Assembly: GCA_963826535.1 (NCBI GenBank)
Contig: CAWGXL010000010.1
Span: forward strand, 170,814 to 234,813
Length of the DNA: 64,000 bases
Reading direction: 5' to 3'
DNA from: an uncultured bacterium
GTDB lineage: Bacteria; Patescibacteriota; Microgenomatia; Levybacterales; UBA12049
Shown here: one piece after another, positions 1 to 64,000 of the stretch
How positions within the stretch are numbered: position 1 is the stretch's first letter
Layout: each line of letters begins with the position of its first letter
Made by a program: the position numbers and the translations under genes
The notes under the pieces: generated by a model
Seen by the model: only the letters and a program-made list of their open reading frames with translations
Databases searched by the model: none
Told to the model about the DNA's origin: nothing

Positions 1-1259
1 CAACAATATTTTTAGCGGTCTCTCCCTGGCATATTATGCTTTCACGTGCGGCTTTTGAGGCAAATGTCGCAACCTTCTTTTTAATTGTCGGAGTTACAAG
101 TTTTCTTTATTGGATTAATAAAAAAAATATATTTCTCGTCTTGTCAGTATTATCGTTTGTTCTTTCGCTTTATACATTTAATTCTGCCCGTGTAGTAGCT
201 CCGCTTTTGGTAATTTTGTTGGTAGTGGGATTTTGGAAAATATTATTGCAGAGGAAAAATGCTGTTATTACAGCAGGAATTATTGGATTTTTGCTTGCGG
301 CACCTCTTGTACCCTTTTTATTATCTCCGCAGGCAGGATTGAGATATAAAGAGGTAAATATTTTTTCAGATCCGCAAATTGTAGAAAAGGCTAATCAACA
401 AATCGCCAATGATAATAACGCTTGGTGGTCAAAGATTATCCATAATCGGCGTGTGGGATATGGATTATCTTATATGCAACATTATTTAGATAATTTTTCT
501 CCTGACTTTCTATTTATAAAAGGCAATGGAAATCCCAAATTTTCCACACAAGACGTCGGGCAAATGTATATTTGGTCGCTACCCTTTTTTATATTAGGTG
601 TACTTTTTCTATTTAAAAAAAGAGAAGGACATTGGTGGATAGTTCCTGCCTGGCTATTACTTAGTATAGTACCCGCGGCAGTAGCGCGTGAGACCCCCCA
701 TTCTTTAAGAACGGAGGGTGCACTGCCTACATTTCAAATACTTGAGGCGTATGGTTTTATAGGAGTACTTATTTTTATTAAGGAGCATTTTAGAAAGAAG
801 ATTTTTACTCTCGCATGCGCAATCTTTGGGGTTATATATATATTTAACATTGCTTATTTTATCCATGGTTATTATGCTCATTATGCATGGCAATACTCAG
901 GTGAATGGCAGTATGGCTATAAAGATTCGATCAACTTTATTAGGGATCATGAGCAACAGTTTGATAAGATTTTCGTAACTGATGCCCTAGGGAGGCCATA
1001 TATTTATTATCTCTTTTATCTGAAAACCCCTCCTGAAACTTTTAGAAATAATGCAAAAGTAGAACGGGATTCATTTGGATTTGTAAAAGTAAAAGATTTT
1101 GGGAAGTTTTCTTTTGATAGCAATATTAGTGGACCAAGGCTTGAAGATGAGAAAGTGTTATATATTAGTGATATGAAAAATATTCCCCGAAATGCGAAAG
1201 TTCTAAAAACTTTTTATCTCAAAAATGGAAGCCCGGTATTAATTGCATATGTAATTTGA
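1..1259 (+). CDS. GT-C membrane glycosyltransferase (PMT_2/ArnT-like), 5'-partial at window edge
   Basis: The frame is open from nt 3. The upstream translation TIFLAVSPWHIMLSRAAFEANVA aligns with residues ~125-150 of the next gene (LLLAISPWHLQFSRVGFEANIG). The C-terminal motifs EWQYGYK and FYLFYLKTPPE are shared with 1261..2907. It has multiple TM segments. Confidence 0.6.
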   Translation, partial: TIFLAVSPWHIMLSRAAFEANVATFFLIVGVTSFLYWINKKNIFLVLSVLSFVLSLYTFNSARVVAPLLVILLVVGFWKILLQRKNAVITAGIIGFLLAAPLVPFLLSPQAGLRYKEVNIFSDPQIVEKANQQIANDNNAWWSKIIHNRRVGYGLSYMQHYLDNFSPDFLFIKGNGNPKFSTQDVGQMYIWSLPFFILGVLFLFKKREGHWWIVPAWLLLSIVPAAVARETPHSLRTEGALPTFQILEAYGFIGVLIFIKEHFRKKIFTLACAIFGVIYIFNIAYFIHGYYAHYAWQYSGEWQYGYKDSINFIRDHEQQFDKIFVTDALGRPYIYYLFYLKTPPETFRNNAKVERDSFGFVKVKDFGKFSFDSNISGPRLEDEKVLYISDMKNIPRNAKVLKTFYLKNGSPVLIAYVI

Positions 1260-1260
1260 C

Positions 1261-2907
1261 ATGAAAAAAAAAGTTGGATTATTATTACTTGCCATTTTAG
1301 CGTTAGCGTTTATGTTAAGATTTTGGGATTTGGGTAAGGTTCCTATATCGCCTAATTGGGATGAGGTGGCACTTGGTTATAATGCATATTCGATTATTCA
1401 GACGGGAAGGGATGAATATGGTAAATTTCTGCCGGTTATTTTTAGATCCTTTGATGATTATAAGCCAGGGCTGTATACGTACCTCGCGATACCGTCTGTA
1501 TATACATTTGGGCTCAATACATTTGCTGTACGTTTGCCTTCTGCAATCTTTGGCGTACTCGCTGTGTTAGCGACATTTTATTTAGTACGTGAATTATTCA
1601 AGCGTGATAGTTACGCGTTTATTGCCGCTTTGCTGTTGGCAATTTCTCCCTGGCATCTTCAGTTTTCCCGCGTTGGTTTTGAGGCCAATATAGGTGACGC
1701 ATTAAATATTTTTGCTGCGTTATTTTTTATTAAAGGATTGAAGAAACCATGGTTTTTAACACTGAGCACTGTTTGCGCTGCGCTTTCTTTACATGCTTAT
1801 CAATCTGAAAAAGTTTTCACTCCACTTTTTATGCTTTTGTTAATTGCGATCTACTTTAAGGTTTTGGTTAAAATAGATAAGAAGAAAATTCTTTCTGCAT
1901 TTTTAGTAGGTATAGTTGTCACATTACCGTTGATACACGCAATTGTTTCAGATAAAAATGTTTTGCTCAGAGCAAAAGGTACAAGCATTTTCCAAGATAA
2001 AGACTGGTTGCTTAAAGATCAGGTGAGCATCTTACAATATGAGGTTTCTCAGGGAGATAAGTTAGGAGTATTGTTTGACAATAGAAGAGTTCTCTATGTT
2101 AAAACAGTTATATCGGGATATCTGATTCACTTCAATCCGAATTGGCTATTTATAACCGGCGATATTGCCAGACATCACGCGCCAGGTATGGGATTGTTAT
2201 ATTTATGGGAGTTACCTTTTATATTAATAGGTATCTATTTTCTTATTTTTGGGAAATTTGATAGAAGAACAAAACTGTTTATTTTCGGATGGTTTTTGCT
2301 GGTTCCTATACCTGCATCTATTACAACTGAATTACCTCATTCGGTGCGGACATTAAATTTTCTACCTGTATGGCAAATATTTACTTTGCTTGGTCTTATG
2401 ACCGCATATGGATTTTGGAAGAATATAAAAAAAGGTATATTTAGAATTATACTAGCTGTAGCTTTTCTGGGGGCTGTATTCCTTAACTTTTTTTACTATC
2501 TTAATCAATATTTTGTTCAACAAAACTTTTATTATGCAAGCGAATGGCAATATGGTTATGAATCAGCAATTAAGAGTATGCAGGAAGAAAAAAAGAATTA
2601 CAAAAAAGTGATTGTGTCGGATTTTGCTCCAATGGATAAATCATATATGTTTTTCTTATTTTATCTTAAATACCCGCCTGTGGCTTATCAAGTAGTCGGG
2701 GTGAACAGTTCGGGTCATTTTGCTGCGCATCATAGATTTGATAAGTATGAATTCCGTCCGATAAATTGGGATAAAGAAGAAAAGAGTTCGGACATACTCT
2801 ATATTGGAAGACCAAAAGACTTCCCTGAAAAAGTAAAGGCGCAAAAAATTATTTCATATCCAGATGGTAAACCTGCGATAATACTTGTAGAAGGAGAACA
2901 AATATGA
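1261..2907 (+). CDS. polyprenol-phosphate-sugar dependent GT-C glycosyltransferase (PMT_2/ArnT-like, GT39/GT83-type)
   Basis: 548 aa, about 11 TM. N-terminal periplasmic-loop motif WDEVALGYNAYSI...GRDEYG plus a YKPGLYTY loop. It is a paralog of 1..1259. Confidence 0.7.
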   Translation: MKKKVGLLLLAILALAFMLRFWDLGKVPISPNWDEVALGYNAYSIIQTGRDEYGKFLPVIFRSFDDYKPGLYTYLAIPSVYTFGLNTFAVRLPSAIFGVLAVLATFYLVRELFKRDSYAFIAALLLAISPWHLQFSRVGFEANIGDALNIFAALFFIKGLKKPWFLTLSTVCAALSLHAYQSEKVFTPLFMLLLIAIYFKVLVKIDKKKILSAFLVGIVVTLPLIHAIVSDKNVLLRAKGTSIFQDKDWLLKDQVSILQYEVSQGDKLGVLFDNRRVLYVKTVISGYLIHFNPNWLFITGDIARHHAPGMGLLYLWELPFILIGIYFLIFGKFDRRTKLFIFGWFLLVPIPASITTELPHSVRTLNFLPVWQIFTLLGLMTAYGFWKNIKKGIFRIILAVAFLGAVFLNFFYYLNQYFVQQNFYYASEWQYGYESAIKSMQEEKKNYKKVIVSDFAPMDKSYMFFLFYLKYPPVAYQVVGVNSSGHFAAHHRFDKYEFRPINWDKEEKSSDILYIGRPKDFPEKVKAQKIISYPDGKPAIILVEGEQI

Positions 2908-3779
2908 AAAAACTAACAGTTGCTTTGGCGACGTACAATGAGGAAAGTAACTTATCCGAGTGTCTTGAGTCTATAAAGGACTTGGCCTCAGAAATTGTTA
3001 TTGTTGATGGGTCATCTACAGATAGAACTATAGAGATCGCTAAGAAGTTTGGGGCAAAAGTAGAGGTTACGAATAACCCGCCAATTTTTCATATTAACAA
3101 ACAAAAAGCAATGGATCTAGCGACTAATGATTGGGTCTTGCAACTTGATGCTGATGAGCGTGTAAGCGCAGCGCTTTCTGAAGAGATAAAAAAAGTTATA
3201 AGTATGTCTAATGAAGATTTGAAGGAATATCAAGAAAAGCTTCCAAATAGAAGATTATTTATGAAACACCAAAGGTTACTTATAAAAAGAGATGGGAATA
3301 TCGGCACAGCAGATGGACCATATGTTGCTTTTTTTATTCCCAGACTTAACTATTTTTTGGGAAGATATCTTAAATACGGTGGTATTTATCCGGATGGGGT
3401 TATACGGTTGCTCAAAAAAGGAAAAGCATATTTGCCGTGTATTGATGTCCATGAGCAAATGGTTGTTAAGGGTAGTGTAGGATGGTTACAGAATTCCCTT
3501 TTGCATAAAGATTCACCCACGTTTGAGCGGTACTTGCAGCGCAATAGTCGTTATATTGATCTTATTGCAAAAAAGCTGGAGGAAGAGAGTATCAAAAAAG
3601 ATATAAAAACTTCTGCTGACTATCTTTTATTCAAACCTCTCTCTTGGTTTTTTCTCACACAGGTAAGACATAAGGGTATTCTGGATGGATATCAAGGAGT
3701 AATTTTTTCATTTTTTTCAGCATTGCGATTTCCCAGAGCGTACTTAAGATATATAAAAAAATCAGGATTAAGAAGATAA
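2904..3779 (+). CDS. GT2 family glycosyltransferase
   Basis: ATGA overlap with the upstream gene. N-terminal motifs ALATYNEESNL..IVIVDGSSTDRT and QLDADE (DxD) indicate a GT-A fold. Confidence 0.8.
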   Translation: MKKLTVALATYNEESNLSECLESIKDLASEIVIVDGSSTDRTIEIAKKFGAKVEVTNNPPIFHINKQKAMDLATNDWVLQLDADERVSAALSEEIKKVISMSNEDLKEYQEKLPNRRLFMKHQRLLIKRDGNIGTADGPYVAFFIPRLNYFLGRYLKYGGIYPDGVIRLLKKGKAYLPCIDVHEQMVVKGSVGWLQNSLLHKDSPTFERYLQRNSRYIDLIAKKLEEESIKKDIKTSADYLLFKPLSWFFLTQVRHKGILDGYQGVIFSFFSALRFPRAYLRYIKKSGLRR

Positions 3780-3784
3780 GCACA

Positions 3785-5326
3785 ATGCATCACAGGATCA
3801 AAAGCTTTTTTGAAAAACCAATCGCTATTTTTATAGCAGCAGCGATACTATCCATTGTGCCGACAATAGCTATTTTTTATAAGATTGCAACAGGAGATAT
3901 TTCTTTTTGGTATGACCCTGCAAGGGATTTGCTTTCATCTCTGGAAAATTTACATAAACCTACCTTGATTGGTCCACCTTCCGGCATACCTGGAGTATTC
4001 TATGGTCCATATTGGATTTGGCTTTTGAGTTTTGGACTAATTTTTTCACAAGATCCCCGCCTGGTCACAATCGTAGTACTAACAATTCCTTATTTTATTT
4101 TATTCCCCTTCATTCTTTCGCGTTTTTCAAAAATAATTGGTTGGCACACTATTGCTATTTTGTGGCTCCTTTTTCTATTGACGTCACAAAAGTATTTTAC
4201 CAATCTTTGGAACCCACACCCATCTCTTCTCATCATTCTGCTCAGCATTTATTTGTTTTTTATCAAAACAACCGCGAAGTCTTTCAAAAACTCTCTTATC
4301 ACTTTTTTTGCAGGATTTACAACTGGCCTTGTCATGAACTTCCAACTATCGTTTGGAATAGGAATGCTTTTAGGCATGACCTTCTATCTACTTGGAGAAA
4401 GCATCGTCTATCTTGTTGCGGCAAAAAAGAAATTAGAAGCATTATTGCTAAGAATAAGCATCATGGTTTTATTTGTCCTAGGCTGCATTATATCTTTTAC
4501 TCCCTTTTTGGTTTTTGAATTCCGGCATAATTTTTTACAAACAAAAACACTTATTAATGCATTTACGCATTTTGGCGCAGTGGTAGATCTTACAGGTTTA
4601 ACAAAACCGCAAATACTACAAGTTTTTTTCAATCAAATAAGCAACGTTTTACACCTAACATTTATTCCGGCTATGATATCTTTTATCATTATAACCGTCT
4701 TTTACATTTATTCTTACAGAAAAAGAGGTGACCAGGTAAAAAGTAAAGAAATAAAATTGATAAGTATACTGGTCGCAATTACATCGGGGATTATGTATCT
4801 TTACCTAACTGCAAAAAATCCTATTTGGGATTACCATTTTATTGGTTTTGAACCTCTCATTTTATTATTAATAGGAATTTTTATTGATAGAGCCAAAGCT
4901 CTAAAAATTATTATAACATTATGGATTGTAGTCTTAGTAGCGAACTACACATTTGATTTTATTAAAGGATTTAGGCATGAACCGAAACACATAGAAGGCA
5001 ATCTCGCAGCAGTTGAAGAAGTAGCTAAAAAAATTCAAAAAGAAAGCGATAATAAAGATTACGAAGTTTTTGCATATAGTCAATCCATTTACATATATGA
5101 GTATTCTTATCTATTTAAATGGCTGAATCAGAAGGATGTTCCTTTTGACCCAGGCCAAGTTAGGCCAGGTTCTTCTCTTGTGTACGTAATTATTCCTAAC
5201 TCAGCAAAAAATATGTATAATAGCTATATTGAATATAGAGCCCCGGGTAAGCAATATAAAACAGCAAAAAGTTGGAAAATGAGTGATGGTACAGCGATCG
5301 TCCAGCGTGTAAAAATAATCAAATGA
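3785..5326 (+). CDS. polytopic membrane protein, putative GT-C glycosyltransferase (paralog of 5323..6948)
   Basis: 513 aa with many TM. The N-terminal loop WYDPARDLLSSLENLHKPTLIGPPSGIPGVFYGPYWIWLL aligns with GIGDDSSRDIAIAREALARHELPLIGSFSSAGPFVFGPLFYWVL of the next gene. Confidence 0.5.
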   Translation: MHHRIKSFFEKPIAIFIAAAILSIVPTIAIFYKIATGDISFWYDPARDLLSSLENLHKPTLIGPPSGIPGVFYGPYWIWLLSFGLIFSQDPRLVTIVVLTIPYFILFPFILSRFSKIIGWHTIAILWLLFLLTSQKYFTNLWNPHPSLLIILLSIYLFFIKTTAKSFKNSLITFFAGFTTGLVMNFQLSFGIGMLLGMTFYLLGESIVYLVAAKKKLEALLLRISIMVLFVLGCIISFTPFLVFEFRHNFLQTKTLINAFTHFGAVVDLTGLTKPQILQVFFNQISNVLHLTFIPAMISFIIITVFYIYSYRKRGDQVKSKEIKLISILVAITSGIMYLYLTAKNPIWDYHFIGFEPLILLLIGIFIDRAKALKIIITLWIVVLVANYTFDFIKGFRHEPKHIEGNLAAVEEVAKKIQKESDNKDYEVFAYSQSIYIYEYSYLFKWLNQKDVPFDPGQVRPGSSLVYVIIPNSAKNMYNSYIEYRAPGKQYKTAKSWKMSDGTAIVQRVKIIK

Positions 5327-6948
5327 AACAGAAAAACACTAATCCATTAAAATCCAAAAAAAATAGCAAAATTAATGCGAATCACGAAAGTTTTTTACAA
5401 AAAATTTCGAGGCAAAAATTCCTCATAGGTATTTTGGTAATTCTTTTTATAGCTACTATTCTTCGGTTTTATGATTACCCAACTCGTTGGGGAATAGGAG
5501 ACGACAGTAGCCGGGATATTGCGATAGCAAGAGAAGCTTTAGCTCGTCATGAGCTACCTCTGATTGGTTCATTTAGTTCTGCTGGTCCTTTTGTCTTCGG
5601 TCCACTTTTCTATTGGGTTCTCATGGCGAGTTATATCATACTTCCTTTTTGGTTTACTGCTCCGGTAATAGTAACTGTTTTGACTAGTATCCTAACAGTT
5701 GGCGTGTTGACAGCAGGCGGTTATTTAATTGGCGGTAAAAGATTGGCAATACTTGTGGGTGTACTTGCCACTACCGCTCCTCAGATGGTCGCCCGTTCCG
5801 TCGCTATTGGTCAGCATTCATATGTAGCTATTTCGACTGCGTCACTTTTCCTCTTTTTTATTCTCTATTGGAAAAGACGAAATCCAGTGTATGCCTTTTT
5901 GATGGGATTGGCGTTGGGAGCGGCACTAAGTTTCCATTATCAGACAATTAATCTTTTAATTTTTTTTGCTGCAATTCTCTTTATTCCAAAAGTAAACCTA
6001 GTACATAGAATTGGTGGCTTGCTCAGTATGGGTGTAGGTTTTCTTATCCCTTCACTTCCTCTTATCATTTGGGATAGCCAACAGCAATGGGCAAATTTGC
6101 GAAATATTCTTGATTATTTATTGATAGCACAATATCGTTTGTATGTCCCAAACAGCTGGAGGCTTTTCCTTTTCAATTACTTGCCTTCATATTGGTCATT
6201 TGTTGTCAGCGGTTATGCTGCCAGTGCTTTATTCGTCATGACAGTGACGTTTATTGTGGTTTGTGTATCTGCTATCAGGAGAAAAATTTCAGGTATTATG
6301 GTGGCGTTTAGTATAATCTTTGCTATTTTACTGTTCGTTAACAAATTTTATAAAGGAGAACGTTCAGAAGGCTACCTTATTTATTTATCACCGTTTATTA
6401 TTCTTTTTACAGCATGGAGTATTGAGAAGCTCTTTCAAGTATCAGGAAAAAGAATATATTTAAGATTAGGTCAGCTTATCGGTATAATAGTTCTTCTCAT
6501 TATCCTTACGGGAAATTTTTTGCAAATCAAACATTACGAAAATAGTAAAAACATAAAACATGAACTTGATACAACAATTAGTTTTCTTATAAAAAAATAT
6601 CCAGACACAAAATTTGTAATATATGATTATCGAAATAGGGCAGGAGCGGTGAGTCAGCCATTGGGTCTTTTTTTGAAATTGCAAGACAAAACAGATTCTC
6701 AGGGAATGCCAATCGGTTTTACCTGTTCCGGTGGGGATTGTCCACAGAAGCTCCCTGTAATAGCTACGCTTGCCGGCCGGCCTATTATTGATATGAGTAG
6801 CGTAATAAATAGAGATAATAAGTCGAGTAATTGGGTGAAAGTGAATCAGGAAAATATGTATGATGACCTTATTGGTTGGTCAAAGAGGCATGAGCTGAAA
6901 TCCACCTTTTCGATTCAAAATTACCTCATGGAAAGACTTAGATTATAA
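5323..6948 (+). CDS. GT-C membrane glycosyltransferase (ArnT/PMT_2-like)
   Basis: ATGA overlap with the upstream gene. 541 aa, polytopic. It has the DDxxRD-type first-loop motif typical of ArnT/PMT-like enzymes. Confidence 0.6.
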   Translation: MKQKNTNPLKSKKNSKINANHESFLQKISRQKFLIGILVILFIATILRFYDYPTRWGIGDDSSRDIAIAREALARHELPLIGSFSSAGPFVFGPLFYWVLMASYIILPFWFTAPVIVTVLTSILTVGVLTAGGYLIGGKRLAILVGVLATTAPQMVARSVAIGQHSYVAISTASLFLFFILYWKRRNPVYAFLMGLALGAALSFHYQTINLLIFFAAILFIPKVNLVHRIGGLLSMGVGFLIPSLPLIIWDSQQQWANLRNILDYLLIAQYRLYVPNSWRLFLFNYLPSYWSFVVSGYAASALFVMTVTFIVVCVSAIRRKISGIMVAFSIIFAILLFVNKFYKGERSEGYLIYLSPFIILFTAWSIEKLFQVSGKRIYLRLGQLIGIIVLLIILTGNFLQIKHYENSKNIKHELDTTISFLIKKYPDTKFVIYDYRNRAGAVSQPLGLFLKLQDKTDSQGMPIGFTCSGGDCPQKLPVIATLAGRPIIDMSSVINRDNKSSNWVKVNQENMYDDLIGWSKRHELKSTFSIQNYLMERLRL

Positions 6949-7115
6949 TCCCGAGCTGCATTTGAGGCAAATGTAGCCACATTTTTTCTTGTTTTTGGTA
7001 TATATACTTTTCTCGCCGAAATCCAGGATAAACCCAAATTTCTCTTTCTGTCAGCAATATCTTTCGTGCTTTCTTTATTTCACGAAAAAGCACCGCTTCT
7101 GCTTCCCAGAATTCT
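6949..7115 (+). pseudogene. remnant (internal ~55-codon fragment) of a PMT_2/ArnT-like GT-C gene
   Basis: It starts directly after the stop of 5323..6948. The translation SRAAFEANVATFFLVFGIYTFLAEIQDKPKFLFLSAISFVLSLFHEKAPLLLP matches ORF 1..1259 residues SRAAFEANVATFFLIVGVTSFLYWINKKNIFLVLSVLSFVLSLYTFNSARVVAPLL. The DNA at 6950-6990 is near-identical to 48-90. There is no start codon and both gene ends are missing. Confidence 0.7.
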
Positions 7116-7147
7116 GCGGTGCTATTTTCGACGTTCAACGCTTTACT

Positions 7148-8842
7148 TTACAAAGAAATGTAATTCGCTGAAGCGTAATTGACCAAGCTTACCTTGGATT
7201 TGGCATCACCGGTACGGATCAAGACGTCACCGCCCTTATTTCCATAGTATTTAGAATACCAATATGGATTTTTGGCGAATTTGTGATTGTCTTTTTTAAC
7301 ATACTTATCCAAGTCCTGCTTCTTGAAGTACTTTTCGTAGTCAAGATGCTTAGTATATAGTTTGTAATGTTTTTTCACATCAACATGCTTTTTGTCTGAA
7401 TGCGAGTTATAGCTAACTTGCTTTACATAACTATATTTTTTGTCATCATGCTTTGAGTACTTCTTATCATGATCATCGTCTTTCTTGTAATCAGAATCCT
7501 TGTGTTTTGGATAAAGCACTAAGACGATTGGTGATTTGTGATCACCATAATTTTTGGCAAGCTTTCCCTTATGTTCATAGTCATGCTTAGAATCGACTAA
7601 TTTAGGATACGAGAAGTTAGTATATTTTTTAGCGTACGCGCCATCGTCTTCCCGATATTTTTTATCATAATCGTAATCATCATGCTTGACATATGGGTTG
7701 TAATGATCCTTATGATAGGCATCCTTTTTATCCTTATCATGATCGTATGACTTTTTTTGGTCTACGTAATTGTTATTATCATGATCTTTCTTGGATTGCT
7801 TCTTATCATAATCGTGATCTTTTACGACTTTTTTTTCATGATCATCATAGTTTATGAATTTATATGAATAATCATGATCTTTTTTATTCCCAACAAAGTG
7901 GTACGAGTCCTTGGAATAGGAATTATTGTCGTGCTTGTTATAGTCATGGTCTTTTCCATAATCAGACTTTTCTTCCTCACCCTTTTTATCAGATTCATGA
8001 TACCGATCTTTTTCATAATCATGTTTACCATAATCATGTTTGTATCGATCTGAATCGCCAGCTGTGTAACCTGTATGATTGTTGACATTGACATCGTTGT
8101 TTATATCGGTGTCATTATCTTGGTGCGCTTTCTCCTGAGAATCTTTTGAGAATTTGACTTTATTATCTGAGAATGCACCGTTTCCATGGATTTTAATATC
8201 CAGGTCTTCATCACACTCATTACACCCGGAAATCTGAGCAACGTTCAGGCCTGCCTCATTTTTTATAGAAACGTTTGCTTCAGCATCTCCCGTCTCAATT
8301 CGGACATCACCATCACCGCGTTTCCAGTAACCGGTGTTGCCGCTTGCGCGGTTATTCCCGGTATTATTTTCTACATCGACTTGTGTGTCAATGTTAGTGT
8401 TATTATTCTGGTCAACACGTGTAGTTTTATCGCTTGATAAACGGACATTATTGTCAGAGAATGCACCATTACCATGAATATTAATATCCAGGTCTTCATT
8501 ACATCCATTACAGCCCGAAACACGGGCGACATTTAGACCTGCCTTATTATGGATAGATACATTTGCATCTGCATCGCCGGTTTTGATTGCTACATCTCCT
8601 CCGGTATTTCCGTTAGCTGAGTTATGACCTGTAATATTACTTATTGACACATCATTTCTGATTGTTGTGTCATTTGATTGTCGGATAGCTACGTTTTTAT
8701 TCGTATCAACCCGAACCCTATTATCAGAACCATACCCATTACCCGAAACGCGAATATCTGTATCCGCTGAGGCTGAAGTTACGAAAACTAACCCCAAGAT
8801 TCCTACTGCTGATACCACTTTTGCTATTTTAGTTTTTAACAT
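7148..8842 (-). CDS. secreted repeat protein with Asp/His/Lys/Tyr-rich low-complexity region (unknown function)
   Basis: 564 aa. Signal peptide MLKTKIAKVVSAVGILGLVFVTSASA. Two ~96-aa repeats (GDVxIxTGDAxANVSIxNxAGLNVAxxSGCNxCxEDLDIxIHGNGAFSDN) and a third partial copy at the C-terminus. About 280 aa of KHDY/DHDY/KKD low complexity. Canonical SD GAAAGGAGGTGA 8 nt upstream of the ATG. Confidence 0.75.
   Translation of the reverse strand: MLKTKIAKVVSAVGILGLVFVTSASADTDIRVSGNGYGSDNRVRVDTNKNVAIRQSNDTTIRNDVSISNITGHNSANGNTGGDVAIKTGDADANVSIHNKAGLNVARVSGCNGCNEDLDINIHGNGAFSDNNVRLSSDKTTRVDQNNNTNIDTQVDVENNTGNNRASGNTGYWKRGDGDVRIETGDAEANVSIKNEAGLNVAQISGCNECDEDLDIKIHGNGAFSDNKVKFSKDSQEKAHQDNDTDINNDVNVNNHTGYTAGDSDRYKHDYGKHDYEKDRYHESDKKGEEEKSDYGKDHDYNKHDNNSYSKDSYHFVGNKKDHDYSYKFINYDDHEKKVVKDHDYDKKQSKKDHDNNNYVDQKKSYDHDKDKKDAYHKDHYNPYVKHDDYDYDKKYREDDGAYAKKYTNFSYPKLVDSKHDYEHKGKLAKNYGDHKSPIVLVLYPKHKDSDYKKDDDHDKKYSKHDDKKYSYVKQVSYNSHSDKKHVDVKKHYKLYTKHLDYEKYFKKQDLDKYVKKDNHKFAKNPYWYSKYYGNKGGDVLIRTGDAKSKVSLVNYASANYISL
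8162..8599 (-). repeat. intragenic direct repeat (two ~150-bp copies, period 288 bp) inside the secreted repeat protein gene
   Basis: The copies at 8162-8311 and 8450-8599 are ~75% identical at the DNA level and encode repeat units B2 and B1. Confidence 0.7.
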
Positions 8843-9035
8843 TATTTATTCACCTCCTTTCATTTGAGTGTAATATACTTATATAGCGGTTGTAAGTAAT
8901 AATATAAAACAATATTTGCTAATAATCCCGTAAGAAAAGTAAAAAGGATAATATAGATGAAGTAACATAATTACGCGCGCATATACAAATATATTATCTG
9001 TATCGTAAAATAGATTTTGAGGTTAATATAAGCGA

Positions 9036-9215
9036 AATGAAAATGCAAATAATACATAAATTAATTTTTCCATTCCTAAAGCCATTTTACCGGCTACTAT
9101 TAACCCAAATCAGGCACAAGGGAGCTTTAGAGGGAGCACAAGGCTTCATCTTCTCGTTCTTCTCCGCCCTCCGCTTCCCCATCGCCTACCTTAAATACTT
9201 AAGCAAAAAACGTTG
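9036..9215 (+). pseudogene. 3' remnant of a GT2 glycosyltransferase gene (paralog of 2904..3779)
   Basis: The translation MKMQIIHKLIFPFLKPFYRLLLTQIRHKGALEGAQGFIFSFFSALRFPIAYLKYLSKKR* aligns with the C-terminus of 2904..3779 (LLFKPLSWFFLTQVRHKGILDGYQGVIFSFFSALRFPRAYLRYIKKSGLRR*). Only ~59 codons remain. GC is locally elevated relative to the AT-rich spacer. Confidence 0.75.
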
Positions 9216-9240
9216 ACAAACTGTAAAAAGGTTATATAAT
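9213..9240 (+). promoter_or_regulatory. sigma70-type promoter (TTGACA-N16-TATAAT) driving a leaderless transcript
   Basis: TTGACA at 9213-9218 and TATAAT at 9235-9240. The ATG is at 9253, only ~6 nt after the predicted TSS, with no room for an SD. Confidence 0.5.
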
Positions 9241-9252
9241 GTCCTATATTAT

Positions 9253-9906
9253 ATGCACGAAAGATTTAGACCACTTACAGCTGCAGCTTTAATGGTAGGA
9301 GCTGAAGTTTTTATCGCAACAAGTGCTATTGCTCAGAATGATGAAATTAAACCTGTTGACCCCTCTTTAATGAGGGAAGCCATCGAATGTGTTTTGACAG
9401 TCAAGCCAGGAAAAACAGTTTTATATACAAAGGATTATCCTCAATTTAACTTAAGAAAAACTGAAATTAAGAATAAAGGAAAAAGATATTTTATTGATAC
9501 ATCAAAAAGTTACACAGAAGAGACTGTTCTGTCAGATATCGAAATTGTCGAAATATCTAAAGGAAAAAGCGGAAATGAACAGGTAAGGATTTATTATGAT
9601 GGAACAATAGAACAGCTTGAGGGAGCGGCCAAGAGCGATGACATTTCTCAACGGAAGGAAGCAATATTAAAGCTTACTAAAATTGAAGCTCAAAAAAAAC
9701 TGGATGGACATGTGGATTATGGACGATATCCAGAAGATGAAGCTATCGAGAATAGGGTAAACGATAGGTTTATAAATGGGAGTATAGACCCTCTAGCTGC
9801 TGGTTTATATTTAGAAGCTAGATTTCAGGTAAAACGGGATATATATCAAAAAGGATATAATTCAGCTATTCAGGATATAGTTGAGGCATGCAGAGAAAAT
9901 AAATAA
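9253..9906 (+). CDS. hypothetical secreted protein
   Basis: 217 aa. N-terminal signal-peptide-like segment MHERFRPLTAAALMVGAEVFIATSAIA-Q. No recognisable catalytic motifs. Confidence 0.55.
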   Translation: MHERFRPLTAAALMVGAEVFIATSAIAQNDEIKPVDPSLMREAIECVLTVKPGKTVLYTKDYPQFNLRKTEIKNKGKRYFIDTSKSYTEETVLSDIEIVEISKGKSGNEQVRIYYDGTIEQLEGAAKSDDISQRKEAILKLTKIEAQKKLDGHVDYGRYPEDEAIENRVNDRFINGSIDPLAAGLYLEARFQVKRDIYQKGYNSAIQDIVEACRENK

Positions 9907-9915
9907 GAGATTGCT

Positions 9916-9960
9916 TCGTCGTCCGCCAGCTGGCGGACTCCTCACAATGACTTGTGTTTT
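9916..9960 (+). terminator. GC-rich perfect palindrome (GTCCGCCAGCTGGCGGAC) followed by a T-rich tract; putative terminator/attenuator
   Basis: An 18-nt perfect palindrome at 9921-9938, 15 nt after the stop codon. A T-rich stretch lies ~15-20 nt downstream, which is not ideal for a classic intrinsic terminator. Confidence 0.4.
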
Positions 9961-10004
9961 CTACCTCATTTTTCTGCTAAAATAGAACAAGTTGTTTAAA
10001 TCAT

Positions 10005-10976
10005 ATGAGAATACTCGTCACCGGCGGTGCAGGCTATATCGGCAGTTTCATGGTCAAAAGACTATTAGAAGAGCAACATCAAGTCGTCGTTTTCGACAGC
10101 CTGGAACGTGGACATAAAGAAGCAATAGATCCAAGAGCAAGTCTAAAAATAGGAAATCTACTTAATGAAAACTTTTTAGATGATACATTAAAGAACAACA
10201 ATTTTGACGCAATAATCCATTTTGCCGGCTATATCTCCATGGAAGAATCCATGCGAAAACCTGAAATATATTTCACAAATAATACTTTCGCTACATTAAA
10301 GTTACTCGAAAAAGCAAAAACTTTTTCTATCAATAAATTTATCTTCTCCTCAACAGCCGGAGTTTATGGAAATCCTACAAAAGTACCGATCCCGGAAGAC
10401 CACCTCAAAAATCCCGAAAATCCCTATGGAGAAAGTAAATTAATAGTTGAAAATATACTAAAATGGTTTCAAAAAATTCATGGTGTTAACTTCGTCGCTC
10501 TTCGTTATTTCAACGCTTGCGGAGCCGCGCTAGATGGCAAAATGGGTGAAAACCATAAACCCGAAACCCACATCATCCCTAAAGCAATTGAAGCGGCGCT
10601 TACAAATCAACTATTTACATTATTTGGCAGCGATTACAAAACAAAAGATGGAACCTGCGTAAGAGATTATATCCATGTATTAGATTTAGTAGAAGCTCAT
10701 ATTTTGGCATTACAAAAATTAAACACCGATCCCGGCGGACATTATTACAATGTAGGAACAGGCAATGGCTTTTCAAATAAAGAAGTAGTAGAAATGGTTA
10801 AAAAAATATCAGACATTGATTTTAAAATACAAACACATGAAAGAAGAGCAGGGGACGCAGATGAACTGGTTGCGGACCCGACAAAAATTAACACCGAATT
10901 ACAATTTAACCCAAAATATTCTGACCTTGAAACAATTGTCAAAACCGCGTGGCTTTGGCACAGGAGAAAGATATGA
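10005..10976 (+). CDS. galE: UDP-glucose 4-epimerase
   Basis: MRILVTGGAGYIGSF Rossmann motif, a YGESK catalytic dyad and an RYFNACGA motif. 323 aa. Confidence 0.9.
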   Translation: MRILVTGGAGYIGSFMVKRLLEEQHQVVVFDSLERGHKEAIDPRASLKIGNLLNENFLDDTLKNNNFDAIIHFAGYISMEESMRKPEIYFTNNTFATLKLLEKAKTFSINKFIFSSTAGVYGNPTKVPIPEDHLKNPENPYGESKLIVENILKWFQKIHGVNFVALRYFNACGAALDGKMGENHKPETHIIPKAIEAALTNQLFTLFGSDYKTKDGTCVRDYIHVLDLVEAHILALQKLNTDPGGHYYNVGTGNGFSNKEVVEMVKKISDIDFKIQTHERRAGDADELVADPTKINTELQFNPKYSDLETIVKTAWLWHRRKI

Positions 10977-12031
10977 AGATTGCATTAGACATCACCCCCC
11001 TAAAAGGAGAACTAAATGGGCACAAAGTAAGAGGTGTAGGTTTCTATATAGAATATCTAAAAAGATCATTACTTAAATATTTCCCCGAAAACGAATACAA
11101 ATTTTTTACAAAACATGATCATCTGGATAACTCAATTGACATAGTACATTATCCTTATTTTGATCCATTTTCTTCTTCTCTACCATTTATAAAAAAACAC
11201 AAAAGAGTTGTGACAGTACACGATCTGACACCACTAATTTATCCACAACATTTTCCTTCAGGGATAAAAGGGAGTTTGCGTTGGCAAATTCAAAAACTTA
11301 TTTTAAAAAGAAGTGAATGTATAATTACTGATTCATATACCTCACAAAAAGACTTAGCGAGAATATTAGGTATGAAAAAAAAGCAAATTAATGTTACATA
11401 CTTAGCAGCTGCCGAGGAATTTCAAAGACTTGAAATCGGTAAATGGAGGCAGCAAATAATTATGAAATATAAATTACCGGAAAAATTCATTTTATATGTA
11501 GGTGACGTAACCTGGAACAAAAACATTCCAACCCTTATTGAGGCGATAAAAGAAGTTAATCTTACTCTAGTCATGGTGGGTAAGGCTCTAGTAGACACAA
11601 ATTTAGACACAAGCAATCTATGGAACGAAGACCTTATAAATGCACAGAAAATGATTGCTGGGGATAAAAGATTTATAAGACTTGGGTTTGTATCTACACA
11701 AGAGTTAATCGAGCTTTACAATATTGCAACTGTTTTTGTCTTCCCTTCAATATACGAAGGTTTTGGGCTGCCTATCCTTGAAGCAATGCAATCCGGCTGT
11801 CCGGTTGTCTTAGGAAAAGAAGGAGCTTTAAAAGAAGTAGGTGGAGATGCAGCTTTCTATGTCAATCCATTTAACACAAATAGCATCGCCAATGGAATAG
11901 GCGAAGTATTTTTTACTCCTAAATTACAAAAAAAATTATCGGAAAAAGGACTAAAGCAAGCCAAAAAATTTAGTTGGCAAAAAACCGCAGGTAAGACAAT
12001 TCATGCTTATAAAGTAGCATTAGAAACTTAA
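10973..12031 (+). CDS. GT4 family glycosyltransferase
   Basis: The ATGA overlap with the galE stop places the likely start at 10973 (MKIALDITPLK), not 10949. C-terminal EGFGLPILEAMQSGCPVV motif. Confidence 0.8.
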   Translation: MKIALDITPLKGELNGHKVRGVGFYIEYLKRSLLKYFPENEYKFFTKHDHLDNSIDIVHYPYFDPFSSSLPFIKKHKRVVTVHDLTPLIYPQHFPSGIKGSLRWQIQKLILKRSECIITDSYTSQKDLARILGMKKKQINVTYLAAAEEFQRLEIGKWRQQIIMKYKLPEKFILYVGDVTWNKNIPTLIEAIKEVNLTLVMVGKALVDTNLDTSNLWNEDLINAQKMIAGDKRFIRLGFVSTQELIELYNIATVFVFPSIYEGFGLPILEAMQSGCPVVLGKEGALKEVGGDAAFYVNPFNTNSIANGIGEVFFTPKLQKKLSEKGLKQAKKFSWQKTAGKTIHAYKVALET

Positions 12032-12032
12032 A

Positions 12033-13223
12033 TTATTTTATTAATTCATGATAAATCAATTCGTATTGTTTCGCAATCGATTCATAAGAATAATTTTCCA
12101 TAACAAAGCTGCGCGCGTTTAAAGCAATTTTCTTATACAAATTCCTATCTTTAAGTATTTTAATTGTCAGATCGGCTAGGTCACCTGAAGTATTCCCAAT
12201 TAAAACATTTTCGTAGTTTTTCGCTTTAATACCGGAAATTCCAATATTTGTAGTAATGACAGGCAATTTTGCTGCCATTGCGCCAAGTATTTTTAATCTG
12301 CTCCCCCCGGGGCCATAAAGTGGGGCTACCATCAAACTAGAGTTTCTATAATATTTTTTTACACTCCCTATATCATCACTCGGAATATCGACAACTGTAA
12401 TATTATTTGAGTGTAAATTTTCTATCTTTTTAGTAAATTGTCCGGCAATTACAAGCTTTGCTTGAGTTAAAGTTTTCAAGATTTGCGGAAAAACCTCTTT
12501 TGCTAATATATTTGCTGCTTCAACATTTTGTAACCAAGCATAGTTCCCCATAAAAAGGATGGTTTGATTATATCGTAGAGGGACGTCTTCTATAAGGTCC
12601 TCCCCGACACCATTTGGTACTACCTTAACATCATCCCTGATTGGCAGTTCTTGTTTCATAATAGTAGCATCATGTTCAGATACGGCAACAGTCACTGAAG
12701 ATTTTTTCCAATAATGTACTTCCCAATGTTTTAGTTTCATTACATCAAGAGAAAGAAGAGGGCGGAGAAATGGAAATTTATAATTTTGCACATAGTGTTT
12801 ATAAACTTCAAACTCAATTGTTTGGTCAACCAGTACTAAAGGCACCTTTGACTCCGGCAAATTCGGTATAACATAGAAAGTTTCAGCATGAATAATATCA
12901 AATTTCCCTGTTTTTATTATATCCGGCAATGCCTTACTGGCCGAAGTAGAAAAGTTTCGCACAATCAAAAACGGACGTGTACTAAAACCTGTTTTGATAA
13001 TATTGGAAAAAGTGAAAGGCTTCTCCGATCTTTTAAAAATGAATATTTTATCACAATACGGTGCGAGATATTTTATATATTTTTTTTCTTCTTCTGTCTT
13101 AATTAGAGAAACAAGTGTAATTTTATGTAACTTTGATAAGTGCTTAATTAAATTATTTGAACGAATTTGCCCACCTGAACTGGTAGGGTAGGGAAAATAA
13201 GGCATAATCATTAAAATTCTCAT
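12033..13223 (-). CDS. GT4 family glycosyltransferase
   Basis: N-terminus MRILMIMPYFPYPTSSGGQIRSNNL and a C-terminal GT1/GT4 nucleotide-sugar binding domain. Convergent with the upstream gene at a 1-nt spacing. Confidence 0.8.
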   Translation of the reverse strand: MRILMIMPYFPYPTSSGGQIRSNNLIKHLSKLHKITLVSLIKTEEEKKYIKYLAPYCDKIFIFKRSEKPFTFSNIIKTGFSTRPFLIVRNFSTSASKALPDIIKTGKFDIIHAETFYVIPNLPESKVPLVLVDQTIEFEVYKHYVQNYKFPFLRPLLSLDVMKLKHWEVHYWKKSSVTVAVSEHDATIMKQELPIRDDVKVVPNGVGEDLIEDVPLRYNQTILFMGNYAWLQNVEAANILAKEVFPQILKTLTQAKLVIAGQFTKKIENLHSNNITVVDIPSDDIGSVKKYYRNSSLMVAPLYGPGGSRLKILGAMAAKLPVITTNIGISGIKAKNYENVLIGNTSGDLADLTIKILKDRNLYKKIALNARSFVMENYSYESIAKQYELIYHELIK

Positions 13224-13263
13224 AAAATTTAGTCTTTAGCAGTTAGGACTTAGAGATTAGTAA

Positions 13264-14673
13264 CTAATCCCTAACACCTTTATATTTAATCGCCCAAGCA
13301 ACACCCAAAAGAATCCAAAAAAGACTGGCAACCTTCGATGCTTCTAAAATATCAATAAACAAAGCAGTAATGGCCGCGTCAATTACAATTCCAATAATAA
13401 CTATATAAAATAATTTTGTAAAACGATCATTTGTATGTATTTCGGCAATAAAGCGACGCAATAAAACCCAAAATATTAGCATAATTGAAACAAAACCTAT
13501 CACCCCTGTTTCTCCTAACGCCCGAAGATAATCATTATCTGTAGCCAGGGAAATTGATGAATATCCTGTACCTAGAAACGGATTTTTGTACAATGCATGA
13601 AGAGCCCGCGGCCATTCATCAGTCAAGCGGATCGCGATAGAACGGCCAACTTCAAGTTCCGTATAATCTGTAGACTCGCCTGCCGCGATATCGCGGGGCA
13701 ATCCTTGTTTGGCTTTTGCTTCAGCAATAGCTTCTTCCGATTCCCTGGAAGGAACAATCAATTTATTCAGAATAATTGGTGTAGGGCTCGGTGTATAAGT
13801 CCTCTCAACCTTATTAAGTATATTAACATTCAATGTGGCGACTATCCGCCCGCGAAATTGTGGAACCGCTATAATCAGAAGAATACAGAATAAAATTAAG
13901 CCGATTATCATTGAGCGTTTTTTCAATAACAATAACACCAGGACCAGTCCTGCAAAAGTAGCAAAAAATGATATTCGGGAGGCAGCGTAGGTAAGTAAAA
14001 TAAAACTAGGAACACTTAGGAGAATAATACCCAATCTCATCCAGGCCCTTTTAACATAAAAAAAGACACCTGCCATTACAATAAGAAAATATGAAAGGTA
14101 AATAGATAAATCATAGTGTCCTGCAAATGTGGAATTTACACGACCGTTTGGGGATAATGTCGACAGTATTCCTGTTGAAAAATCCTTGTCAACTGTTGTA
14201 ACAACTTTAAAACCAAAAAATAATTGACCAAATCCATAAATCACAACTACAAGTGTCGCGAAAATAAATGCCCACAATAAATATTTTATATGTTGTCTAG
14301 ATGTAATACTTGTAGCAGCAATCCAGAACAGAAGCATAAATTCCAATCGCCTTAGCCAATGAAGAAAGCCTAAATGCGGCACGACAGACTGAGTAATAAG
14401 AAGCGCGCTAAGAAGAGAAACGAATCCAACAAACCAGAATAGTAAAAAAACTTGAAAGTAAAGATTTCTAAAAATTTCTCGTTTATATACCAAATGATAA
14501 ATAAACCACGAAAATATGGTAATAGCAATAAATAAATCCTCCAAACGTATTGCCACATAAGTCCCGGGAACATTAAAAAAAGGAAATTTAGGATATAAGG
14601 GAATAAAAATCACCAGTCCCATAAGGAGCCAAAATAAAATCTTTGGATAATAAATACCTATAGATTTGATCAT
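13264..14673 (-). CDS. Wzy_C-domain membrane protein (O-antigen ligase / O-oligosaccharyltransferase-like)
   Basis: 469 aa, about 11 TM. Motifs IRLEDLFIA and ATDNDYLRALGETGVIGF are shared with the paralog 51935..54691. Confidence 0.65.
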   Translation of the reverse strand: MIKSIGIYYPKILFWLLMGLVIFIPLYPKFPFFNVPGTYVAIRLEDLFIAITIFSWFIYHLVYKREIFRNLYFQVFLLFWFVGFVSLLSALLITQSVVPHLGFLHWLRRLEFMLLFWIAATSITSRQHIKYLLWAFIFATLVVVIYGFGQLFFGFKVVTTVDKDFSTGILSTLSPNGRVNSTFAGHYDLSIYLSYFLIVMAGVFFYVKRAWMRLGIILLSVPSFILLTYAASRISFFATFAGLVLVLLLLKKRSMIIGLILFCILLIIAVPQFRGRIVATLNVNILNKVERTYTPSPTPIILNKLIVPSRESEEAIAEAKAKQGLPRDIAAGESTDYTELEVGRSIAIRLTDEWPRALHALYKNPFLGTGYSSISLATDNDYLRALGETGVIGFVSIMLIFWVLLRRFIAEIHTNDRFTKLFYIVIIGIVIDAAITALFIDILEASKVASLFWILLGVAWAIKYKGVRD

Positions 14674-15564
14674 AATTCAGTGAGCACCTTTCTATATGTC
14701 TTTGTATAACTAGGTTTACCTAAGACATAAAAACCGACTATACGAAGGAGAATAGATAAATAGATAAAAACTTTAACAGTATACGCCGCAAAAGCCCCCT
14801 TATATTTTTTCTGCAAATAAAGAAGCTCCTTGAATTCTCCTAACCATTGGCGCAAGTTTGGATTATCTGAACTTGCCCCTCCAATATGCATTATTTGCGT
14901 TTTATCTGTCCACCCGACACTATAGCCTGCCTTTTTAGCCCGTATACAATAGTCAACATCCTCACAATACATGAATATATTTTCATCTAATAAACCAATC
15001 GACCAAAGAATTTTCCTTCTTAAACATAATCACACTGCCGCTAACCCAGCCGACTTTTCTTTCGTTCTTGTAATATGCGGCAGAGGTTTGATGAAATGAG
15101 GGAAGAGCATCTCTAAAAAATGGAAGGTCATCTATCCCAAAAAGCCAAACAAGAAGAGGAAGACCAAAAGGCAAATCCCCTGCATTTGGCTGAAGACTCC
15201 CGTCAGGATTTACAAGCTTACATGTTGCAATATCAAACCCAGTTTTCTCCATACTCTCAAGTAGGGTATCTAAACTACCCTCGCTGACTTCTGTATCAGA
15301 ATTTAGAAGTAAGTAGTAACTGGCGTCGGCTTTTTGTAAAGCTAAATTATTTCCACCGGCAAAACCTCTATTCTTGTCACTCTTAATAAGTTTTACATCT
15401 GAAAATTCCTTTCTTATCATTTCTGCTGACCCATCATTTGAGGCATTATCTACAACCCATGTTTCTTGACTGTGTTTCCATTTTTTTGTCTGAATACTTT
15501 TAAGACACTTCCTCAAAAGATCTTTCGTATTGTAATTAAGAATAATGATTGCAAGATTATTCAT
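14670..15564 (-). pseudogene. GT2 glycosyltransferase disrupted by a frameshift (two ORFs, 14983..15564 and 14670..14972)
   Basis: The N-terminal part (IIILNYNTKDLL..VVDNASNDGS) and the C-terminal part (YCEDVDYC..IMHIGGASS) align with the single intact paralog 56145..57074. Homology continues in another frame (GLLDENIFMYCED matches GWMDEDYFFYGED) around ~14995-15010. Confidence 0.6.
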
Positions 15565-16117
15565 GCTTTCTCCGTGTCCTTTTAAAAAGAATTACTTCAA
15601 AATAGATGCAAGTTAGAATTAAAAGATAAATAACTACTCTTCCGAAAGTAGATGATGGATAATATCGTATAGTTACCTCTGAATTATACTGTTTGCCGTC
15701 AAAGACTAAAGGCTCTGAATTCTTATCGAAAGCCTTACCATTCTCATTAAATGGTTCATAACCGCTTATTATAAGTGAATCTCTCAATATATAAAAATAC
15801 TCCTCGAGATACGTACTTTTTTGTTTTGGATCTAAATATGTAGACGCCAGATTCGGAGAATGATTTATACTGAGTGGTTTTATCAAACAGAAAGGGTTGA
15901 CGTATTTAAATAATTGACAGTTTAATCGCTCAAGCTCATTTTTATAAAAGTCAGTAACAAAATTTCTCCGGTTATTTGTATAATATTTACTTATATATTC
16001 TGACTGGCTTACTTTTACTGAATTAGGCAGAGAAGAAAGCATAGCAGGCTGAGAAACTGGCAAAATTACGTACCAAACTCCTAACAGAATTATAACTATT
16101 ACTATGAAGAATTTCAT
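15557..16117 (-). CDS. hypothetical membrane-anchored protein
   Basis: 186 aa with N- and C-terminal hydrophobic helices and no recognisable motifs. Confidence 0.4.
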   Translation of the reverse strand: MKFFIVIVIILLGVWYVILPVSQPAMLSSLPNSVKVSQSEYISKYYTNNRRNFVTDFYKNELERLNCQLFKYVNPFCLIKPLSINHSPNLASTYLDPKQKSTYLEEYFYILRDSLIISGYEPFNENGKAFDKNSEPLVFDGKQYNSEVTIRYYPSSTFGRVVIYLLILTCIYFEVILFKRTRRKHE

Positions 16118-16165
16118 TGCCTAGTTACAATTATACCTCATCACCAATCTCTAAGCACTAACCCC

Positions 16166-16194
16166 TTGAACAACAACAAAAATAACAATACAAT
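16166..16194 (+). promoter_or_regulatory. candidate promoter TTGAAC-N17-TACAAT upstream of wzm
   Basis: TTGAAC at 16166-16171 and TACAAT at 16189-16194. AAGGA lies 5 nt before the ATG at 16208. Confidence 0.4.
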
Positions 16195-16207
16195 ATAACT
16201 TAAGGAT

Positions 16208-16987
16208 ATGAAGGGGATTCTTAAATACAAAAAATATAAAGATTTATTCAAACAACTGACTCTCCGTGAAATAAAAAGTAAATACAAACAATCTGTATTG
16301 GGTTATGCGTGGGTACTGCTTGTCCCACTGCTTAATTTAATTGTTCTAAATATAGTATTCCAATATTTTTTCCGTGTGCCTACAGGAGATATTCCTTATC
16401 CCGTCTATCTTTTTGTCGCCCTGGTACCCTGGACATTTACAGCCAGTGCTATAGCGTCAGCCACGAGTAGTATCATAGCAAATAATTCGCTTATCACAAA
16501 AGTCTATTTCCCAAGAGAAATAATCCCTCTTTCTGTAATTGCTTCAAAGCTGGTAGATTTATTCCTTATGTGTCTTATCCTTATTGTTTTCTTGATTATT
16601 TACCAAATCCCATTACATTTAAGCATTCTCTATATACCTTTAATTTTCGCTATACAACTCATACTTATTACAGGTATATCGTTAATTCTTTCATCAATAA
16701 ATGTTTTCTTCAGGGATATTGAAAATATATTAGGTGTATTTTTAAGCACCTGGATGTATCTTACGCCCATTATATATCCGCCTGAACTTATACCCGCAAA
16801 TGTGAGGTTTATATTTGGACTGAATCCTATGGTTGGAATAATTAATGCCTATAGGAATACAATTTTATATGGTGTTCCGCCTCCTTGGATATCATTTTCT
16901 TTTTCAATTATCATTTCAATTGTTCTACTCATAATAGGTATATATATTTTTCGAAGACTATCAAGATCTTTTGCAGACGTTGTATAG
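16208..16987 (+). CDS. wzm: ABC-2 type polysaccharide/teichoic-acid exporter permease
   Basis: 259 aa. Typical Wzm/TagG N-terminus (LTLREIKSKYKQSVLGYAWVLLVPL) and 6 TM. Confidence 0.85.
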   Translation: MKGILKYKKYKDLFKQLTLREIKSKYKQSVLGYAWVLLVPLLNLIVLNIVFQYFFRVPTGDIPYPVYLFVALVPWTFTASAIASATSSIIANNSLITKVYFPREIIPLSVIASKLVDLFLMCLILIVFLIIYQIPLHLSILYIPLIFAIQLILITGISLILSSINVFFRDIENILGVFLSTWMYLTPIIYPPELIPANVRFIFGLNPMVGIINAYRNTILYGVPPPWISFSFSIIISIVLLIIGIYIFRRLSRSFADVV

Positions 16988-17016
16988 TTATAAAATTATA
17001 GGGTAATGTCTTAGAT

Positions 17017-17736
17017 ATGGATAATACAATAATTTCATTTAATAGTGTAAGCAAAAAGTTTCGTAGAGGCCAAAAGTTACTTTTAAAAGAAGCCTTAATC
17101 GATTTATTTTTACCCGACAAAAAGGAAGATTTTTGGGCTTTAAAAGATGTGAATTTTGAAATCAAAAGAGGTGAAACGGTCGGAATTATAGGAAATAACG
17201 GTTCAGGAAAAAGTACTATTTTGAAATTAATCGCTGGCGTGATGTTTCCTACAAAAGGGATGGTGACTGTAAAAGGACGAATAAGTCCGCTTATAGAACT
17301 TGGTGCAGGATTTCACCCGGAATTAACAGGTAGAGAAAATATTTATCTTAACGGAGCTATTTTAGGACTCACAAAAAAACAAATAGACGAACGGTTTGCA
17401 GATATTGTAGCCTTTTCTGAACTATCAGATTTTATTGACACACCTGTGAAGCACTACTCTTCCGGAATGTACATGCGGCTAGGATTTTCAGTTGCAGTAC
17501 ATACGGAACCGGAAATCTTACTTATTGATGAAATATTCGCAGTGGGGGATACAAGTTTCCAGGAAAAATGCTTCAGAAAAATGGAAGAATTTAAGAAAAA
17601 AAATGTTACAATTGTGCATGTCACCCACGATATGGCAACGGTTGAAAAATTCTGTGAAAAAGCAATATTTATCAATAAAGGCCATATAGAAGAAATCGGG
17701 AATGCCAGGCAAATTGTCAAAGAATATTTAAAATAA
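17017..17736 (+). CDS. wzt: ABC transporter ATP-binding protein of glycan exporter (no C-terminal carbohydrate-binding domain)
   Basis: Walker A GNNGSGKST, signature SGMYMRLGF and Walker B LLIDEIFAVGD. It is only 239 aa, i.e. the NBD alone. Confidence 0.9.
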   Translation: MDNTIISFNSVSKKFRRGQKLLLKEALIDLFLPDKKEDFWALKDVNFEIKRGETVGIIGNNGSGKSTILKLIAGVMFPTKGMVTVKGRISPLIELGAGFHPELTGRENIYLNGAILGLTKKQIDERFADIVAFSELSDFIDTPVKHYSSGMYMRLGFSVAVHTEPEILLIDEIFAVGDTSFQEKCFRKMEEFKKKNVTIVHVTHDMATVEKFCEKAIFINKGHIEEIGNARQIVKEYLK

Positions 17737-17930
17737 ATCTTTATACACTTCTAATTTAAAAATAAATTTTATAATACTAACATAACCCCGCTTAGCGAGA
17801 CGGCGCAGTATATATTTTTTTAGAAAAATCCCATATAATATAAAAATAATCTACAATGATCTAAAAAATAATTCAGTTTAAAGATATGTTCTCTTTGATA
17901 AGAGAGGGTGAATAAAACTAAGTCCATTAT

Positions 17931-20786
17931 ATGCAGATGCTACGGAAATTTAATAAGGAATTTGTATTCATCATAATAGCATTTTTACTTCCTTTACTTT
18001 TTTACATAACTATTTTTTTTGGTAATTCTTTCGGATTTGACTGTGCACCTGGAGTTATGGGCAATTATCCTCCTTATGGACAGAAATTAACTCCATCCAA
18101 TTTATATTGCGCGTCTATTCTGGATCCCGGAGCTTATACATGGCAATTTCCTGCAATGTGGGCTTCTGTAGCAAGACAATTTTTCCAAGGTAATTTTGCG
18201 ATTTGGTCACAAAACATAGGCATAGGGATTCCCCTTGCCGCGAATTTCCAATCAAACGCCTTTAATCCTATTTTATTACCTTTTATACTATTATTTAAGG
18301 CTTCGAATCTAAACCTTTTTTATCTTGATATATTCTTCGTTTTTCGCTACATGATTATGTCATTAGGCATGTATTTATTCCTGCGTAGTTTGAAACTGGA
18401 TAGATCTATTGCTTATATCGGTTCCTTAGCGTTTATATCAGCAGGCTACTTTATCAACATTCCAACCATGGCACATCACAACGTAGATATGTTACTGCCA
18501 CTTATCGCTTGGTCTATTAATAAATTCTACTTCACAAAGCAAACGAAATGGATAGGAATAAGTGCACTATTGCTTGGGTTATCAATGCTGGGAGGTATGC
18601 CTGAATCAAGTATTTTTATATTGTTTTTCTCTTTTTTATATGTAACATTTCTTTCTTTATTTTATATCCGGCAAAAGAAAATATTATTTTTGACTCTAGG
18701 ATGGTTAACTACTTTAATAGGTTTTCTGATAGGTGCAATACTTTATTTGCCCGGAATAGAGTATGTCCTGAATGGTGTAAATAATCACTCTCAGGGCTCA
18801 CAATATTATTTTGATGCTAGGAATATAATTTTATTCTTTTTACCTAAAATTTTTGGAGGTGCGCCTTTTTACTGGTCAGGATTTGCAGACAAAATTGATT
18901 TTAGTCCTCAATCATGGAATTATATAGGTTCAATAATTTTCTTTCTTTATCTGCTTAGTTTTACATATTTAAAAGATGTCTATAAGGAAATTAATAAAAA
19001 TAGAATTACAATCATTTTCTTTTTCTTTTTTATATTACTTGCAATATTACTTCTTCAACTCTATGGAATAATACACTTTTTTATATTTGAATATTTACCT
19101 GGCTTCAGGGAAACTCAGTTCACGAAATATAGTTCTGCGTTAATAAATTTTTCCATAATTACTTCCGTCAGCATATTTCTTCCAATTTTATTCAAGAAAA
19201 AATCCTTAAGAATCCTAATAGTTTATATCTTATTTGCTGCAATTTTATTGTTTATTAACTTCCACTATCAGGAGATTATCACGTCAAATTACTTTATTAA
19301 TAAATATATTGGTCTAGCTTCGAATATTTTCTTCTCATTAGTATTTATTTCAATAATAATATTCACTCTTTATAAATTTAATAATAAAAAAATAATATTA
19401 TGGATCATTTTCTTGTTACTTTTGATGGAATTTTTTATATATTTTCCGCGTTTCGGAGACAAGACAAGAAAAGATAGTTTCAGGCAACCACCAGGTATCA
19501 GTTTTCTGCAAAAGCAGAATTATCATGATTTTAGAATAATTGGATTGGACAACATACTTTTCCCCGACTTATCGGCAATATATGATTTAAATGATATGAG
19601 AATGCTTGATGCACTATGGATTGGTCGTTATTACGATTATATTAAAAACTTCTATGCCGTACCAGATGCTTATCGCATAACAGGTATCCAGGAAGTAAAC
19701 GCAACTCAGTCTGCCAATATAATAAACAACAATTTTTTTGATATGTTGTCCGTCAAATATCTATTAAGCTTTAATAATATCCAGGACACCATAATTGAAA
19801 ATGGATATATAACAGAAATGCTAAAACAAAATCCCAATGTGGAGAATTTTAATAAATCTATATTTACAATAAAAAAAGACTCGAAAAAAGTTTTATTCGA
19901 GCATGCTCCAAATAATATAAAAGCCGACTTGATCAAGCCACAAGATGCCCAATATTTAATACTTTTTCCGGCAATGAGTCAAGATTTATTCGGAAAAAAA
20001 GAAGGAGATGGAGTTGGATTTATTGCTAAAGCTTATGTCAATGGTTCACAAATAGATGCTCAAGAAATCTCAATTAACCCATCACACAATAAATCCGATG
20101 AAAAATGGTTCACTATGAAGCTAGGACCATTTCCGAATAGCGATGAATCCTATAAATTTAATTTAGAACTGATTACCGTCCAATTGCAGAATAATGCGTT
20201 TGACTGGGCAGGGTGGGGTGGATTCACATGGGATACGGAGCTGAATAAAGCAATAGATAAATATAAACTTGTATATGATAAGGATATGAAAATTTACGAA
20301 AACAAAGATTTCATTCCACGCTTAAGATTCATCAGTCAAACGATATGTGTGAATTCTAACAAGACAAAGCAAAATGAGAATGCCTATATTGTTGATCTAA
20401 TGAAACAGCATGCACAAGAAATCAAAAACCTGGCAATAGTTGAGTCCGATAATTGCCGAAATAGGACATACGACCCGGGGAAAGGAAATTTTTATTCACA
20501 ACAATTCCAGGATCAGAAAATTTCATTTACTTATTCATCCCAGGAAGAACAATATGCAATATTATCAGATTCGTATTATCCTGGATGGAATATCTATATT
20601 AAAGGTAAAAAAGGAGTCATTGACCCTGCAAACCTTGCCTTCAGAGGATTCAAGTTGCCACAAGGAGATAATGTAAAAGTTGAAATAAAGTACGAGCCGA
20701 TTAGTTTTCAAATTGGATTATTTATATCTCTATTTAGTTTAGGTATAATAATTATTATTATCTATAAAAATAAAAAAATTAAATGA
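17931..20786 (+). CDS. large polytopic membrane protein with extracytoplasmic C-terminal domain (YfhO-like, putative glycan-modifying GT-C)
   Basis: 951 aa, of which ~480 aa are TM-rich and followed by a soluble domain. The architecture resembles the YfhO family. Confidence 0.4.
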   Translation: MQMLRKFNKEFVFIIIAFLLPLLFYITIFFGNSFGFDCAPGVMGNYPPYGQKLTPSNLYCASILDPGAYTWQFPAMWASVARQFFQGNFAIWSQNIGIGIPLAANFQSNAFNPILLPFILLFKASNLNLFYLDIFFVFRYMIMSLGMYLFLRSLKLDRSIAYIGSLAFISAGYFINIPTMAHHNVDMLLPLIAWSINKFYFTKQTKWIGISALLLGLSMLGGMPESSIFILFFSFLYVTFLSLFYIRQKKILFLTLGWLTTLIGFLIGAILYLPGIEYVLNGVNNHSQGSQYYFDARNIILFFLPKIFGGAPFYWSGFADKIDFSPQSWNYIGSIIFFLYLLSFTYLKDVYKEINKNRITIIFFFFFILLAILLLQLYGIIHFFIFEYLPGFRETQFTKYSSALINFSIITSVSIFLPILFKKKSLRILIVYILFAAILLFINFHYQEIITSNYFINKYIGLASNIFFSLVFISIIIFTLYKFNNKKIILWIIFLLLLMEFFIYFPRFGDKTRKDSFRQPPGISFLQKQNYHDFRIIGLDNILFPDLSAIYDLNDMRMLDALWIGRYYDYIKNFYAVPDAYRITGIQEVNATQSANIINNNFFDMLSVKYLLSFNNIQDTIIENGYITEMLKQNPNVENFNKSIFTIKKDSKKVLFEHAPNNIKADLIKPQDAQYLILFPAMSQDLFGKKEGDGVGFIAKAYVNGSQIDAQEISINPSHNKSDEKWFTMKLGPFPNSDESYKFNLELITVQLQNNAFDWAGWGGFTWDTELNKAIDKYKLVYDKDMKIYENKDFIPRLRFISQTICVNSNKTKQNENAYIVDLMKQHAQEIKNLAIVESDNCRNRTYDPGKGNFYSQQFQDQKISFTYSSQEEQYAILSDSYYPGWNIYIKGKKGVIDPANLAFRGFKLPQGDNVKVEIKYEPISFQIGLFISLFSLGIIIIIIYKNKKIK

Positions 20787-21769
20787 TCAATCAAAAAATA
20801 AAAAAAACCGACTCAAAAAAAATAAAAGAAATGTGGGGCTCACATGAGCATACAGTTGAAAGATATGGAAAAGGGTTTCATTGGGTAGAATCACCTGTAA
20901 TAATGGAAGCAATAAATCGAAAAATTAGCGGTGATAGTAGCATAGATTGGCTTTCCTATGTTATAGCAAAATACTTATCACATAAAAAAAGCGACTATAT
21001 TGGTTTGTCTTTAGGATGTGGAACGGGAATACTGGAAAGACAGGTACAGCAAAAAAATTTATTTAAACGAATTGAAGCATTCGATTTTGCAGATGAAGTA
21101 ATTAGGCAGGCAAAAGAATCCGCGCATAAAGAAGGATTGAAAATCAGTTATCATGTTGCGGATTTAAATAAATTAAAATTAAAGAAGAATTATTATCATT
21201 TTATATTCGCTAACTCTGTTCTGCATCATTTAAAGAATTTGGAATTTGTATATAATCAAATTAGTCAAGCTCTTGTAGATGGCGGTATAGTTTTCATAAA
21301 TGAATATGTTGGCCCTTCACAATTTCAATATACGGATAAACAAACTGAAATAATAAATAACATCCTAGATATTTTGCCTAAACAGTATAAGAAAAGGGTT
21401 ACTGATCATAAAAGCTTAAAGCCTCATTTTTACCCTGCTAGCATAGATTATATGAACGATCATGATCCCTCTGAAGCAGTTAGATCAAAAGAAATAATTC
21501 CTTTATTGAAAAAAAAATTCGATATTATTGAACATAAAGATTTTGGTGGATCTTTGCTCCATATGCTAATGCAAGATATTGTAGGAAATTTTAACTCTAA
21601 AAACGAAAAAGATATAGTTTTACTTAAATTATTAATTTATATAGAAGAATATTTAATTAAATCGAAAGTAATTGAAAGTGATTTCTCATTTCTGGTTGTA
21701 CGTAAAAGGACTAAACTACGTTCATCCATTTCAAAGTTTCAGTCAATCCTGAAGAAAGTGAAGTCTTAG
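20783..21769 (+). CDS. class I SAM-dependent methyltransferase
   Basis: ATGA overlap with the upstream gene. Motif I LSLGCGTGILE, and acidic residue FDFADE. Confidence 0.75.
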   Translation: MINQKIKKTDSKKIKEMWGSHEHTVERYGKGFHWVESPVIMEAINRKISGDSSIDWLSYVIAKYLSHKKSDYIGLSLGCGTGILERQVQQKNLFKRIEAFDFADEVIRQAKESAHKEGLKISYHVADLNKLKLKKNYYHFIFANSVLHHLKNLEFVYNQISQALVDGGIVFINEYVGPSQFQYTDKQTEIINNILDILPKQYKKRVTDHKSLKPHFYPASIDYMNDHDPSEAVRSKEIIPLLKKKFDIIEHKDFGGSLLHMLMQDIVGNFNSKNEKDIVLLKLLIYIEEYLIKSKVIESDFSFLVVRKRTKLRSSISKFQSILKKVKS

Positions 21770-22658
21770 GTTTCCAGCTAAACTCATTTTTAAAACGGGA
21801 GATGTCCAAAATTACTTTATCAATATCGAAGATGCGTTTTTCTTTATATAGTACCTTAACTTTGCTATGAGAAATATCTTTAATTAATGCCCAAACGTCT
21901 TTAATTTTTACACCCTTACCTGACCCAATATTATAAATTTCATGCTTATTCTTTCTATTAAATGAGATGGCTATTGCATCGATCAAATCGTCGATATAGA
22001 TAAAATCCCGGATTAACTTTCCGTAATTAAAAAGTGTCGGTGAGGTATTATTCTGTATATGATGCACTATTGTTGGTATTAAGGCAAAGCCCTCTTTCGG
22101 CAGTTGATTCGGCCCGTAAGGATTACTAATGCGATATATAAGACACTCAACCTGGTATTGATGAGCATAATAACGAAGGAAATATTCTATTGTCAATTTT
22201 CCTATTGCATACGGTGAACTGGGTTTTGGGACTGCCTCTTCGCATATTGGCAAAACTTGATTCTCACCATATATTCCGCCACCGGAGGAAGGAAAAATAA
22301 TTTTCTTAACTCTTTTCTCGCAGGCAATTTTAATAAAGTTTTCATGTAAAAAAATATCTTCTTGAATTACCCTTAGGGGGGATTGCATTGACGTGAACGG
22401 TACTGTTGAAGAAATTAAATCAAAAACAATATCCTTCGGCTGAAGTATTTCATTAATCAATTTAGAATTGGAAAAATCTTCAATTATTATTTGAATCTTA
22501 TTTTTATATTTATTCCTTAATTGATCTAAATTGCTTTTATTTTCATGTGTTAACCTGGTAAATATAGTAACATGAAAATCATCCTGAAGTAGCTTTTTTG
22601 ATAAATGACTTCCGATGAATCCTGCTCCTCCAAATAAAACAATTCTAGATTTTTTCAT
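21711..22658 (-). CDS. NAD-dependent epimerase/dehydratase (extended SDR)
   Basis: N-terminus RIVLFGGAGFIGSHL and a YAIGK-type YxxxK motif. Confidence 0.75.
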   Translation of the reverse strand: MKKSRIVLFGGAGFIGSHLSKKLLQDDFHVTIFTRLTHENKSNLDQLRNKYKNKIQIIIEDFSNSKLINEILQPKDIVFDLISSTVPFTSMQSPLRVIQEDIFLHENFIKIACEKRVKKIIFPSSGGGIYGENQVLPICEEAVPKPSSPYAIGKLTIEYFLRYYAHQYQVECLIYRISNPYGPNQLPKEGFALIPTIVHHIQNNTSPTLFNYGKLIRDFIYIDDLIDAIAISFNRKNKHEIYNIGSGKGVKIKDVWALIKDISHSKVKVLYKEKRIFDIDKVILDISRFKNEFSWKPKTSLSSGLTETLKWMNVV

Positions 22659-22664
22659 ACAGTT

Positions 22665-24003
22665 TTAATTTAATAAATTCTTATAAACCGTTACTAACTC
22701 CTTAACATTTTCTTCAATAGATATTTGTTGTGGGAAATATTGTTCCATTTCTTGCATAATTTTTGGATTTTGAATAAAACGCTTGATTTTGCTTGCTAAA
22801 TCAGCACTATTTTCGTTCTCAAAAAGCATCCCTGTTTTATTTTCAATAATAATTTCAGGTAAGCTTCCCAAATTTGTTGCAATGACCGGAGTTTTAGTCA
22901 ATAAAGCATTACGTACTACTAAAGGAGCATTCTTCGAACCATCTTGAAGGTACAATTAGTATATCTATTTCTTTATATACATTAGCTATTTTTTGGGAAT
23001 CAAATGTTCCGCATAACTGAACGTTTTTTAATCCTTTCAAAAGTTTGTAAATCTTTATTGAATATTTGGGATCTGTGTTCAAATCTCCGTATATTTTCAA
23101 CACGATTTTATTGCTATTTAATTCCTTCCATGCTTTTAGCAGTATATCCAGACCTTTTGAATTAATAATACTGCCTATAAATGCAAAACGGATTTTATCT
23201 GCAGCTTTTTTATGAAAATTATTAAAAAGCGATACGTTAACTCCATGAGAAGAAACTATAACCTTTTTTGCGTAAAAACCCCATTTACAAAAATCTCTAT
23301 ATAAAAATAGTGTTGGAAAAATAGCTAAATCCAGTAATGCTAAATTCTTTCGGATAAGATAATTTCTTTTTTTTATCATCGCAACATACTGTGTTTTTTC
23401 TAAATGATATATGGCATTACCAATAAATCTATACAATATTTTCTTAGTAAGATATTTTATATTCATTTTGAATGGATCATCTGTATTAAATCTATTATGG
23501 TTAAAAAATCCTATTGTAAAGAGATTTGCAAGATCCTCTGCCAGATTTTCATCTGCAGGATTAATTAATAATGCATTTTTACTTGTAATCCTATTAAATA
23601 ACATAGTTTGGAGCCAGAAATCATTAACGGTCATAATCTGGGGGATGCCTGAAACATATCCAGCTTGAATTAGATTAATTGATAAATGCATTAAGTGTTG
23701 ATAATGGATAATATCAGGCTTAAATTCTTGTAATAATACCTTGAAACCAGGTATAACTTTATCATCGTTGTATGTTTTCTCGAAATTTTTTATTTTTTTA
23801 ATATTTTTTCTTAAGCGGTAAACGGTTATTCCGTAATATTCATCGGCCTTAATCTCATAATCACCATTTTTATCTAAGGGTTCAGTAGTAAAAATAACTA
23901 CTTCATGATTTTTGCTAAGCGTTTTGGCTAATTCATATGTATATACTTCAGTTCCGCCTACATAATTTGGCAGGAAAGTGTGGGTTACTAATAAAATTTT
24001 CAT
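22665..24003 (-). pseudogene. GT4 glycosyltransferase split by a frameshift (ORFs 22909..24003 and 22665..22955)
   Basis: The N-terminal ORF carries the GT4 N-domain (MKILLVTHTFLPNYVGGTEVY) and ends at VPSRWFEE. The downstream ORF, in another frame, carries the C-terminal motif (TKTPVIATNLGSLPEIIIENKTGMLF). Confidence 0.55.
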
Positions 24004-25514
24004 ACGTCTTTTGATAATATAGAATCTAAATTATTTTCTAATTCCTCCCTTTTAGGATTCTTCTTATCCAAAGTTAAAAAAACAAGATTATTGCTAACTA
24101 TTATAGCCATTAACTTCTCAAAAAATGGAATGATCTGTTTATCAGAATAAATTTGCCCTTTCATTAGCTTAGTCGCATCATTAAATACATTATAGACTTG
24201 TGAATATGTTATTTGCATATATTTATTTGTTAAATCTGTCCGCGATATAAGTATTATTTTTAATAAATGAGAAATATTTTCTAAATTTTGTAAAAATTCA
24301 GATTTATATTTATTTGACACATTATTATTAATTTTAATCTTAATAAGTTCGTTATACTCGGGTATATTTTTTGAAACGGGGTGCAATTGAAAATGTTGCT
24401 GTAATAGAAGATAGAGAATATAAATAGTTTGGAGTAAATCTTGGGGATTTGTAGAAATAGTATTTACTTTCTCTCTAAACAATTTATATACTGTTTTTGT
24501 ATCTACATAATATCTTTTAAAAAAATAAGTAATAGAGCGCGTATGTGAATGAATTACACCACTCTGCCCTGTAAATCCGATCTTATAACCCTGCTTTAAT
24601 GCCCTTATTGCAAATTCAATATCTTCTGCAAATTCAATTTTTCGATAACCTCCCAATTTTATAAAATTATCTCTTTTAACACAAGAACAAACATCATCGA
24701 ACAGAGATATTTTTCTCTTTAATATAAAAGGCAGTGAATAAAAATTAATATTTTTAGGAAGTTTGGATATATAATTTGAATTATTAAGATATAAAGCTGA
24801 ATTATGATGTATCATTTGCCATTTAGCGAATAAATCAGCATCCGGGTAAGGTGTCTGTTTTGTAGAAACTCCTATAATGGAATCTTCTGAAGACAGAAGA
24901 GTTAATAAATTAACATATGTATAATTATCAATAGGTAATGCATCCTGAACTGCAAAAATAATATATTTACCTTTTGCAACCTCAGCTCCTATATTTCGAG
25001 TTAAACCATGATTAAAATCTTTTTTATCAATCGAAATCACTTTTGCATGATAACGTCTGGCAATGGATACTGTTTTATCAATTGATCCTGAATCAATTAT
25101 TATAATTTCTGGGCTTTGAATTCCTTCTTGCATGCGAATTGCTGTAAAAAGATTCTCAAGGTATTCTGCTCCGTTTAATGTGGGGATAACTATACTAACA
25201 TCATCAAAAAATTTAGTACTTTTTGTGAAAGTAATATTTTTAATATATTTCTGTTCATTTTTATTACTCCGGGTAAGCCACTGAATTCTATTTTTTACAT
25301 TATATTTAATAGTCTTTTTAGCATATTGGTTTAATGTTGCGTATATTTGCCAGAGCATATATGCTTTAGAGGAAAAAATTATATTAAGTATTTTTTCAAA
25401 ATATTTTTTTTCTTCATGTGTTTCATACAATTCCATACGTAATACTTCCATTTGTGCTTCTAAGAGGTTTTTATCGAAGGAGTTAATTGTATTTTTTTTA
25501 GTTTTTCGAAGCAT
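24000..25514 (-). CDS. GT2 glycosyltransferase with N-terminal coiled-coil segment
   Basis: SIVIPTLNGAEYL..IIIDSGSIDKT GT-A motifs. The N-terminal coiled coil and a KAYMLWQ motif resemble the linker of the neighbouring 937-aa fusion. Confidence 0.7.
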   Translation of the reverse strand: MLRKTKKNTINSFDKNLLEAQMEVLRMELYETHEEKKYFEKILNIIFSSKAYMLWQIYATLNQYAKKTIKYNVKNRIQWLTRSNKNEQKYIKNITFTKSTKFFDDVSIVIPTLNGAEYLENLFTAIRMQEGIQSPEIIIIDSGSIDKTVSIARRYHAKVISIDKKDFNHGLTRNIGAEVAKGKYIIFAVQDALPIDNYTYVNLLTLLSSEDSIIGVSTKQTPYPDADLFAKWQMIHHNSALYLNNSNYISKLPKNINFYSLPFILKRKISLFDDVCSCVKRDNFIKLGGYRKIEFAEDIEFAIRALKQGYKIGFTGQSGVIHSHTRSITYFFKRYYVDTKTVYKLFREKVNTISTNPQDLLQTIYILYLLLQQHFQLHPVSKNIPEYNELIKIKINNNVSNKYKSEFLQNLENISHLLKIILISRTDLTNKYMQITYSQVYNVFNDATKLMKGQIYSDKQIIPFFEKLMAIIVSNNLVFLTLDKKNPKREELENNLDSILSKDV

Positions 25515-25523
25515 ACTTCTATT

Positions 25524-28337
25524 TTAAAAGATATCAATAGTATTCCTATTAAAGTAAGGATCATTATAAATCAGATGTTTCCATTTTTTATGCAATAATT
25601 CTAGCTCTTGCTTAAAAAATAGCATATTTCTATCAGAATCTCCCGGCCGCTTCATTGTAGCAGATTCATGATGAATAAGAACTCCATGGGAAGTATATAC
25701 ATTTTGATAGCCTTTCACTAATAATTTCAGGCAAAAATCAATATCGTTAAACGCAAGTTTATAAGACGAATTCATTCCCCCTACCGCCTTAAACTTTTTA
25801 CTATCAATCATCAAACAAGCTCCTGTTACAGCTATATAATTAGCTGTACCATAAATGCCACCATTTAATTGAGCATAATCTACATTATTTTGATAATTTT
25901 TGTAAATATGCGACGGTAAAATAAGTCCATCCAAAGTAAACTTAGGATTAAAGACTATTCCTGCATGTTGAATAGTATTATCGGGATATAATAGTTTTGC
26001 TCCGACAGCGCCAACTTCTTTTCTTTGCGCGTGTTCTAATAATGCTTCAATCCAGGTAGTTGTAACGATCTCAGTATCATTATTCAGGAAAAGAAAGTAT
26101 TCCCCGTTGCTATTTTTACTGCCATAGTTACAAACGGAAGAGAAGTTAAAGGAATTTTTCCAATGTATTACTTTTGTTTGAGCATACCTATTTTGAACAT
26201 TTTCATATAATTTCCAAATGTCTTTATTCTTAGATCCGGTATCAACTATTATTAACTCGTAGTTTTTATATGTAGATTTTTCAATTATTGATTCTAAACA
26301 TGGTTTAATTAATTCATACTGATCTTTTGTTGGTATAATAATTGACACTAGCGGGTTACCAATAATATTATACTTTACTCTCCATAAACCTAGGTATTCC
26401 GTAGATATTACTTTACCTTTTAATTTCCTATTAGCTAAATCACTTTCAAGCACTTTCTTTTGATTATTGATAGCATATTTTTTAATTGTTTGAATATGCT
26501 CAGGGGAAGATGTTGATAGCGACGATTTTCTCCACGAATAAAGTATACTTGGGATATGGATAATTTTATTTTTTACATTTTTCTTTTCAGTTTCTAAAGT
26601 AGCCCGTAAAAATAAATCCCAATCTTGTGCCCCTTCATATCCTTTACGAAAGGCACCAACTTTATGTATTAAAGATTTTTTTATGACAGCAAAATGAGTG
26701 ATGTAATTTAACGAACGCAGGAAGTCCGGACTCCAATCTGGTTTAAAAAAGGGATCAATATGAGTAAACCCATCATAATCAAGCTTATCCTCATCGCTAT
26801 AAATAAATTCAACATCTCTATTCTTATTGATCACTTTGGCTACTTCATAAAGGCAGTTTGGCCAAAGTATATCATCATGATCTAGAAATCCAATAAATTC
26901 CCCCTTAGCCAAACTTAAAGCAGAATTGGATGCCTCGCAAATATGACCATTTTTCTCTCCTAAAATATACTTTATTCTTTTATCTTTTTCAGCATACTCT
27001 TTTATTTTTTCTCTTACAGCATTATCATATGAAGCATCATCTGCAATACATAATTCCCAATTATTATATGTTTGGTTGATTAATGATTCTATACACTGAG
27101 CCAAAAAATTTATCGGTGTATTAAACACAGGGGTAATAAGAGATATTTTGGGACTGTATTTTAAATTACCATTATCATTTTGTTGTCGTGATATCTCTTC
27201 CTCCGAAGGATAATGTTCCATAAACCAATTTTGGTAGCGCTGATTAATATTCAGTACATTATTCTTGACGACTTCCATGTTCGCTAATCTTTTCTCAATT
27301 CCTCTCGGTCCTTCTTGAAAGAAAATCCTTCCTATTTTAATAATTTTTCTAGGATCATGGAGAGCCTTTTTCGCGATCTTTTTTGTTTTATTAAACCCCT
27401 GCCAAAGTTTAAATGTTTTCGCGGAAATAATATTATCTAAAATCGATTGTAACTGTAGTTTTACTTCTGTCAATGTCTTGACTTCATTTCTTAGCTTTTT
27501 TATATCCTCTTCATTATTTTTGTTTAAATTAATTAATTGACTTACGCTCTGTAGATTTTTGTCCATACCTTGAATTGCTTGGTTTCTCAGCATTTCATAT
27601 TCGTATGAATAACGCATCTGGAGATTTTTTTCTAATTTTAAAAATTCATTAGCCTGCCTATTTTTATTTTTAAATAAAACTCCTAAACCGAATGAGTGAA
27701 AAAATTCAATTGTTTTATACTTAGACTTTAATTCACCCCAAAGTTTATATACTCCAAAATCATCTTCTATTACTTTTATGTCATGAAATAAAATTATTCC
27801 TTGATCGCTTACTTTGTTTCGCCACCTTTCAAAATCATGTTTAACCACGTCATAAGTGTGGAACCCATCGATATGTAAAACATCTATAACTTTATCCGAA
27901 AATTCACTTAAGGCTTCATCAAAAGTTTTTCTTAGTAATTTAATTTTTTGATCTTTATAATACTTATTTTTTATTTCATTTACTTCTTCAAAAACTTCAT
28001 TGCCATAAAAACCACTATGTTCATCGCCCTTCCAATTGTCTATAGCGTAGAGCTTAGTATTTATGCCTCCGTCTTTAACAGCTTGGCAAAATGAGAAAAA
28101 TGAGGTTCCTCTATGAGTACCTATCTCAACAACTATATTTGGTTTTAAATTTCGTATAAGTTCATATGCAAAATGTCTATGTCCATACCAAGGCCAACCT
28201 AAGTCCTCAAATTTTTCGACATATTCAAATTTTGGATTAAATATTCGCCATTTTTTATACTTTCTATTAATTGGAAGTTCGCTCATCGGGCTATATCCAA
28301 TATACTTGTTTTTTTTCTTCTGTGTTGTATCATTCAT
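25524..28337 (-). CDS. multidomain methyltransferase - coiled-coil - GT2 - GT2 glycan polymerising/terminating enzyme (WsaE-like)
   Basis: 937 aa. N-terminal class I MTase fold (IVEIGTHRGTSFF..AIDNWKGDEHSG..VLHIDGFHTYD), a ~120-aa coiled-coil region, and two GT2 domains (ISLITPVFNTP..CIADDAS and VSIIIPTKDQYEL..IIVDTGS). Confidence 0.7.
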   Translation of the reverse strand: MNDTTQKKKNKYIGYSPMSELPINRKYKKWRIFNPKFEYVEKFEDLGWPWYGHRHFAYELIRNLKPNIVVEIGTHRGTSFFSFCQAVKDGGINTKLYAIDNWKGDEHSGFYGNEVFEEVNEIKNKYYKDQKIKLLRKTFDEALSEFSDKVIDVLHIDGFHTYDVVKHDFERWRNKVSDQGIILFHDIKVIEDDFGVYKLWGELKSKYKTIEFFHSFGLGVLFKNKNRQANEFLKLEKNLQMRYSYEYEMLRNQAIQGMDKNLQSVSQLINLNKNNEEDIKKLRNEVKTLTEVKLQLQSILDNIISAKTFKLWQGFNKTKKIAKKALHDPRKIIKIGRIFFQEGPRGIEKRLANMEVVKNNVLNINQRYQNWFMEHYPSEEEISRQQNDNGNLKYSPKISLITPVFNTPINFLAQCIESLINQTYNNWELCIADDASYDNAVREKIKEYAEKDKRIKYILGEKNGHICEASNSALSLAKGEFIGFLDHDDILWPNCLYEVAKVINKNRDVEFIYSDEDKLDYDGFTHIDPFFKPDWSPDFLRSLNYITHFAVIKKSLIHKVGAFRKGYEGAQDWDLFLRATLETEKKNVKNKIIHIPSILYSWRKSSLSTSSPEHIQTIKKYAINNQKKVLESDLANRKLKGKVISTEYLGLWRVKYNIIGNPLVSIIIPTKDQYELIKPCLESIIEKSTYKNYELIIVDTGSKNKDIWKLYENVQNRYAQTKVIHWKNSFNFSSVCNYGSKNSNGEYFLFLNNDTEIVTTTWIEALLEHAQRKEVGAVGAKLLYPDNTIQHAGIVFNPKFTLDGLILPSHIYKNYQNNVDYAQLNGGIYGTANYIAVTGACLMIDSKKFKAVGGMNSSYKLAFNDIDFCLKLLVKGYQNVYTSHGVLIHHESATMKRPGDSDRNMLFFKQELELLHKKWKHLIYNDPYFNRNTIDIF

Positions 28338-28490
28338 ATTGAATGTTTAATAAATGACTTTTAAAGTGAATTTGAAACTTTGAACTTAATTTAAACCATC
28401 CTAAATTTTATTTAGGAGTACTATGAATGGTACAATATTTCTCTTTCAAGCTTGATGAGCAATAATATAAATTTATCTAAAATAGAATAG

Positions 28491-28519
28491 TTGATTTTTA
28501 CTCATTTTGCAAGTATTAT
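28491..28519 (+). promoter_or_regulatory. conserved promoter TTGATT-N17-TATTAT (copy 1 of a motif repeated at 43311)
   Basis: The 45-nt block AAATAGAATAGTTGATTTTTACTCATTTTGCAAGTATTAT is ~85% identical to 43301-43345. Confidence 0.45.
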
Positions 28520-28616
28520 TTGATTCGAATATCTTAGCGATTATGTATTTTATGACTATCATGCATGAAAATGTTATATTAACTTAACATCAAATTTTGC
28601 TATAGTTAAATATAAT

Positions 28617-29348
28617 ATGAATAAAGAAGCTTCCTATACAATCTCTGTCCTAATACCTGCCTACAACGAAGAAAAAAAGATCGAAAAAGATATCCGTGAA
28701 ATATACAAATTTTTAGATAAATATAAAATAATAGGTGAAGTTATTATCTCAACTGACGGGGTAACCGATAATACAATTAATATTGTAAAAAGTTTACAAA
28801 ACGAATTTAAGACTTTAAAGCTTCTTGCCGAAAAAATAAGAATTGGGAAAGGAGCAGCGATAAAAAAAGGAGTTAAAATTGCGTCAGGCAAATACATTAT
28901 GTTTGCTGATGCAGGTCATTGTGTGCCCTATAGATTTATCAACGAAGGCATTGCTAAAATTGACGAAGGATATGATGTCGCACTTGCATCAAGGGCATCA
29001 ATAAAAAGCATCATTACAAAACCTCAACCTTTTTACCGTCAAATTGGATCAAAAATATTTGGCATTATCGTTAGAGACATAATGCACACTCCAAAAAATA
29101 TCAAGGACACACAGTGCGGATTTAAAATATATAAAAATAAAGTAGCAAAAAAATTATTCAATGAATTAAAGACAAAAAGTTTTATGTTTGATATTGAATT
29201 AATTCTAAGGGCAAAAAAAGAAAATTACAAAATGACACAGTTTCCTGTGCAATGGAGAAATGATAGTGATACTAAATTTAATCCTATAAGCGGCTCAGTG
29301 AGAAATATAAAAGATTTATTTAAAATTAAATTTATATATAAATTATAA
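28617..29348 (+). CDS. polyprenol-phosphate sugar synthase (GT2, Dpm1/ArnC/GtrB-like)
   Basis: 243 aa. ISVLIPAYNEEKKI and a DxD motif (FADAG). Confidence 0.7.
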   Translation: MNKEASYTISVLIPAYNEEKKIEKDIREIYKFLDKYKIIGEVIISTDGVTDNTINIVKSLQNEFKTLKLLAEKIRIGKGAAIKKGVKIASGKYIMFADAGHCVPYRFINEGIAKIDEGYDVALASRASIKSIITKPQPFYRQIGSKIFGIIVRDIMHTPKNIKDTQCGFKIYKNKVAKKLFNELKTKSFMFDIELILRAKKENYKMTQFPVQWRNDSDTKFNPISGSVRNIKDLFKIKFIYKL

Positions 29349-29357
29349 AAGCCTATT

Positions 29358-30116
29358 CTATAATTTATTTACCGGAGTAAACCTCGTAAATATAATCATA
29401 TGTAGATATCTTACGACATCCCGCCTAAAGCTCACTTTTTTACCCTCAGAATATCCTCTGGACACATATTTTATTGGAACTTCCAACGGTAAGTATCCAA
29501 GTCTGACAAACTTACATACAATTTCCCAATCAAGTTCAAAATATTCACCTCGCAAATGCACTTTCTTTAGTAATTCACTCTTAAACACTTTATACATGGT
29601 AGTCGGATCGGTTAAGCGAGTACCATAAAGTAAATTAAAAAAAGTATGAAAAAAAATGGCACCAAAATTCATAAAATGAGCAATATATCTCTCTTTACCT
29701 TTAAAACGCCTTATCAGCCATCTTATATCTCCATTTTGTTGTAAATGTCTTGAACCTAATACAAATGATGCTTCCCCTTTAATTATTGGCCTTATTAATG
29801 TATCATAATCATTAACATCATATTCCAAATCCGCGTCTTGAATTAGTACAATATCCCCGGTAATCTCTTTAAGACCCCTTCTAACTGCGCTACCCTTACC
29901 TCTAGCTTTTACTTGGAGAATTAATTTTACATCTGATTTATTCTTAGTAAATTCTTTTACAATTTCTCTTGTGCCATCATTACTATTATCTTCAACTAAT
30001 ATTAATTCTTTGGTAACTCCGGGAATTTTATGCCTATAGACGTTTTTTAATAATGTAAGCACTGTTCTGGACTCATTATAGATAGGAATGACAATAGACA
30101 ATGTATATTTCTTCAT
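29358..30116 (-). CDS. polyprenol-phosphate sugar synthase (GT2, Dpm1-like)
   Basis: 252 aa. LSIVIPIYNESRTV..LVEDNSNDGT..IQDADLEYD. Confidence 0.7.
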   Translation of the reverse strand: MKKYTLSIVIPIYNESRTVLTLLKNVYRHKIPGVTKELILVEDNSNDGTREIVKEFTKNKSDVKLILQVKARGKGSAVRRGLKEITGDIVLIQDADLEYDVNDYDTLIRPIIKGEASFVLGSRHLQQNGDIRWLIRRFKGKERYIAHFMNFGAIFFHTFFNLLYGTRLTDPTTMYKVFKSELLKKVHLRGEYFELDWEIVCKFVRLGYLPLEVPIKYVSRGYSEGKKVSFRRDVVRYLHMIIFTRFTPVNKL

Positions 30117-30335
30117 AACAAACCCGAATGATCTAGTTTTCTAAACGCCTAAAAAATTACATTTAAGTTAACATTACAAAACTTAAACTCTTTTACTCAA
30201 TTGAGAATTCACTTATTCAATCTATTGTAACAGAAACACTGAATATATAAGAATTAATTGATATGATTTGGGAAAATCTGTAGTTAGTTAGTCATATAAG
30301 ATTTGGTAGATAAGCACATATTAAAATAACAGCAT

Positions 30336-31784
30336 TTAATTTGGTTCAAACGTTCTTTCTTTATTATATAAACTAAAACACCGGCTAAGGTCGTTATGAA
30401 AACCATTTTGGCAGTTTAAGTTAATAGCTAATAATGAAGTCCACAAAATTAGTATACATACAAAAATGATTATAAAGGCTTTGATTAAGGGTGTAGTTTT
30501 AGATGCATAGTATTTCCAAAAATATGTAAATCCTATGAAAGCTAAAATACATAATGCAAAATAAAAATCCTGATAGTAACGTCGTGCGTATCCCATTAAA
30601 GATAGCCCATAGATAGAAACTAATATCATAACTAAAAAAATAAATACTACAAATTCCAGCCTTTTTCCTTTTAACTTATTTTTTGTGATATAAACAGGAA
30701 TATAAAATATGAATAAAAGCAGAGGTGATGAAAAAAATACTGAAGATGTAAATTCAACGTCTACTAATTTAGGATAAGCTCCTACTAACCATTCCGGAGC
30801 ATCATAGAAAACATAAGGATTTGTTAATGAAGTTCGGGGGAAAAATGCTGTTAATTGAACAATGTTTAAAAGCAAATAATTTATGGAGCTAGTTTTATTT
30901 GTTAATATTCTGGTTTTTAGTTCCATAATACTAGGGTTTACATATTGTGTACCAAACTCGAAAGGATTATCAAACCGAGCCATATTGTAATGCATAAAAA
31001 TTAAACATCCAATCAAGATTGGCAAAATTAAAATACTAATTGAAAACCAAGTTTTATAGATTAAAGCACTAGAGATTTTTTGTTTTAGACTTTTATATTC
31101 ACTATAGATAATAAAAAGTAAATAAGGAAAAACAGATAATATGAGGTTTGCACGAGAAAAAAAACTTAACGTCAAAAATAGGCCGGCTAGTAATAAAAAT
31201 AAGTTTTTTTTAACTGCGTTAATTTTATCACGCTCATAAACTTTTAAAAATATAACTAATGACAAAAGAAGTAAAGTTGAACCAAAAATAATAGCTGTTT
31301 CATATACTAAATTACGCGATGATAAAAAGTACAACGAACCTAGTGCATAAATTACAAGAAAAATTAATTTTATTAGCTTAAATTCTGTTTTATTTTTATT
31401 TAATTTCAAAAATCCTGCTGTTTGTTGTAATAAAAAATAAAATAATAATAAATTAGCAGAAGATAAAAATAACGATAAAAATTGAAATGTAACCTCAATG
31501 TGGAATATATTCTTAATAATGAGCCAGGTACTTGCAGGAAGTGGCCCAAAGTAAAGATAATTTGTATGGTTGTAAAATGACCAGTCTGCGCCCGGACTAT
31601 CAGAAGGTATTCCGTATTGACCCTTTTCAAAAGCTATGGCTAATTGCTTATAATATGTACCTTGATTATAATCTTCAAATCTAAAGGTACCTTCTGTCAT
31701 ATCGTGCGCATAAATTAAGGTAAATAAAAATACTAATATAATTACAAGAATTAACTCACGATATTTTGTAAAATTGACAAACAT
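30336..31784 (-). CDS. polytopic membrane protein, candidate GT-C glycosyltransferase
   Basis: 482 aa, about 12 TM. N-terminal periplasmic loop containing FEDYNQGTYYKQLAIAFEKGQYGIP. Confidence 0.4.
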   Translation of the reverse strand: MFVNFTKYRELILVIILVFLFTLIYAHDMTEGTFRFEDYNQGTYYKQLAIAFEKGQYGIPSDSPGADWSFYNHTNYLYFGPLPASTWLIIKNIFHIEVTFQFLSLFLSSANLLLFYFLLQQTAGFLKLNKNKTEFKLIKLIFLVIYALGSLYFLSSRNLVYETAIIFGSTLLLLSLVIFLKVYERDKINAVKKNLFLLLAGLFLTLSFFSRANLILSVFPYLLFIIYSEYKSLKQKISSALIYKTWFSISILILPILIGCLIFMHYNMARFDNPFEFGTQYVNPSIMELKTRILTNKTSSINYLLLNIVQLTAFFPRTSLTNPYVFYDAPEWLVGAYPKLVDVEFTSSVFFSSPLLLFIFYIPVYITKNKLKGKRLEFVVFIFLVMILVSIYGLSLMGYARRYYQDFYFALCILAFIGFTYFWKYYASKTTPLIKAFIIIFVCILILWTSLLAINLNCQNGFHNDLSRCFSLYNKERTFEPN

Positions 31785-32213
31785 ATAAATTTTTATTAAA
31801 TATATACCACACCTCTATTTTTTAAAAACTATTTACTTAATCATGCATTCAACCCAATAATAACCGAAATCTATGCGAATTTGAAACTAATTAATATTAC
31901 TTCTTCAATTCAAGTATCAAAGGTTAATTTAGTAATCGATATCGATTTGGCAGAGAGGGATATTTTCAACTGTTATCTTTAAACCTTCCTATTTAATAAC
32001 AACGGAATATCCTAAATTAAAACATCATCTTAAATATATTTGCTAATAATCTGTAAACTTTTTAGACGTAGATAAAACATTAAGTCTAAATCATTCCACA
32101 GTTATTTAAGACAATTTTTAAAAACTTATATTTTTACAATAAAAAATTTAGGTAAATTACGGCTTTTAGCTTATAATCTTGAAATATAAATATAACAGAA
32201 TCAACAAAAGTTA

Positions 32214-32243
32214 TTGACAAGCTTACATTAATCATATTATATA
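32214..32243 (+). promoter_or_regulatory. candidate promoter TTGACA-N17/18-TTATAT/TATATA
   Basis: TTGACA at 32214-32219 and an AT-rich -10 at 32237-32243. It lies at the end of a 506-bp AT-rich spacer, ~45 nt before the ATG at 32291. Confidence 0.4.
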
Positions 32244-32290
32244 TACTGATAACTACTATAACAAGTTGAGTATAAATGCTCTAATGCCTT

Positions 32291-32968
32291 ATGGCGAATA
32301 AAAAAATAACTGTTGTTATACCCTGTCTTAATGAAGGGGTAGGACTTAATTCTATTCTAAAAAATATTCCGGATATTGTGAATGAAGTAATTGTAGTAGA
32401 TGGAAATTCAACAGACAATAGCGTAGGCATAGCCAGGAATTATGGTGCAAAAGTAATAATTCAAAAGAAAAGAGGATACGGTTTAGCATTGAGGACAGGT
32501 TTTAATTCTGTAAAAAACGATATTATCGTGTCGCTTGATGGTGATAGCACATATCCCGCTGAAGACATACCAAAGCTTTATAAATATTTCGCTGGAAATA
32601 ACCTGGATTTTTTAGTAGCCTGCCGTTTCCCTCTGAAGCACCGCCATGCAATGACAGTAAAAAATTTCTTTGGTAACCTTCTCTTATCATCTATAACATC
32701 ATTAGTTTTCAATTTTCAAGTCACAGATGTATGCTCTGGTATGTGGATGATTTCGCGCAAAGCTTGGAGAGTTCTTGAACCTCGGATAGAGGACAACAAA
32801 TGGTTCTTCTCAAACGAAATAAAAATAGAAGCGATTAAGGACAATAATATACTATATGACGAAAAATGGATTGAATTACGTGCGCGCTCCGGAGAAACAA
32901 AAGTGGGCAATGTTTGGCTCATTGGTTTAAACGTGCTTTTTTTAATACTGAAAAAACGCTTTTTTTAG
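32291..32968 (+). CDS. polyprenol-phosphate sugar synthase (GT2, Dpm1/GtrB-like)
   Basis: 225 aa. ITVVIPCLNEGVGL..VIVVDGNSTDNS..SLDGDSTYP. Confidence 0.7.
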   Translation: MANKKITVVIPCLNEGVGLNSILKNIPDIVNEVIVVDGNSTDNSVGIARNYGAKVIIQKKRGYGLALRTGFNSVKNDIIVSLDGDSTYPAEDIPKLYKYFAGNNLDFLVACRFPLKHRHAMTVKNFFGNLLLSSITSLVFNFQVTDVCSGMWMISRKAWRVLEPRIEDNKWFFSNEIKIEAIKDNNILYDEKWIELRARSGETKVGNVWLIGLNVLFLILKKRFF

Positions 32969-32971
32969 TAT

Positions 32972-34144
32972 ATGGATACACTTAAAAATCAATTAAATAA
33001 ACTTTGGCACAAATTTTATAATAAAGATTTAAGTGAAAATTATTCATTTTACAAAAAAACAAATGATTATACGATCAATTATAATAAAAAAGAAGTTTAC
33101 CGTGAATCAATTCAACATGTTGAAGCAGTTTGTAAGTTATTGAGAGTACCAATAATTCTATGGCTGATCTGGGCTATTAGTGTTTTAGAAGCATCCCCGA
33201 AAAGGAATCCAATGTCACTACCACTTGCGAAGCGTTTAAGATTATTTAAACAAGCTCATAGAATTACGATTGCTAAATACATTCCTAAACCTCAAGAATT
33301 TAATATAAAGACTGATAAATGCCCGAACTGCGACAAAATTTATTTTAAAAAGCCAATATATAAAGTTACCCCTTTTAGAACAATTGCTGTAATGTTTTGC
33401 AAAAATTGCGGATTAGGCATCCGTTTTCCTGCAGACACGAAAGAAGCATTGTCCAAAATATATGAAGAAGACTATTTTTCAGGAAACTCAACCGACGTTG
33501 GATATTTCGATTATTTAGCCGAAGAAGGTTGGAGAATCAAAAAAGCAGAAAACTATCTAAATAAACTTGAGGAATTACTAAATATATCACCCAAGAATAC
33601 CAAAGTTTTAGATTTAGGATCAGGCTATGGTTACTTCTTGATCCCCTTAAAAAAACGAAATTATTCCTACCTTGGTATAGAACTGGCACAGGAAGCAGTT
33701 GATATAGCTAACAATAAGTATAAAACATTAACCATAAAAGGTGATCTCTTAAATTTAGACAAAGAAAAAAAACTAAAAGACAAAAGCTATGATCTTATCA
33801 CACTGTGGGATATTATTGAACATTTCTATGATTTTCGTAATGAACTAAAAATAATTAATAAATTACTTAATCCGGGTGGTTTTGTTGCTCTGAGAACAAA
33901 TAATATAAATAGTATAGAATATGATGTGTTTGGAAAAGATTTTCACTCAATAAAAAATGAGCACACATATTACTATTCTGAAAAAACACTTAGTGATATC
34001 TTTCAACACGTAAAAATTAAGACATATAAAATCTGGACCCATACACATTTATTTTTATGTTTTATGACTCAAAAAGAAATTGAAAAAATTAACAAAGAAA
34101 ATAGGGGAGGCGATATTTTTTATATTGGTCAGAAATATGAATAA
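32972..34144 (+). CDS. SAM-dependent methyltransferase with CxxC...CxxC zinc-ribbon segment
   Basis: Motif I VLDLGSGYGYF and LITLWDIIEHF. A KCPNCDK...CKNCG Zn-ribbon precedes the MTase core. Confidence 0.65.
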   Translation: MDTLKNQLNKLWHKFYNKDLSENYSFYKKTNDYTINYNKKEVYRESIQHVEAVCKLLRVPIILWLIWAISVLEASPKRNPMSLPLAKRLRLFKQAHRITIAKYIPKPQEFNIKTDKCPNCDKIYFKKPIYKVTPFRTIAVMFCKNCGLGIRFPADTKEALSKIYEEDYFSGNSTDVGYFDYLAEEGWRIKKAENYLNKLEELLNISPKNTKVLDLGSGYGYFLIPLKKRNYSYLGIELAQEAVDIANNKYKTLTIKGDLLNLDKEKKLKDKSYDLITLWDIIEHFYDFRNELKIINKLLNPGGFVALRTNNINSIEYDVFGKDFHSIKNEHTYYYSEKTLSDIFQHVKIKTYKIWTHTHLFLCFMTQKEIEKINKENRGGDIFYIGQKYE

Positions 34145-35132
34145 AGTAGGCGTTTCAATTATGGGAGCAGGATTGATTGGAAAAAAACGTGCTGAAGCGC
34201 TTTTAAAAATTCCAAATTCAACATTACGCTACATTTATGATATCAATAAAGTAGCCTCAAAAACATTCGCAAAGCAATATAAATCCAAAGTCGCTGAAAA
34301 TATCGATGAAATTTTAAGTGATCAGAAAACTAATTTAGTTATCATCGCGATTCGACATAAAGATGCAGCCGCCTTAGCTCCTTCCGTATTAAAAAAGAAG
34401 AATGTACTTATTGAAAAGCCAATTGGCCGGAACCTTTCGGAGACGAGAAAAATTATCAATGCAGCGAAACGATATAATACCAAATTATTTGCCGGATTTA
34501 ATTACCGCTACTATCCGCACTTACAAAAAGCATTGTCATTTATAAAACACAAAAAGTTAGGCCAAATAATTTCCTCCACATTTAAAATTGGTCATGCTGC
34601 ATTCCCCGGATATGAAAAGACGTGGAAAATGGATAAAGATTTATGTGGTGGTGGCGTTTTCCTTGATCCTGGTGTGCATATGCTTGATTTAATGCAATTA
34701 TTACATGGAAAGCCAGAAACACTCGATGCGTTTAGCAATAGAATTGGATGGAAAAGCAAAGTTGAAGAAGAAGCATTCTTAGTTTTTACTTTTTCCGATA
34801 AAACAATTTCCGAGCATCATTATAGTTTAAACTTAGCCAAAAATACTTTTATGATTGAATTAATAGGTACGAAAGGCACTCTGACTCTTTCTGGTAGAGG
34901 AGGTAATTATGGACCAATGCGGTTAGTTTATATACCCCGTTGGTTTTGGCAGCCGGATAGCGATAAAATAATTGAGGAAGATTACGGTATAGTAGACCAA
35001 TCTTTTTACTTTGAATTAAAATCTATTATAAACGATATCATTGCCAACAAGAAACAAGAATCTATTTTCCCAGAATTTCTCAGTGTAATGAAACTAATTG
35101 ACACGATTTATAATTCCCCCAACAAATCCTGA
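34137..35132 (+). CDS. Gfo/Idh/MocA family oxidoreductase
   Basis: The start is taken at the ATG overlapping the upstream stop (MNKVGVSIMGAGLIGKKRA). It is a paralog of 38386..39378. Confidence 0.75.
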   Translation: MNKVGVSIMGAGLIGKKRAEALLKIPNSTLRYIYDINKVASKTFAKQYKSKVAENIDEILSDQKTNLVIIAIRHKDAAALAPSVLKKKNVLIEKPIGRNLSETRKIINAAKRYNTKLFAGFNYRYYPHLQKALSFIKHKKLGQIISSTFKIGHAAFPGYEKTWKMDKDLCGGGVFLDPGVHMLDLMQLLHGKPETLDAFSNRIGWKSKVEEEAFLVFTFSDKTISEHHYSLNLAKNTFMIELIGTKGTLTLSGRGGNYGPMRLVYIPRWFWQPDSDKIIEEDYGIVDQSFYFELKSIINDIIANKKQESIFPEFLSVMKLIDTIYNSPNKS

Positions 35133-36052
35133 GCGGTTTTTTCGACTGCCGTTTTTGTCGTAAATTTTCGTTTCCACCCAAGTTTTATAAGCGCATCACC
35201 ATTTAACCTAACTATTGGAACATCACCTTTCCAACCTACTTTACCGCCCGTATATTTTAAATTGACATTCTTAAGACCCATCGTTTTGATAATTACACGT
35301 GCAATTTCAGTAACAGTTAAGAAATCAGTTGAAGTTAAGTTATATAAATTAATCGGCAAATTACTTTTTTCCCAGACTAATAGAAATGCATCCAATACAT
35401 CGTCAATATAGAGATAAGACTTACTCTGCTCACCGTCTCCAAGTATTTTTAACTGTTTGGGATTACTTCGCAATTTTTTAATAAAGTCAAATATAACCCC
35501 GTGAGTTGAATGAGGGCCAATTATATTAGCTGGCCGCATAATCCATGCCCGCATGTCATATAAATGTACAAAAGCAGAAATAAATGCTTCAGCCGATAAT
35601 TTTGTTGCTCCATACATTGATACAGGAAATAATGGGCCAAAAGTCTCGTCCGTATAGACCTCCCCGACATCCCCATATACGCCACTTCCGGACGTAAAAA
35701 AAATCTTTCTTATTTTTTTCTCCCTCATGGCATCTAACAGATTATATGTAGCCATTGTAGTATTTTTATAATCAACACTGGTGTCCGTTGCACCTATAGA
35801 AATATCTGAATTTGCTGCGAGATGAAAAACGGTATCAATGGTATGAGGCGTTGCATTAAATAGTTTTTTTTTATCCAGTAAATTTAATTGAACAAAAGAA
35901 AACTTCGGATTTTTTAAATAAGGCTTAAGATACTCTATTCGGCCTAAAGATAAATTATCAAAAACAATTATTTCATAACCCTTTTTAATCAAACGTTTTA
36001 TCAATAGTGATCCGATAAATCCAGCCCCACCCGTAATTAAAATCTTTTTCAT
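35108..36052 (-). CDS. NAD-dependent epimerase/dehydratase
   Basis: KILITGGAGFIGSLL and YGATK. It is a paralog of 36427..37371. Confidence 0.8.
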   Translation of the reverse strand: MKKILITGGAGFIGSLLIKRLIKKGYEIIVFDNLSLGRIEYLKPYLKNPKFSFVQLNLLDKKKLFNATPHTIDTVFHLAANSDISIGATDTSVDYKNTTMATYNLLDAMREKKIRKIFFTSGSGVYGDVGEVYTDETFGPLFPVSMYGATKLSAEAFISAFVHLYDMRAWIMRPANIIGPHSTHGVIFDFIKKLRSNPKQLKILGDGEQSKSYLYIDDVLDAFLLVWEKSNLPINLYNLTSTDFLTVTEIARVIIKTMGLKNVNLKYTGGKVGWKGDVPIVRLNGDALIKLGWKRKFTTKTAVEKTAQDLLGEL

Positions 36053-36064
36053 AAATACCCTAAT

Positions 36065-36430
36065 TTACCTCGTTATCAAAATAACTCCCACAAGGATAAC
36101 AAATATCCCTGCGACCTTAGTAGCTGTAATAGGTTCTTTGAACAAAAAATAAGACAATATAAGTATAAATACATAACCCATACTCATCAGCGGCGCAGCA
36201 GCACTAAGTTGGACCTTATTAAGAATCAACACCCACAATATAAATCCCAGCCCAAAAACAGCCAAACCCCCAACGAGGAACCAATTTGTTACTAATTTAA
36301 ACGCGAATGGAAAAACTTCTACAAAATCATGCGGCAATGTTCCTATTTTATTTGCCCCGGTTTTAATCAGCATATTAGCAGTAGTATTTAATAATGCAGC
36401 AACAATAACTAGTAAGTAATAAGGGTTCAT
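36065..36430 (-). CDS. small 4-TM SMR/EamA-like membrane protein, putative polyprenol-P-sugar flippase (ArnE/ArnF/GtrA-like)
   Basis: 121 aa, four hydrophobic helices. ATGA coupling with the upstream epimerase. It sits among ArnC-like and ArnT-like genes. Confidence 0.5.
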   Translation of the reverse strand: MNPYYLLVIVAALLNTTANMLIKTGANKIGTLPHDFVEVFPFAFKLVTNWFLVGGLAVFGLGFILWVLILNKVQLSAAAPLMSMGYVFILILSYFLFKEPITATKVAGIFVILVGVILITR

Positions 36431-37371
36431 ATGATTTTATTATCTAAAACATAGTGTACAGTTTTTGCTATACCTTCCTCAATAGTCAAAGTAGGTTTCC
36501 AGCCAAGTTTACTTAACTTTTTAATCCCTAATTGAACAAACTCGTTGTCCCCCTTCCAATTACTCGCCTTTCCCAACCATTTCTTCTTAACATTTTTATA
36601 ACCGCTCGCATGCAAGATTGCATCAATAATCTGATTGACAGTTAGCACTTGAGTGTGCCCGATATTATAAACATTAAACTGTTCCTTGGATTTTTTTATA
36701 ACCGTAAATATAGCCTCAACTCCATCATTAACATAAAGCGAAGACTTTTTTGGTGTTCCATCCGAAAAAAGCTCCAGTGACTTATTATTTTTCTTGAGTT
36801 TTTTTAAAACGTCAACTATTATTCCGTGAGTATATCTTTCTCCAATGAAAGAAACAAACCGGAAAATAAAACTTGTCATGCCATAATATGAAGCGTAAGT
36901 ACGTATATAAGTTTCACATGCGGCCTTGGTTGCTCCATAAAGCGAGGTCGGTTCAAACGGATAATCTTCAGGAGTTGGATGAATCTTGGCATCACCATAG
37001 ACAGATGAACTTGATGAGAAAGCCATCCTTTTTACATTATTTTTGCACATTGCTTCCAATACATTTTGCGTCATTTCAAGATTTTGTTCATGATCGATAA
37101 AGTGATCATTGAATCCCGAGCGGACATCTGCGTGAGCAGCTAAATGAAAAACAAAGTCAACATTCCTCATTATTTTATTAAGCAAGTCAGTATCTTTAAG
37201 ATCACCCTTTACAAGTTTATAATTTGAATTATTCAGAATGTGTTTTACAAATAATTCTCTTCCAGTAGAGAAATTATCATAAACAATAACTTTATTTTTT
37301 TCTTTAAGAAGCCTGTCAACAATATGACTTCCAATAAATCCTGCCCCACCTGTAACTAATACCGTTTTCAT
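36427..37371 (-). CDS. NAD-dependent epimerase/dehydratase
   Basis: KTVLVTGGAGFIGSHIV and YGATK. Tandem paralog of 35108..36052. Confidence 0.8.
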   Translation of the reverse strand: MKTVLVTGGAGFIGSHIVDRLLKEKNKVIVYDNFSTGRELFVKHILNNSNYKLVKGDLKDTDLLNKIMRNVDFVFHLAAHADVRSGFNDHFIDHEQNLEMTQNVLEAMCKNNVKRMAFSSSSSVYGDAKIHPTPEDYPFEPTSLYGATKAACETYIRTYASYYGMTSFIFRFVSFIGERYTHGIIVDVLKKLKKNNKSLELFSDGTPKKSSLYVNDGVEAIFTVIKKSKEQFNVYNIGHTQVLTVNQIIDAILHASGYKNVKKKWLGKASNWKGDNEFVQLGIKKLSKLGWKPTLTIEEGIAKTVHYVLDNKII

Positions 37372-37600
37372 AAATGCCCTAATTTTCTTTGTTATCGAAA
37401 TAACCCCATGTGTATAGAAAATATCTCCTCTACAATAATAAATGTAATAAGAATTAATTTGTTACTAGTTTAAACCTGAACGGATCAACTTCTATAATAT
37501 CATAGGGGACAACTCTTAACTTATTTACTCTTTTTTTAACCATGTATGCGATTGAATTCAAAAATACCGCAACTATTTTTAATAGATTATTTAATTTCAT
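37372..37600 (-). pseudogene. decayed second copy of the small flippase-like gene (internal deletion plus premature stop)
   Basis: Reverse translation gives MKLNNLLKIVAVFLNSIAYMVKKRVNKLRVVPYDIIEVDPFRFKLVTN*, matching MNPYYLLVIVAALLNTTANMLIKTGANKIGTLPHDFVEVFPFAFKLVTN of 36065..36430. The 3' end (37372-37410) matches the C-terminus and gene junction of copy 1 (36053-36090). The middle ~140 bp is missing. Confidence 0.7.
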
Positions 37601-38343
37601 AATTTCTTTACCACATTCACAATAGATATTCCGACTGGGAATGTTGCGAATCTCTGAACAGAATTTTCAAGTAATTCATAATAGTACAATATTTCATTTA
37701 AAATAGGATGTGTTGAAGCAGAATCCATTTTCAAATCTGCCACCCCATCTTTTTTGGTTGCGTATTTATGAAGAAATTTAAATAAAAAATAAAGTGTAAA
37801 ATCAACATTTTTCTCGGTAAGGACCTTTAGGCCTGCCAATTTGGCGATTTTGGCAAGTTGTTTTTTTTTGTAACGTCTAAAATGTTCTAATCTTATATCC
37901 CGTGTTGACCAAAGATTTTGATGAGCAGGTACAAGAAATATTCCAATTCCTCCCGTTTTCAATACTCTATGTATTTCCTTAATGGCTTTTAGGTCATCTT
38001 GCACGTGTTCTATCACATCGATTGCTGTGATTAAATCAAAACTATTATCCTTAAAGGGAATAATTTTGCCATTAAATAGAAAAGCATTTTTTACACCACG
38101 CATTTTAGTAAATTTAATAGCATCACTCGAAGTATCAATTCCAAACGTTTGATCACTGGTAATTTTTTTTGCAAACTCATTCTGCAGTGTTCCGGTTCCA
38201 CACCCAAAGTCAAGCATCTTAGTTTTATTATAATGCGGATTTCTAAACTGTTCCCATAATTGCAATATTAGCCCCCGTTTAGCCCGGGCGCGCCATTCGT
38301 CTTCATCTAGTTTATAACGTAAATCATAAAAATGTTTTTGCAT
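37597..38343 (-). CDS. class I SAM-dependent methyltransferase
   Basis: Motif I MLDFGCGTGTL, and DLITAIDVIEHV. Confidence 0.75.
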   Translation of the reverse strand: MQKHFYDLRYKLDEDEWRARAKRGLILQLWEQFRNPHYNKTKMLDFGCGTGTLQNEFAKKITSDQTFGIDTSSDAIKFTKMRGVKNAFLFNGKIIPFKDNSFDLITAIDVIEHVQDDLKAIKEIHRVLKTGGIGIFLVPAHQNLWSTRDIRLEHFRRYKKKQLAKIAKLAGLKVLTEKNVDFTLYFLFKFLHKYATKKDGVADLKMDSASTHPILNEILYYYELLENSVQRFATFPVGISIVNVVKKL

Positions 38344-38385
38344 ATACTCTTAACTTATATAAAATTAAGCTTTACCTGACCTAGT

Positions 38386-39378
38386 TTAATTTTTATTTAA
38401 TTTATATAATGTATCTATAACTTTCATTACCTTCAATGCGTCTCTAATTAAAGTAGGCGAGTAGTCTTTTTTTATAATTTTATCAATAAAAATTTTATTC
38501 TCTGTCTCCCACGATAAATCATTCTCTGGGAATACAAACTCTTCTGTATCAGGCGGCCCCATCTCTGGCTTCATTTTATAAAAAGTAAGTTTTTCACGGC
38601 CGTAACTCCCTCCCAATCCGTCTATTTGAATCTTCGCAGTTTTTAACATAATCTCAAAAGAAAAAATATTTTTCCATTCCACGCAACTAACACTCAAATG
38701 CGCTATTTGATTTTTTTTATTTTTCAATATAAAAAAAGCAGAATCTTCCAAATCGGATTTCCAAAAAAGCCTTTCGGTAAAGCCAATTATAGTATCCATT
38801 GTACCGCAAAAATAATTTGTAAGATCTATCAAATGCGGACCTTGATCCATAAGCTCTCCTCCACCCGAAATATTTTTTTTAAACCTCCACTCTCTCTCGT
38901 AACCCAACCTTCCTCCGTGCCCATAACGCGCCCTGATAAATAATAACTCCCCATATTTTTTTGAATCAACCAATTCTTTCGCTTTAATAAACGCCGGATG
39001 ATATCGGTGATTATATCCAAACATAACGACAACAGGACTCTTTTTATGAGCATTACTAATATTTTTCAATTCAGAAATACTTATTCCACCAGGTTTCTCA
39101 ACCAACACATGTTTACCATTGGTGACTGCCTCTGCCGCAATCGGAGCAAGCCAATTATTTGTAGTAGAAATGATGACCGCCCGGATCTTAGAATCAGTTA
39201 TAACTTTCCTCCAGTCAGACTCATAGGTGCACTTGAACTCTTTTGCAAATTGCAATCCTCGCGTAGTGTCTACATCGCATATTAAAGATAAATTTGAAGA
39301 TTTTGGGAGCACCTTTGCTCTTTTCCTGCCAATTAGTCCGGCTCCGATTATAGCGACATTAATATTCTTGACTGTCAT
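38386..39378 (-). CDS. Gfo/Idh/MocA family oxidoreductase
   Basis: NINVAIIGAGLIGRKRA N-terminal Rossmann fold. 330 aa. Confidence 0.75.
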   Translation of the reverse strand: MTVKNINVAIIGAGLIGRKRAKVLPKSSNLSLICDVDTTRGLQFAKEFKCTYESDWRKVITDSKIRAVIISTTNNWLAPIAAEAVTNGKHVLVEKPGGISISELKNISNAHKKSPVVVMFGYNHRYHPAFIKAKELVDSKKYGELLFIRARYGHGGRLGYEREWRFKKNISGGGELMDQGPHLIDLTNYFCGTMDTIIGFTERLFWKSDLEDSAFFILKNKKNQIAHLSVSCVEWKNIFSFEIMLKTAKIQIDGLGGSYGREKLTFYKMKPEMGPPDTEEFVFPENDLSWETENKIFIDKIIKKDYSPTLIRDALKVMKVIDTLYKLNKN

Positions 39379-39436
39379 TGCATGATAAACTATATTTCAA
39401 TTATAATAGAAAACATCATTTAACCCAATAAGGAAT

Positions 39437-40288
39437 ATGAATGTACTTACAGGCAAAACAGCATTAATTACCGGCGGAGCTCGTGGAATTGGAAAAGCAA
39501 TAGCAAGGCAATTTTTAGAAGATGGCGCTCTGGTATTGATTTGCTCAAGAAAAAAAGAAGAACTGGAAAAAACATGTAAAGAATTGGATCCATCGGGAAA
39601 AAAGTTATTTTATTTTGTAGCTGACATTTCCGTATACAACGACTGCGAAAACCTTTTTAATTACTCTCTAAAAATATTCAAAAAACTGGATATTTTAGTA
39701 AACAATGCGGGAGTCTACGGGCCAATTGGTCTACTCGTTGAAAACTCGCCGTCTGAATGGGTAAAAACAATTCACATAAACTTACTTGGTGCAGTTTATT
39801 GTACGAAACTAGCTCTTCCACAAATGAAGAAACAAAAAAAAGGCAAAATCATCAATCTCGCGGGAGCCGGCGTTGGGGGACAAAATCCTCTAAGTAGGTT
39901 TTCAGCATATTACACGTCCAAAGCCGGAATCGCAGCATTTACAGAAGTTATTGCCTCAGAAGTTAGTGAAGATAATATTCAAGTTAATTGTATTTCTCCC
40001 GGTGCAATAAACACTTATTTTATAGATTACCTTCTTTCTCAAGATCCAAAAAATGCAGGCCCAATGTATAAACAAGCGCTTGTTACAAAACGGACAGGCG
40101 GAGATTCTCCCGGCTCTGCAACCAAATTAGTCTCCTTCTTAGCCTCAGACGTAAGTAAAAACGTAACAGGAAAAATTTTGAGTGCAAAATGGGATAAAAT
40201 TGAATTATTAAAAAAATTAAATAAAAAAAACAAGAACTTGTTTACATTAAGAAGAATAGATGAGGAGCTTTTCAGTGAAAAAAAATAA
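39437..40288 (+). CDS. SDR family oxidoreductase
   Basis: TGGARGIGKAIA, NNAG and a YTSKAGI (YxxxK) motif. Confidence 0.8.
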   Translation: MNVLTGKTALITGGARGIGKAIARQFLEDGALVLICSRKKEELEKTCKELDPSGKKLFYFVADISVYNDCENLFNYSLKIFKKLDILVNNAGVYGPIGLLVENSPSEWVKTIHINLLGAVYCTKLALPQMKKQKKGKIINLAGAGVGGQNPLSRFSAYYTSKAGIAAFTEVIASEVSEDNIQVNCISPGAINTYFIDYLLSQDPKNAGPMYKQALVTKRTGGDSPGSATKLVSFLASDVSKNVTGKILSAKWDKIELLKKLNKKNKNLFTLRRIDEELFSEKK

Positions 40289-41567
40289 TAAAGTCGGAGT
40301 TCTCGGTCTTTGGCATTTAGGTACAGTTTATTCTGCTTGTCTTGCAAAACTTGGATTTAGTGTTACAGGTTGGGATATTGATCTGGAAATAATTAATAAT
40401 CTCAAAAAGGGTTTGCCGCCCATAGAGGAACCCCGGCTCAAGGAAACCATAAATGAATTTCTGAATAGAAAACTTGATTTTGTAAGTAAACCAAAGGAAG
40501 CAATTAGTAACAAAAAATACTTATTTATCACTTTTGACGTACCGGTTGACAATAACGATAAAATAAATTTAACCATCATTGATAAAACTTTCAGTTTAAT
40601 CAGTAAATATATCTCGCCCCAAACCACTATAGTTATTTCCAGTCAATTACCTCTAGGATATTCAAGAAAGGGACTAGAATTAATCAAAAAAAAAGAACCT
40701 ACAATTAATGTAATTTATTTACCTGAAAATTTAAGATTAGGGACGGCATTTGAAAGTTTCCTAAAACCGGACAGAATAATAATTGGTTCGAGCGATAAAA
40801 AAATACTAGACATGTTTGAAAAAGATTTCGATTCTCTTAAGTGCCCTTTTATAAAGATCGGCCTGGAAAGCGCTGAAATGGTAAAACATTCACTAAATAG
40901 TTACCTGGCAATGATGATAAGCTTTAGTAGCGAAATAGGGGATCTATGTGAATTATTAGGCGCCAATATGGAAGAAGTAGTAACCGCTCTTAAAACAGAA
41001 AGAAGAATTAGCCCTTATGCACCGCTCAATCCAGGATTAGGTTTTGCTGGTGGCACATTAGGAAGAGATATTCAAACGTTGAGAAGATTAGGCAAAAAAA
41101 AAGGTTACAATTCATTATTGTTAGACTCGATTTATAAAGTAAATCAAAATCGCCTGCCCAACTTAGTAAAAAAAATAAAAACAACCCTCGTTTCTTTAAA
41201 AGAAAAAAAGATTGGTATACTTGGTCTGACCTACAAGCCCAACACGAATACACTTAGGAGATCAATGTCTTTAGAGCTCGCAAATATGTTAAGAATAGAA
41301 GGAGCATTAATTACAGCCTATGACCCCATGATAAAAGAACAGATAGAGAAATTTCATTTTATAAAAATCAAAAAAACAGAGAGTGATTTCTTTAAAGGCC
41401 TTGATCTAATTGTACTTATGACAGAATGGGCGGAATTTAAAAAAATAAATTGGAATGATAATTCCAAATTAATGAAGAATAGATTTATAATTGACACAAA
41501 AAACTTTATTGACACAAAAATACTTGACAAAAATAAAATTAAATATAGCCGGATAGGAATTTCGTAA
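40260..41567 (+). CDS. nucleotide-sugar 6-dehydrogenase (UDP-glucose/GDP-mannose dehydrogenase family)
   Basis: N-terminal KVGVLGLWHLGTVYSACLA Rossmann fold and a C-terminal GLTYKPNTNTLRRS motif. The start codon is ambiguous (40260 ATG or 40275 GTG). Confidence 0.8.
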   Translation: MRSFSVKKNNKVGVLGLWHLGTVYSACLAKLGFSVTGWDIDLEIINNLKKGLPPIEEPRLKETINEFLNRKLDFVSKPKEAISNKKYLFITFDVPVDNNDKINLTIIDKTFSLISKYISPQTTIVISSQLPLGYSRKGLELIKKKEPTINVIYLPENLRLGTAFESFLKPDRIIIGSSDKKILDMFEKDFDSLKCPFIKIGLESAEMVKHSLNSYLAMMISFSSEIGDLCELLGANMEEVVTALKTERRISPYAPLNPGLGFAGGTLGRDIQTLRRLGKKKGYNSLLLDSIYKVNQNRLPNLVKKIKTTLVSLKEKKIGILGLTYKPNTNTLRRSMSLELANMLRIEGALITAYDPMIKEQIEKFHFIKIKKTESDFFKGLDLIVLMTEWAEFKKINWNDNSKLMKNRFIIDTKNFIDTKILDKNKIKYSRIGIS

Positions 41568-41584
41568 AGAAGTGTAAACGGGTT

Positions 41585-42505
41585 TTATTGCTTTAACTTG
41601 GCCGTTCCATTTAATCTCCGGGAACGGGTAGTAAGATTCATTTCAGCATTTGCTGGCTTGGCCTCTCCGTTACTTGCATGCATCTCTTTCCATGCGTCAT
41701 CAAACTGCTTGATTGTCTCAACAGTTCTTTGGCTAAACAACATTGAGGTGAGTATTTCCGGTGTAGTAGTACAAATATGTCCTCCTGCTGCGAAAGCTTC
41801 ACCTACCATCGAAGCAGTTCGAATACTGCCAACGATAATCCGTAAATTATCATATCCGCCTTCCTTCAAAAATGTAGCCACAGAACTGACAATTAATTGC
41901 GGTTGTCCATTAATTTCCGATTCAAGACCAACCCGCGGATGGTTTGCCATAAAATCAAATCTGCTGCGATAATTTGCGCTGTCCTCAATAGACCTACCCC
42001 AAAACAAACTTAAAAATGAAGTCTTTAAATTATACCGTGCTGACAATGCCGCGAGAATCATCTGCTCAAAAGTCATAATAGTCGTTACATTAACAGCTAT
42101 ATCAAGCTTAACCAATTCTCTAATAACAAACAGACTTTTTGTAGTGTCGGGAATAAGTGGCACCTTTACAACTACATTCTCAGCAAGATCCGCATATCGT
42201 CTCGCTTCATCCAGCATCTCATCAGGGGTTGCTGTACTGTCCGACAACTCAACAGAAACAGGTTTGTCTTTCATTTCAGCACAAATATCCTTCACTACTT
42301 TGATGAAATTTTTAGGCTTTACACCCTCCTTTAACATGATCGCTTGATTTGAAGTAACCCCATCAATTGCTCCGGTAGCATTCCATTTCTGGATCTCTTC
42401 AATATTTGAAGAATCTATGAAGAGTGATCTGTTAAAATTATAAGATAATCCTTTTTGAAGAGAAAGTTCACCATTGGTAATGTGCAGAATACCGGATGTT
42501 TTCAT
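41585..42505 (-). CDS. transaldolase / fructose-6-phosphate aldolase family protein
   Basis: FIDSSNIEEIQKW...GAIDGVTSNQAIM resembles the transaldolase motifs (DTA..GVTTNP). It has a ~80-aa C-terminal extension. Confidence 0.55.
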   Translation of the reverse strand: MKTSGILHITNGELSLQKGLSYNFNRSLFIDSSNIEEIQKWNATGAIDGVTSNQAIMLKEGVKPKNFIKVVKDICAEMKDKPVSVELSDSTATPDEMLDEARRYADLAENVVVKVPLIPDTTKSLFVIRELVKLDIAVNVTTIMTFEQMILAALSARYNLKTSFLSLFWGRSIEDSANYRSRFDFMANHPRVGLESEINGQPQLIVSSVATFLKEGGYDNLRIIVGSIRTASMVGEAFAAGGHICTTTPEILTSMLFSQRTVETIKQFDDAWKEMHASNGEAKPANAEMNLTTRSRRLNGTAKLKQ

Positions 42506-42562
42506 GTGGGCTTACCTATATGTATACAGAATTTCCGCAGAAATTGCAAGTAGTATTTCTTT

Positions 42563-43282
42563 TTATGTGCGTAATGCAGGATGATAGACCATTAGATGCC
42601 AAAGCAATCCTTGAAAACTTTCAGCATATGGCGTAATTGTTTCTTCGGAAATCACAGGAACCAAAATGGAAACATCCGCAACTTTTCTCGTATACCCTCC
42701 ATTCCGGCTGACAATTCCCAAAACCATTGACCCAACACTTTTAGCATATTCAACAGCCCGGACAATATTTGTACTAACCTTTTTCTCCAAATTACCTCCA
42801 CCGACCGATAAAACCATTACTGCATCTTTCTTCGACAATTTCGATCCGGTTAACCATAGAGCAAACGCAGTATCCCATCCGTCATCATTTATACGCGCGG
42901 TTAACTCAGATACATTATCTACCACAGTATATGATTCTATGTGGGCGATTTTACGGAAATCATTTACAGCATGGGAACAATTTGCCGCACTTCCGCCCAC
43001 TCCCAATAAAAATAGTCTTCCTCCTCTCTTTTTAAGTAGAGCAAGACTATTAATTGTATTTTGAATTTCTTCATGAGAAAGTTTATCAATTACTTTCCTC
43101 GCTCCCTCCAAATAATTCGAAATGAAATATTGCTTAACTTGTCCGTCGCGAAATCCCTGATTTTCTTCTCGAAGTTTTATTACCTCAGACCTTAACACAT
43201 CTATCTGGCGACGTAACGAGCTACTTGATTCTTTAACAGGTGATTGAAGATTATTTCTGATGTTATTCATATCCCTTTTCAT
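42563..43282 (-). CDS. gmhA: phosphoheptose isomerase (SIS domain)
   Basis: RLFLLGVGGSAANCSHAVNDF matches the GmhA GNGGSAAD..HFA.E motif. It has a ~40-aa N-terminal extension. Confidence 0.7.
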   Translation of the reverse strand: MKRDMNNIRNNLQSPVKESSSSLRRQIDVLRSEVIKLREENQGFRDGQVKQYFISNYLEGARKVIDKLSHEEIQNTINSLALLKKRGGRLFLLGVGGSAANCSHAVNDFRKIAHIESYTVVDNVSELTARINDDGWDTAFALWLTGSKLSKKDAVMVLSVGGGNLEKKVSTNIVRAVEYAKSVGSMVLGIVSRNGGYTRKVADVSILVPVISEETITPYAESFQGLLWHLMVYHPALRT

Positions 43283-43310
43283 TTATCAAAAAATTATAGA
43301 AATAGATTAG

Positions 43311-43339
43311 TTGATTTTTGTTTATTTTGCAAGTATCAT
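43311..43339 (+). promoter_or_regulatory. conserved promoter TTGATT-N17-TATCAT (copy 2), near-leaderless for gmhB
   Basis: Same 45-nt motif as 28481-28525. The ATG at 43359 lies ~12 nt after the predicted TSS with no SD. Confidence 0.45.
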
Positions 43340-43358
43340 TATGCAGTAAGTTTTATAT

Positions 43359-43949
43359 ATGACAAAAGCAGCATTTTATGATCGTGACGGAATTATTATA
43401 AAAATGGTATATGATTTGGAAAACGGGCTTATTGAAACGGCAAGCGCCATAGATCAGATTACATTCGTTCCCGGAATAATTAACCTCCTCAAGCATACGG
43501 CCAGCTTGGGATATAAAAATATAATAATCTCAAATCAAGCCGGTATCGGCATAAAAAAAATAAGCGAAGAGAAGTTTAATTCAATTAGTGATGAAATGCT
43601 GGAGAGATTAAGAAAACAAGGTGCAATAATAGACGCGCAGTATTATTGTTTCCACCATCCCTACGCAACAATAGAGAAATACAAAAAAAAATGCGACTGC
43701 CGCAAACCCAAACCTGGTTTACTTCATCAAGCCGCAAAAGAGCACGAAATAGATCTTAAAAAATCCTGGATGATCGGCGACAGTGTCAATGATGTACTAG
43801 CAGGTGAAAAAGCCGGATGTAAAACAATTCTTCTGGCAAATCTTTATGAATCCGAGTATCTCCATATTTTGGAAGAGAAACTTCAAGGAACAAAACCCGA
43901 TTATTTGATAAAGAAATTAAAAGATGCCATTAGCATAATCAAAAATTAA
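43359..43949 (+). CDS. gmhB: D,D-heptose 1,7-bisphosphate phosphatase (HAD-IIIA)
   Basis: DRDGII motif I, the CDCRKPKPG zinc/loop motif and GDSVNDVLAGEKAG motif IV. Confidence 0.85.
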   Translation: MTKAAFYDRDGIIIKMVYDLENGLIETASAIDQITFVPGIINLLKHTASLGYKNIIISNQAGIGIKKISEEKFNSISDEMLERLRKQGAIIDAQYYCFHHPYATIEKYKKKCDCRKPKPGLLHQAAKEHEIDLKKSWMIGDSVNDVLAGEKAGCKTILLANLYESEYLHILEEKLQGTKPDYLIKKLKDAISIIKN

Positions 43950-43953
43950 CTCT

Positions 43954-44715
43954 ATGAAAGCCATCATTATCGCCGGAGGCAAAGGAGAACGACTTCGTCC
44001 TCTCACAGACACTCTCCCCAAGCCAATGATTGAAGTAGCTGGCAAACCAATTATCGAACACATAATTAACTTACTCAAAAAAAACGGAATAACCGATTTT
44101 ATTTTTTCTCTCTGTTATTTACCCATTAAATTTAAAAACTATTTTGGAAATGGCAAACGATTTGGAATTAATATTCAATACATATACGAAAATGAAGCCT
44201 CCCCCCTTGGTACTGCCGGAAATTTGTCATTAGCCCGCGATTTAATTGACTCAACATTTATTGTTACTTATGCTGATATTTTACGGGATCTAAATATCGC
44301 TGATATGATCAAATTTCATAAAAACAAAAAAGCATTTGCCACACTTAATATTTATAAACGTTTTGGTGAAAATCCCAAAAGCAGTGTGTTGTTTGATAAA
44401 AATAATAAGATTACAAATTTCCTCGAACGACCAAAACCAAATGAACTTAATAATAACTTCGTCTGGGCAAACGGCTCATTCTACATTTTCGAACCTGCTA
44501 TATTTAATTTTATTCCGCATAACAAATTTACAGATTTCGGCAAAGACGTTTTCCCCAAACTCCTTAAAGACGGAAAAAATCTCTACGCCTATCCTTCAGA
44601 TAGTTTTTTTGTTGACATTGGCAATCATGAAAAGCTTGCCCAAGCTTCTGAAATGCTAAAATCTAAGAAGACAACTTTGGAGAAAGAAACGCCAACCAAA
44701 CCCCGGCTCCAATGA
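43954..44715 (+). CDS. hddC: D-glycero-alpha-D-manno-heptose 1-phosphate guanylyltransferase (sugar-1-P nucleotidyltransferase)
   Basis: MKAIIIAGGKGERLRPLTDTLPKPM nucleotidyltransferase signature. 253 aa. It is located with gmhA/gmhB/hddA. Confidence 0.65.
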   Translation: MKAIIIAGGKGERLRPLTDTLPKPMIEVAGKPIIEHIINLLKKNGITDFIFSLCYLPIKFKNYFGNGKRFGINIQYIYENEASPLGTAGNLSLARDLIDSTFIVTYADILRDLNIADMIKFHKNKKAFATLNIYKRFGENPKSSVLFDKNNKITNFLERPKPNELNNNFVWANGSFYIFEPAIFNFIPHNKFTDFGKDVFPKLLKDGKNLYAYPSDSFFVDIGNHEKLAQASEMLKSKKTTLEKETPTKPRLQ

Positions 44716-45541
44716 TCAACACCCCGCCAATTATAACTTGCATTGATGGAGTTTCATTTAATAATATTATTCCGTACAGTATAGCTATCACCGGCTCACT
44801 CTTACCAAGTATTGAGGCATGAAGTGCTCGTGTTTGTATCAGGCCAGAAATATGAATAGCTGAAGCGATAACCGCAAAGATAATGCCAAATATTATAAGA
44901 GGAACAAAGTCTTGATTAGTAACATTGAATCCGCCAAATAAAAACATAAAAGGAAACATCATAATAACACTAAATGTATATCGCCAAAAACTTATAGTAC
45001 TTATCGTTAAACCTCTCTGGCTGGTAAGTCTAAAAAAAATAATTATAAGAGCATAAAAGAGAGCAGATGCAAGACCCAAAGTTATTCCCAGCAAATCCTG
45101 CCCGCTCTGCAAACTAATACCATTCCAATAAATGATTACTAGTCCCAAAATCGACACAACTAAAGCAGTCCATTCATATTTATTAGTTTTTTCTTTCAGA
45201 AAATATGGAGCTAGGAAAATAAGAAAAATCGAAACCATCTGATGCGGCAATGCCGTATTGGCAATAGAAGTCAAGCGGAAAGCCTGAAAATACATAAGAT
45301 CATTTGCAACAGCAAAAATCGCGAGCCCAAGAAGAAAAAGCAAATCCTTTCTATTTACCCACAACAAATTTCGTTTCAATGCAATCAGAAAAAATGAGAT
45401 AGCACCAACTAATTGGAAAAAGAAGAGAAATGAAATAGTAGGGATTGCAGGAAAAGCCCTGAGAAAAAGTGCGTAACTCCCAAAAATTAGCATCGCTATA
45501 AGAATAAGAGAGTCACCCTTTGCTTCCTTTGACAACTTCAT
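44663..45541 (-). CDS. EamA/DMT superfamily transporter
   Basis: 292 aa, ten TM, with duplicated EamA-like halves. Confidence 0.55.
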   Translation of the reverse strand: MKLSKEAKGDSLILIAMLIFGSYALFLRAFPAIPTISFLFFFQLVGAISFFLIALKRNLLWVNRKDLLFLLGLAIFAVANDLMYFQAFRLTSIANTALPHQMVSIFLIFLAPYFLKEKTNKYEWTALVVSILGLVIIYWNGISLQSGQDLLGITLGLASALFYALIIIFFRLTSQRGLTISTISFWRYTFSVIMMFPFMFLFGGFNVTNQDFVPLIIFGIIFAVIASAIHISGLIQTRALHASILGKSEPVIAILYGIILLNETPSMQVIIGGVLIIGAGVWLAFLSPKLSS

Positions 45542-45558
45542 ATAAGCCTTGATAATTA

Positions 45559-46536
45559 CTAACTTAAATTAATAAGCACCTTACTCCCTTCCCAATCAAA
45601 ACTAACATTTCTTTCTTCCAGCCCAATACTATTCATTCTTTGACGAAATTTGTTTTTATTTTTATTCACATAAAACACAAACCAGCCCCCGCCGCCTGCG
45701 CCCATAATCTTCCCTCCAAGGGCTCCTGCCTTCATCCCTTCTTTATACCATTCATCTATCTTCGAATTTGTAGAACTTGATTGACGGGTTTTTATTAACC
45801 AATGCGCGTGGAGTGTTGCGCCATATTCGTCAACTTTTCCCGATAGTAGATATTTTTTAGCAAGTTGCCCTAATTCTTTAATATCATCATACATATTAAT
45901 AAACTTTTTTGAATTTTCATCTTTTTTCATAACCGACTTTTTTCCCTCTCCATGTATTTTTGCCGTCTCATGCTGCATTCCGGTTCTGAAAAATAAAAAA
46001 TTACTTTCGAGTTGCGTTATAGTATCAACCGATAAACGCAGGGGAGTGACTGTAACTCGTCCTTTTTTATCAAGTTCAAAATAATTTATTCCTCCAAATG
46101 CCGTTATATACTGATCCTGCGGCCCGACAGGTTTTTGCAAACGATCAATCTCAATTTCGCAAGCCTCTTTTGCCAATTGAAGTGCTGACACCGGCTCTTT
46201 TTTATAAGCATGAAGGGCATGAAGCAGACCGACTTCAAAAGCTCCTGACCCCCCAATCCCTGATTTGCTCGTTGCCTCCGACATAGTTGAAATCTCAATC
46301 CCTTTTTTGACACCAGTCAAATCCAGACATTCTCTTACAATTGGATTTTGTAATTTTTTATAATCATTGGTTACTGTAATTGTTTCGCCATCGGAAATTT
46401 TTAACAGTTTAGGTTCCTCGAATTTACAAAGTGTTATAAAAATATATTTATCAATTGCAGCACTGATCCATGCCCCGCCTCTTAACTTCGCATACCAAAG
46501 AAGATCTGTCCCGCCTCCTGCCAGAGTAATTCTCAT
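45559..46536 (-). CDS. hddA: D-glycero-alpha-D-manno-heptose 7-phosphate kinase (GHMP kinase)
   Basis: MRITLAGGGTDL N-terminus and a GGSGAFEVGLLHAL GHMP motif. The start is taken at the internal Met (46536), because the 45-aa upstream extension has no homology. Confidence 0.7.
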   Translation of the reverse strand: MRITLAGGGTDLLWYAKLRGGAWISAAIDKYIFITLCKFEEPKLLKISDGETITVTNDYKKLQNPIVRECLDLTGVKKGIEISTMSEATSKSGIGGSGAFEVGLLHALHAYKKEPVSALQLAKEACEIEIDRLQKPVGPQDQYITAFGGINYFELDKKGRVTVTPLRLSVDTITQLESNFLFFRTGMQHETAKIHGEGKKSVMKKDENSKKFINMYDDIKELGQLAKKYLLSGKVDEYGATLHAHWLIKTRQSSSTNSKIDEWYKEGMKAGALGGKIMGAGGGGWFVFYVNKNKNKFRQRMNSIGLEERNVSFDWEGSKVLINLS

Positions 46537-46594
46537 TGGAGTTTTAGTAATAATCACAAAAATTATTCTAGCACAATACATTCCTTTACAAAAG

Positions 46595-46616
46595 CCGATT
46601 TGTATCGTAAAATCGG
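46595..46616. promoter_or_regulatory. inverted repeat CCGATTT-N8-AAATCGG in divergent intergenic region (candidate operator)
   Basis: Perfect 7-bp arms. It lies between hddA (-) and the HD-domain gene (+), just upstream of the likely ATG at 46627. Confidence 0.3.
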
Positions 46617-46626
46617 TTTTATTCAT

Positions 46627-47469
46627 ATGCCACGAGAAACATTTGTAGCTATTCGAAATCTTATAGCTCAATCTGAACCCATACCACCTGACCTGGCAGC
46701 AAAAGATGAGTTAAACAAACAGAAAGCAAAAACCTTTGATAGAATTGCCCAAGCTAACATGGGAGCTATGCGTATATTAAAGGAAGGTGGGGTTTTAGGC
46801 GGTGGGCCATTTGGTAAAGAAGCTAAAGAAACAGGATGGAGAAATGTTGGCGAACACAATGGCGCAGCATTATTTGTGTCACGTCCAATCGGAGAGCTTT
46901 GTGGTCTACCGCGAGGTGAGCAAAGAGAGCTTGAACATGCTGCTGGTATGCATGATTATGATAAACGGATACAACTAGAAGAGAGCAAGTTGGGGAAAAG
47001 AAGAACTTCTGAAGGTATAATGATCATAGAATATGATGCAAGTAAAGTAGCTCAAGATGAAGTTGATAATACAGGATTAGTCGGAGTAACAAAGGGCGAT
47101 TTAAGAGGACACGAAAAGTGGGGATACCAACAAATGGCTCTACGTTATACAGACTCAATTCTTGTCCCAATACCTAAAACTGCTCATACTGATATAGTTC
47201 ACTGGAGAGACAGAATTAATGAATTAAGAAAAAGACATCCCGATGCTGATAAAGAACAAGGTAGATTATACGGCGAGGGAGTACGATTCTATGACGTACT
47301 CGAGCGGATTATGGAAGAAATTGAACCTAAACTGTATGAAAGAGCAATTCTGGTCCGCCCTGAATTAAGAAAAAAATATCCAAGATCAGATATGTATTTT
47401 CAAATAGTTAAAGATCGAATTATGGCAAATATAAAAAACACGCCGTTAAAAACTCAAAAAGCTTCTTAG
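46627..47469 (+). CDS. HD-domain metal-dependent phosphohydrolase
   Basis: H...HD motif (NVGEHNGAALF ... EHAAGMHDYDK). ~42% GC versus ~31% in the surroundings. The start at ATG 46627 is preferred over the TTG at 46600. Confidence 0.55.
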   Translation: MPRETFVAIRNLIAQSEPIPPDLAAKDELNKQKAKTFDRIAQANMGAMRILKEGGVLGGGPFGKEAKETGWRNVGEHNGAALFVSRPIGELCGLPRGEQRELEHAAGMHDYDKRIQLEESKLGKRRTSEGIMIIEYDASKVAQDEVDNTGLVGVTKGDLRGHEKWGYQQMALRYTDSILVPIPKTAHTDIVHWRDRINELRKRHPDADKEQGRLYGEGVRFYDVLERIMEEIEPKLYERAILVRPELRKKYPRSDMYFQIVKDRIMANIKNTPLKTQKAS

Positions 47470-47473
47470 AGTT

Positions 47474-48241
47474 TTAGGCCTTGATATACCCGGATAAATT
47501 TCTCAGTCGCTCAATTATTATTTGTAGTAAATTTCTTAAAAGTTTTTTCCTATCCCAATTTTTCCAGATTACTAAAAACCAATTTTTTAAGTCCTGCTTC
47601 TGCTTAAACTTACCCATTCGAGAAGAAGTTGCATTTTTCTTATGCATTACCTCAATATTCCTATCAACCCCAAAACTATACCCTTTCCTTTTCATTCGCA
47701 GAAACAAATCAACATCCTCGAGATATGCAAAAAACCGCGCGTCAAAACCGCCCATTGCATCAAAATCTTTTTTTCTAATCAGCAAACAAGCTGCAGTAAG
47801 ACCGTCAAGCGTACGCTGATCAAACTTAGCCATATCAAAATTCAATTCTACCCGCCCGATCGGCAAAACCCGATAGCCGATATTTTCAATGTTCCCTTTG
47901 TTGTCTCTCAAAACAGGACTCACTGCGCTATAGTTATTTTTTTCCGCAAATTTAAGAAGTTGATCAATATATTTAGTATGTTTAATAACTACATCATCAT
48001 TAAGAATAAGCAGCCATTCAGTTTTCGCCTCTTTAGCCCCAATATTAATAGCTCTCGCAAATCCGGTGTTTTTCTTTTGCGGAAAATAATTTACATTCTC
48101 AACATTACAAAGCTCACGCTTTTCTTTAGTTGATTGATTATCGATTACCATGATAGGTATATCTGTCAATTTAAGTTTATATATTAATTTCGAGAAACCC
48201 TCAGTGTTTGTAAATGTTGGGATAATAATAGTAATACTCAT
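47474..48241 (-). CDS. GT2 family glycosyltransferase
   Basis: ITIIIPTFTN..MVIDNQST..LNDDVV..YLEDVDLFLR motifs. Confidence 0.8.
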   Translation of the reverse strand: MSITIIIPTFTNTEGFSKLIYKLKLTDIPIMVIDNQSTKEKRELCNVENVNYFPQKKNTGFARAINIGAKEAKTEWLLILNDDVVIKHTKYIDQLLKFAEKNNYSAVSPVLRDNKGNIENIGYRVLPIGRVELNFDMAKFDQRTLDGLTAACLLIRKKDFDAMGGFDARFFAYLEDVDLFLRMKRKGYSFGVDRNIEVMHKKNATSSRMGKFKQKQDLKNWFLVIWKNWDRKKLLRNLLQIIIERLRNLSGYIKA

Positions 48242-48470
48242 AATCTATATTATAGCTGCTAAGTGAATCTTTTTGTGATAGTTTTTATAATAAATGCAGA
48301 CTGTAACAAATAAGAAAAAGCTATAACCAAAATAAAAAAGTAAGAGAATAAACGGTAATATACTACGTTCTAAGCTCCACTACACTCAATGATTATAACA
48401 AAGTCATATATTTTTTGTTCTAAATTTGGGATAATAAGTCAATAATGCTAAAATAGAAGAGCTATTACAT

Positions 48471-49418
48471 ATGATAAGCATAGTAGTACCCGTACTAAAC
48501 GAAGAAGAAAGCCTGGAGCCATTTTATCAAGAGCTCCACAAAATTATACTCGAACTCAAAGTTGATTACGAAATCATCTTTATTGACGACGGATCAACTG
48601 ACAATTCATTGGAAATACTAAAAAAGTTATTCAAAGTCAATGACAAAATAAGGATATTTTCCTTCAGGAGAAATTTAGGAAAATCCGAAGCTCTCAGCTT
48701 AGGTTTTATAAAAGCCAAAGGAGATTTTATTATCACCCTCGATGCAGATCTACAAGATAAACCCTCGGAAATACCCAAGCTTCTGCGCATTGCTAAAGAT
48801 GGAATTGATGTGGTATCCGGATGGAGAAAAAACAGAAAAGACAAATCCCGCATGTTGATTATTTCCCGTTTATTTAATTTTTTAATGGGAATGCTATTCA
48901 ATCTTCATCTACATGATTATAATTGCGGAATAAAGTTATATACCAGAGATGCTGCCAAAAGCCTGCGTCTGTACGGAGGGCTTCACCGTTTTATTCCTCT
49001 TCTGGCTTACGAACAAGGATTTACCGTAGATGAAGTGATAGTTGAACATGCGTCAAGAAAGTATGGCAAATCAAAGTATAATTTTTCCAAACTCTGGAAA
49101 GACGTACCCGATATGTTTACAATGCTGTTTCTTGTAAAATATGGCAAACGCCCTTTACATTTTTTTGGTATTGTTGGAGGAGTATTAACACTAATCGGAT
49201 TTATTGTACTAGGTTACTTAGCTGTCCTTCGCTTTTCAGGAGAAACGATTGGTAATCGGCCTCTACTATTTTTTGGTATGTTACTTCTACTTGCCGGATT
49301 CCAAATATTTTTTACAGGATTCCTTGCAGATCTGATGATTAACATTTCTCATAATCCAAAATTTCTCAATGAAGAGAACCCTCATTATCCTATTAAATAC
49401 GCCAGCGAAAAATTATGA
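48471..49418 (+). CDS. polyprenol-phosphate sugar synthase with C-terminal TM helices (ArnC/GtrB-like GT2)
   Basis: ISIVVPVLNEEESL..FIDDGSTDNS..TLDADLQD, plus two C-terminal TM helices as in GtrB/ArnC. Confidence 0.8.
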   Translation: MISIVVPVLNEEESLEPFYQELHKIILELKVDYEIIFIDDGSTDNSLEILKKLFKVNDKIRIFSFRRNLGKSEALSLGFIKAKGDFIITLDADLQDKPSEIPKLLRIAKDGIDVVSGWRKNRKDKSRMLIISRLFNFLMGMLFNLHLHDYNCGIKLYTRDAAKSLRLYGGLHRFIPLLAYEQGFTVDEVIVEHASRKYGKSKYNFSKLWKDVPDMFTMLFLVKYGKRPLHFFGIVGGVLTLIGFIVLGYLAVLRFSGETIGNRPLLFFGMLLLLAGFQIFFTGFLADLMINISHNPKFLNEENPHYPIKYASEKL

Positions 49419-49993
49419 TTATCGGAATTGATATTTCCCAAATGGCTTATGAGAATACTGGAGTGGCAAACTATTTAGAAAGTCTAATAAAAAGTTTATT
49501 TGCAAAAGATGATAAAAATGAATATATATTATTTTTCTCATCTTTAAGACGAACTATTCATTTTTCATCTGATTTAATAGGGACTCAATCAAATCACAAA
49601 GTTTCGATTAAGCAATTTAAAATCCCTCCATTTTTTTTAGATATCCTTTGGAACAAACTTCACATTTTCCCTATAGAATGGTTCATTGGTAATGTAGACA
49701 TATTTATTTCCTCAGACTGGACAGAGCCGCCTACAAGGAAAGCAAAAAAAGTTACAATATTATATGATTTTATTATATTTAAACACCCGGAAGAAACGCA
49801 TAATATAACAGAGTTTAAAGTAAAAAAGTTAATTCTTTCACCAAATATTGTGGCTATTCAGAAAAGAAAATTACTTTGGATGAAAAAGGAATGCAAACTT
49901 ATCATTTGTATTTCAGAGTCTACAAAGCGGGATGCAATAGAGATGCTAGGTATTGAAGAAAAACGGTTGAAAGTAATTTATCCCGGAGTTTAA
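49415..49993 (+). CDS. truncated GT4 paralog (N-terminal Rossmann domain only)
   Basis: MIIGIDISQMAYENTGVANY... ends at KVIYPGV*. This corresponds to the first ~165 aa of the next gene (MIIGIDGNEANVTNKVGISEF ... VVYPGIKP). Confidence 0.55.
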   Translation: MIIGIDISQMAYENTGVANYLESLIKSLFAKDDKNEYILFFSSLRRTIHFSSDLIGTQSNHKVSIKQFKIPPFFLDILWNKLHIFPIEWFIGNVDIFISSDWTEPPTRKAKKVTILYDFIIFKHPEETHNITEFKVKKLILSPNIVAIQKRKLLWMKKECKLIICISESTKRDAIEMLGIEEKRLKVIYPGV

Positions 49994-49997
49994 TTCT

Positions 49998-51179
49998 ATG
50001 ATTATAGGTATTGATGGAAATGAGGCAAATGTAACAAATAAAGTAGGCATAAGCGAATTTGCTTTCCAACTTCTTTTGCAATTTTCAAATCTAAAAAGCT
50101 CAAAATTTAATATATACTTAAAAAGTAAACCAAAAGATGACTTGCCTAAGCCGGACAATAATTGGCAATATAGAACTGTAACTCCCGGAAAACTCTGGAC
50201 TCAATGGCGACTGCCGCTGGATTTATATTTACATCAGCCGAGGCCAAATGTTTTTTTCAGCCCGACACATTATGCCCCTAGATTCTCTCCTGTCCCCACA
50301 GTTATTTCCATTATGGATTTGTCTTATCTTTATTTCCCTAAAATGTTTAAAAAATCTGATTTATATCAACTTCGAAGTTGGACATCCTACTCCGCAAAAA
50401 AGGCACAAAGAGTCTTAACCATAAGCAACTCAAGCAAGTTTGCTATAATCAAAGAATATAAAATACCTGAGGATAAGGTGATAGTCGTTTACCCGGGTAT
50501 CAAGCCTGCCCGCCTGCCTGCCGGTCAGGCAGGTCCGGCAGGCGGGCCAACTGTTTACCGGGAGCCGAAGGTTTTATCTATGAATACAGTAAAAGCGAAA
50601 TACGGTATAAGTGATAAATTTATTCTCTTTGTAGGTACATTACAGCCGAGGAAAAACATTGTCAGATTAATAGAAGCGTTCGCAAAAGTCTTATCCCAGG
50701 AAAAAATACCTAAAAATCTTCAATTGTTAATTGTCGGCAAAAAAGGTTGGTTATACGAAGAAATATTGAGAAAGCCAAAAGAATTAGGTATTGAGGAAAA
50801 AGTAAAATTTCTTGACTTTGTCTCCGATGACGAATTAGCAGTTCTCTACAATAATGCTTTATGTTTCATTCTCCCGAGCCTATATGAAGGTTTTGGGCTT
50901 CCGGTATTAGAAGCTATGAAGCACGGATGTCCGGTTATCACAAGTAATGTATCAAGTCTTCCCGAAGCTGGCGGTGACGCTGCAATTTACATAGACCCGG
51001 AAGATATAAATGATCTTACAGAAAAAATCCTAAAACTTATAACCAATGAAAAATTACGCCAGGAATTAATCGAAAAAGGTAAGAAGCAGGCAGCGAAGTT
51101 TAGTTGGGAGAAAACAGCCACGGAAACTTTAAAAGTATTAGAAGAGGTTGGTTCCTTGTCTTCCCGACCGAAGCGATAG
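49998..51179 (+). CDS. GT4 family glycosyltransferase with GC-rich in-frame insertion in the interdomain linker
   Basis: EGFGLPVLEAMKHGCPVI motif. The inserted segment PARLPAGQAGPAGGP is encoded by a ~45-bp, ~80% GC palindrome. Confidence 0.8.
   Translation: MIIGIDGNEANVTNKVGISEFAFQLLLQFSNLKSSKFNIYLKSKPKDDLPKPDNNWQYRTVTPGKLWTQWRLPLDLYLHQPRPNVFFSPTHYAPRFSPVPTVISIMDLSYLYFPKMFKKSDLYQLRSWTSYSAKKAQRVLTISNSSKFAIIKEYKIPEDKVIVVYPGIKPARLPAGQAGPAGGPTVYREPKVLSMNTVKAKYGISDKFILFVGTLQPRKNIVRLIEAFAKVLSQEKIPKNLQLLIVGKKGWLYEEILRKPKELGIEEKVKFLDFVSDDELAVLYNNALCFILPSLYEGFGLPVLEAMKHGCPVITSNVSSLPEAGGDAAIYIDPEDINDLTEKILKLITNEKLRQELIEKGKKQAAKFSWEKTATETLKVLEEVGSLSSRPKR
50504..50548 (+). repeat. GC-rich imperfect palindrome (CCTGCC x3 / GGCAGG x3) embedded in frame in a coding sequence
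   Basis: GCCTGCCCGCCTGCCTGCCGGTCAGGCAGGTCCGGCAGGCGGGCC. The outer 11-bp arms GCCCGCCTGCC and GGCAGGCGGGC are perfectly complementary. Confidence 0.6.
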
Positions 51180-51185
51180 CGTAGT

Positions 51186-51233
51186 GGAGGAATCTCACAC
51201 CACAAAGTAGCTTAGGTGGTATGAGATTCCTCG
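51186..51233 (+). other. 15/16-bp stem hairpin immediately downstream of the GT4 stop (terminator-like or structured RNA element)
   Basis: GGAGGAATCTCACACC - 16-nt loop - GGTATGAGATTCCTC. It starts 7 nt after the TAG at 51177-51179. There is no adjacent U-tract. Confidence 0.4.
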
Positions 51234-51272
51234 ACTCCCTTTCAGTCGCTCGGAATGACAAATATTTAATTT

Positions 51273-51866
51273 ATGGTAGACAAAACAGGTAAAAATCTTA
51301 CAACTGAAGAAATTAGGCAAAAGGCATCAAATAGATTAAATACTATTCTCCTTGAATTTCAAGTTTTTCTTCTACATATTGTTGGATTATTGCCCTCCCA
51401 TGATCTTCGCAGATTTTTCTACCGTTTAGCCGGTATCGAAATAGGAAAAGGGAGTACGATCCATACGGGAGCCAGATTCTATAACCCTGCTAATATAAAA
51501 ATAGGACAAGATACTATAATTGGCGAAAATGCTGTACTTGACGGACGCGATAAATTAGTTATCGGTTCGCATGTCGGCATAGCAACTGATGTTATGATTT
51601 ATAATTCTGAACATGATATTGAAAGCGATAATTTTCTCGCAATTCACAAACCTGTATTGCTCGGAGATTATATATTTATCGGGCCAAGGGCTATTATCCT
51701 GCCTGGAGTAACTATTGGCAGAGGAGCGGTTATAGCTGCAGGTGCAGTTGTAACCAAAAACGTAGACCCGTTTCAAATTGTTGCCGGTATTCCTGCAAAA
51801 GTAATAGGAGAAAGAAGCCGCAAGGATTTACACTACAAATTAGGAAGGGCAGCATGGTTTCGTTAG
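51273..51866 (+). CDS. sugar O-acetyltransferase (left-handed beta-helix, hexapeptide repeat)
   Basis: Hexapeptide repeats IGQDTIIGENAVL..IGSHVGIATDVMI..IGRGAVIAAGAVV. Confidence 0.75.
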   Translation: MVDKTGKNLTTEEIRQKASNRLNTILLEFQVFLLHIVGLLPSHDLRRFFYRLAGIEIGKGSTIHTGARFYNPANIKIGQDTIIGENAVLDGRDKLVIGSHVGIATDVMIYNSEHDIESDNFLAIHKPVLLGDYIFIGPRAIILPGVTIGRGAVIAAGAVVTKNVDPFQIVAGIPAKVIGERSRKDLHYKLGRAAWFR

Positions 51867-51934
51867 TTTTGTTGAATCGCTTACCGGCTATAGCCCTGAG
51901 CCAAGTCGAAGGGTTCAGTTAAAAATCTGTCAAT

Positions 51935-54691
51935 ATGAAAAAGTTATTACATTTTTACGATAACTACGCTTTAAAAATAGGTATCGCATTTTTAATAATT
52001 TTTACAGCTCTATACCCGAAGTTACCCAGCGTGCATATCATCAGAACTTGGGTATACATCCGGCTCGAGGATTTTTTTATTCTGGCTATAGTCATTTTAT
52101 GGATAATACAACTTCTAAGAAGAAAGATAAATTTACCCATTGCCGTGAGTATTCCGATAGCAGTCTATTGGCTAATTGGATTTTTATTGCTTATTTTCTC
52201 GATAATCTACATCGGCCCCTATTTAACAAATTTTTTTCCTCACGTCGCAGCTTTTAATTATTTTCGAAGAATAGAATATATGATCCTCTTCTTTGTAGCT
52301 CTTTCCACAGTTAGAAGTATTAAAGATGTTCGTGACTATACTATTATACTTTCGCTGACCACGCTTGGCGTGGTTTTATACGGATTTGGACAGAGATTCT
52401 ATTTGGACTTATGGACCAGGTTCCCCGCTTTTTTTCAACAAAATTCCTTTTGTTTCCCCTCATTTCAGACAGGAAATGAAGAATTCGCCAAAGGCATGCC
52501 ATTGTGTCTCCAAAAGGCCGCAAGACTTACCTCAACATTTGGCGGACATTACGACCTTGCCGCTTACCTCGTACTTGTAATACCGATTCTATTAACAGTC
52601 GCTTTAAGTGTAAAAAAACTCTCAATCCGCATTCTCACTTTCCTTTTATTTCTAGGTAATCTGATTTTACTTATTTTCACCTCTTCCAGGATCTCATTCA
52701 TCTCATATCTCGCGGCAGTAATATTTGCTCTGATTTTTTATAAAAAGAAATTATTTATCATTCCAATAATCATTATAAGTGTCGTTTTGTTGGTTATATT
52801 TAGCGAATCAACAGCCAAACGCTTATTAGCAACGTTTAGACTAAGCTCGGTCGTGACAAATATGCAAGGACAATTAATAGGCTTAGCGCCGGCAAATTTG
52901 TCTCCTGAACTACAGAAAAAACTAAATGAAAACCAAACACAAACGCAGTTACAAACTCTACCATTTGGATCCGGCTACTTAGGCTTGCCACAAAAAGCTG
53001 TACCTGTTGCTACAAGTGTTGCGGTCGTCAACAAAACCCTTACCCCGGAAGAAATACGAAGACTAAAATTGCAGAGTGGAAGTCTCGAATTGTCTACGAT
53101 TTCAGGTAGCTTTCTAATCCGCAAAGTGCTTGTCTATGATATCTCTTTTACAACAAGATTTCAGGCAGAATGGCCAAACGCCTGGAATGCATTCCTTAGG
53201 AATCCGGTATTAGGCAGCGGCTATTCAACTATTACACTAGCAACTGACAATGATTACTTCCGCGCGCTGGGAGAAACAGGATTGCTTGGGCTTCTCTCAT
53301 TCTTATCTATTTTTCTAATACTCGGAATCACTCTAAAAGAAATTAGCCCTTCTATAAATAAACCGCTTATCAAAGCATTCGTCTTCGGTCTTGCCGGTGG
53401 TACGATCGGCCTTATGATTAACGCGATGCTCATTGATGTATTTGAAGCCTCAAAAGTAGCTGAAAACTTATGGATATTACTCGGAATAGGGACAGGAGGA
53501 TTACTCCTTTTCAAAAAGAAAACTGTACCGTATTGGCAGATACTAAAAAAAGTTTTTACATCAAACATATTTATTTCCATTTATTTATTCGTGCTTATTT
53601 TGACCGTCTACCTGGGAAGTATAAATAATTTCTTTGTAGCCGACGATTTTACTTTATTGCGTGAAGGAGCCTCATCTTCAACAGGTGATTTCGTGAAATA
53701 CTTTACGGATTCTCAAAATAACATTTATGCGCCGATAGCCAAAATAATTGTTTTTTTGCTATATACTCTTTTCTCTTTCCAGCCCCAAGGCTATCATGTA
53801 TTTATTTTATTCTTACATTTCGCGGCCACTTTAGGAGTTTTCTTTCTCGCTCAAAAATTATTGAAAAAAAGATTATTGGCGTTTCTTTCAGCGCTTGTCT
53901 TTTTAGTGTATCCGGTTAGCGGTACTTTTATCTTCTGGTTTTCAACTATTTCAGTGACTCTCGCTACAATTTTTTGTATTTATGCTTTAATCAGTTTCAT
54001 CAAATTTAAAGAAAGCAAATCACGCACCGCCTATATTTTTACGTTTATATTCGCAGTTTTTGCCTTCCTATCACACGAACTCTCTCTGATTTTACCGTTT
54101 CTCTTAATTGCCTGTGACTTATTTCTCTTCAAACAAAAAAGAATTAGTAGAAGATTGCTTATTTACTTGCCGTTTTTTATCCTCATACCTATTTATCTTA
54201 TTATTCTCTATCTTACCCACGCGTCTCCTTATATTCCACATTTAAGCTTAGTTTACCCTGCATCAATCGGCTTAAGTATAATCACAATTGTCATTTTAGA
54301 TATAATTAGCAATTTTCTCACAAAAAATAGAGGATCAATGTCAACTCTGCCATTAATAGTACTTACAATAGTAATTTTAATTGCCTCCTACATTGAAATA
54401 CAAAAACAAAATAATACTTGGCAAAAAGATGGAAATATCACCAAAAATATATTAACTGATCTAAGGGTAGATTATGAAGGATTTAGTAAATCAACAAATG
54501 TATATTTTGTCAATGTACCGATTCAGACCGGCTTAGCAGATAGTTTATGGTTTATCTATCAAAATAATAACCCTGTTGTCCACCAGGCATCAAGCGTTGA
54601 TGAGGCAAAAATGCATATTTTAAATAACAATAAAGTTGATAATTATATTTTTATTATCCAAAAAGATGGAAGAATAAAAGAAGCAGAATGA
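51935..54691 (+). CDS. fusion protein with N-terminal Wzy_C (O-antigen ligase / O-oligosaccharyltransferase-like) domain and C-terminal GT-C-like polytopic domain
   Basis: 918 aa. Residues 1-530 are paralogous to 13264..14673 (IRLEDFFILAI, ATDNDYFRALGETGLLG). Residues ~560-918 add ~10 further TM and an FFVADDFTLLRE loop motif like the PMT/ArnT first-loop acidic motif. Confidence 0.6.
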   Translation: MKKLLHFYDNYALKIGIAFLIIFTALYPKLPSVHIIRTWVYIRLEDFFILAIVILWIIQLLRRKINLPIAVSIPIAVYWLIGFLLLIFSIIYIGPYLTNFFPHVAAFNYFRRIEYMILFFVALSTVRSIKDVRDYTIILSLTTLGVVLYGFGQRFYLDLWTRFPAFFQQNSFCFPSFQTGNEEFAKGMPLCLQKAARLTSTFGGHYDLAAYLVLVIPILLTVALSVKKLSIRILTFLLFLGNLILLIFTSSRISFISYLAAVIFALIFYKKKLFIIPIIIISVVLLVIFSESTAKRLLATFRLSSVVTNMQGQLIGLAPANLSPELQKKLNENQTQTQLQTLPFGSGYLGLPQKAVPVATSVAVVNKTLTPEEIRRLKLQSGSLELSTISGSFLIRKVLVYDISFTTRFQAEWPNAWNAFLRNPVLGSGYSTITLATDNDYFRALGETGLLGLLSFLSIFLILGITLKEISPSINKPLIKAFVFGLAGGTIGLMINAMLIDVFEASKVAENLWILLGIGTGGLLLFKKKTVPYWQILKKVFTSNIFISIYLFVLILTVYLGSINNFFVADDFTLLREGASSSTGDFVKYFTDSQNNIYAPIAKIIVFLLYTLFSFQPQGYHVFILFLHFAATLGVFFLAQKLLKKRLLAFLSALVFLVYPVSGTFIFWFSTISVTLATIFCIYALISFIKFKESKSRTAYIFTFIFAVFAFLSHELSLILPFLLIACDLFLFKQKRISRRLLIYLPFFILIPIYLIILYLTHASPYIPHLSLVYPASIGLSIITIVILDIISNFLTKNRGSMSTLPLIVLTIVILIASYIEIQKQNNTWQKDGNITKNILTDLRVDYEGFSKSTNVYFVNVPIQTGLADSLWFIYQNNNPVVHQASSVDEAKMHILNNNKVDNYIFIIQKDGRIKEAE

Positions 54692-56148
54692 AAAAAATTC
54701 ACACTATAATACTTATATTAATACTAGCAGGTGCTTTTATTGTTCGTTTACACGGATTTTATAATCCAATAGCCGACTGGCATGCTTGGCGTCAAGCTGA
54801 TACTTCCGCAGTATCAAGAAATTTCATCAATAACGGCTTTGACCTGCTACACCCCAGATTTGATGACCTTTCCAATGTGCCATCCGGTAAAGATAATCCT
54901 CAAGGCTATCGTTTTGTAGAATTTCCGATATATAATATATTCCAAGCCTTTTTCTACAAAGAATTCGGCATTTTCTCACTTGAGCAATGGGGCAGACTCG
55001 TTACGATCATCTCTTCATTGCTTTCAATTATTTTTATTTATCTCATCGTAAAAAAATATGCTGATGATATCTCAGCTATTTTTGCGGCATTTTTCTTTGC
55101 TTTTTTACCGTACAACATATATTACGGAAGGACAATCCTCCCGGACACTATGATGGCAATGTCAATACTTGGAGGAATTTATTTCTTTGATAAATGGTTA
55201 GATAGGATTATTCCTAGACCAATTACCAGGGTGTGGATAACTAGCGCGGCAATATTTACAGCCTCCGCCTTACTTCTCAAACCTTATGCAATTTTTTTCA
55301 CCTTACCCATGATATATCTAGCCTTTTATAAATTAGGCATAGGTTTTGTGAAAAAGTGGCAGCTTTGGATTTTCTTGGTTCTAGCTATCACACCGTTAAT
55401 ATTATGGCGAATATGGATGACTTATTTTCCTGAAGGAATTCCTGCCAGTGAATGGCTTCTAAACGGAGGCAATATCCGATTCAAAGGTTCGTTTTTCTAC
55501 TGGATTTTTGCCGATAGAATTGGCAGGCTCATGTTAGGATATTGGGGACTCATAATTTTTAGTGCTGGAATTTTGGCAATAGGGCGAAAAAAATTACTTA
55601 GTAAGAATTTATTTTTCTTAACTTTTCTACTTTCCTCGCTATTATATATTGTAGTTTTTGCCAGAGGCAATGTGCAACATGACTATTATCAAATACTTAT
55701 TGCCCCAACTATCGCAATTTTTCTCGGACTTGGCAGCGGGTTTCTTCTTACCCTCCCCAAGGAATATTTCCACCGCAGTGTAGGGTTTATTCTTCTTTGT
55801 ATTAGTGCTATTTTTACCATACTTTTCGGTTGGTATTTTGTTCGTGATTATTTCAATATCAACAATCCTTCAATTGTTGTGGCAGGGGAAGCTGTAGACA
55901 AGCTAATTCCTAAAAACGCGAAAGTTATCGCCATACTTCATGGATCTGAAGGAGATACAACGTTTTTATATCATACAAACCGAAAGGGTTGGACAAGTTT
56001 CCAAAATCCTCTTCCGGAAATGACAACAAAGGGTGCGGATTATCTGATTTTTGCCAACCCTACAATAGAAGATCAAAATTTCAAAAAAAACTATAAATTA
56101 GTCACCTCAACTCCCGAATATATTATTTTTGATTTGCACAAAAAATGA
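54688..56148 (+). CDS. GT-C membrane glycosyltransferase (PMT_2/ArnT-like)
   Basis: ATGA overlap with the upstream gene. 486 aa, polytopic. First-loop motif ADWHAWRQADTSAVSRNF. Confidence 0.6.
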   Translation: MKKIHTIILILILAGAFIVRLHGFYNPIADWHAWRQADTSAVSRNFINNGFDLLHPRFDDLSNVPSGKDNPQGYRFVEFPIYNIFQAFFYKEFGIFSLEQWGRLVTIISSLLSIIFIYLIVKKYADDISAIFAAFFFAFLPYNIYYGRTILPDTMMAMSILGGIYFFDKWLDRIIPRPITRVWITSAAIFTASALLLKPYAIFFTLPMIYLAFYKLGIGFVKKWQLWIFLVLAITPLILWRIWMTYFPEGIPASEWLLNGGNIRFKGSFFYWIFADRIGRLMLGYWGLIIFSAGILAIGRKKLLSKNLFFLTFLLSSLLYIVVFARGNVQHDYYQILIAPTIAIFLGLGSGFLLTLPKEYFHRSVGFILLCISAIFTILFGWYFVRDYFNINNPSIVVAGEAVDKLIPKNAKVIAILHGSEGDTTFLYHTNRKGWTSFQNPLPEMTTKGADYLIFANPTIEDQNFKKNYKLVTSTPEYIIFDLHKK

Positions 56149-57074
56149 CCGTCACATTATCAATCATCATTCTCAACTACAACACAAAAAAATTAACCTT
56201 AGAAGCCATAAAATCAATTGATAAAAATTACCCAAAGGAAACCCAGTCAGGCGAATACGAAGTAATAGTCGCAGATAATGCCTCTCCCGACGACTCCCTT
56301 GCAGCTTTTCTGGAATATAAAAAGAACACAAAAATCAAATCATTTATTGTGTTGGATAATAAGAAAAATCTTGGCTACTCCAAAGGCAATAACCAAGCCG
56401 TTGCTCATGCGCATGGAAGCTATATTTTATTCCTCAATCCCGATACCATTGTTCCACCTGATACATTATCTTTTATGCTGGTATTTATTGAAAACCATCC
56501 CAAAGCCGGAGCAGCAACATGTAAAATTATTTCACCCGATGGAGAACTTGACCCCAATTGCCTAAGAGGTTTTCCAACACCTTGGAACGCCTTCTGTCAT
56601 TTCTCTGGGCTGGGGAAACTTTTTCCGCATGTCCCTTTATTTGCCGGCTATTTACAATCAGGATGGAGAGACACGGAAAAGACACAAGAAATTGACGCAA
56701 TCGAAGGAGCATTCATGTTAGTTCCTAGAAAAGTAGGAGAAAAAATAGGCTGGATGGACGAAGACTATTTCTTTTACGGTGAAGACCTCCAATTTTGTTT
56801 TAATATTAACAAAGAAGGCTACAAAATTTATTACGTCCCCTCTGTTACCATCACTCATTACGGCGGAGCTTCAAGTGGTATAAAAAAACAATCCGAAAAT
56901 ATTACTACTGCCGATATAGATTTAAAAAAGAAAGTACAAGGTCACCGCTTCGACGCCATGCGAATTTTTTTTAAGAAAAACTATTCCCACAAATACCCCA
57001 AACCCTTCAGCTGGTTCATTCTCTTAGTTATTAACTTTCTCTACAAAAAAAATCTCCAGAATATCTCTTCATAG
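56145..57074 (+). CDS. GT2 family glycosyltransferase (intact paralog of frameshifted 14670..15564)
   Basis: LSIIILNYNTKKLT..VIVADNASPDDS..FLNPDT..FFYGEDLQFC motifs. Confidence 0.8.
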   Translation: MTVTLSIIILNYNTKKLTLEAIKSIDKNYPKETQSGEYEVIVADNASPDDSLAAFLEYKKNTKIKSFIVLDNKKNLGYSKGNNQAVAHAHGSYILFLNPDTIVPPDTLSFMLVFIENHPKAGAATCKIISPDGELDPNCLRGFPTPWNAFCHFSGLGKLFPHVPLFAGYLQSGWRDTEKTQEIDAIEGAFMLVPRKVGEKIGWMDEDYFFYGEDLQFCFNINKEGYKIYYVPSVTITHYGGASSGIKKQSENITTADIDLKKKVQGHRFDAMRIFFKKNYSHKYPKPFSWFILLVINFLYKKNLQNISS

Positions 57075-57114
57075 ATATCCAACACTGTTTTATTCACTTA
57101 ATCTCCTAAACGTA

Positions 57115-58020
57115 TTAACCTATTTTAGTATTGCAAGAATCAAGAACCTCATTTTGTTTTAGTCTTACAGTTTCTCTACTCATTTTTAGATCCTTACCGA
57201 TACTAGGATGAGTCCTGTTTTCAACAAATCGCTCATGCATTATAAATCTCTCTATATCAGATGAATGTTCGAGTATGTCTTCCATCACACCTGCCACCTC
57301 GATACGAAGAACCCCGTTAAATGTAGGATCATTCGGAACAAATTCTTGATCTTCGTGAAGCAAGTGTGGATTTTTTCGTATGATATAAGCTTTCAATGCG
57401 TTTTTACTAATACGATTTTTTTCACTGGTATCATCTGATATTGCCTCAATTGTATCTTTGCCTATATCACTAACCGACTGATCTATATCATGAAAGATTC
57501 TTCTTTTTATCCAATGAACTGGTACTCCAAACTCTTTTAAATAAAAATAACCTACAGCCCCAAGTGTAAAATTACTCACCTGAATGTTAATTGGGGTTTG
57601 CTCATTAAATTTTTTTGCTTTTTCATTTACTTTGTCTAATACATCCTGAACTAAATCACTGTTCACATTTATATCGTCTGAAAGATATGGTTTAATCACA
57701 CCAAGAATTGTCTTTAAATTAACCGCGATAAACACCTGCTTACCCATTCCGGATATTTTTGGATCATCGCTAGTTATTGCTTCTTTTGCTTTTTTATTAA
57801 CCCCGGCAGATACATGTTTTGGTAGCTTTTCTGCAAACTGTGAATATAAATCAAAAAGTGATACATCTGCTCTGTGTTGAGCCATATATTCCTTATAGGT
57901 TTTATTATAAACACGGGCTATACTTGTGCTTGCGTCTTCCAAGCTCATTTTTTTTAAGTCGAAATTTTTTAATTCTATTTCAGCAGGATTTTGTCCATGT
58001 CCCAAAGCTTCTTTAATCAT
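57115..58020 (-). CDS. hypothetical protein with C-terminal sigma-70 region-4-like helix-turn-helix
   Basis: The C-terminal ~50 aa (ERFIMHERFVENRTHPSIGKDLKMSRETVRLKQNEVL) resemble sigma70 r4 / LuxR-type HTH. The N-terminal 240 aa are unassigned. Confidence 0.4.
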   Translation of the reverse strand: MIKEALGHGQNPAEIELKNFDLKKMSLEDASTSIARVYNKTYKEYMAQHRADVSLFDLYSQFAEKLPKHVSAGVNKKAKEAITSDDPKISGMGKQVFIAVNLKTILGVIKPYLSDDINVNSDLVQDVLDKVNEKAKKFNEQTPINIQVSNFTLGAVGYFYLKEFGVPVHWIKRRIFHDIDQSVSDIGKDTIEAISDDTSEKNRISKNALKAYIIRKNPHLLHEDQEFVPNDPTFNGVLRIEVAGVMEDILEHSSDIERFIMHERFVENRTHPSIGKDLKMSRETVRLKQNEVLDSCNTKIG

Positions 58021-58093
58021 AGCAATATTCTACTATAAGACATATGCAATCACAACACTTTATACTTTTTGATTTATTCTTTATACTATACAC

Positions 58094-59206
58094 ATGAGAA
58101 TAGGTATCGACGTAAGGCTATGGAGTGAGACCGGCGTAGGACGTTACATCAGAAACTTAGTAAAAAAACTGCAAATTTTAGATAAAAACAACCAATACGT
58201 TCTGTTTGTCAGATCTCAAAATTATTCTGACATAAATTCTAAAATTGCAGCTACCAACTTTAAGCTAATTAAAGCAGATATTCACTGGCATTCGATTGCT
58301 GAGCAGATAATATTTCCAAATCTTCTTAACAAAGAAAATCTTGACCTTATGCATTTTCCATATTTTTCTCTCCCCATTTTTTATTCTCGGCCTTTTGTGG
58401 TGACTGTGCATGATTTAATTATCAACCATTTTCCAACCGGCAAAGCATCCACCTTGCCTTACCCAATGTACATTGTCAAACGGTTTGGTTATGATTTTGT
58501 TATTAAAAATGCGGTAAAAAATGCTACCAAGATTATTGTCCCCTTGCACGTGGTAAAAGATGATTTAGTTCAAACACTTGGGGTACAAGCAAATAAAATT
58601 ATGGTTACATATGAAGGCGCTTCTTTAAAGTTAAAGGGAAAAGAAGAAATCGGGAAGAACGCCTCGCCCTTCTTTTTGTATGTAGGGAATGCCTATCCTC
58701 ATAAAAATTTAGAATTCTTGATAAATGCGTTTACTAAGTTTAAAAAAGATATAAAGAAAGATATGCATCTCGTTCTTGTAGGTGAAAATGATTTTTTCTA
58801 TAAAAGACTAAGTGAATTGGTTGAAAAAGAAAAAATTTCTGGAATAATTTTCCGTCACGATGTTGGCGATGAAGAACTAGCTTTACTTTATTCTCAAGCA
58901 ACTGCTTATGTTTCTGCATCACTTATGGAGGGATTTGGCTTACCGCCGCTTGAAGCAATGGCAGCAAACTGTTCTGTTTTACTCTCGGATATACCATCTT
59001 TTAGGGAAGTATGCAGGGATGCGGCTTTTTATTTTGATCCACGAGAATTATCTTCTCTTACCCAAAATTTGACTTTAGTATATAATCTTGACCCGAAAAC
59101 TAAAGAAAAACATTTAACAAATGGCCTTGAAAGGACAAAAGATTTCTCCTGGGAGAAAATGGCCAAAGAGACGAAGGAAATTTATGAAAGTTGCTTTAGT
59201 TTATGA
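58094..59206 (+). CDS. GT4 family glycosyltransferase
   Basis: MRIGIDVRLWSETGVGRYIRN N-terminus and a C-terminal EGFGLPPLEAMAANCSVL motif. Confidence 0.8.
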   Translation: MRIGIDVRLWSETGVGRYIRNLVKKLQILDKNNQYVLFVRSQNYSDINSKIAATNFKLIKADIHWHSIAEQIIFPNLLNKENLDLMHFPYFSLPIFYSRPFVVTVHDLIINHFPTGKASTLPYPMYIVKRFGYDFVIKNAVKNATKIIVPLHVVKDDLVQTLGVQANKIMVTYEGASLKLKGKEEIGKNASPFFLYVGNAYPHKNLEFLINAFTKFKKDIKKDMHLVLVGENDFFYKRLSELVEKEKISGIIFRHDVGDEELALLYSQATAYVSASLMEGFGLPPLEAMAANCSVLLSDIPSFREVCRDAAFYFDPRELSSLTQNLTLVYNLDPKTKEKHLTNGLERTKDFSWEKMAKETKEIYESCFSL

Positions 59207-60257
59207 TCGGGTCAACAAATTAGGAGGAGCAGAAAGAGTTTTGCTTGCACTGCATGAATTATACCCGGAGGCCCCAATATATACGTCAGTCTTAAACTCT
59301 AAAAAAGCTCTCTGGGCTAATGTATTTAATATAATTACATCATTTTTACAAAAACTACCTCATGCCGCGTCTCATCATGAACTTTTAGCAACTCTCATGC
59401 CGATTGCTTTTGAGAGCTTTTCATTTGATGAATTTGATTTAGTGATAAGCATCACCTCCGAATCAGCAAAGGGAATAATTACAAAACCAACTACTAAGCA
59501 TATCTGTTATTGCCTCACTCCAACAAGATATCTCTGGAGCGGATATGACGAGTATTTTAAAAACCAATTTTTTAAAATTCTTGCGTATCCCCTAGTTTCA
59601 TACTTGCGCACCTGGGACAAAATAGCGGCGAATCGTCCTGATTTCTACATCGCTATATCAAACGAAGTAAAAAAGAGAATAAAAAAATATTACGACTTAG
59701 AATCGGAAGTGGTCTATCCTCCCCTATATATAAGCAGTAAAAAGAGAACAATAAAAAATAATAAAAGCAACTTTTTTCTTGTTGTATCGCGCTTAATTGC
59801 TTACAAAAGAATAGATCTGGCAATTGAAGCATGTAATGCATTGCAACTACCTTTAAAAATCATAGGCACAGGCCACGAAGAAAAGATCCTAAAAAAAATA
59901 GCGGGCCCATCAGTGGAATTTCTCGGTAACTTGACGGATGATAAGCTTATAGTGTATTATACACAAGCAAAGGCGCTCCTTTGTCCCGGTATAGAAGATT
60001 TTGGTCTGACAATAATTGAAGCCCAAAAATATGGAACGCCTGTTATTGCATTCAGAGGTGGCGGAGCGTTAGAAACAATTATTGAAAGGAAAACAGGATT
60101 ATTCTTTGATAAGCAAAAAAAGGATTCACTTATACAAACGCTCAATGAATTCAGTAAATATAACTTTAATAGCGAAGACTGTGTAAAACAAGCCGCAGCA
60201 TTTAGCTTCAAAAAGTTTAAAGCCAATTTTACTTTACTTGTGGACAAAGTGATTTAA
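59184..60257 (+). CDS. GT4 family glycosyltransferase
   Basis: The start is taken at ATG 59184 (MKVALVYDRVNKLGGAERV) with AGGAAA 5 nt upstream. It overlaps the upstream gene by 23 nt. C-terminal EDFGLTIIEAQKYGTPVIA motif. Confidence 0.8.
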   Translation: MKVALVYDRVNKLGGAERVLLALHELYPEAPIYTSVLNSKKALWANVFNIITSFLQKLPHAASHHELLATLMPIAFESFSFDEFDLVISITSESAKGIITKPTTKHICYCLTPTRYLWSGYDEYFKNQFFKILAYPLVSYLRTWDKIAANRPDFYIAISNEVKKRIKKYYDLESEVVYPPLYISSKKRTIKNNKSNFFLVVSRLIAYKRIDLAIEACNALQLPLKIIGTGHEEKILKKIAGPSVEFLGNLTDDKLIVYYTQAKALLCPGIEDFGLTIIEAQKYGTPVIAFRGGGALETIIERKTGLFFDKQKKDSLIQTLNEFSKYNFNSEDCVKQAAAFSFKKFKANFTLLVDKVI

Positions 60258-60289
60258 TATTATAATATATCAGTACAACAGAATTATTT

Positions 60290-61372
60290 ATGAAAATTAT
60301 TATTTTCGCAGGTGGAGTCGGCACAAGATTATGGCCTCTCTCCCGGAAAAATTCACCAAAACAATTCGGCAAAATGGTAGGCGAACATTCTACCTTACAA
60401 CAAGCGGTTTCCAGATTATTGCCGGAATTTAATGCTGCAGATATTTATATCGCAACTGGCAAACAATATAAAGATATTGTAATTGAACAGTTGCCGACAA
60501 TTCCAAAAGAAAACTTCATTTTCGAGCCTGCGTTACAAGATGTAGGTCCGGCTATTGGATTATCTGCATTTCTGCTCGAGAAAAATTTCAGTGATGAACC
60601 CGTAGCAATAATTTGGAGCGATCATATGGTAAAAAATGATATCGCCTTTCGCCAGGCGCTTCGCCTTGCGGAAAAGCAAATACTTGGGAACCAATCGGAA
60701 TTTATTTTTATAGCTCAGAAGGCTCGATTTGCAAATCAAAATTGCGGTTGGATAGAACTAGGTGAAAAGATCGAAGATGCTGATAACGCAACAATTTTTA
60801 AATTCAAAAGATTATGTTACCGGCCCAAGCAGGAAGAAGCTGAAGAATTTTTCAAGAACGAAAACTTTATATGGAATTTAGGCTATTTTGTAACAACACC
60901 AAAATATCTAATGACTATGTACAAAAACTACATGCCAGAAATGTATGAGAAACTATTACTTATACAAAATTCTGTAGGCACCCCGGATTTTGAAAAAACC
61001 CTTGATGAGACTTACCCGACATTACAGAAAATAAGTTTTGACGATGCGATATTAGTAAAATTAAATTCCGATAATTTTAGAGTAATCGCCGCAGACCTGG
61101 AATGGAGTGATGTCGGCACATGGGATGCACTCAAAGAAGCGCTTTCAGGAAATAAGGATGAGAATATTACACTTGGGGATGTTGTGTTAGAAAATACAAA
61201 AGATACACTACTTTTTAATTACGACAAAAAATTATGTCTCGGAATTGATCTAAACGAATTTATTATCATTAATACCGAGGATGTTTTATTAATTTGTCCA
61301 AAAAGCTCAGTACCAAAAATCAAAAAATTTGTTGAAAAACTAAATGGTACCGCGTATGAACATCTGGTGTAA
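60290..61372 (+). CDS. manC: mannose-1-phosphate guanylyltransferase
   Basis: MKIIIFAGGVGTRLWPLSRKNSPKQF signature. 360 aa, without a PMI domain. Confidence 0.75.
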   Translation: MKIIIFAGGVGTRLWPLSRKNSPKQFGKMVGEHSTLQQAVSRLLPEFNAADIYIATGKQYKDIVIEQLPTIPKENFIFEPALQDVGPAIGLSAFLLEKNFSDEPVAIIWSDHMVKNDIAFRQALRLAEKQILGNQSEFIFIAQKARFANQNCGWIELGEKIEDADNATIFKFKRLCYRPKQEEAEEFFKNENFIWNLGYFVTTPKYLMTMYKNYMPEMYEKLLLIQNSVGTPDFEKTLDETYPTLQKISFDDAILVKLNSDNFRVIAADLEWSDVGTWDALKEALSGNKDENITLGDVVLENTKDTLLFNYDKKLCLGIDLNEFIIINTEDVLLICPKSSVPKIKKFVEKLNGTAYEHLV

Positions 61373-61374
61373 TA

Positions 61375-62037
61375 ATGTACACTAAAATTAAAAAAAAATA
61401 TCCTTACAAGTTCTTAAAAAGAACAATAGATGTTGTTTTCACCATAATTCTACTGATCATTTTCTCACCTGTTATAGTCGCAGTCGCTCTAGCTATCAAA
61501 ATAAATTCACCGGGCCCTGTTTTTGCCGATACGCCTGAAAGAGTAGGAAAAAATGGAAAGAGATTTAAGATGTACAAATTCCGGTCTATGATACAAAATG
61601 CTCACCAAATGTTACGGGAAGACCCAAAGTACTTGGAGCTATTTAACAAATACAAAAAAAGTAGTTACAAGTTAAAAGATGATCCAAGAATTACCTCTGT
61701 AGGCCGCTTTATTCGCAAGCACTCTCTTGATGAAATGCCTCAATTTTTTAATGTTTTGAAGGGGGAAATGAGTATTGTCGGTCCAAGAGCTTATTATCCG
61801 GATGAACTTGAAGAACAACAAAAAAAATATCCGTATACCAAAAAAGCTGTAAAAATTGTGATATCAGTAAAACCTGGCATAACCGGTCTCTGGCAAGTCT
61901 CAGGGAGAAGCGATATCAATTTTGATAAGCGCATTCAAATGGATGCGGAATATGTAACAAGACGATCAATAAGATACGATCTATGGCTTATTTTAAAATC
62001 TCCCTGGGCTATGATCTCCGGCAAAGGAGCCCTATAA
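61375..62037 (+). CDS. initiating polyprenyl-phosphate phosphoglycosyltransferase (Bac_transf, PglC/WbaP C-domain type)
   Basis: Single N-terminal TM, then PGPVFADTPERVGKNGKRFKMYKFRSM ... MSIVGPRAY ... PGITGLWQVSGRSD. Confidence 0.85.
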   Translation: MYTKIKKKYPYKFLKRTIDVVFTIILLIIFSPVIVAVALAIKINSPGPVFADTPERVGKNGKRFKMYKFRSMIQNAHQMLREDPKYLELFNKYKKSSYKLKDDPRITSVGRFIRKHSLDEMPQFFNVLKGEMSIVGPRAYYPDELEEQQKKYPYTKKAVKIVISVKPGITGLWQVSGRSDINFDKRIQMDAEYVTRRSIRYDLWLILKSPWAMISGKGAL

Positions 62038-62073
62038 AATTTGACAACACCTCCAATGATTCAGTAAGATATT

Positions 62074-63991
62074 ATGGTGAGCGGCTTTGATAAAATTGAT
62101 CTTAATAATCTAAACCATTCTATGCCAAAAAGAAAAAATAAAAAACCCAAAAAACGCTCCCGGCGTACCATCATTGCAGTAGTTATATTTTTAATTATTG
62201 GACTTCTAATTGGATTCCCGGCGTATGCAACCTATAACTCTGGACTAAAAACCTATCGCCAATCAAAAGTATTATTTGACGCGGTCAAGAAGCAAAATAT
62301 CACCTTAGCATCTACCGAATTAGTAAAGACAAAAAAATCCCTGGAAGAGACACGAAGCTCCTTGCGGCTCCTTTCACCGCTCAAATTTATACCTGTACTA
62401 AATTGGTACTATAACGACGCTGATCATCTGCTAACGGCAGGACACCATAGTCTTGAAAGTGCGGGTATAGCCATAGATGCTATAGAGCCATACGCAGACG
62501 TGTTAGGCTTGAAAGGGCAGGGAAGCTTTACTGCCGGTTCTGCGGAAGAACGTATAAGAACAGCCATCCTAACTGCCGGTAAAATTACACCCAAGATCGA
62601 CCAAATTTCTGAGTCTCTCACCCAGGTTCGAAGTGAAATTGATCAGGTAAACCCCGATCATTACCCATCCCTTATATTTGGAAACAATATTAGAACACAG
62701 TTAATAACAGTAAAAAAACTTGCGGATGATGGAACCGCGTTCGTTACAGAAGCCAGGCCGCTTATAAAAGTCCTCCCTTCACTTTTAGGAGAATCAAAAG
62801 AAAAGAAATACTTAATTCTCTTTCAAAATGACAAAGAACTTCGCCCCACCGGAGGCTTTATTACAGCGTATGCTATTTTACGGGTCGATAAAGGTGTTAT
62901 ACACATCGACAAATCGGAAGATATTTATAGCCTGGATGATTCAATACCCAACAAGCCCAGGGCACCTGCGCCAATTCTCAAATACCTGGCCGGAGTAAGC
63001 ACTTTTAATCTGCGCGATAGCAATCTTTCCCCGGATTTTATTGAGTCTATGAAGACATTTAACTCAATGTACGATAAAGCCGGCGATAGAGTAGATATAG
63101 ACGGCATCATTGCTATGGATACCAATGTTCTTGTGTCTACAATTAAAATACTTGATGACCAAGTCTCTGCAGGTGGCCTCACATTTACTTCCAAAGATGA
63201 CCCCCGCTGTGATTGCCCGCAAGTTATCTATGAGCTTGAAGATAATATCTCCCGCCCGTCAATTATGTAAAAGTAAAAGAAAAGGTCTTCTGGGAGAATT
63301 GCTGCAGGCATTAATGACCAAAGCTCTTTCTTCCTCTCCGAAAATCTATTGGGGTCCATTATTCCAAACTTTAATCGCTCAAACAAATGAAAAACATGTA
63401 CTTTTCTATCTTTTTGATAAGGACGCCCAAAGTGGTATTGAAGCGCTTAACGCGGCCGGAAGAATCAAAGACTTCGATGGAGATTATCTGCACATAAATG
63501 AAACCAGTTTTTCCGGTGCGAAAGTAAATATCTTCCTGCAACAGGAAATAGAAAATAATTTTGACTTCAAAGACGACGGTACCATAACTAAAACAGTCGT
63601 AGTTCACTATAAAAACCCTTATCCGCCATCGGATTGTAATCTAGAAAGGGGAGGCTTGTGTCTTAACGCTGAATACAGAGACTGGTTCCGTATCTATGTG
63701 CCCAAAGGAAGCAAGCTCGTAGAAAGTAAGGGCTCACAAGTAAAAATTTCAACCTACGATGAATTAGACAAGACAGTTTTTGACGGCTTTCTGACAGTGA
63801 GACCCAAAGGAATAGCTACCCTCACTATAACCTATACCTTGCCGTTTAAACTTACCTCGAGCTCCCCCTTGCCTGTACTTATTCAAAAGCAGCCGGGAAC
63901 CGGTGGTAATAAATATACGATCAACGTAAATGGCAACACCAAAGAATCTTTTGAACTCTTTGCCGATCGGGAACTAAAACTTCAAAAATGA
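62074..63991 (+). pseudogene. DUF4012-family protein gene interrupted by a frameshift (ORFs 62074..63270 and 63110..63991)
   Basis: N-terminal TM and an LRPTGGFITAY motif. The frame-1 ORF ends at CDCPQVIYELEDNISRPSIM*. The plausible protein sequence continues in frame 2 (ARQLCKSKRKGLLGELLQALMTKAL...) to 63991, so the shift is near 63240-63270. Confidence 0.55.
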
Positions 63992-64000
63992 GGACATACA

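Follow-up and report, generated by a model that had tools for sequence, protein, structure and literature searches.

Degraded copy of a small 4-TM protein gene upstream of an epimerase with a hybrid start in a Patescibacteria sugar-modifying gene cluster

Results

The window, that is, the whole stretch of 64,000 nucleotides analysed here, derives from a Patescibacteria (Microgenomates-like) genome. It carries a cluster coding for a UDP-glucose dehydrogenase, an SDR, Gfo/Idh/MocA oxidoreductases, epimerases/dehydratases and methyltransferases, together with GT2 enzymes, a GT-C-like membrane protein and a small ArnE/ArnF-like protein with four TM segments. The GT2 enzyme encoded at 29358-30116 matched the AglJ, dolichyl-phosphate hexose transferase and ArnC models without reaching the cut-off of any, and a weak TMEM260-like match was the only one found for the 482-aa membrane protein (30336-31784). 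The cluster would build a nucleotide sugar and bring it, attached to a lipid carrier, to the other side of the membrane. The small 4-TM protein presumably flips the lipid-linked sugar, and the product of a single small gene presumably acts as a homodimer.

The part of the cluster considered here is listed in Table 1. The open reading frames of the two epimerases and of the small gene, termed epi1, epi2 and small1, have the boundaries given in an earlier, sequence-only reading of this DNA, and all lie on the minus strand. The ATG of small1 overlaps the stop codon of epi2 as ATGA, and the ribosome-binding site of epi1 is likely to lie within the 12-nt spacer that separates it from small1. Four hydrophobic segments were found in small1, centred near residues 13, 60, 88 and 110. 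The protein scored 39.8 bits against Pfam EamA (cut-off 28.2), which places it in the EamA superfamily. The NCBIfam models ArnF (E=1.4e-14, 54.6 bits) and ArnE (E=6.5e-8, 32.8 bits) also matched, under their equivalog cut-offs of 99 and 92, respectively. Judged by these scores, small1 classifies as an EamA superfamily member and not as an ArnE/F equivalog. A sequence search of the PDB with small1 matched no solved structure. In Rfam, nothing matched 34000-40000 at E<=1, and neither promoter-like sites (20, vs 21.3 in shuffled sequences) nor terminator-like sites (2 vs 2.7) were in excess.

Table 1. Genes and features between epi1 and Gfo2
Feature	Position	Strand	Description	Basis
epi1	35108..36052	(-)	NAD-dependent epimerase/dehydratase, intact, 314 aa	Pfam Epimerase E=2.9e-50
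small1-epi1 spacer	36053..36064	(-)	12 nt, ATTAGGGTATTT on coding strand	sequence read
small1	36065..36430	(-)	intact 121-aa 4-TM EamA/DMT-type protein, ArnF/ArnE-like	Pfam EamA
epi2	36427..37371	(-)	NAD-dependent epimerase/dehydratase, intact, 314 aa	Pfam Epimerase E=1.4e-51
epi2 chimeric 5' end	37330..37371	(-)	first 14 codons, epi1-type start	ortholog and DNA comparison
copied spacer	37372..37383	(-)	ATTAGGGCATTT, now directly 5' of epi2 start codon	11/12 match to small1-epi1 spacer
pseudogene 3' tail	37384..37428	(-)	C-terminal half of TM4	alignments
deletion scar	37429..37453	(-)	~25 nt vs ~170 nt (TM2-TM3) in small1	repeat offsets, alignment
pseudogene 5' part	37454..37600	(-)	48-codon ORF, TM1 + loop 1	67% nt identity to small1
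MT2	37597..38343	(-)	intact class I SAM-dependent methyltransferase, 248 aa	Pfam Methyltransf_11/23
Gfo2	38386..39378	(-)	Gfo/Idh/MocA oxidoreductase	Pfam; orthologs in relatives

The region 37372-37600 is a degraded copy of the small 4-TM gene, an ordinary pseudogene, and in this the sequence-only reading, which had described it as a decaying duplicate, was right. Two blocks of homology were found, a 5' block (36278-36369 vs 37451-37542; 92 nt, 72% identity; blastn E=7e-10) and a 3' junction block (36011-36088 vs 37330-37407; 78 nt, 83% identity; blastn E=4.6e-25). Their offsets, 1173 and 1319, correspond to a net loss of 146 nt in the remnant. A gap-tolerant local alignment of the remnant with the small gene scored 111, as compared to 44 +/- 4 (maximum 59) in 300 shuffles (z ~17). 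A tblastn search of the window with small1 detected, apart from small1 itself, the remnant alone (E=3e-9; 44 aa aligned, 54.5% identical). Identity at second codon positions was the highest (0.81), with 0.58 and 0.60 at the others (third positions, 0.60), and in the tail the 24 nt adjoining the spacer are 79% identical to small1.

The 5' part of the remnant carries the lineage-specific motif D..EV.PF.FKLVTN, and its identity to small1 (0.67) exceeds that to the orthologs of the small gene (0.47-0.60). In neighbor-joining (NJ) trees of 165 columns, the remnant and small1 were sisters with 99% bootstrap support within the ortholog clade, although with 165 nt such a tree could also result from gene conversion in an older pair of paralogs, which could mimic young sisters. 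The small-gene copy thus appears specific to the lineage of the window, because the remnant is the sister of this genome's own small1.

The lesions can be read directly. The remnant retains the 48 N-terminal codons and the C-terminal/junction nucleotides and has gained a stop, as had been proposed, by a TGG to TAA change at the codon aligned to W50 of small1. The internal loss, put at ~140 bp before and measured here as 146 nt, spans TM2-TM3; 146 not being divisible by 3, the tail has been shifted out of frame. In addition, one codon is deleted after codon 20, a 1-nt indel is present in the tail and the original stop codon, TAA, now reads AAA. Of the four TM segments three are gone, only the first hydrophobic segment being left, and basic residues stand where the conserved KTGANK loop region was.

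Over the 48 codons, dN/dS between the remnant and small1 was ~0.28 (dN 0.32, with dS near-saturated at 1.16), and a rough three-taxon split, subject to the same short length and near-saturation of dS, assigned ~0.4 to the remnant branch and ~0.1 to small1. Together with the conservation of second positions, the pairwise ratio suggests a functional phase of the remnant before its decay. The 48-aa ORF is listed as a protein ("hypothetical protein") in the public annotation, and a word search with the peptide among 5.8 billion proteins returned only itself and no intact close relative. Its start overlaps the stop codon of MT2 as ATGA. The sequence-only reading had regarded this coupling as preserved; the overlap is real, but "preserved" is a loose description, as the partner of the intact copy is epi2 and not a methyltransferase.

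Related loci were compared to place the insertion. Gfo2 is followed directly by epi2 in L001-L004, L006-L008 and L022-L027, with Gfo2 orthologs 60-74% identical and 0-155 nt upstream of epi2. The small gene comes directly after epi2 in L003 and L022-L027 (orthologs 62-79%), with the epi2-small ATGA overlap also found in L023, L024, L026 and L027, and L023 alone continues with epi1. In all seven loci that carry the small gene it is single-copy, and no small-gene homology was found upstream of epi2 in L001-L008 and L022-L027, and in L022 and L026, where the Gfo2-epi2 spacer is long, it contained no traces of the small gene. Thus, small1 occupies the ancestral position. As a separate observation, L001 carries a similar fragment of its own epi2.

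None of the 13 related loci with a compared epi2 ortholog has MT2 between Gfo2 and epi2. MT2 aligned over its full length with nine homologs (50-60% identity), and in three contexts examined in relatives the family stands in the order GT2-MT2-(~630 aa protein), not adjoining the small gene. MT2 has been relocated, and MT2 and the pseudogene make up an insertion of ~1 kb between Gfo2 and epi2. The junction between the MT2 stop and the remnant ATG, exact to the codon, is neater than would be expected of a random insertion. A metagenome scan with MT2 for an intact MT2-small-epi2 arrangement gave two distant matches only (28-29% identity), and no relative was found with an intact second small copy or an intermediate arrangement.

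The two epimerases have a different history. The sequence-only reading had treated them as duplicates belonging to a tandemly repeated module of epimerase and small flippase. When aligned, they showed 40% amino acid and 52% DNA identity, with third positions saturated (0.39). The orthologs of epi2 (Microgenomates, 13 loci within L001-L008 and L022-L027) are 65-81% identical to it, and those of epi1 73% in L023 (partial) and 56-57% in L002 and L005. Bootstrap support was 100% for the epi2 clade and 96% for the epi1 clade in NJ trees, and the window's epi1 and epi2 were sisters in 0 of 300 replicates. By these comparisons, epi1 and epi2 are ancient, distinct paralogs with separate orthologs in the Microgenomates. 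The small-gene copy is far younger than this paralogy, because the remnant and small1 are sisters and epi1 and epi2 never are.

The start of epi2 is unusual. It begins with MKTVLVTGG, of the epi1 type (epi1 orthologs begin MKK[IV]LITGG), and is one residue longer than every ortholog; 13 of 13 epi2 orthologs begin MK[YC]xVTGG or a close variant (MKYxVTGG) and lack the extra residue. The 36011-36088 block matches the epi2-start copy at 83%, as compared to only 57% for the following 63 nt, so that the copy is homologous in nucleotide sequence from near the ATG of the small gene to no further than 5-14 codons inside the epimerase. Within the first 14 epi2 codons the crossover cannot be placed more closely, as the DNA coding for GxxGxxG is ~80% conserved among all these epimerases by hand count. 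The copy is thus only ~0.4 kb long: besides the small gene it takes in the spacer and 5-14 codons from the start of epi1. The Gfo2-epi2 junction of the relatives is unrelated to the copied spacer of the window. Most likely, the remnant tail and the spacer have been conserved (83%) as the translation-initiation region of epi2.

Discussion

We consider it probable that the locus arose by a lineage-specific insertion of ~1 kb, with a partial copy of the small gene, a chimeric epi2 start and later decay. The ancestral order would have been Gfo2-epi2-small-(epi1), with a single small gene. In this lineage alone, ~1 kb consisting of intact MT2 and a second small copy would have been inserted between Gfo2 and epi2. 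Along with the second copy would have come the small-to-epi1 spacer and 5-14 codons from the epi1 start, joined in frame to epi2, whose start region they now provide. The extra small gene would have been redundant; it probably worked for a time and then decayed, by way of the TGG to TAA change, the frameshifting deletion of TM2-TM3, minor indels and a mutation that removed its stop. We infer both the order of these events and the mechanism of copying.

That a single tandem duplication of the small gene with the epimerase gave rise to remnant-epi2 and small1-epi1, the second small gene then decaying, accords with the formal repeat of a small gene, a 12-nt spacer and a 314-aa epimerase, with the highly similar 78-nt junction and with the homology of the epimerases. 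Their separate orthologs and their failure to group in any replicate speak against it, as does third-position identity, which is saturated for the epimerases (0.39) and 0.60 for the small-gene copy. Relatives have epi2-small-epi1 without an upstream small gene, the remnant falls inside the clade of small-gene orthologs, where small1 is its sister, and nucleotide homology ends a few codons into the epimerase. This duplication, already contradicted by divergences that are not comparable (52% for epimerase DNA vs 67-83% for the small-gene parts), is in our view highly improbable. The chimeric start is, on the other hand, exactly the novel junction expected if epi1 and epi2 of this genome, whose 5' ends are similar, had undergone unequal crossing-over there and the epi2 body had thereby been duplicated in tandem together with the small gene. 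The intermediate, Gfo2-epi2a-smallA-epi2b(chimeric)-smallB-epi1, would then have had epi2a replaced by MT2 while smallA decayed. The remnant as sister of small1 and an ATGA at its start resembling the epi2-small overlap agree with such an origin. It nevertheless needs a second event in which MT2 took the place of epi2a with breakpoints precisely between genes. The 42-nt Gfo2-MT2 spacer contains no remains of epi2a, the C-terminus of MT2 is of native length, a comparison of the 3' ends of MT2 and epi2 for a trace of a replaced epi2 copy gave nothing over the AT-rich background, and no intermediate genome was found. We therefore regard it as unlikely. The clean MT2/small junction would simply be a pre-existing operon junction, and the insertion one event, if MT2-small-(epi1 start) had been imported by recombination from a close strain with the order Gfo2-MT2-small-epi1, in which case the remnant would be a xenolog. 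Genes of the MT2 family move between positions in such clusters, and cluster order varies widely among relatives. Yet MT2 and the small gene are not adjacent in the three MT2-family contexts, the metagenome scan yielded only the two distant MT2 relatives, and a hypervariable loop motif is common specifically to the remnant and this genome's small1, so that an import also seems rather improbable.

Could the 48-codon ORF be alive, as a single-TM micro-protein coupled to MT2 and serving, for example, as a modulator of the small1 dimer? It is open over its length, overlaps MT2 as ATGA, is called a protein in the public annotation, and has its second positions best conserved with a low dN/dS against small1. 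However, a low ratio is expected from a past functional phase together with constraint on the small1 branch, and the loss of three TM segments, the basic residues in place of the KTGANK loop region and the word search that found no homolog but itself make this very unlikely. We also give little credence to a combination in which the ORF is translated as a single-TM peptide and the tail and spacer are co-opted as a leader and ribosome-binding site for epi2; if true, such a live relic with a co-opted leader would mean that a decaying duplicate has rewired operon translation in a minimal-genome bacterium. Finally, the contig is metagenome-derived, and a mis-join or repeat collapse might have created an apparent remnant. 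This is scarcely credible: the copies, at 67-83% identity, are too divergent for collapse or mis-join, either flank keeps the gene order of relatives (Gfo2 at one end, epi2-small-epi1 at the other), nonsense point changes and small indels are not what assembly errors leave behind, and the contig is 494 kb long.

The main value of these findings lies in a corrected annotation and in the evolutionary reading; no long-standing question hinges on the remnant. The 48-aa "hypothetical protein" should be annotated as a pseudogene fragment, and the hybrid start of epi2 in this genome should be recorded. As epi1 and epi2 are distinct and anciently diverged, they probably act at different steps, and it would be wrong to regard them as redundant. 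The locus also shows, in a small but clear example, that relics of partial duplication occur in the variable cell-surface glycan clusters of even streamlined Patescibacteria genomes; a search of the literature on pseudogenes and duplication in Patescibacteria found nothing specific.

In having a homologous intact neighbour, a nonsense change, a frameshifting deletion and a lost stop, and in being absent from orthologous loci, the remnant resembles other bacterial pseudogenes derived from redundant duplicates. It differs from a typical decayed duplicate in that its tail, the spacer and a few codons seem to have taken on a new role in starting translation of epi2. Like ArnE/ArnF (PmrL/PmrM), the subunits of the undecaprenyl-phosphate-L-Ara4N flippase of E. 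coli and Salmonella, small1 is an EamA/DMT-type protein of ~120 aa with four TM segments, and its best NCBIfam matches are ArnF and then ArnE. Its cluster resembles the Arn pathway in combining UDP-glucose dehydrogenase, SDR-type sugar-modifying enzymes, a GT2 enzyme with weak matches to ArnC-type and polyprenyl-phosphate glycosyltransferases, and a large membrane protein of GT-C-like type. In contrast to ArnE/ArnF, small1 does not reach the equivalog cut-offs (54.6 bits for ArnF, where 99 are required) and the relatives encode one small gene, which implies a homodimer, the second copy in the window being a pseudogene; the cluster also adds methyltransferases and Gfo-type oxidoreductases to what the Arn pathway has. 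Duplicated small 4-TM genes of the SMR family form heterodimers, and duplication is the raw material for such pairs. The SMR pairs EbrAB and MdtIJ likewise represent a duplicated small 4-TM gene in one operon, and small1 has weak NCBIfam matches to EbrB and MdtJ. Unlike in those pairs, the second small copy here, with three of its four TM segments lost, is no partner subunit.

A degraded copy of the small gene

Genes and other features of the region (G+C of the whole window, 34%); the first six rows follow the minus-strand gene order
Feature	Product or description	Coordinates	Strand	Source
Gfo2	Gfo/Idh/MocA oxidoreductase	38386-39378	minus	
MT2	SAM-dependent methyltransferase	37597-38343	minus	
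48-codon ORF	5' part of the remnant	37454-37600	minus	
epi2	NAD-dependent epimerase/dehydratase, 314 aa	36427-37371	minus	Pfam
small1	EamA (DMT superfamily), 121 aa	36065-36430	minus	Pfam
epi1	NAD-dependent epimerase/dehydratase, 314 aa	35108-36052	minus	Pfam
Remnant	degraded small-gene copy	37372-37600		
Insertion	MT2 and small-gene copy	37372-38385		
SDR-UGDH pair	inverted relative to Gfo2-epi2	39437-41567		
MT1-Gfo1 pair	methyltransferase and Gfo/Idh/MocA genes	within 32972-35132	plus	
Gfo2-MT2 pair	Gfo/Idh/MocA and methyltransferase genes	within 37597-39378	minus	
Hairpin	terminator-like	35133-35149	plus	

The repeat finder paired 36278-36369 with 37451-37542 (72% identity over 92 nt, offset 1173; blastn E=7e-10) and 36011-36088 with 37330-37407 (83% over 78 nt, offset 1319; E=4.6e-25), and the 146-nt difference between the two offsets is the net loss in the second copy. 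The intact gene, small1, and the remnant gave a gap-tolerant local alignment score of 111, as against 44 +/- 4 in shuffles, and a tblastn search of the whole window with small1 had a single hit besides small1, namely the remnant (54.5% over 44 aa, E=3e-9). In the remnant, 48 codons are left, one codon is deleted after codon 20, and a TAA stop stands at the position of a TGG in small1. The part coding for TM2-TM3 is gone; after the gap, the C-terminal half of TM4 follows in another reading frame, and the stop codon is replaced by AAA. After the remnant comes a copy of the 12-nt spacer preceding epi1, with 11 of 12 positions identical. Of the four TM segments the remnant has one left, and it cannot form a transporter of the small1 kind. 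The sequence-only reading, which saw a module of epimerase and small flippase duplicated in tandem with decay of the second flippase copy, is thus borne out for the small gene: nucleotide identity exceeds chance in both blocks, and the pseudogene is real, though of an ordinary kind.

The two epimerases are old paralogs

That the epimerase was duplicated along with the small gene is, however, contradicted by the data. The two genes, epi1 and epi2, share 40% protein and 52% DNA identity, and their third-position identity, 0.39, is near the level at which DNA of this base composition is saturated. When one genome per species was scanned, epi2 orthologs with 65-80% identity turned up. The genomes carrying them are labelled Patescibacteria, Collierbacteria, Shapirobacteria, Roizmanbacteria and Daviesbacteria, and three further MAGs bear the labels Gammaproteobacteria or Pseudomonadales. 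The epi1 gene has its own orthologs, at 56-57% in two loci that also carry epi2 orthologs and at 73% in the metagenome contig L023, directly downstream of a small gene. In neighbor-joining trees the epi2 and epi1 clades had bootstrap values of 100% and 96%, and the two genes of the window were sisters in 0 of 300 replicates. These observations argue that epi1 and epi2 are not recent duplicates.

An insertion specific to the lineage

In related loci from other genomes and metagenome contigs (L001-L004, L006-L008 and L022-L027), Gfo2 is followed after 0-155 nt by epi2. A single small gene comes after epi2 in L003 and L022-L027, usually via an ATGA overlap, and in L023 the order continues with epi1. 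Since no small gene or MT2 ortholog was found between Gfo2 and epi2 in any related locus, even with relaxed tblastn settings, the lineage-specific feature is the insertion of about 1 kb that holds MT2 and the small-gene copy. The closest relatives found were L022 and L026, as judged from their identities, the highest, and from an inverted SDR-UGDH pair common to both and the window. The pair runs in the Gfo2-epi2 direction in the more distant L001-L004, L006-L008, L024 and L027; its inversion marks the window's subclade. Three loci titled uncultured Gammaproteobacteria or Pseudomonadales (L004, L007 and L008) carry the same SDR-UGDH-Gfo2-epi2 block as the Microgenomates, with 66-69% identity in epi2; either the taxonomy given for these MAGs is questionable or horizontal transfer brought the block to them.

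Homology to the small gene starts at about its ATG. The 3' end of MT2 showed no similarity above background to that of epi2, and the end of MT2 lines up with the ends of its homologs. At the other end, the tail, the spacer and the first 14 epimerase codons match at 83%, and the 63 nt beyond them at 57%. All 13 epi2 orthologs start with MK[YC]xVTGG or a close variant, and epi1 orthologs with MKK[IV]LITGG. The window epi2 starts with MKTVLVTGG, of epi1-type length, and continues with the epi2-type SHIVDRLLKE, so that its 5' end is chimeric. The crossover lies within the first 5-14 codons; a finer placement is prevented by the GxxGxxG-coding DNA, which all these genes share with about 80% conservation. 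Tail and spacer are conserved at 30 of 36 positions (P=0.002 against an expected identity of 0.60, the third-position value). Most simply, this would reflect their present role as the stretch directly in front of the epi2 start codon, though it could also come from gene conversion.

Age and origin of the copy

The 5' 144 nt of the remnant are 67% identical to small1 and 47-60% to its orthologs; within a loop that is otherwise hypervariable, only remnant and small1 have the motif D..EV.PF.FKLVTN, and the two were sisters in 99% of neighbor-joining replicates (165 columns). On these grounds the copy probably postdates the split from L022, L023 and L026, and arose long after that of epi1 and epi2. 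The copying event is nonetheless old in absolute terms, with dS about 1.16. With dN about 0.32, dN/dS is about 0.28 (Nei-Gojobori; 48 codons, wide error margins), and conservation is highest at second codon positions, which would fit a period of work as a gene before inactivation.

It is unlikely that mis-assembly produced the remnant: the copies share only 67-83% identity, synteny with relatives holds on either side, and the damage consists of point changes and indels. A functional 48-aa peptide has a low probability; a word-based search found no homolog besides itself. As to how the copy was made, a copy of small gene, spacer and epi1 start could have been joined to epi2 along with MT2. Alternatively, unequal crossing-over between the epi1 and epi2 5' ends could have duplicated epi2 and the small gene, MT2 later replacing the first epi2 copy, or an MT2-small-epi1 segment could have been imported from a close relative. 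All three routes fit the data and predict the observed chimeric junction; they differ in their intermediates, none of which was found in a metagenome scan with MT2 or a word search with the 48-aa peptide. In Microgenomates clusters the usual setting of the MT2 family is GT2-MT2-(~630-aa protein), and therefore MT2 has moved. The new points are modest: the copy is gene-sized and specific to this lineage, it is fused to epi2, and its tail has apparently been reused as a leader for epi2.

Relics and repeats in related loci

Upstream of the transaldolase gene in a Patescibacteria MAG (L001, JBBTSR010000002.1), a 96-nt fragment (L001:1298-1393) matches the 3' end of the genome's own epi2 (L001:6813-6908) at 88.5% identity, and 34 C-terminal residues of epi2 can be read from its translation. 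It is a second, independent relic of partial duplication, from a relative's version of the same cluster. G+C-rich intergenic elements of about 70-110 nt (L022:7887-7986, L026:3273-3386 and L001:1909-1980), bounded by the inverted repeats TGTCAT(T/C)CC ... GGAATGACA, sit in spacers flanking epi2 or the transaldolase gene and look like MITE/REP-type elements. None is present at the Gfo2-epi2 interval of the window; elsewhere in the window, the motif GGAATGACA occurs alone at 30085 and 51252.

Gene content and the small1 product

Gfo1 (plus strand, ending at 35132) and epi1 (minus strand, ending at 35108) converge and have 25 nt of their 3' ends in common, and the terminator-like hairpin comes next on the plus strand. 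The two Gfo/Idh/MocA-methyltransferase pairs have opposite orientations, and L002 keeps Gfo1-MT1-GT2b beside epi1. Gfo1 is only about 30% identical to Gfo2 orthologs and MT1 and MT2 are distant; these too are therefore old paralogs, not the product of a recent inverted duplication.

The genes around small1 encode a UDP-glucose-6-dehydrogenase-type enzyme, an SDR, two Gfo-type oxidoreductases, a large membrane protein, two epimerases/dehydratases, two methyltransferases and GT2 enzymes with below-cut-off matches to polyprenyl-phosphate glycosyltransferase models. The small1 product has four hydrophobic segments. Among NCBIfam profiles it comes closest to ArnF (E=1.4e-14) and ArnE (E=6.5e-8), neither score reaching the equivalog cut-off. 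Given this gene content and these profile matches, small1 is most likely a flippase for a lipid-linked modified sugar. By analogy with the Arn pathway and with SMR/DMT dimers, it would work as a homodimer, since relatives carry a single small-gene copy.

Follow-up and report, generated by a model that had tools for sequence, protein, structure and literature searches.

A conserved nine-gene cassette

The stretch of DNA analysed here (64,000 nucleotides of a Levybacterales genome; hereafter the window) carries, at positions 41585–46557, five genes whose families were confirmed with Pfam and NCBIfam: a CPR-subtype transaldolase/FSA-family enzyme (TAL; 41585..42505, minus strand; TAL_FSA 101 bits), a SIS-domain sugar-phosphate isomerase with a GmhA fold (42563..43282, minus), a HAD-IIIA phosphatase of the GmhB/histidinol-phosphatase type (43359..43949, plus), a short sugar-1-phosphate nucleotidyltransferase (43954..44715, plus; NTP_transferase 142 bits) and a GHMP anomeric sugar-phosphate kinase of the HddA/WcbL type (45559..~46557, minus). 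Thousands of homologues are known for these five, which are therefore genuine genes. All lie on the strands given in the original prediction, which had taken them for a complete GDP-heptose gene set; the five genes stand, but four conserved tailoring genes and an EamA gene had been missed. The latter, for an EamA/DMT-family membrane transporter (44663..45541, minus; Pfam EamA 110 bits), sits between the nucleotidyltransferase and kinase genes. The 84 comparison loci contain no EamA homologue, and the insertion of this gene into the cassette is specific to this window.

The functional unit is a nine-gene cassette that reaches left from the five core genes to 36427. Its other members (36427–41567) encode an NAD-dependent epimerase/dehydratase (extended SDR; 36427..37371, minus; Pfam Epimerase 175.7 bits), a Gfo/Idh/MocA NAD(P) oxidoreductase (38386..39378, minus; Pfam GFO_IDH_MocA and its C3 domain), a classical short-chain dehydrogenase/reductase (SDR; 39437..40288, plus; Pfam adh_short 182 bits) and a UGDH-like protein of the nucleotide-sugar-dehydrogenase family (40260..41567, plus; TIGR03026 304 bits). 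The five core genes are thus the front half of a conserved and horizontally mobile cassette. Its order, EPI-UGDHlike-SDR-GFO-GHMP-NTP-SIS-HAD-TAL, is colinear in Legionella, Rhizobium, Leptolyngbya, Gammaproteobacteria, Burkholderiaceae, Elusimicrobia and Acidobacteriota; the cassette is complete but rearranged in CPR, Pelagibacteraceae and a Lawsonia plasmid, and is abundant in Acidobacteriota and Polyangiaceae. Being common in CPR as well as in many other phyla, it is no anomaly in this genome, where such a pathway had been called unexpected. The cassette probably supplies the glycosylation island around it with a nucleotide-activated higher-carbon sugar, which it would both build and tailor.

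Isomerase, phosphatase, nucleotidyltransferase and kinase

The SIS protein had been assigned as GmhA, which holds for the fold but not for the curated equivalog: its AF2 model (pLDDT 87) finds GmhA structures as best folds (TM 0.74–0.81, 22–25% identity), but it scores 45.5 bits against TIGR00441 (GmhA), whose cut-off is 209. The catalytic His, Gln and Ser of GmhA are kept, Glu65 is replaced by Asp and Thr120 by Val, the phosphate loop carries an insertion and an N-terminal helix spans ~45 residues. With 50–63% identity across phyla, these proteins form a distinct, very conserved family and are not canonical GmhA.

The GmhB-like nature of the phosphatase was borne out by NCBIfam (TIGR00213 136 bits, cut-off 149.6; TIGR01656 120.8 bits, cut-off 84) and by E. 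coli GmhB structures as top PDB matches (95 bits). Its motifs include DRDG and KKCDCRKPKPG, within which lies the CDCRKPKPG quoted earlier; DxDG and C-x-H...C-x-C are recognisable in its sequence.

For the kinase, which has an LAGGGTD motif, the top family is HddA (NF049969, 156 bits, cut-off 600; mevalonate kinase 64), and the PDB matches are WcbL (4usm, 3e-35) and, far behind, galactokinase (6e-11). With HddA/WcbL heptokinases best in both PDB and NCBIfam, the kinase falls with these rather than with galactokinase or mevalonate kinase. The alignment with WcbL begins ~7 residues upstream of the Met at 46536, so that this residue, earlier taken as the end coordinate of the gene set, is an internal Met and the kinase probably starts at GTG 46557 or ATG 46581.

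The nucleotidyltransferase is closest to ManC-type guanylyltransferase in NCBIfam (156 bits). HddC ranks only seventh (91 bits, cut-off 300), behind several families that include MurU besides the ManC type, and ties with RmlA-long; the top PDB match is a UTP-glucose-1-P uridylyltransferase (8x7s), and HddC structures (6jq8, 5xhw) reach ~58 bits. GDP as the nucleotide is therefore not established. Of the proposed HddA and HddC identities, the HddA family of the kinase was upheld, but neither protein attains its equivalog cut-off. The logic of the predicted pathway, from ketose-phosphate isomerase to anomeric kinase, phosphatase and nucleotidyltransferase, is sound.

Extending the original prediction, these proteins could belong to a route to NDP-D-glycero-D-manno-heptose from sedoheptulose-7-P, in which the in-cluster TAL would merely boost sedoheptulose-7-P and the four redox enzymes would alter the heptose, for instance through oxidation at C6 with epimerisation, or through deoxygenation. 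We regard this as a real possibility, though at clearly less than even odds. The four reaction types and folds are the same as in the GDP-heptose pathway that serves the S-layer glycan of Aneurinibacillus, the capsules of Campylobacter and Burkholderia and the O-antigen of Yersinia; the kinase is nearest WcbL/HddA, the phosphatase GmhB and the isomerase, by fold and retained catalytic residues, GmhA. Glycans, moreover, commonly contain heptoses but not octoses. Set against this are the separate isomerase family, far under the GmhA cut-off, the missed HddA and HddC cut-offs, with HddC not the top match of the nucleotidyltransferase, and the presence of a dedicated TAL.

The transaldolase is a dedicated pathway enzyme

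The window TAL scores 102 bits against TIGR00875 (cut-off 246) and, like its CPR subtype, has a ~24-residue insertion and a tail of 27 residues at the C-terminus; its catalytic residues, Asp, Glu and the Schiff-base Lys, all align. Among the 48 loci in which the SIS gene is flanked by 8 kb or more on either side, cassette-family TAL is the tightest partner of that gene (44/48), ahead of the kinase (40/48), HAD (30/48) and NTP (29/48) genes, and fused TAL-SIS, HAD-SIS and NTP-SIS proteins were found. CPR-type TAL homologues lay inside the cassette in all six neighbourhoods read, two of them reached via the SIS gene and four chosen solely for the length of their contigs. The SIS linkage, the six CPR neighbourhoods and the TAL-SIS fusions make TAL a dedicated pathway enzyme and not the mere adjacent gene of the original prediction.

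The CPR-subtype and non-CPR (TIGR02134-type) cassette TALs share only 28–30% identity, compared to 55% for SIS, and TAL activity is thus retained across cassettes despite divergent proteins. Both types have a conserved Met at the position that, in the known TalC/FSA enzymes, discriminates transaldolase (Phe) from FSA (Tyr).

The tightness of the TAL-SIS linkage, exceeding that of kinase and SIS and extending at times to fusion, argues against a mere supply of sedoheptulose-7-P, as does the occurrence of the cassette in Rhizobium, Burkholderiaceae and cyanobacteria, where a full pentose-phosphate pathway is expected. Furthermore, we know of no transaldolase in the characterised GDP-heptose clusters of Aneurinibacillus, Campylobacter, Yersinia, Burkholderia or Mycobacterium. 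On the other hand, the non-CPR TAL passes the 'Staphylococcus-type' transaldolase equivalog cut-off (326 bits, cut-off 282) and hence is not visibly specialised, as a heptose route would have it.

Tailoring enzymes

The UGDH-like protein has GGTLGRD in place of the canonical GGSCFPKD and lacks the catalytic Cys. When aligned with the UGDH structures 3gg2 and 3vtf, the protein shows Thr at this position, as do 22/22 cassette-type sequences aligned (the window and 21 other loci); a second, canonical UGDH in one locus (L058) retains the Cys. Formation of a uronic acid is consequently impossible by the known mechanism. In this the cassette differs from WbpA/WbpB of 2,3-diacetamido-mannuronic acid synthesis, in which a UGDH-family 6-dehydrogenase and a Gfo/Idh/MocA 3-dehydrogenase likewise occur together, with a nucleotide sugar as their substrate; it also has neither an aminotransferase nor an acetyltransferase of its own. 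Campylobacter GDP-heptose is tailored by SDR and cupin enzymes, unlike the Cys-less UGDH-like, Gfo/Idh/MocA and SDR enzymes here.

Identities to the proteins of the CPR locus L004 and of Legionella (L084) are 78% and 47% for the epimerase, 66% and 45% for the Gfo/Idh/MocA protein, and 60% and 40% for the SDR. The epimerase is colinear within the cassette across many phyla, the SDR is colinear too, and the Lawsonia oxidoreductase is annotated as Gfo/Idh/MocA. Cassette tails vary, from the epimerase alone to all four redox genes. One CPR variant has an extra inositol-monophosphatase-like gene and a second HAD gene.

The variable tails, this CPR variant and the conserved Met of both TAL types might point to a TAL using another acceptor or donor (arabinose-5-P, hexose phosphate) or working in an FSA-type aldolase mode, to yield a different higher sugar unlike those of both model pathways (C8 of another configuration, C9, or a branched or unusual sugar nucleotide). 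This is improbable: nothing positive favours any particular alternative substrate, and the four core activities match the heptose/octose scheme exactly.

Resemblance to the lincosamide octose pathway

Lincosamide sugar genes encode a transaldolase (R), an isomerase (N), a kinase (P), a phosphatase (K) and a nucleotidyltransferase (O), together with a 436-aa dehydrogenase of the nucleotide-sugar-dehydrogenase family (L), an oxidoreductase of ~330 aa (Z) and an epimerase (M) (PMC4351081 supplement; PMC12945683). LmbR is a transaldolase, octulose-8-P being formed from ribose-5-P (PMC5854111), and the closest non-lincosamide homologues of CcbK, CcbO, CcbZ, CcbN and CcbP are from Acidobacteria and Sorangium (PMC4351081 supplement).

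Compared at the level of enzyme families, the cassette has the LmbR/N/P/K/O/L/Z/M content in one cluster: TAL is in an LmbR-like position, SIS LmbN/GmhA-like, HAD GmhB/LmbK-like, the nucleotidyltransferase HddC/LmbO-like, the kinase HddA/LmbP-like, and the UGDH-like, Gfo/Idh/MocA and epimerase proteins LmbL-, LmbZ- and LmbM-like, respectively. LmbZ is reported to be a Gfo/Idh/MocA member, and LmbL and CcbZ to carry out 6,8-dehydration. To our knowledge, the lincosamide route is the only characterised pathway with a transaldolase as an integral member. At this family level, the eight-carbon-sugar pathway of lincomycin appears to be no worse a fit to the cassette than any pathway to a heptose. 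It differs in having a classical SDR instead of the PLP transaminase LmbS, in lacking a carrier-protein domain on the isomerase or oxidoreductase, in lying in a glycosyltransferase island rather than an antibiotic cluster, and in its distribution over many phyla.

We favour an NDP-octose-type product (probability roughly 0.5) over an NDP-heptose, given the synteny, the linkage, dedication and retained activity of TAL, the non-canonical SIS, the Cys-less UGDH-like protein, the match to the lincosamide literature and the Ccb relatives. The enzyme families, the synteny, the dedication of TAL, the lost UGDH Cys and the wide distribution are what the data show; all substrates, the carbon number (C8 rather than C7), the nucleotide and the final product are what we infer. 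The dedicated transaldolase would form a ketose phosphate; by analogy to LmbR, this would be octulose-8-P, made by moving a C3 unit onto ribose-5-P with fructose-6-P or sedoheptulose-7-P as the donor. The GmhA-fold SIS enzyme would convert this to an aldose phosphate, which the HddA-like kinase would phosphorylate at O-1; the GmhB-like phosphatase would then remove the terminal phosphate and the short nucleotidyltransferase generate the NDP-sugar. This may next be oxidised, dehydrated or reduced, and epimerised by the Cys-less UGDH-like, Gfo/Idh/MocA, SDR and epimerase enzymes, likely to an NDP-deoxy-octose; the SDR would here reduce a keto intermediate of the kind on which LmbS would act as a transaminase in lincomycin synthesis. 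Finally, glycosyltransferases of the island would attach the sugar to a glycan of the cell surface.

Several points weigh against an octose. The kinase, phosphatase and isomerase all have heptose enzymes as their best characterised relatives, the cassette has no aminotransferase, and the non-CPR TAL shows no visible specialisation. Gene clusters sometimes include precursor-supply genes, too, so that TAL possibly tops up sedoheptulose-7-P, and we know of no report of free octoses in bacterial polysaccharides.

The window also has an accessory gene for a SAM-dependent methyltransferase (37597..38343, minus; Pfam Methyltransf_11/23). In most of the CPR loci read, a methyltransferase gene adjoins the cassette or lies close by: weak homologues adjoin it in L004 and L010, and methyltransferases adjoin it in L087, L088 and L090 and lie near it in L089.

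Gene content of the cassette

All five open reading frames of the complete GDP-heptose set that the original prediction had located at 41585-46536 (transaldolase, GmhA, GmhB, HddC and HddA) are present, and Pfam and NCBIfam searches confirmed the family of each: a transaldolase/FSA-family protein (TAL; 41585-42505, minus strand), a SIS-domain protein (SIS; 42563-43282, minus strand), a HAD-IIIA phosphatase with DRDG and KKCDCRKPKPG motifs (HAD; 43359-43949, plus strand), a short nucleotidyltransferase (NTP; 43954-44715, plus strand) and a GHMP kinase with an LAGGGTD motif (GHMP; from 45559, minus strand). The predicted span covers these genes except at its right end, 46536, which is an internal Met of the kinase. 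Because the alignment of the kinase with WcbL begins ~7 residues upstream of this Met, translation is likelier to start at the GTG at 46557 or the ATG at 46581. An EamA/DMT transporter gene that the prediction did not mention (44663-45541, minus strand) lies between the NTP and kinase genes, its 3' end overlapping that of the convergent NTP gene by 53 bp, and this insertion is absent from every other cassette copy examined.

To the left of TAL, the cassette continues with a gene of the nucleotide-sugar-dehydrogenase family (UGDH-like; 40260-41567; assigned with NCBIfam and Pfam), a classical SDR gene (39437-40288), a Gfo/Idh/MocA oxidoreductase gene (GFO; 38386-39378) and, beyond it, an epimerase/dehydratase gene (EPI; 36427-37371), where a methyltransferase gene is also found. 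A promoter and terminator scan gave no enrichment over shuffled sequences and says nothing on operon structure.

Relationship of the core enzymes to heptose enzymes

We next compared the core enzymes with curated families and solved structures. The SIS protein, predicted to be GmhA, scored 45.5 bits against TIGR00441 (GmhA), far from the cut-off of 209.45, with the copy from a Legionella cassette at 53.8 bits, and scored ~35 bits against solved GmhAs. For its AF2 model (pLDDT 87), all 24 of the best PDB matches were phosphoheptose isomerases (GmhA or annotated as such), with TM(target) mostly 0.74-0.81 and 18-26% identity. The GmhA fold is thus upheld in the model and membership of TIGR00441 is not, and the SIS protein is, as modelled, a distant GmhA relative with a GmhA-type fold. 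Relative to E. coli GmhA, its family retains His61, Asp94, Ser124 and Gln172, has an invariant Asp in place of the catalytic Glu65 and Val in place of Thr120, and carries six extra residues in the phosphate-binding loop (STSGNS in E. coli GmhA) and a further insertion before the C-terminal helix; an invariant His lies five residues past Gln172, in ambiguous register relative to His175/His180. Family members are 55-80% identical across phyla and far from GmhA. The SIS protein of the window also has, within residues 1-50, a ~45-residue N-terminal extension predicted as one long helix (pLDDT 60-90), which is common to a CPR subset (P0002-P0005, P0074, P0087 and P0100) and missing in most members of the family.

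The kinase proved to be of the HddA type, as predicted, grouping with heptokinases and with neither galactokinase nor mevalonate kinase. Its best NCBIfam family was HddA (155.7 bits, below the cut-off of 600), followed by mevalonate kinase at 64 bits; its best solved relatives were WcbL and two Bacteroides heptokinases (E from 3e-35 to 5e-32), with WcbL 4usm at 3e-35, 3k85 at 2e-34 and galactokinase reaching only 6e-11. The GHMP motifs GGGTD, SGIGGSGA and GAGGGG are intact. The HAD phosphatase scored 136 bits against TIGR00213, just under the cut-off of 149.6, and is thus GmhB-like in kinship and motifs while falling short of that family model: E. coli GmhB is the closest solved relative (95 bits), and the DRDG nucleophile motif and the YCFHHP...CDCRKPKPG zinc-loop motif align with those of E. 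coli GmhB (3l8e, 2gmw). Against TIGR01656, a histidinol-phosphatase-type domain, it scored 120.8 bits, above the cut-off of 84.15.

The NTP could not be equated with HddC. This family (NF049965) ranked only seventh, at 91.4 bits against a cut-off of 300, level with RmlA-long and outscored by ManC-type guanylyltransferase (155.8), archaeal GlmU type, MurU (123.6) and others, and the HddC structures 6jq8 and 5xhw matched at ~58 bits compared to 145 for the best structure, 8x7s. With the GmhA, HddA and HddC cut-offs all missed, neither 'GDP' nor membership of the curated heptose equivalogs finds support. The family assignments do argue for the predicted reaction scheme of isomerase, kinase, phosphatase and nucleotidyltransferase.

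The transaldolase is a dedicated cassette member

TAL passed the PF00923 cut-off (101 bits versus 27) and did not reach that of TIGR00875 (102 versus 246). Its catalytic Asp, Glu and Schiff-base Lys align with those of 1vpx and 3s0c and are kept in both types of cassette TAL. We assessed its association with the SIS gene using family HMMs built from cassette members in 48 loci where the SIS gene is flanked left and right by at least 8 kb; thresholds were conservative and many MAG genes fragmented. Cassette-type TAL was present in 44 of these 48 loci, the kinase in 40, HAD in 30 and NTP in 29, and the tailoring genes were near SIS in 27 (epimerase), 22 (GFO), 18 (SDR) and 14 (UGDH-like). Moreover, among the best 150 SIS representatives at 50% identity (P0127-P0261 range, all scoring at least 185 bits) there were 13 NTP-SIS, 16 HAD-SIS or SIS-HAD and two TAL-SIS fusions, as read from protein sequences, some of which may be gene-calling artefacts. 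Conversely, four further CPR-type TAL homologues, selected solely because their contigs were long, were all inside a cassette, and every CPR-type TAL whose neighbourhood was read (6/6, two of them reached via the SIS gene) is a cassette gene. TAL is hence not merely adjacent, as had been supposed, but a dedicated member of the cassette.

CPR and non-CPR cassette TALs are only 28-30% identical, compared to 55% for the corresponding SIS proteins; the CPR subtype has a ~24-residue insertion, and the non-CPR one is of the TIGR02134 type (326 bits, cut-off 282). Because subfamilies this diverged share the cassette role and the catalytic residues, transaldolase activity is predicted to be retained in the pathway across them, and likewise in lineages whose pentose-phosphate pathway should be of the ordinary kind.

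The cassette is syntenic across phyla and common in CPR

In the first two related contigs, both CPR-like, the GHMP, SIS, NTP, HAD, TAL, UGDH-like, GFO and epimerase genes are clustered, in one of them (L004) together with a classical SDR gene. A scan for the SIS family over one genome per GTDB species found matches in at least 588 genomes, the best 80 of which (48-63% identity to the SIS protein of the window) came from Acidobacteriota, Gamma- and Alphaproteobacteria (Legionella, Pelagibacteraceae, Rhizobium and Halieaceae), Burkholderiaceae, Omnitrophota, Elusimicrobia, Verrucomicrobia, Planctomycetes, Chloroflexota, Chlorobium, Leptolyngbya, Myxococcota, Micrarchaeota and CPR. In many of these best 80 loci, the order EPI-UGDHlike-SDR-GFO-GHMP-NTP-SIS-HAD-TAL is strictly colinear on a single strand. 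The complete set is also on plasmid 3 of Lawsonia intracellularis (NC_008014.1), where the RefSeq names are generic ('SIS domain-containing protein', 'HAD-IIIA family hydrolase', 'transaldolase', 'nucleotide sugar dehydrogenase', 'SDR', 'Gfo/Idh/MocA', 'galactokinase' and 'nucleotidyltransferase'). The Legionella and Leptolyngbya copies share 49-70% identity over all nine proteins, which indicates that the cassette moved as a whole module by horizontal transfer.

The closest relatives of the window proteins are from CPR (among the named matches, Gottesmanbacteria, Saccharimonadales, Roizmanbacteria, Shapirobacteria and Patescibacteria group), in agreement with the CPR-specific TAL subtype. All 8000 scored candidates of the SIS search were significant, and the best 120 matches of the SIS and TAL searches alike had 59% identity or more to the proteins of the window, with many SIS/TAL pairs on shared contigs. 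A pathway of this type had been considered unexpected in a CPR-like organism without LPS; since the cassette is common among CPR relatives, it is typical of CPR glycosylation islands and no anomaly. No HldE/RfaE-type gene was found within the 64-kb window, and in the literature searched neither the cassette nor an octose as part of a glycan had been described. The Coxiella O-antigen region with a 'phosphoheptose isomerase' was rejected as an instance of the same system, since it uses an HldE-type bifunctional enzyme (CBU0678).

Several loci have additional genes. In two CPR contigs, toxin-antitoxin pairs (HEPN/MNT, PIN/PhD, HicAB) lie amid the cassette genes, at 5000-6700 and 11896-12575 in L089 and at 3802-4438, 6052-6782 and 10239-10732 in L090, and the cassette persists. 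In CPR locus L001, NTP and TAL are separated by an additional gene of the inositol-monophosphatase family and a further HAD gene (9314-10141, 10757-11614); upstream (1-1667) are a transketolase split into N and C halves and a DegT aminotransferase. On the Lawsonia plasmid (L085), two ~1090-aa hypothetical proteins (8530-11814, 20366-23635) flank the cassette, into which a gene is inserted whose product has a lysyl-phosphatidylglycerol-synthase transmembrane domain.

Comparison with the lincosamide octose pathway

We know of only one characterised pathway whose gene cluster combines a TAL with an isomerase of the GmhA kind, a GHMP kinase, a phosphatase resembling GmhB and a short nucleotidyltransferase, namely the branch that makes the amino-octose of lincomycin and celesticetin. 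In this branch, LmbR transfers a C3 unit from fructose-6-phosphate or sedoheptulose-7-phosphate onto ribose-5-phosphate to give octulose-8-phosphate (PMC5854111), LmbN carries out the isomerase step, LmbP, LmbK and LmbO lead to GDP-octose, and LmbM, LmbL, LmbZ/CcbZ and LmbS/CcbS convert this to GDP-lincosamide (PMC12945683). The celesticetin set comprises CcbR (transaldolase, 222 aa), CcbN (isomerase, 202 aa), CcbP (GHMP-type kinase, 323 aa), CcbK (phosphatase, 185 aa), CcbO (nucleotidyltransferase, 232 aa), CcbL (436 aa, nearest relative a 'nucleotide sugar dehydrogenase'), the CcbZ oxidoreductase domain (~330 aa) and CcbM (epimerase, 325 aa) (PMC4351081). Matched on these descriptions, the cassette has the same families at almost the same lengths, and eight of the nine Lmb sugar-enzyme families, compared by family and description, are present and syntenic in it. 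The cassette differs in having a classical SDR where the lincosamide pathway has a transaminase (LmbS); no DegT aminotransferase equivalent to LmbS was found in the window or inside any cassette, and one is nearby in eight loci.

The closest non-lincosamide homologues of CcbK, CcbO, CcbZ, CcbN and CcbP were, in 2015, from Acidobacteria and Sorangium (PMC4351081), and both Acidobacteriota and Polyangiaceae are rich in cassettes. With a Polyangiaceae SIS protein as the query, no named Sorangium cellulosum protein was among the matches, and LmbN/CcbN were not among the best 150 SIS representatives, which at 185 bits or more are close family members only.

In the UGDH-like protein, Thr occupies the site of the catalytic Cys (GGTLGRD versus GGSCFPKD in 3gg2 and 3vtf), as in all 22 cassette-type sequences aligned (that of the window and 21 others); a second, canonical UGDH in one locus retains the Cys. 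Because of this replacement, the enzyme is predicted to be unable to form a uronic acid via the established thiohemiacetal mechanism, and a two-electron oxidation is more probable. LmbL and CcbZ are said, in a 2020 PNAS study, to perform a 6,8-dehydration jointly, a reaction that requires an exocyclic C6-C7-C8 chain, and a Cys-less dehydrogenase-family protein would fit a non-canonical role of this kind.

Proposed pathway and product

Enzyme families, synteny, the dedication of TAL, the loss of the Cys and the distribution are observed; we infer the substrates, carbon number, nucleotide and product as follows. The dedicated TAL would form a ketose phosphate, in the favoured case octulose-8-phosphate from ribose-5-phosphate, which the SIS enzyme would convert to the aldose phosphate. 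The GHMP kinase would then phosphorylate O-1, the HAD phosphatase would take off the terminal phosphate and the nucleotidyltransferase would yield an NDP-sugar, for tailoring by the UGDH-like, GFO, SDR and epimerase enzymes, possibly to a deoxy-octose. The SDR would reduce the keto group that LmbS would aminate, and some of the many glycosyltransferases of the island would attach the finished sugar. By analogy with the lincosamide enzymes, we give an octose-type product a probability of about 0.5. The heptose originally proposed, with TAL supplying sedoheptulose-7-phosphate and a tailoring arm added, is a less probable though serious candidate: among characterised proteins, heptose enzymes are the best relatives of the core enzymes, as would be expected of the Lmb enzymes too. 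Another higher sugar as the product appears improbable.

The cassette is therefore best described, on the analogies drawn here, as a widespread higher-sugar module that has been annotated only generically, whose nearest apparent analogue is the lincosamide octose pathway no less than the GDP-heptose one. More tentatively, and at somewhat short of even odds, transaldolase-initiated, lincosamide-like C8 sugars, likely as NDP-deoxy-octose, would be widespread and so far unrecognised in bacterial surface glycans, in CPR and at least a dozen other phyla, and the lincosamine pathway would be a specialised offshoot of a primary glycan cassette. Were the product an octose, cell surfaces would commonly be built with a type of sugar that is otherwise known from a Streptomyces antibiotic only, in carriers that include candidate-phyla bacteria, soil Acidobacteriota, Legionellales, rhizobia and the pig pathogen Lawsonia, and we would also know from where the lincosamine pathway evolved. 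Even with a heptose, there stands a nine-gene module that is coherent, highly conserved, horizontally transferred and hitherto named generically ('SIS domain protein', 'galactokinase', 'transaldolase'), as does a UGDH-like family devoid of the catalytic cysteine, and the view of such a pathway as out of place in CPR is corrected.

Other features of the island

Nearly all of the window (1-64000) is a glycosylation island with ~20 glycosyltransferase genes (GT2, GT4), several methyltransferases and, among its membrane proteins, two Wzy_C-like, two PMT-like and one YfhO-like. Besides the two epimerase/dehydratases at 35108-37371, there are two more at 10005-10976 and 21711-22658. A second Gfo/Idh/MocA gene is at 34080-35132 and a hexapeptide acetyltransferase gene at 51273-51866, and a ManC-type nucleotidyltransferase gene (60290-61372) is followed by one for a Bac_transf priming transferase (61375-62037). 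Six island ORFs of 217-564 aa (36-1259, 3785-5326, 5323-6948, 7148-8842, 9253-9906 and 30336-31784) have no Pfam family at E ≤ 0.001. Divergent from the kinase gene, and in a region of higher local GC (0.38), is an ORF at 46600-47469 (plus strand, probable start 46627, ~280 aa) that has no Pfam or NCBIfam match and no homologue in 84 related loci; it contains an H...HD-like motif (GEHNG...AAGMHDYDK). Finally, a 192-aa ORF at 49415-49993 ends with a partial Glyco_transf_4 domain and a full GT4 gene begins 4 bp on (49998-51179), and the former may be a glycosyltransferase fragment that arose by duplication or truncation.

Follow-up and report, generated by a model that had tools for sequence, protein, structure and literature searches.

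A 42-nucleotide GC-rich palindrome inserted in frame in a GT4 glycosyltransferase gene belongs to a dispersed family of 21-nucleotide hairpin repeats

A GC-rich, hairpin-forming palindrome of 42 nucleotides (nt) lies in the gene for a GT4-family glycosyltransferase in a 64-kb window (the whole stretch of DNA that was analyzed). It is an insertion that keeps the reading frame, and its sequence belongs to a family of 21-nt repeats found in coding and noncoding DNA alike. Most probably, the insert is one of many scattered copies of a tiny palindromic repeat that is selfish, resembles the REP and RPE repeats, and survives in genes by being frame neutral. This family of frame-neutral hairpin repeats is widespread and apparently undescribed in the literature searched. 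Here, we report the insert, its relatives, and the alternatives to this reading.

A preliminary description had claimed a GC-rich palindrome at 50504-50548, coding for 15 amino acids in frame, against a background of ~31% GC. The segment (GCCTGCCCGCCTGCCTGCCGGTCAGGCAGGTCCGGCAGGCGGGCC) is indeed 82% GC, and its perfectly complementary 11-mers, GCCCGCCTGCC (50509-50519) and GGCAGGCGGGC (50537-50547), were confirmed; the window as a whole was measured at 34% GC, which corrects the background figure. The insert itself (42 nt, >80% GC) (Table 1) encodes 14 amino acids, PARLPAGQAGPAGG, equal to GT4 residues 170-183, so that the frame was described correctly and the length was not. Its boundary is ambiguous by 1-2 nt because CC is present at both ends. 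The palindrome is the top-scoring inverted repeat of the window and the only place within it where GC content exceeds 70% over 40 nt, and TRF reported a (GCCT)x4.8 periodicity and a 9-nt period there. The RNA fold prediction proposed earlier gave -44.3 kcal/mol (z -3.65) for 50490-50565, and the 42-mer as DNA folded at -17.3 kcal/mol (z -4.15). The element is present once in the window (n = 1); its inner 18-mer had no second match there at ≤3 mismatches (shuffles expect 0).

Table 1. Positions of the GT4 gene and of the parts of its insert in the 64-kb window
Feature	Coordinates	Strand	Basis
GT4-family (GT-B fold) glycosyltransferase, 393 aa, intact	49998..51179	+	PF13439, PF00534, orthologues, synteny, AlphaFold
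Nested dimer of two 21-nt hairpin units	50505..50546	.	Missing in 31 orthologues; exact copies at L170/L207 and L180
Outer unit, 5' part CCTGCCCG	50505..50512	.	Rejoined with 50534-50546 gives CCTGCCCGTCCGGCAGGCGGG
Inner 21-nt unit, variant CCTGCCTGCCGGTCAGGCAGG	50513..50533	.	8-bp stem, loop GGTCA
Outer unit, 3' part TCCGGCAGGCGGG	50534..50546	.	Rejoins with 5' part

Pfam domain positions bear out the location in the interdomain linker that had been proposed from the sequence, with the insert placed between PF13439 (aa 75-172) and PF00534 Glycos_transf_1 (aa 205-364). GT4 was aligned with 31 orthologues (65-76% identity, mostly 368-385 aa long). In 31/31 of them, PARLPAGQAGPAGG faces a 14-column gap in an otherwise uninterrupted alignment, and every invariant column of the family is kept in the window's protein. 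At the site, the orthologues read GIK-PTIHP, GIK-PAAYP, or GIK-PTVYP (codons AAA CCT ACA, AAA CCG GCT, AAG CCG TCA, or AAA CCA ACT). The window DNA reads AAG [CCT GCC ... GGC GGG] CCA ACT, and the empty sites in L001-L003 and L006 read AAR CCN|ACN. The alignment thus identifies the segment as an insertion, as the preliminary description had suspected, and no orthologue carries the same segment in AT-rich codons. We infer the exact boundaries of the insert and the timing of its insertion from these sequences. The locus is syntenic with L001, L003, and L004, with a shared gene order of GT2, an open reading frame (ORF) for a GT4 N-terminal half, GT4, a hexapeptide transferase, and a large membrane protein. 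AlphaFold, supplied with the orthologue alignment, returned a confident GT-B model (pLDDT 84.4, pTM 0.81) whose only internal stretch of low pLDDT is residues 173-190, that is, most of the insert and the residues just after it. A direct repeat, GTTTACC(C)GGG (50487-50497 and 50553-50562), was considered as a target duplication and dismissed, since it does not abut the insert and represents ancestral VYPG...VYP coding sequence that is also found in the uninterrupted orthologue L006.

An assembly or sequencing artefact at the insert position is very improbable. In its favour, hairpins rich in GC are prone to errors, contig L009/L044 ends within such an element, and two 20-nt versions break phage genes (see below). 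Against it, the orthologous codons run on exactly in both flanks, the insert length is divisible by three, and family members lie within contigs from many projects and assemblers. We know of no adapter sequence that the insert matches.

Cataloguing clusters of shared hexamers gave a canonical unit, U, of 21 nt (CCCGCCTGCCGGACGGGCAGG; reverse complement CCTGCCCGTCCGGCAGGCGGG), which pairs CCTGCC with GGCAGG in a 6-bp stem, has a 5-nt loop, and leaves a 4-nt tail (CCCG) unpaired. Its length equals 7 codons, none of its six frames holds a stop codon, and as DNA it folds at -6.7 kcal/mol, with a hairpin that folds better than shuffles. The window's insert is built of two such units in a nested layout, CCTGCCCG plus CCTGCCTGCCGGTCAGGCAGG plus TCCGGCAGGCGGG, in which the outer unit is split after its 8th base; joined as CCTGCCCG^TCCGGCAGGCGGG, the outer parts reproduce the reverse complement of U exactly. 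The inner unit folds as DNA at -8.6 kcal/mol (z -3.9). In this layout, one reverse-complement unit is interrupted by a second, variant unit, which gives the 42 nt.

Across all retrieved loci, at least 167 distinct contexts hold a sequence within 3 substitutions of U, and in 73 the match is exact. The distinct variants have 70% of their substitutions in the 5-nt loop; this stem-versus-loop statistic and the host range given below are biased because the retrieval patterns contained parts of U. The variant unit CCTGCCTGCCGGTCAGGCAGG stands alone in 11 phage-contig stretches (about 6 contexts) and has 12 contexts overall. A second dimer type has U nested in its own reverse complement; L099 (a Yanofskybacteria metagenome-assembled genome [MAG]), L103 (a Giovannonibacteria MAG), and three metagenome contigs share it without a difference over 44 nt.

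A search for further copies, which the preliminary description had recommended for the rest of the genome and for related genomes, found them in unrelated ones. A scan of species-representative genomes and viral collections with the outer-arm pattern became informative after filtering on locus GC content: among the matches listed, it mostly gave ordinary hairpins in genomes of 60-75% GC, and about ten matches listed from low-GC genomes shared far more than the pattern demanded. A more specific signature, run against JGI metagenomes, gave 84 loci. The window's insert is copied exactly over 43-44 nt, between unrelated flanks, in L170/L207 (54-56% GC, within a 324-aa frame) and in L180. Same-length variants occur in L224 (HATPase domain of a histidine kinase), L167 (Gfo/Idh/MocA-type oxidoreductase), the L222 group, L227, and several high-GC contexts. 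Labelled hosts, among the matches listed, are Patescibacteria (3 further lineages), Omnitrophota, Bacillota, Bacteroidota, Bdellovibrionales, Acidobacteriota, and Dehalococcoidia; contexts of the unit span 32-75% GC, and the phage contigs that carry it 39-69% GC. Of the earlier suggestion that the insert is the scar of a foreign element, the foreign origin stands, given identical copies in unrelated genomes; it is not the scar of something larger, being the element itself.

These copies bear on a local de novo origin, in which slippage of a GCCY tetranucleotide was followed by inverted duplication or a template switch. The (GCCT)x4.8 and 9-nt periods fit such a history, as does the gain and loss of units at one site in homologous Acidobacteriota-type loci. 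It is nevertheless the least probable reading considered here and effectively refuted: the orthologous sites hold nothing GC-rich from which the insert could have grown, and separate origins cannot explain an exact match of 43-44 nt with unrelated loci.

Two of the retrieved groups show further variation. L027, L210, and L201 share one-side flanks with L170 and L207 (Acidobacteriota-type context) and hold different, expanded element versions at the same site, including additional CCCGCCTGCCGGA units, which suggests local gain and loss of units. Contig L009/L044 ends (position 1-62) within the element, there in tandem or nested form, consistent with repeats breaking assemblies.

In low-GC contexts, 53/81 copies (65%) lie inside long ORFs; random windows drawn from these loci gave 68%, so the unit neither avoids coding sequence nor favours it. 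Placement follows coding density, in both orientations and in 5/6 frames, which means that the DNA is conserved and not the peptide. Target-site duplication was not seen at the GT4 site, at a leucyl-tRNA synthetase (LeuRS) site, or at 18 prophage sites. Imperfect direct repeats of 13-15 nt, AT-rich, tandem, and heptamer-like, border the element in L226, L180, and L157; they may have been there before it or may be a duplication.

The most heavily colonized sequence is a single prophage of Defluviitaleaceae, L238, which unites L044 and L183 and spans genes for tape measure, terminase, portal, head morphogenesis, and baseplate proteins. It carries 18 copies in 17.1 kb, 16/18 inside called genes and 13/18 exact 21-mers, in both orientations and in 5/6 of the possible frames; two assemblies of the prophage agree at 100% and may derive from the same reads. 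Further copies lie on at least 5 contigs of the Defluviitaleaceae MAG. In these termite-gut contigs, A at -1 and T at +1 flank 10/18 sites (P of about 5e-7), whatever the codon phase or orientation; this A|T junction preference is missing at the copies in the window, LeuRS, L170, L180, L224, and L167. Two 20-nt versions, each with one loop base missing (L238 4692-4711 and 6225-6244), coincide with a large terminase split into two ORFs and with a premature end of the portal ORF. They are either real frameshifts in a decaying prophage or sequence errors induced by the hairpin. In a comparison of the portal protein at 29% identity, too divergent for a call of 7 aa, the 20-nt copy coincides with the frame break.

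The prophage also bears on the possibility that the insert is foreign GC-rich filler: DNA from a high-GC donor that patched a double-strand break and has no dedicated means of moving. We regard this as unlikely. The same 21-mers do occur in ORFs of phage contigs of 58-69% GC, where they are compositionally unremarkable, and no target duplication was seen at the sites compared. Random filler, however, would differ in length and end points, whereas independent insertions in many genes have identical, exact boundaries (21 or 42 nt); moreover, units insert into units, one prophage holds 18 near-identical copies, and the junction preference is significant.

Insertions of the unit were also resolved in other proteins. 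In L099 (JACOZX010000013.1, Yanofskybacteria), a 42-nt dimer at 6428-6469 lies within LeuRS, an essential gene in a streamlined genome. Compared with Thermus thermophilus LeuRS, the protein is longer by exactly 14 aa, placed between the Cys and the Gly of HCSKC-G-YQPVPE, directly after the cysteine of a CxxC motif (peptide ...CARLPARPAGGPDGQG...). A solo unit in an AAA_15/OLD-type ATPase of Defluviitaleaceae is a clean 7-aa insertion facing a 7-column gap in 13 homologues, and the same ATPase has a second insertion of 5-7 residues. In L226 (NPIE01006886.1), the second dimer type (5919-5960) sits in a GT4 paralogue with 32% identity to the window's GT4, at the equivalent interdomain linker and between imperfect direct repeats TTTTCAATTTTAAA and ATTTTCAATTTTCAAA. 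Boundaries are less crisp for copies in variable or linker regions of a ParB-like protein and of an Omnitrophota valyl-tRNA synthetase (ValRS), the latter at the junction before the C-terminal coiled coil.

That two different GT4s were struck at the same linker could suggest a benefit to the host, with a flexible linker altering domain movement in GT4 or an mRNA hairpin pacing translation or affecting stability. The insert does sit exactly in the GT-B interdomain linker, a related dimer occupies this linker in a distant GT4 (L226), and the RNA hairpin is strong (-44 kcal/mol). We nevertheless consider a host-beneficial role quite unlikely. The insert is present in 0/31 orthologues, the same DNA occurs in unrelated proteins in 5/6 frames and both orientations, and noncoding copies occur in proportion to noncoding abundance; recurrence at linkers is expected simply since insertions survive there. 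Selection that filters insertions to loops and linkers would account for the two GT4s. No Rfam family matched at the insert, where the best overlap in a local search at a permissive threshold scored 12.5 bits against a 100-bit cut-off. A terminator scan gave no terminator-like site at the insert, whose hairpin lies within an ORF and has no T run. There is no evidence of host benefit; the insert is missing in all orthologues and stands outside any RNA family or terminator context. A flexible linker acquired by insertion, one of the earlier suggestions, holds as a consequence (the segment is missing in 31 orthologues and has low pLDDT), with no sign of selection for that role; a regulatory mRNA structure, another, finds no support, given the lack of conservation in orthologues, the empty Rfam result, and the context. 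Over the whole 64-kb window, Rfam returned nothing at gathering score, tRNA included.

Under the preferred reading, that of a small selfish repeat, the unit would spread as selfish DNA and would persist in genes through insertions that are each frame neutral and stop-free. Each event would add 7 codons for a Pro/Ala/Gly/Arg-rich loop, presumably tolerated at surface loops and linkers, and the GT4 copy would be a passenger that adds a disordered loop of 14 residues to the interdomain linker. How the unit moves is a matter for speculation: a single-stranded hairpin might be moved by a trans-acting enzyme of HUH/Y1 type, by analogy with REPs and their RAYTs and with IS200/IS605, a proposal we hold as doubtful. 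It is prompted by four features: each unit combines a tail with a hairpin, no duplicated targets are seen, units insert into one another, and one phage favours A|T at its junctions. It is weakened by a screen of 1668 ORFs in 439 kb of low-GC loci, the window included, in which an IS200 TnpA-type probe (an approximate query sequence) had 0 matches.

A broader reading sees in the units a class of selfish DNA not described before, compatible with coding and spread across phyla, with a self-nesting, ORF-colonizing, trans-mobilized hairpin unit of 21 nt. This is tentative, though we take it seriously; the hosts concerned would include essential LeuRS and ValRS genes in streamlined Patescibacteria and structural genes of phages.

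Several known repeat systems are comparable. REPs are G+C-rich stem-loops of 20-40 nt with a 4-nt unpaired end, tagged GTAG or CGTC, and some are intragenic and translated (Di Nocera et al. 2013, PMC3733652); REPINs and RAYTs (Bertels & Rainey 2011, PMC3116915) are considered together with them here. Like REPs (PMC3733652), the unit is a short G+C-rich stem-loop with an unpaired 4-nt end, is multi-copy at least in the Defluviitaleaceae prophage and MAG, commonly forms dimers, and has no dedicated gene inside. Unlike REPs, it has an unpaired end that reads CCCG/CGGG, neither GTAG nor CGTC (CGTC appears only in the loop of one strand), and its stem is all G/C, whereas the stems of CGTC REPs begin with A/T (PMC3733652). 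Its copies are not preferentially extragenic, its dimers are nested where those of REPs are head to head, and its sequence is identical across phyla and from 32 to 75% GC. A RAYT link was not found in the 439 kb of low-GC loci with the approximate probe. RPEs, as summarized elsewhere (PMC10969869), are palindromic selfish DNA inserted in frame in unrelated genes, translated, and compatible with function, and the same type of in-frame insertion was seen for the unit in GT4, LeuRS, and the ATPase. RPEs are about 100-150 bp long and confined to Rickettsia and relatives (PMC10969869), whereas the unit is 21 or 42 nt long and occurs in many phyla and in phages, with none of its labelled hosts in Rickettsiales. 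Unlike a MITE, the unit has no target-site duplication at the tested sites, and no parent element was seen.

Cyanobacterial SDRs, reportedly described by Elhai et al. in 2008, are said to be 21-27 nt long, to look mobile, and to insert into each other and into short tandem repeats. In texts that cite this work, SDRs are reported from Nostocaceae only (PMC3116915, PMC5861425). By these descriptions, the unit is similar: its copies are nested, and those in L226, L180, and L157 lie within AT-rich heptamer-like repeats. Cyanobacterial SDRs may be the nearest analogue. The GC clusters of yeast mitochondria are short GC-rich palindromes in AT-rich genomes. Other mitochondrial GC-rich hairpin elements are reported from sponges (repetitive hairpin-forming elements, PMC2800124) and from Fusarium (palindromic repeats, PMC7218506). 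Such elements resemble the unit as short GC-rich palindromes reported to invade AT-rich genomes, coding regions too; unlike the unit, they are organellar, and their sequences appear unrelated. A text search of the literature with the unit's 11- to 21-mers found the 17-21-mers in no paper and otherwise gave unrelated eukaryotic matches, and a topical search found no such family described in Patescibacteria within the searchable literature.

Short palindromic repeats are usually viewed as intergenic and as belonging to a single lineage; the 21-nt unit is indifferent to coding sequence, lies inside essential genes, and is identical in sequence from Patescibacteria of 34% GC to phages of about 70% GC. 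If truly mobile, it would be among the smallest mobile units and would set a lower bound on the size of mobile DNA, would account for odd Pro/Ala/Gly/Arg-rich insertions of 7 or 14 residues in metagenomic proteins, and would make the mobilizing enzyme a tractable question (copy number against gene content across genomes). If the coding-compatible reading is true, the unit would be a general source of loop insertions in proteins. Inserts of this kind can mislead orthologue alignment, structure prediction, and gene calling, and the 20-nt versions coincide with split genes.

Further repeats and a partial gene were noted around GT4 and in its orthologues. Directly upstream of the full gene, a 192-aa ORF (49415-49993) encodes the GT4 N-terminal domain alone and ends …VIYPGV*, the same motif at which the full gene holds the insertion. 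A half-gene of 173-179 aa occupies the same position in L001, L003, and L004, so the arrangement is conserved and is not a fresh pseudogene.

A separate, long hairpin of ~108 nt (51156-51261; RNA fold -48.4 kcal/mol, z -5.5) overlaps the 3' end of GT4 and supplies its last codons and stop (…SLSSRPKR*); the C-terminal end of orthologue P0004 also reads …GSLSS. Its termini are TTGTCTTCCCGACCGA and TTGTCATTCCGAGCGA, a motif found nowhere else in the window, and its arms look like an inverted pair of REPs with TGTC heads (CGTC-family-like).

The orthologues in L002 (~430-480), L003, L004, L005, and L006 have a variable N-terminal loop opposite residues ~33-34 of the window's protein. It is encoded by AT-rich heptamer-like repeats, TCAAAAT/TCAAAGT, that translate as 'SKFK…SKF' and in which small GC-rich hairpins are embedded, with a different sequence in each orthologue (CCGGCAGGCGGG, TCCGCCAGCCGGCGGA, and GGCGGGCAGGC). 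The loop insert of L006, TGTC-ATTCCCGC-AAAG-GCGGGAAT-CCA, fits the definition of a CGTC-1 REP, and L005 carries two other hairpins at the linker equivalent to the window's insert site.

Follow-up and report, generated by a model that had tools for sequence, protein, structure and literature searches.

A two-module Wzy_C and GT-C_A membrane protein of Levybacteria and other Microgenomates, from a clade with a reduced GT-C module

The window (the whole stretch of 64,000 nucleotides analysed here) encodes a genuine two-module integral membrane protein, not an assembly artefact, in which a Wzy_C module is followed on the same chain by a GT-C_A module and a small C-terminal domain (Table 1), and this protein belongs to a short clade whose GT-C module is reduced. 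The reading that we favour, with a probability of about 0.6, is that the window's copy combines a Wzy_C-type transferase with a GT-C module that is structurally intact and catalytically eroded or repurposed, the two-module type as such being standard in Levybacteria and other Microgenomates.

The original prediction of a single-polypeptide fusion between a Wzy_C domain and a GT-C-like domain holds, as the 918-aa ORF contains no internal stop by ORF listing and direct reading, the junction (residues 525-543) reads through with neither stop nor frameshift, and both folds are predicted (full-length AF2 model: pLDDT 78, pTM 0.76). The linker carries five K/R residues and the next loop two K/R and six D/E; TM helices were counted from AF2 helices together with the positive-inside rule, because a crude hydropathy scan was uninformative. 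A public contig of 494 kb encodes an identical protein (P0011), every one of the 120 best relatives in the databases (NCBI, JGI, ENA and Logan) has 858-1082 aa, and the frame across the junction is kept in more than 100 independent assemblies, which excludes a missed stop, the possibility that the original prediction had wanted checked. When FCFPSFQTGNEEFAKGMPLCL was used as a search pattern in species-representative genomes, it retrieved 73 loci with 69 complete ORFs, and continuous fusions, mostly from Levybacteria and other Microgenomates, were present in 65 of the 69 complete loci. That a sequencing or assembly error deleted a stop codon and joined two adjacent genes is thus extremely improbable: we found no support for it, and although ORFs are interrupted in 4 of the 69 loci, the break always falls within the N-domain and never at the junction.

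The fusion had been called unusual, which does not stand for this lineage in view of these 65 loci and of a C-module family that comprises 571 clusters (50% identity, E<=1e-30), stand-alone and fused. The accompanying claim that the architecture is apparently undescribed fits our full-text searching, which, within an incomplete coverage of the literature, found no description of a Wzy_C::GT-C_A protein.

Table 1. Features of the fusion protein and of related genes in the window.
Feature	Coordinates	Strand	Basis
Stand-alone Wzy_C paralog, 469 aa, Asp replacing catalytic His	13264..14673	-	Pfam, alignment, motif scan
Hexapeptide-repeat acyltransferase, directly upstream of fusion	51273..51866	+	Pfam Hexapep
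Fusion ORF, 918 aa: Wzy_C module, GT-C_A module, small C-terminal domain	51935..54691	+	ORF listing
N-terminal Wzy_C/WaaL-fold module, residues 1-530, ~12 predicted TM helices, large outer loops	51935..53524	+	Pfam, paralogy, Foldseek
Outer-loop motif FCFPSFQTGNEEFAKGMPLCL, residues 172-192, two invariant Cys	52448..52510	+	Conservation over 121 sequences
R252, aligned with E. coli WaaL R215	52688..52690	+	hhalign, weak
R408 in FTTRFQAEWPNAW, probable counterpart of WaaL R288	53156..53158	+	Motif pattern only, no alignment
DNDYFRALGETGLLG, WaaL/PglL motif H[NSQ]x9Gxx[GTY] with Asp438 at catalytic His position	53246..53290	+	Regular-expression scan
Junction, Lys-rich cytoplasmic linker, residues 525-543, FKKKTVPYWQILKKVFTSN	53507..53563	+	Direct reading, AF2 secondary structure
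GT-C_A-fold membrane module, short form, residues 544-846, ~9 predicted TM helices	53564..54472	+	AF2, Foldseek, hhalign
FFVADDF, residues 566-572, start of first outer loop	53630..53650	+	Sequence, AF2, alignment
Deletion scar, residues 764-768	54224..54238	+	Alignment of 120 relatives, long-form HMM, tblastn
C-terminal alpha/beta domain, residues 855-918, ~65 aa, predicted outside membrane	54497..54688	+	AF2 strands/helices
PMT_2-type GT-C gene, downstream neighbour of fusion	54688..56148	+	Pfam PMT_2, 38.5 bits
Initiating phosphoglycosyl transferase (Bac_transf), same glycan locus	61375..62037	+	Pfam Bac_transf, E 9e-63

The N-terminal module is predicted to adopt a Wzy_C/WaaL fold. As originally proposed, it is paralogous to the stand-alone Wzy_C protein encoded elsewhere in the window: residues 20-519 align with the latter at 31% identity (E 1e-58), and the IRLED and LATDNDY.RALGETG motifs are common to both. 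The Pfam Wzy_C model (PF04932, cut-off 31.7 bits) gave 28.9 bits for the whole fusion, 31.3 bits for its N-half and 36.0 bits, above the cut-off, for the paralog, and the Wzy_C profile matches 43 of 45 fusion relatives at E<=0.1. The best PDB fold match of the full model by Foldseek was WaaL of Cupriavidus metallidurans (7TPG, chain 7tpg_B; probability 1.00, E 1.1e-3), with a TM score of 0.52 normalised to WaaL and outer loops of low AF2 confidence. At the sequence level the fusion matches no solved structure, and PDB sequence and profile searches with the N-half, the C-half or the paralog gave no match. It further differs from WaaL and PglL in having the GT-C_A module covalently attached behind the Wzy_C module and a subtype-specific Cys-containing loop (FCFPSFQTGNEEFAKG). 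The outer-loop motif is near-invariant across 121 sequences, in a region of low AF2 confidence, and serves as a signature of the fused subtype, being absent from the stand-alone paralog.

Both E. coli WaaL (R215, R288) and PglL (R224, R298) depend on an essential pair of Arg residues (PMC3643930). In the fusion R252, R408 and D438 are each invariant in 121/121 sequences; hhalign with the family profile placed R252 on R215 of E. coli K-12 WaaL, in one weak segment (E 0.034). The catalytic His of the H[NSQ]x9Gxx[GTY] motif is H338 in WaaL and H349 in PglL (PMC3643930, PMC12800693), and H324 in PglS. A motif scan located HNEIIEAGSLKGLMG at 338 of E. coli WaaL, DNDYFRALGETGLLG at 438 of the fusion and DNDYLRALGETGVIG at 379 of the paralog. 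Thus, the x[NSQ]x9Gxx[GTY] part has the same spacing as in WaaL, PglL and PglS, but the first motif residue is Asp in both window proteins (D438 and D379), and the regular-expression scan found the strict-His version nowhere in either. Given that the canonical His is missing, the chemistry of the Wzy_C module is not certain.

The Asp-for-His replacement also bears on a reading that we consider unlikely, in which module 1 would be a Wzy-type polymerase and not a ligase or O-oligosaccharyltransferase, and the GT-C-derived module a built-in, non-enzymatic partner, for instance in chain-length or acceptor control, in all forms of the protein. The Pfam Wzy_C family spans polymerases and ligases, and the NCBIfam models give weak matches only, the fusion to IctB alone and the paralog to both the putative O-glycosylation ligase and the repeat-unit polymerase models. 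Against a polymerase stand the best fold match to WaaL, albeit with no solved Wzy polymerase among the matches listed, and the finding of an ABC-2 exporter in the window, in which we found no Wzx-type flippase or Wzz; moreover, the GT-C polar set of the long forms described below (DD, R, E, YE, RY.Y), which is common to stand-alone and PMT_2 relatives, argues for catalysis and not for a purely non-enzymatic partner.

The GT-C-like character proposed for the C-half is supported. Its AF2 model is of very high confidence (pLDDT 93.9, pTM 0.92), and the top 32 PDB fold matches by Foldseek are all GT-C_A enzymes, with ArnT (5f15, E 6.7e-4) first, followed by PglB, STT3, Pmt1/2/4, AglB, DPY19 and Emb. 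The overall fold is thus common to ArnT (5F15/5EZM), PglB, STT3, Pmt1-Pmt2 (6P25) and Pmt4, at query-normalised TM scores of 0.40-0.57, identities of 10-17% and E about 1e-3. The window's C-half matches no Pfam or NCBIfam model, PMT_2 (PF13231) included, and among 45 fusion relatives Pfam detects PMT_2 in 2 and PTPS_related in 4. Homology is apparent through proteins that join PMT_2 to TPR repeats: the C-module family profile matches one of them (P0008, which itself passes Pfam PMT_2 with 28.9 against a threshold of 26.1) with 98% probability and E 1.9e-13 over 298 columns by hhalign, and phmmer connects the C-half to such proteins at E 1e-8 to 3e-11. FFVADDF had been likened to the first-loop motif of PMT/ArnT enzymes, and its position agrees with that: in the AF2 model a first helix (544-564) leads into the motif, which opens the first outer loop as it does in PMT_2 proteins, and then into two short helices (571-580 and 583-591), the same order of helix, long outer loop with DD at its start and two short helices as in GT-C_A enzymes. 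D571 is invariant across the fusions, all short forms and the distant PMT_2/TPR relatives. The predicted count of ~10 TM helices was close, the C-half comprising about 9 plus the ~65-aa alpha/beta domain, by AF2 and the positive-inside rule, as compared with 11-13 in GT-C_A enzymes.

Module 2 is best explained as the descendant of a GT-C_A enzyme that belonged to the PMT_2/TPR-PMT branch. The PMT_2+TPR proteins (P0008, P0007) and the C-module family have the motifs F.DD, YRP, HP.H.E..W, GxDYS and RY.Y.A in common, but the C-module is fused to Wzy_C and carries the alpha/beta domain in place of TPR repeats; the window's copy, in addition, is without GxDYS, RY.Y and the R and E residues. The PMT_2+TPR architecture recalls the eukaryotic TMTC O-mannosyltransferases, and JGI labels P0008 and P0007 'protein O-mannosyl-transferase'. 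CPR genomes also encode unfused, full-length relatives of the C-module (P0149, P0145, P0157 and others, 450-550 aa) that match the C-module profile at E down to 1e-131, have every long-form motif and the same C-terminal domain as the fusion, and lie outside every Pfam model. An origin of the C-module by recent duplication of the adjacent PMT_2 gene was rejected, as neither BLASTP nor hhalign detected similarity between them.

Compared with its own long-form relatives, the window's module is missing a segment after the seventh helix. At the scar the long forms have about 96-110 extra residues, which make up an outer loop with GGDYSY and a pair of TM helices that close with GNIAxRYxYLAS. Of the HMM for the long-form C-domain, only positions 1-234 and 345-497 find a match in the window, so that ~110 profile positions are absent, and tblastn with a long form breaks off at nt 54223. 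By analogy with ArnT and PMT, the deleted segment may take part in donor binding. Sites invariant in long forms have changed as well (R599, E664 and Y714 there; A599, T664 and H714 in the window). The Arg of YRP, the Glu of H.E..W, YE, GGDYSY and RY.Y.AS are each at least 95% conserved in 104 long forms, whereas short forms retain D570 in 31% (98% of long forms), W574 in 12%, W577 in 6%, R599 in 12%, E664 in 38%, Y714 in 0% and R758 in 12%. The 147 N-domain positions with a conservation of at least 95% among long forms are, by comparison, 97.9% retained in the short ones. The ratio of C- to N-domain identity is 0.69 in the short clade versus 0.78 in long forms, and within an equal window of N-identity (0.55-0.70; mean 0.637 for short pairs and 0.594 for long pairs) C-identity is 0.39 versus 0.45, which indicates that the C-module is evolving faster in the short clade.

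Fourteen short forms constitute one clade, which rules out a private degenerate allele of the window's genome, while two further short forms group with a long form. The smallest family members (858-881 aa) have lost another 30-45 residues. The C-terminal alpha/beta domain is retained in short and long forms alike, with W829, G866, W872, F873 and Y875 kept in 16/16 short forms. Against erosion, neither Asp of the DD motif has been lost from the window's copy, which also retains E715, H621 and this conserved domain. At about 48% pairwise identity the short module still keeps its reading frame, so it is under selection for something. A stand-alone C-module that might compensate for the reduction was sought with the long-form HMM in the 64-kb window, and none was found.

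The loss of the segment and of the polar residues leads us to read the window's GT-C module as eroded or repurposed, and it has probably ceased to act as a conventional transferase. The fused single-sugar GT-C of the original prediction is therefore retained as a fused GT-C module, while its active sugar-adding step is doubtful. It is appreciably less probable, at roughly one chance in four, that both modules are active in the window's copy, so that a single chain would ligate a glycan and, through a trimmed but working GT-C module, add a single sugar from polyprenyl phosphate. Such activity would be in line with the presence of D570 and the invariant D571, the confidently predicted core that matches ArnT, PglB and PMT, a reading frame maintained throughout a clade with 14 or more sequences, and conservation of the C-terminal domain; seven TM helices make up the conserved GT-C_A core, and a 9-TM version could in principle stay catalytic. 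What weighs against it are the absence of GGDYSY and GNIAxRYxYLAS, which are common to long, stand-alone and TPR-PMT_2 relatives, along with the remainder of the missing positions, the replacement of R599 (of YRP), E664 and Y714, the replacement of the first Asp of DD in 11/16 short-clade sequences, and the further truncation of some members.

The fusion resides in a conserved cassette whose order is hexapeptide acyltransferase, fusion and PMT_2 gene: an acyltransferase homologue is found <=1.5 kb upstream in 65/69 loci and a PMT_2 homologue <=300 nt downstream in 56/69, and in the window the start of the PMT_2 gene overlaps the stop of the fusion by 4 nt (ATGA). As for WaaL/PglL-like proteins, the locus includes a polyprenyl-phosphate initiating transferase, and this Bac_transf protein is the probable source of a polyprenyl-PP-linked glycan. 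An LPS core acceptor we would not expect in a CPR host, judging from taxonomy.

In the pathway that we infer, including each enzymatic activity, donor, acceptor and loss of activity, the locus's Bac_transf initiating enzyme and GT2/GT4 enzymes would build the glycan, and module 1 would take it in polyprenyl-diphosphate-linked form on the outer side of the membrane and most likely either hand it over en bloc to an acceptor or polymerise it, using the invariant R252 and R408 and Asp438 for the usual catalytic His. In the long forms (~1020-aa proteins), which keep the full conserved polar set, module 2 would probably be an active polyprenyl-phosphate-sugar transferase that acts on the same product, with the PMT_2 neighbour, and coupling of ligation to decoration is plausible for the fusion family. 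In the short clade, where the outer loop, two helices and most of the polar residues invariant in long forms are gone from module 2, the module may serve the adjacent PMT_2 protein as a scaffold or help to bind the acceptor through the retained C-terminal domain.

A bolder extension, which we regard as tentative and somewhat improbable, holds that the long forms and their PMT_2 neighbour make up a CPR-specific outer-face machine with an Asp-based variant of the WaaL/PglL active site and that the short-clade GT-C module is a pseudoenzyme scaffold or regulator for PMT_2. If this were true, the long-form machine would draw on polyprenyl-linked donors both to attach a surface glycoconjugate and to decorate it. 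Catalytic/non-catalytic pairs exist among other GT-C complexes, which a pairing of pseudoenzyme and PMT_2 would resemble.

CPR bacteria (Patescibacteria) are ultra-small and mostly uncultured, and the construction of their cell surface is poorly understood. The family, which spans the lineage, is syntenic and has so far gone unannotated, unites two major classes of outer-face transferase that depend on polyprenyl carriers, the WaaL/Wzy-like and the PMT/ArnT-like, with a C-module family that is invisible to Pfam and NCBIfam annotation, and it supplies concrete candidates for a CPR surface glycoconjugate pathway. It also offers two testable cases, a natural single-chain pairing of a putative en-bloc transferase with a GT-C_A enzyme and a WaaL/PglL catalytic motif in which Asp takes the place of His. 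Moreover, the erosion series of the GT-C module, from long forms to about 920 aa and on to about 870 aa, could separate catalytic from structural parts of the GT-C_A fold. One contig, in assembly GCA_041643235.1, bears a long plus a short form.

The fusion gene at 51935..54691 (+) encodes 918 residues without an internal stop, and the DNA over the proposed junction of its halves reads through uninterrupted. Searched with the full-length sequence, a set of ~5.8 billion proteins yielded 2417 matches at E<=1e-10. The best 120 (from NCBI, JGI, ENA and Logan assemblies) are each 858-1082 aa long and cover 81-100% of the query; those that are named carry no annotation beyond 'O-antigen ligase family protein' or 'hypothetical'. 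Scanning one genome per species gave 73 loci, hosted mostly by Levybacteria/Levyibacteriota, Gottesmanbacteria, Microgenomates and 'Patescibacteria group' MAGs; ORF re-derivation yielded 69 complete ORFs, in 65 of which the fusion runs uninterrupted over at least 850 aa; the other four are broken within the N-domain, none at the junction. The missed stop considered in the original prediction is excluded, and the fusion, there called unusual, is the normal architecture in this Levybacteria/Microgenomates lineage. Each of the two parts comes from a known superfamily, and copies of the fusion are plentiful in public sequence data; full-text literature searches for a Wzy_C plus GT-C fusion found nothing, in keeping with the earlier statement that the architecture was not known as described. 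The four interrupted genes (L002, L010, L072 and L077) have pre-break ORFs of 120-395 aa inside the N-terminal module and are possibly pseudogenes or assembly errors. Many contigs with the Microgenomates-type cassette (L006-L078) are titled 'uncultured Gammaproteobacteria bacterium', others Methylomirabilota, Eisenbacteria or Lysobacterales, likely placeholder names or mis-binned taxonomy from bulk MAG submissions.

Residues 20-519 align with the stand-alone Wzy_C protein of the window (13264..14673, -) at 31% identity (E 1e-58), with IRLED and LATDNDY.RALGETG in common, which bears out the proposed paralogy and its shared motifs. With the Pfam Wzy_C model, the fusion reaches 28.9-31.3 bits, against a cut-off of 31.7, and the paralog 36.0 bits; FFVADDF occupies residues 566-572. 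Given the ORF, alignment, Pfam scores and FFVADDF as observed, the original prediction thus describes the sequence correctly. The AF2 model of the full-length fusion (pLDDT 78, pTM 0.76, large outer loops of low confidence) has the O-antigen ligase WaaL (7tpg_B) as its closest PDB match, and R252 aligns, weakly, with the essential WaaL R215 (hhalign, family profile versus E. coli K-12 WaaL). The motif H[NSQ]x9Gxx[GTY] reads HNEIIEAGSLKGLMG at 338 in WaaL, and its fusion counterpart, DNDYFRALGETGLLG at residue 438, has identical spacing, as does that of the paralog. Asp438, R252 and R408 occur without exception in the 121 family members. WaaL R215, R288 and H338 (PglL R224, R298 and H349) are important and the PglS His is catalytic (PMC3643930, PMC12800693); unlike these enzymes, both Wzy_C paralogs of the window carry Asp in place of the catalytic His. 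Given the WaaL match, R252/R408 and Asp438 in the motif, the N-module thus has the WaaL fold and probable counterparts of its Arg residues, with Asp instead of the canonical His.

The C-half alone has no match in Pfam or NCBIfam. Its AF2 model (59 sequences) reached pLDDT 93.9 and pTM 0.92, and the top 32 Foldseek PDB matches are all GT-C_A enzymes (ArnT, PglB, STT3, Pmt1/2/4, AglB, DPY19, Emb; best E 6.7e-4, query-normalised TM 0.40-0.57), so that the predicted structure upholds the proposed GT-C-like nature. The nearest non-fusion sequence relatives are PMT_2 proteins, part of them with TPR repeats: the module's profile matches P0008, a PMT_2 plus TPR protein, with 98% probability (E 1.9e-13, 298 columns), and both P0008 and P0010 pass the PMT_2 threshold. 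No similarity was found between the C-module and the adjacent PMT_2 gene. Searching 1.84 billion representatives with the profile gave 571 proteins at E<=1e-30, a number that rose to 28,007 at E<=1e-10. The top matches include ~1000-aa fusions as well as stand-alone proteins of 450-550 aa that start at the module's first helix and contain all its motifs; of those checked, none had a Pfam match. Therefore, the C-half is an independent GT-C family outside Pfam models, fused behind Wzy_C in the window. G+C is 0.29-0.33 in the C-terminal module DNA versus 0.375-0.42 in the Wzy_C module DNA (window 53500..54700), which may stem from relaxed constraint or just from the amino-acid composition.

The 120 relatives comprise 104 long forms (963-1082 aa, mostly ~1010-1050) and 16 short forms (858-935 aa, window included) that lack ~96 residues after residue 764, namely an outer loop with GGDYSY and two helices ending GNIAxRYxYLAS; of the long-form C-domain HMM, only positions 1-234 and 345-497 match the window, and members of 858-881 aa have lost another 30-45 residues. 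Where long forms are conserved to at least 95%, short forms retain 97.9% over the 147 N-domain positions, and polar and aromatic C-domain residues are mostly gone (retention: D570 31%, W574 12%, W577 6%, F596 0%, R599 12%, E664 38%, Y714 0%, R758 12%), with fold-type residues and the C-terminal domain kept (e.g. D571, P600, H621, W668, W829, W872). The window copy keeps D570, D571 and E715 and has A599, T664 and H714 in place of R599, E664 and Y714. Relative to its N-module, the C-module evolves faster in the short clade than in long forms. An N-domain neighbour-joining tree places 14 short forms in one clade and the other two with a long form, hinting at a second loss. Both forms occur on one contig (JBGGGZ010000238.1, GCA_041643235.1; L003/L004): a 1019-aa long form in a GT2-fusion-GT4 context, resembling the GT2-Wzy_C-GT4 context of the window's stand-alone protein, and an 870-aa short form in the window's Hexapep-fusion-PMT_2-GT2 context.

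From the AF2 helices and the positive-inside rule, we infer ~12 helices in the Wzy_C module, a cytoplasmic Lys-rich linker (525-543), a first GT-C helix (544-564) placing the DD loop outside, and ~9 GT-C helices followed by an outward-facing alpha/beta domain (855-918). Both presumed active sites would then lie on the same outer side, consistent with polyprenyl-linked donor use. The most fitting reading of the family is a fusion in which a Wzy_C-type enzyme, an en-bloc transferase or polymerase, is joined to a GT-C_A enzyme and would act together with a second GT-C encoded by the next gene. The proposed coupling of glycan ligation with sugar decoration is reasonable but unproven for long forms. 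In the window's short copy, erosion or repurposing of the GT-C module is probable; because this module is still under selection and has the DD pair, residual or altered activity is possible.

The whole window forms a single, very large glycan locus, with nucleotide-sugar genes, many GT2 and GT4 genes, methyltransferases, an ABC-2 exporter, a YfhO-like protein, other PMT_2-type GT-C proteins and a Bac_transf initiating transferase. The core cassette acyltransferase-fusion-PMT_2 is conserved, with a hexapeptide acyltransferase at most 1.5 kb upstream of the fusion in 65/69 loci and a PMT_2 gene at most 300 nt downstream in 56/69. The fusion stop and PMT_2 start overlap as ATGA (54688..54691), suggesting translational coupling; many related loci likewise have an overlap or a very short gap here.

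Coordinates of features in the window
Feature	Position	Strand	Remark
Asp for catalytic His, H[NSQ]x9Gxx[GTY] motif	53246..53290	+	fusion; Asp invariant 121/121
Asp for catalytic His, H[NSQ]x9Gxx[GTY] motif	residue 379 of 13264..14673	-	stand-alone paralog
Split GT2 gene, upstream of stand-alone Wzy_C	14670..15564	-	two ORFs, different frames
GT2 fragment, N-terminal part of Glycos_transf_2, 193 aa	14983..15564	-	split GT2
GT2 fragment, 100 aa	14670..14972	-	split GT2
ABC-2 type exporter permease	16208..16987	+	ABC-2 pair
ABC-2 type exporter ATPase	17017..17736	+	ABC-2 pair
YfhO-like membrane protein, 951 aa	17931..20786	+	after ABC-2 pair
Multidomain protein, 936 aa: methyltransferase domain and two GT2 domains	25524..28337	-	
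Transaldolase-like, SIS-domain, HAD phosphatase, nucleotidyltransferase, EamA transporter, GHMP-kinase cluster	41585..46671		gene content
ORFs of 480-565 aa without Pfam match	3785..5326; 5323..6948		Pfam scan
ORFs of 480-565 aa without Pfam match	7148..8842; 30336..31784	-	Pfam scan

The four Pfam-less ORFs sit in a locus rich in GT-C genes, and the C-module HMM did not match them. The split GT2 gene is probably a frameshift, as a pseudogene or a sequencing error; related contig L004 has an intact GT2 (293 aa) at this position. Near the stand-alone Wzy_C, the ABC-2 pair and YfhO-like gene look like an ABC-transporter-dependent glycopolymer route. The transaldolase-to-GHMP-kinase cluster resembles a heptose-type nucleotide-sugar pathway, and its gene set is found on L004 too.
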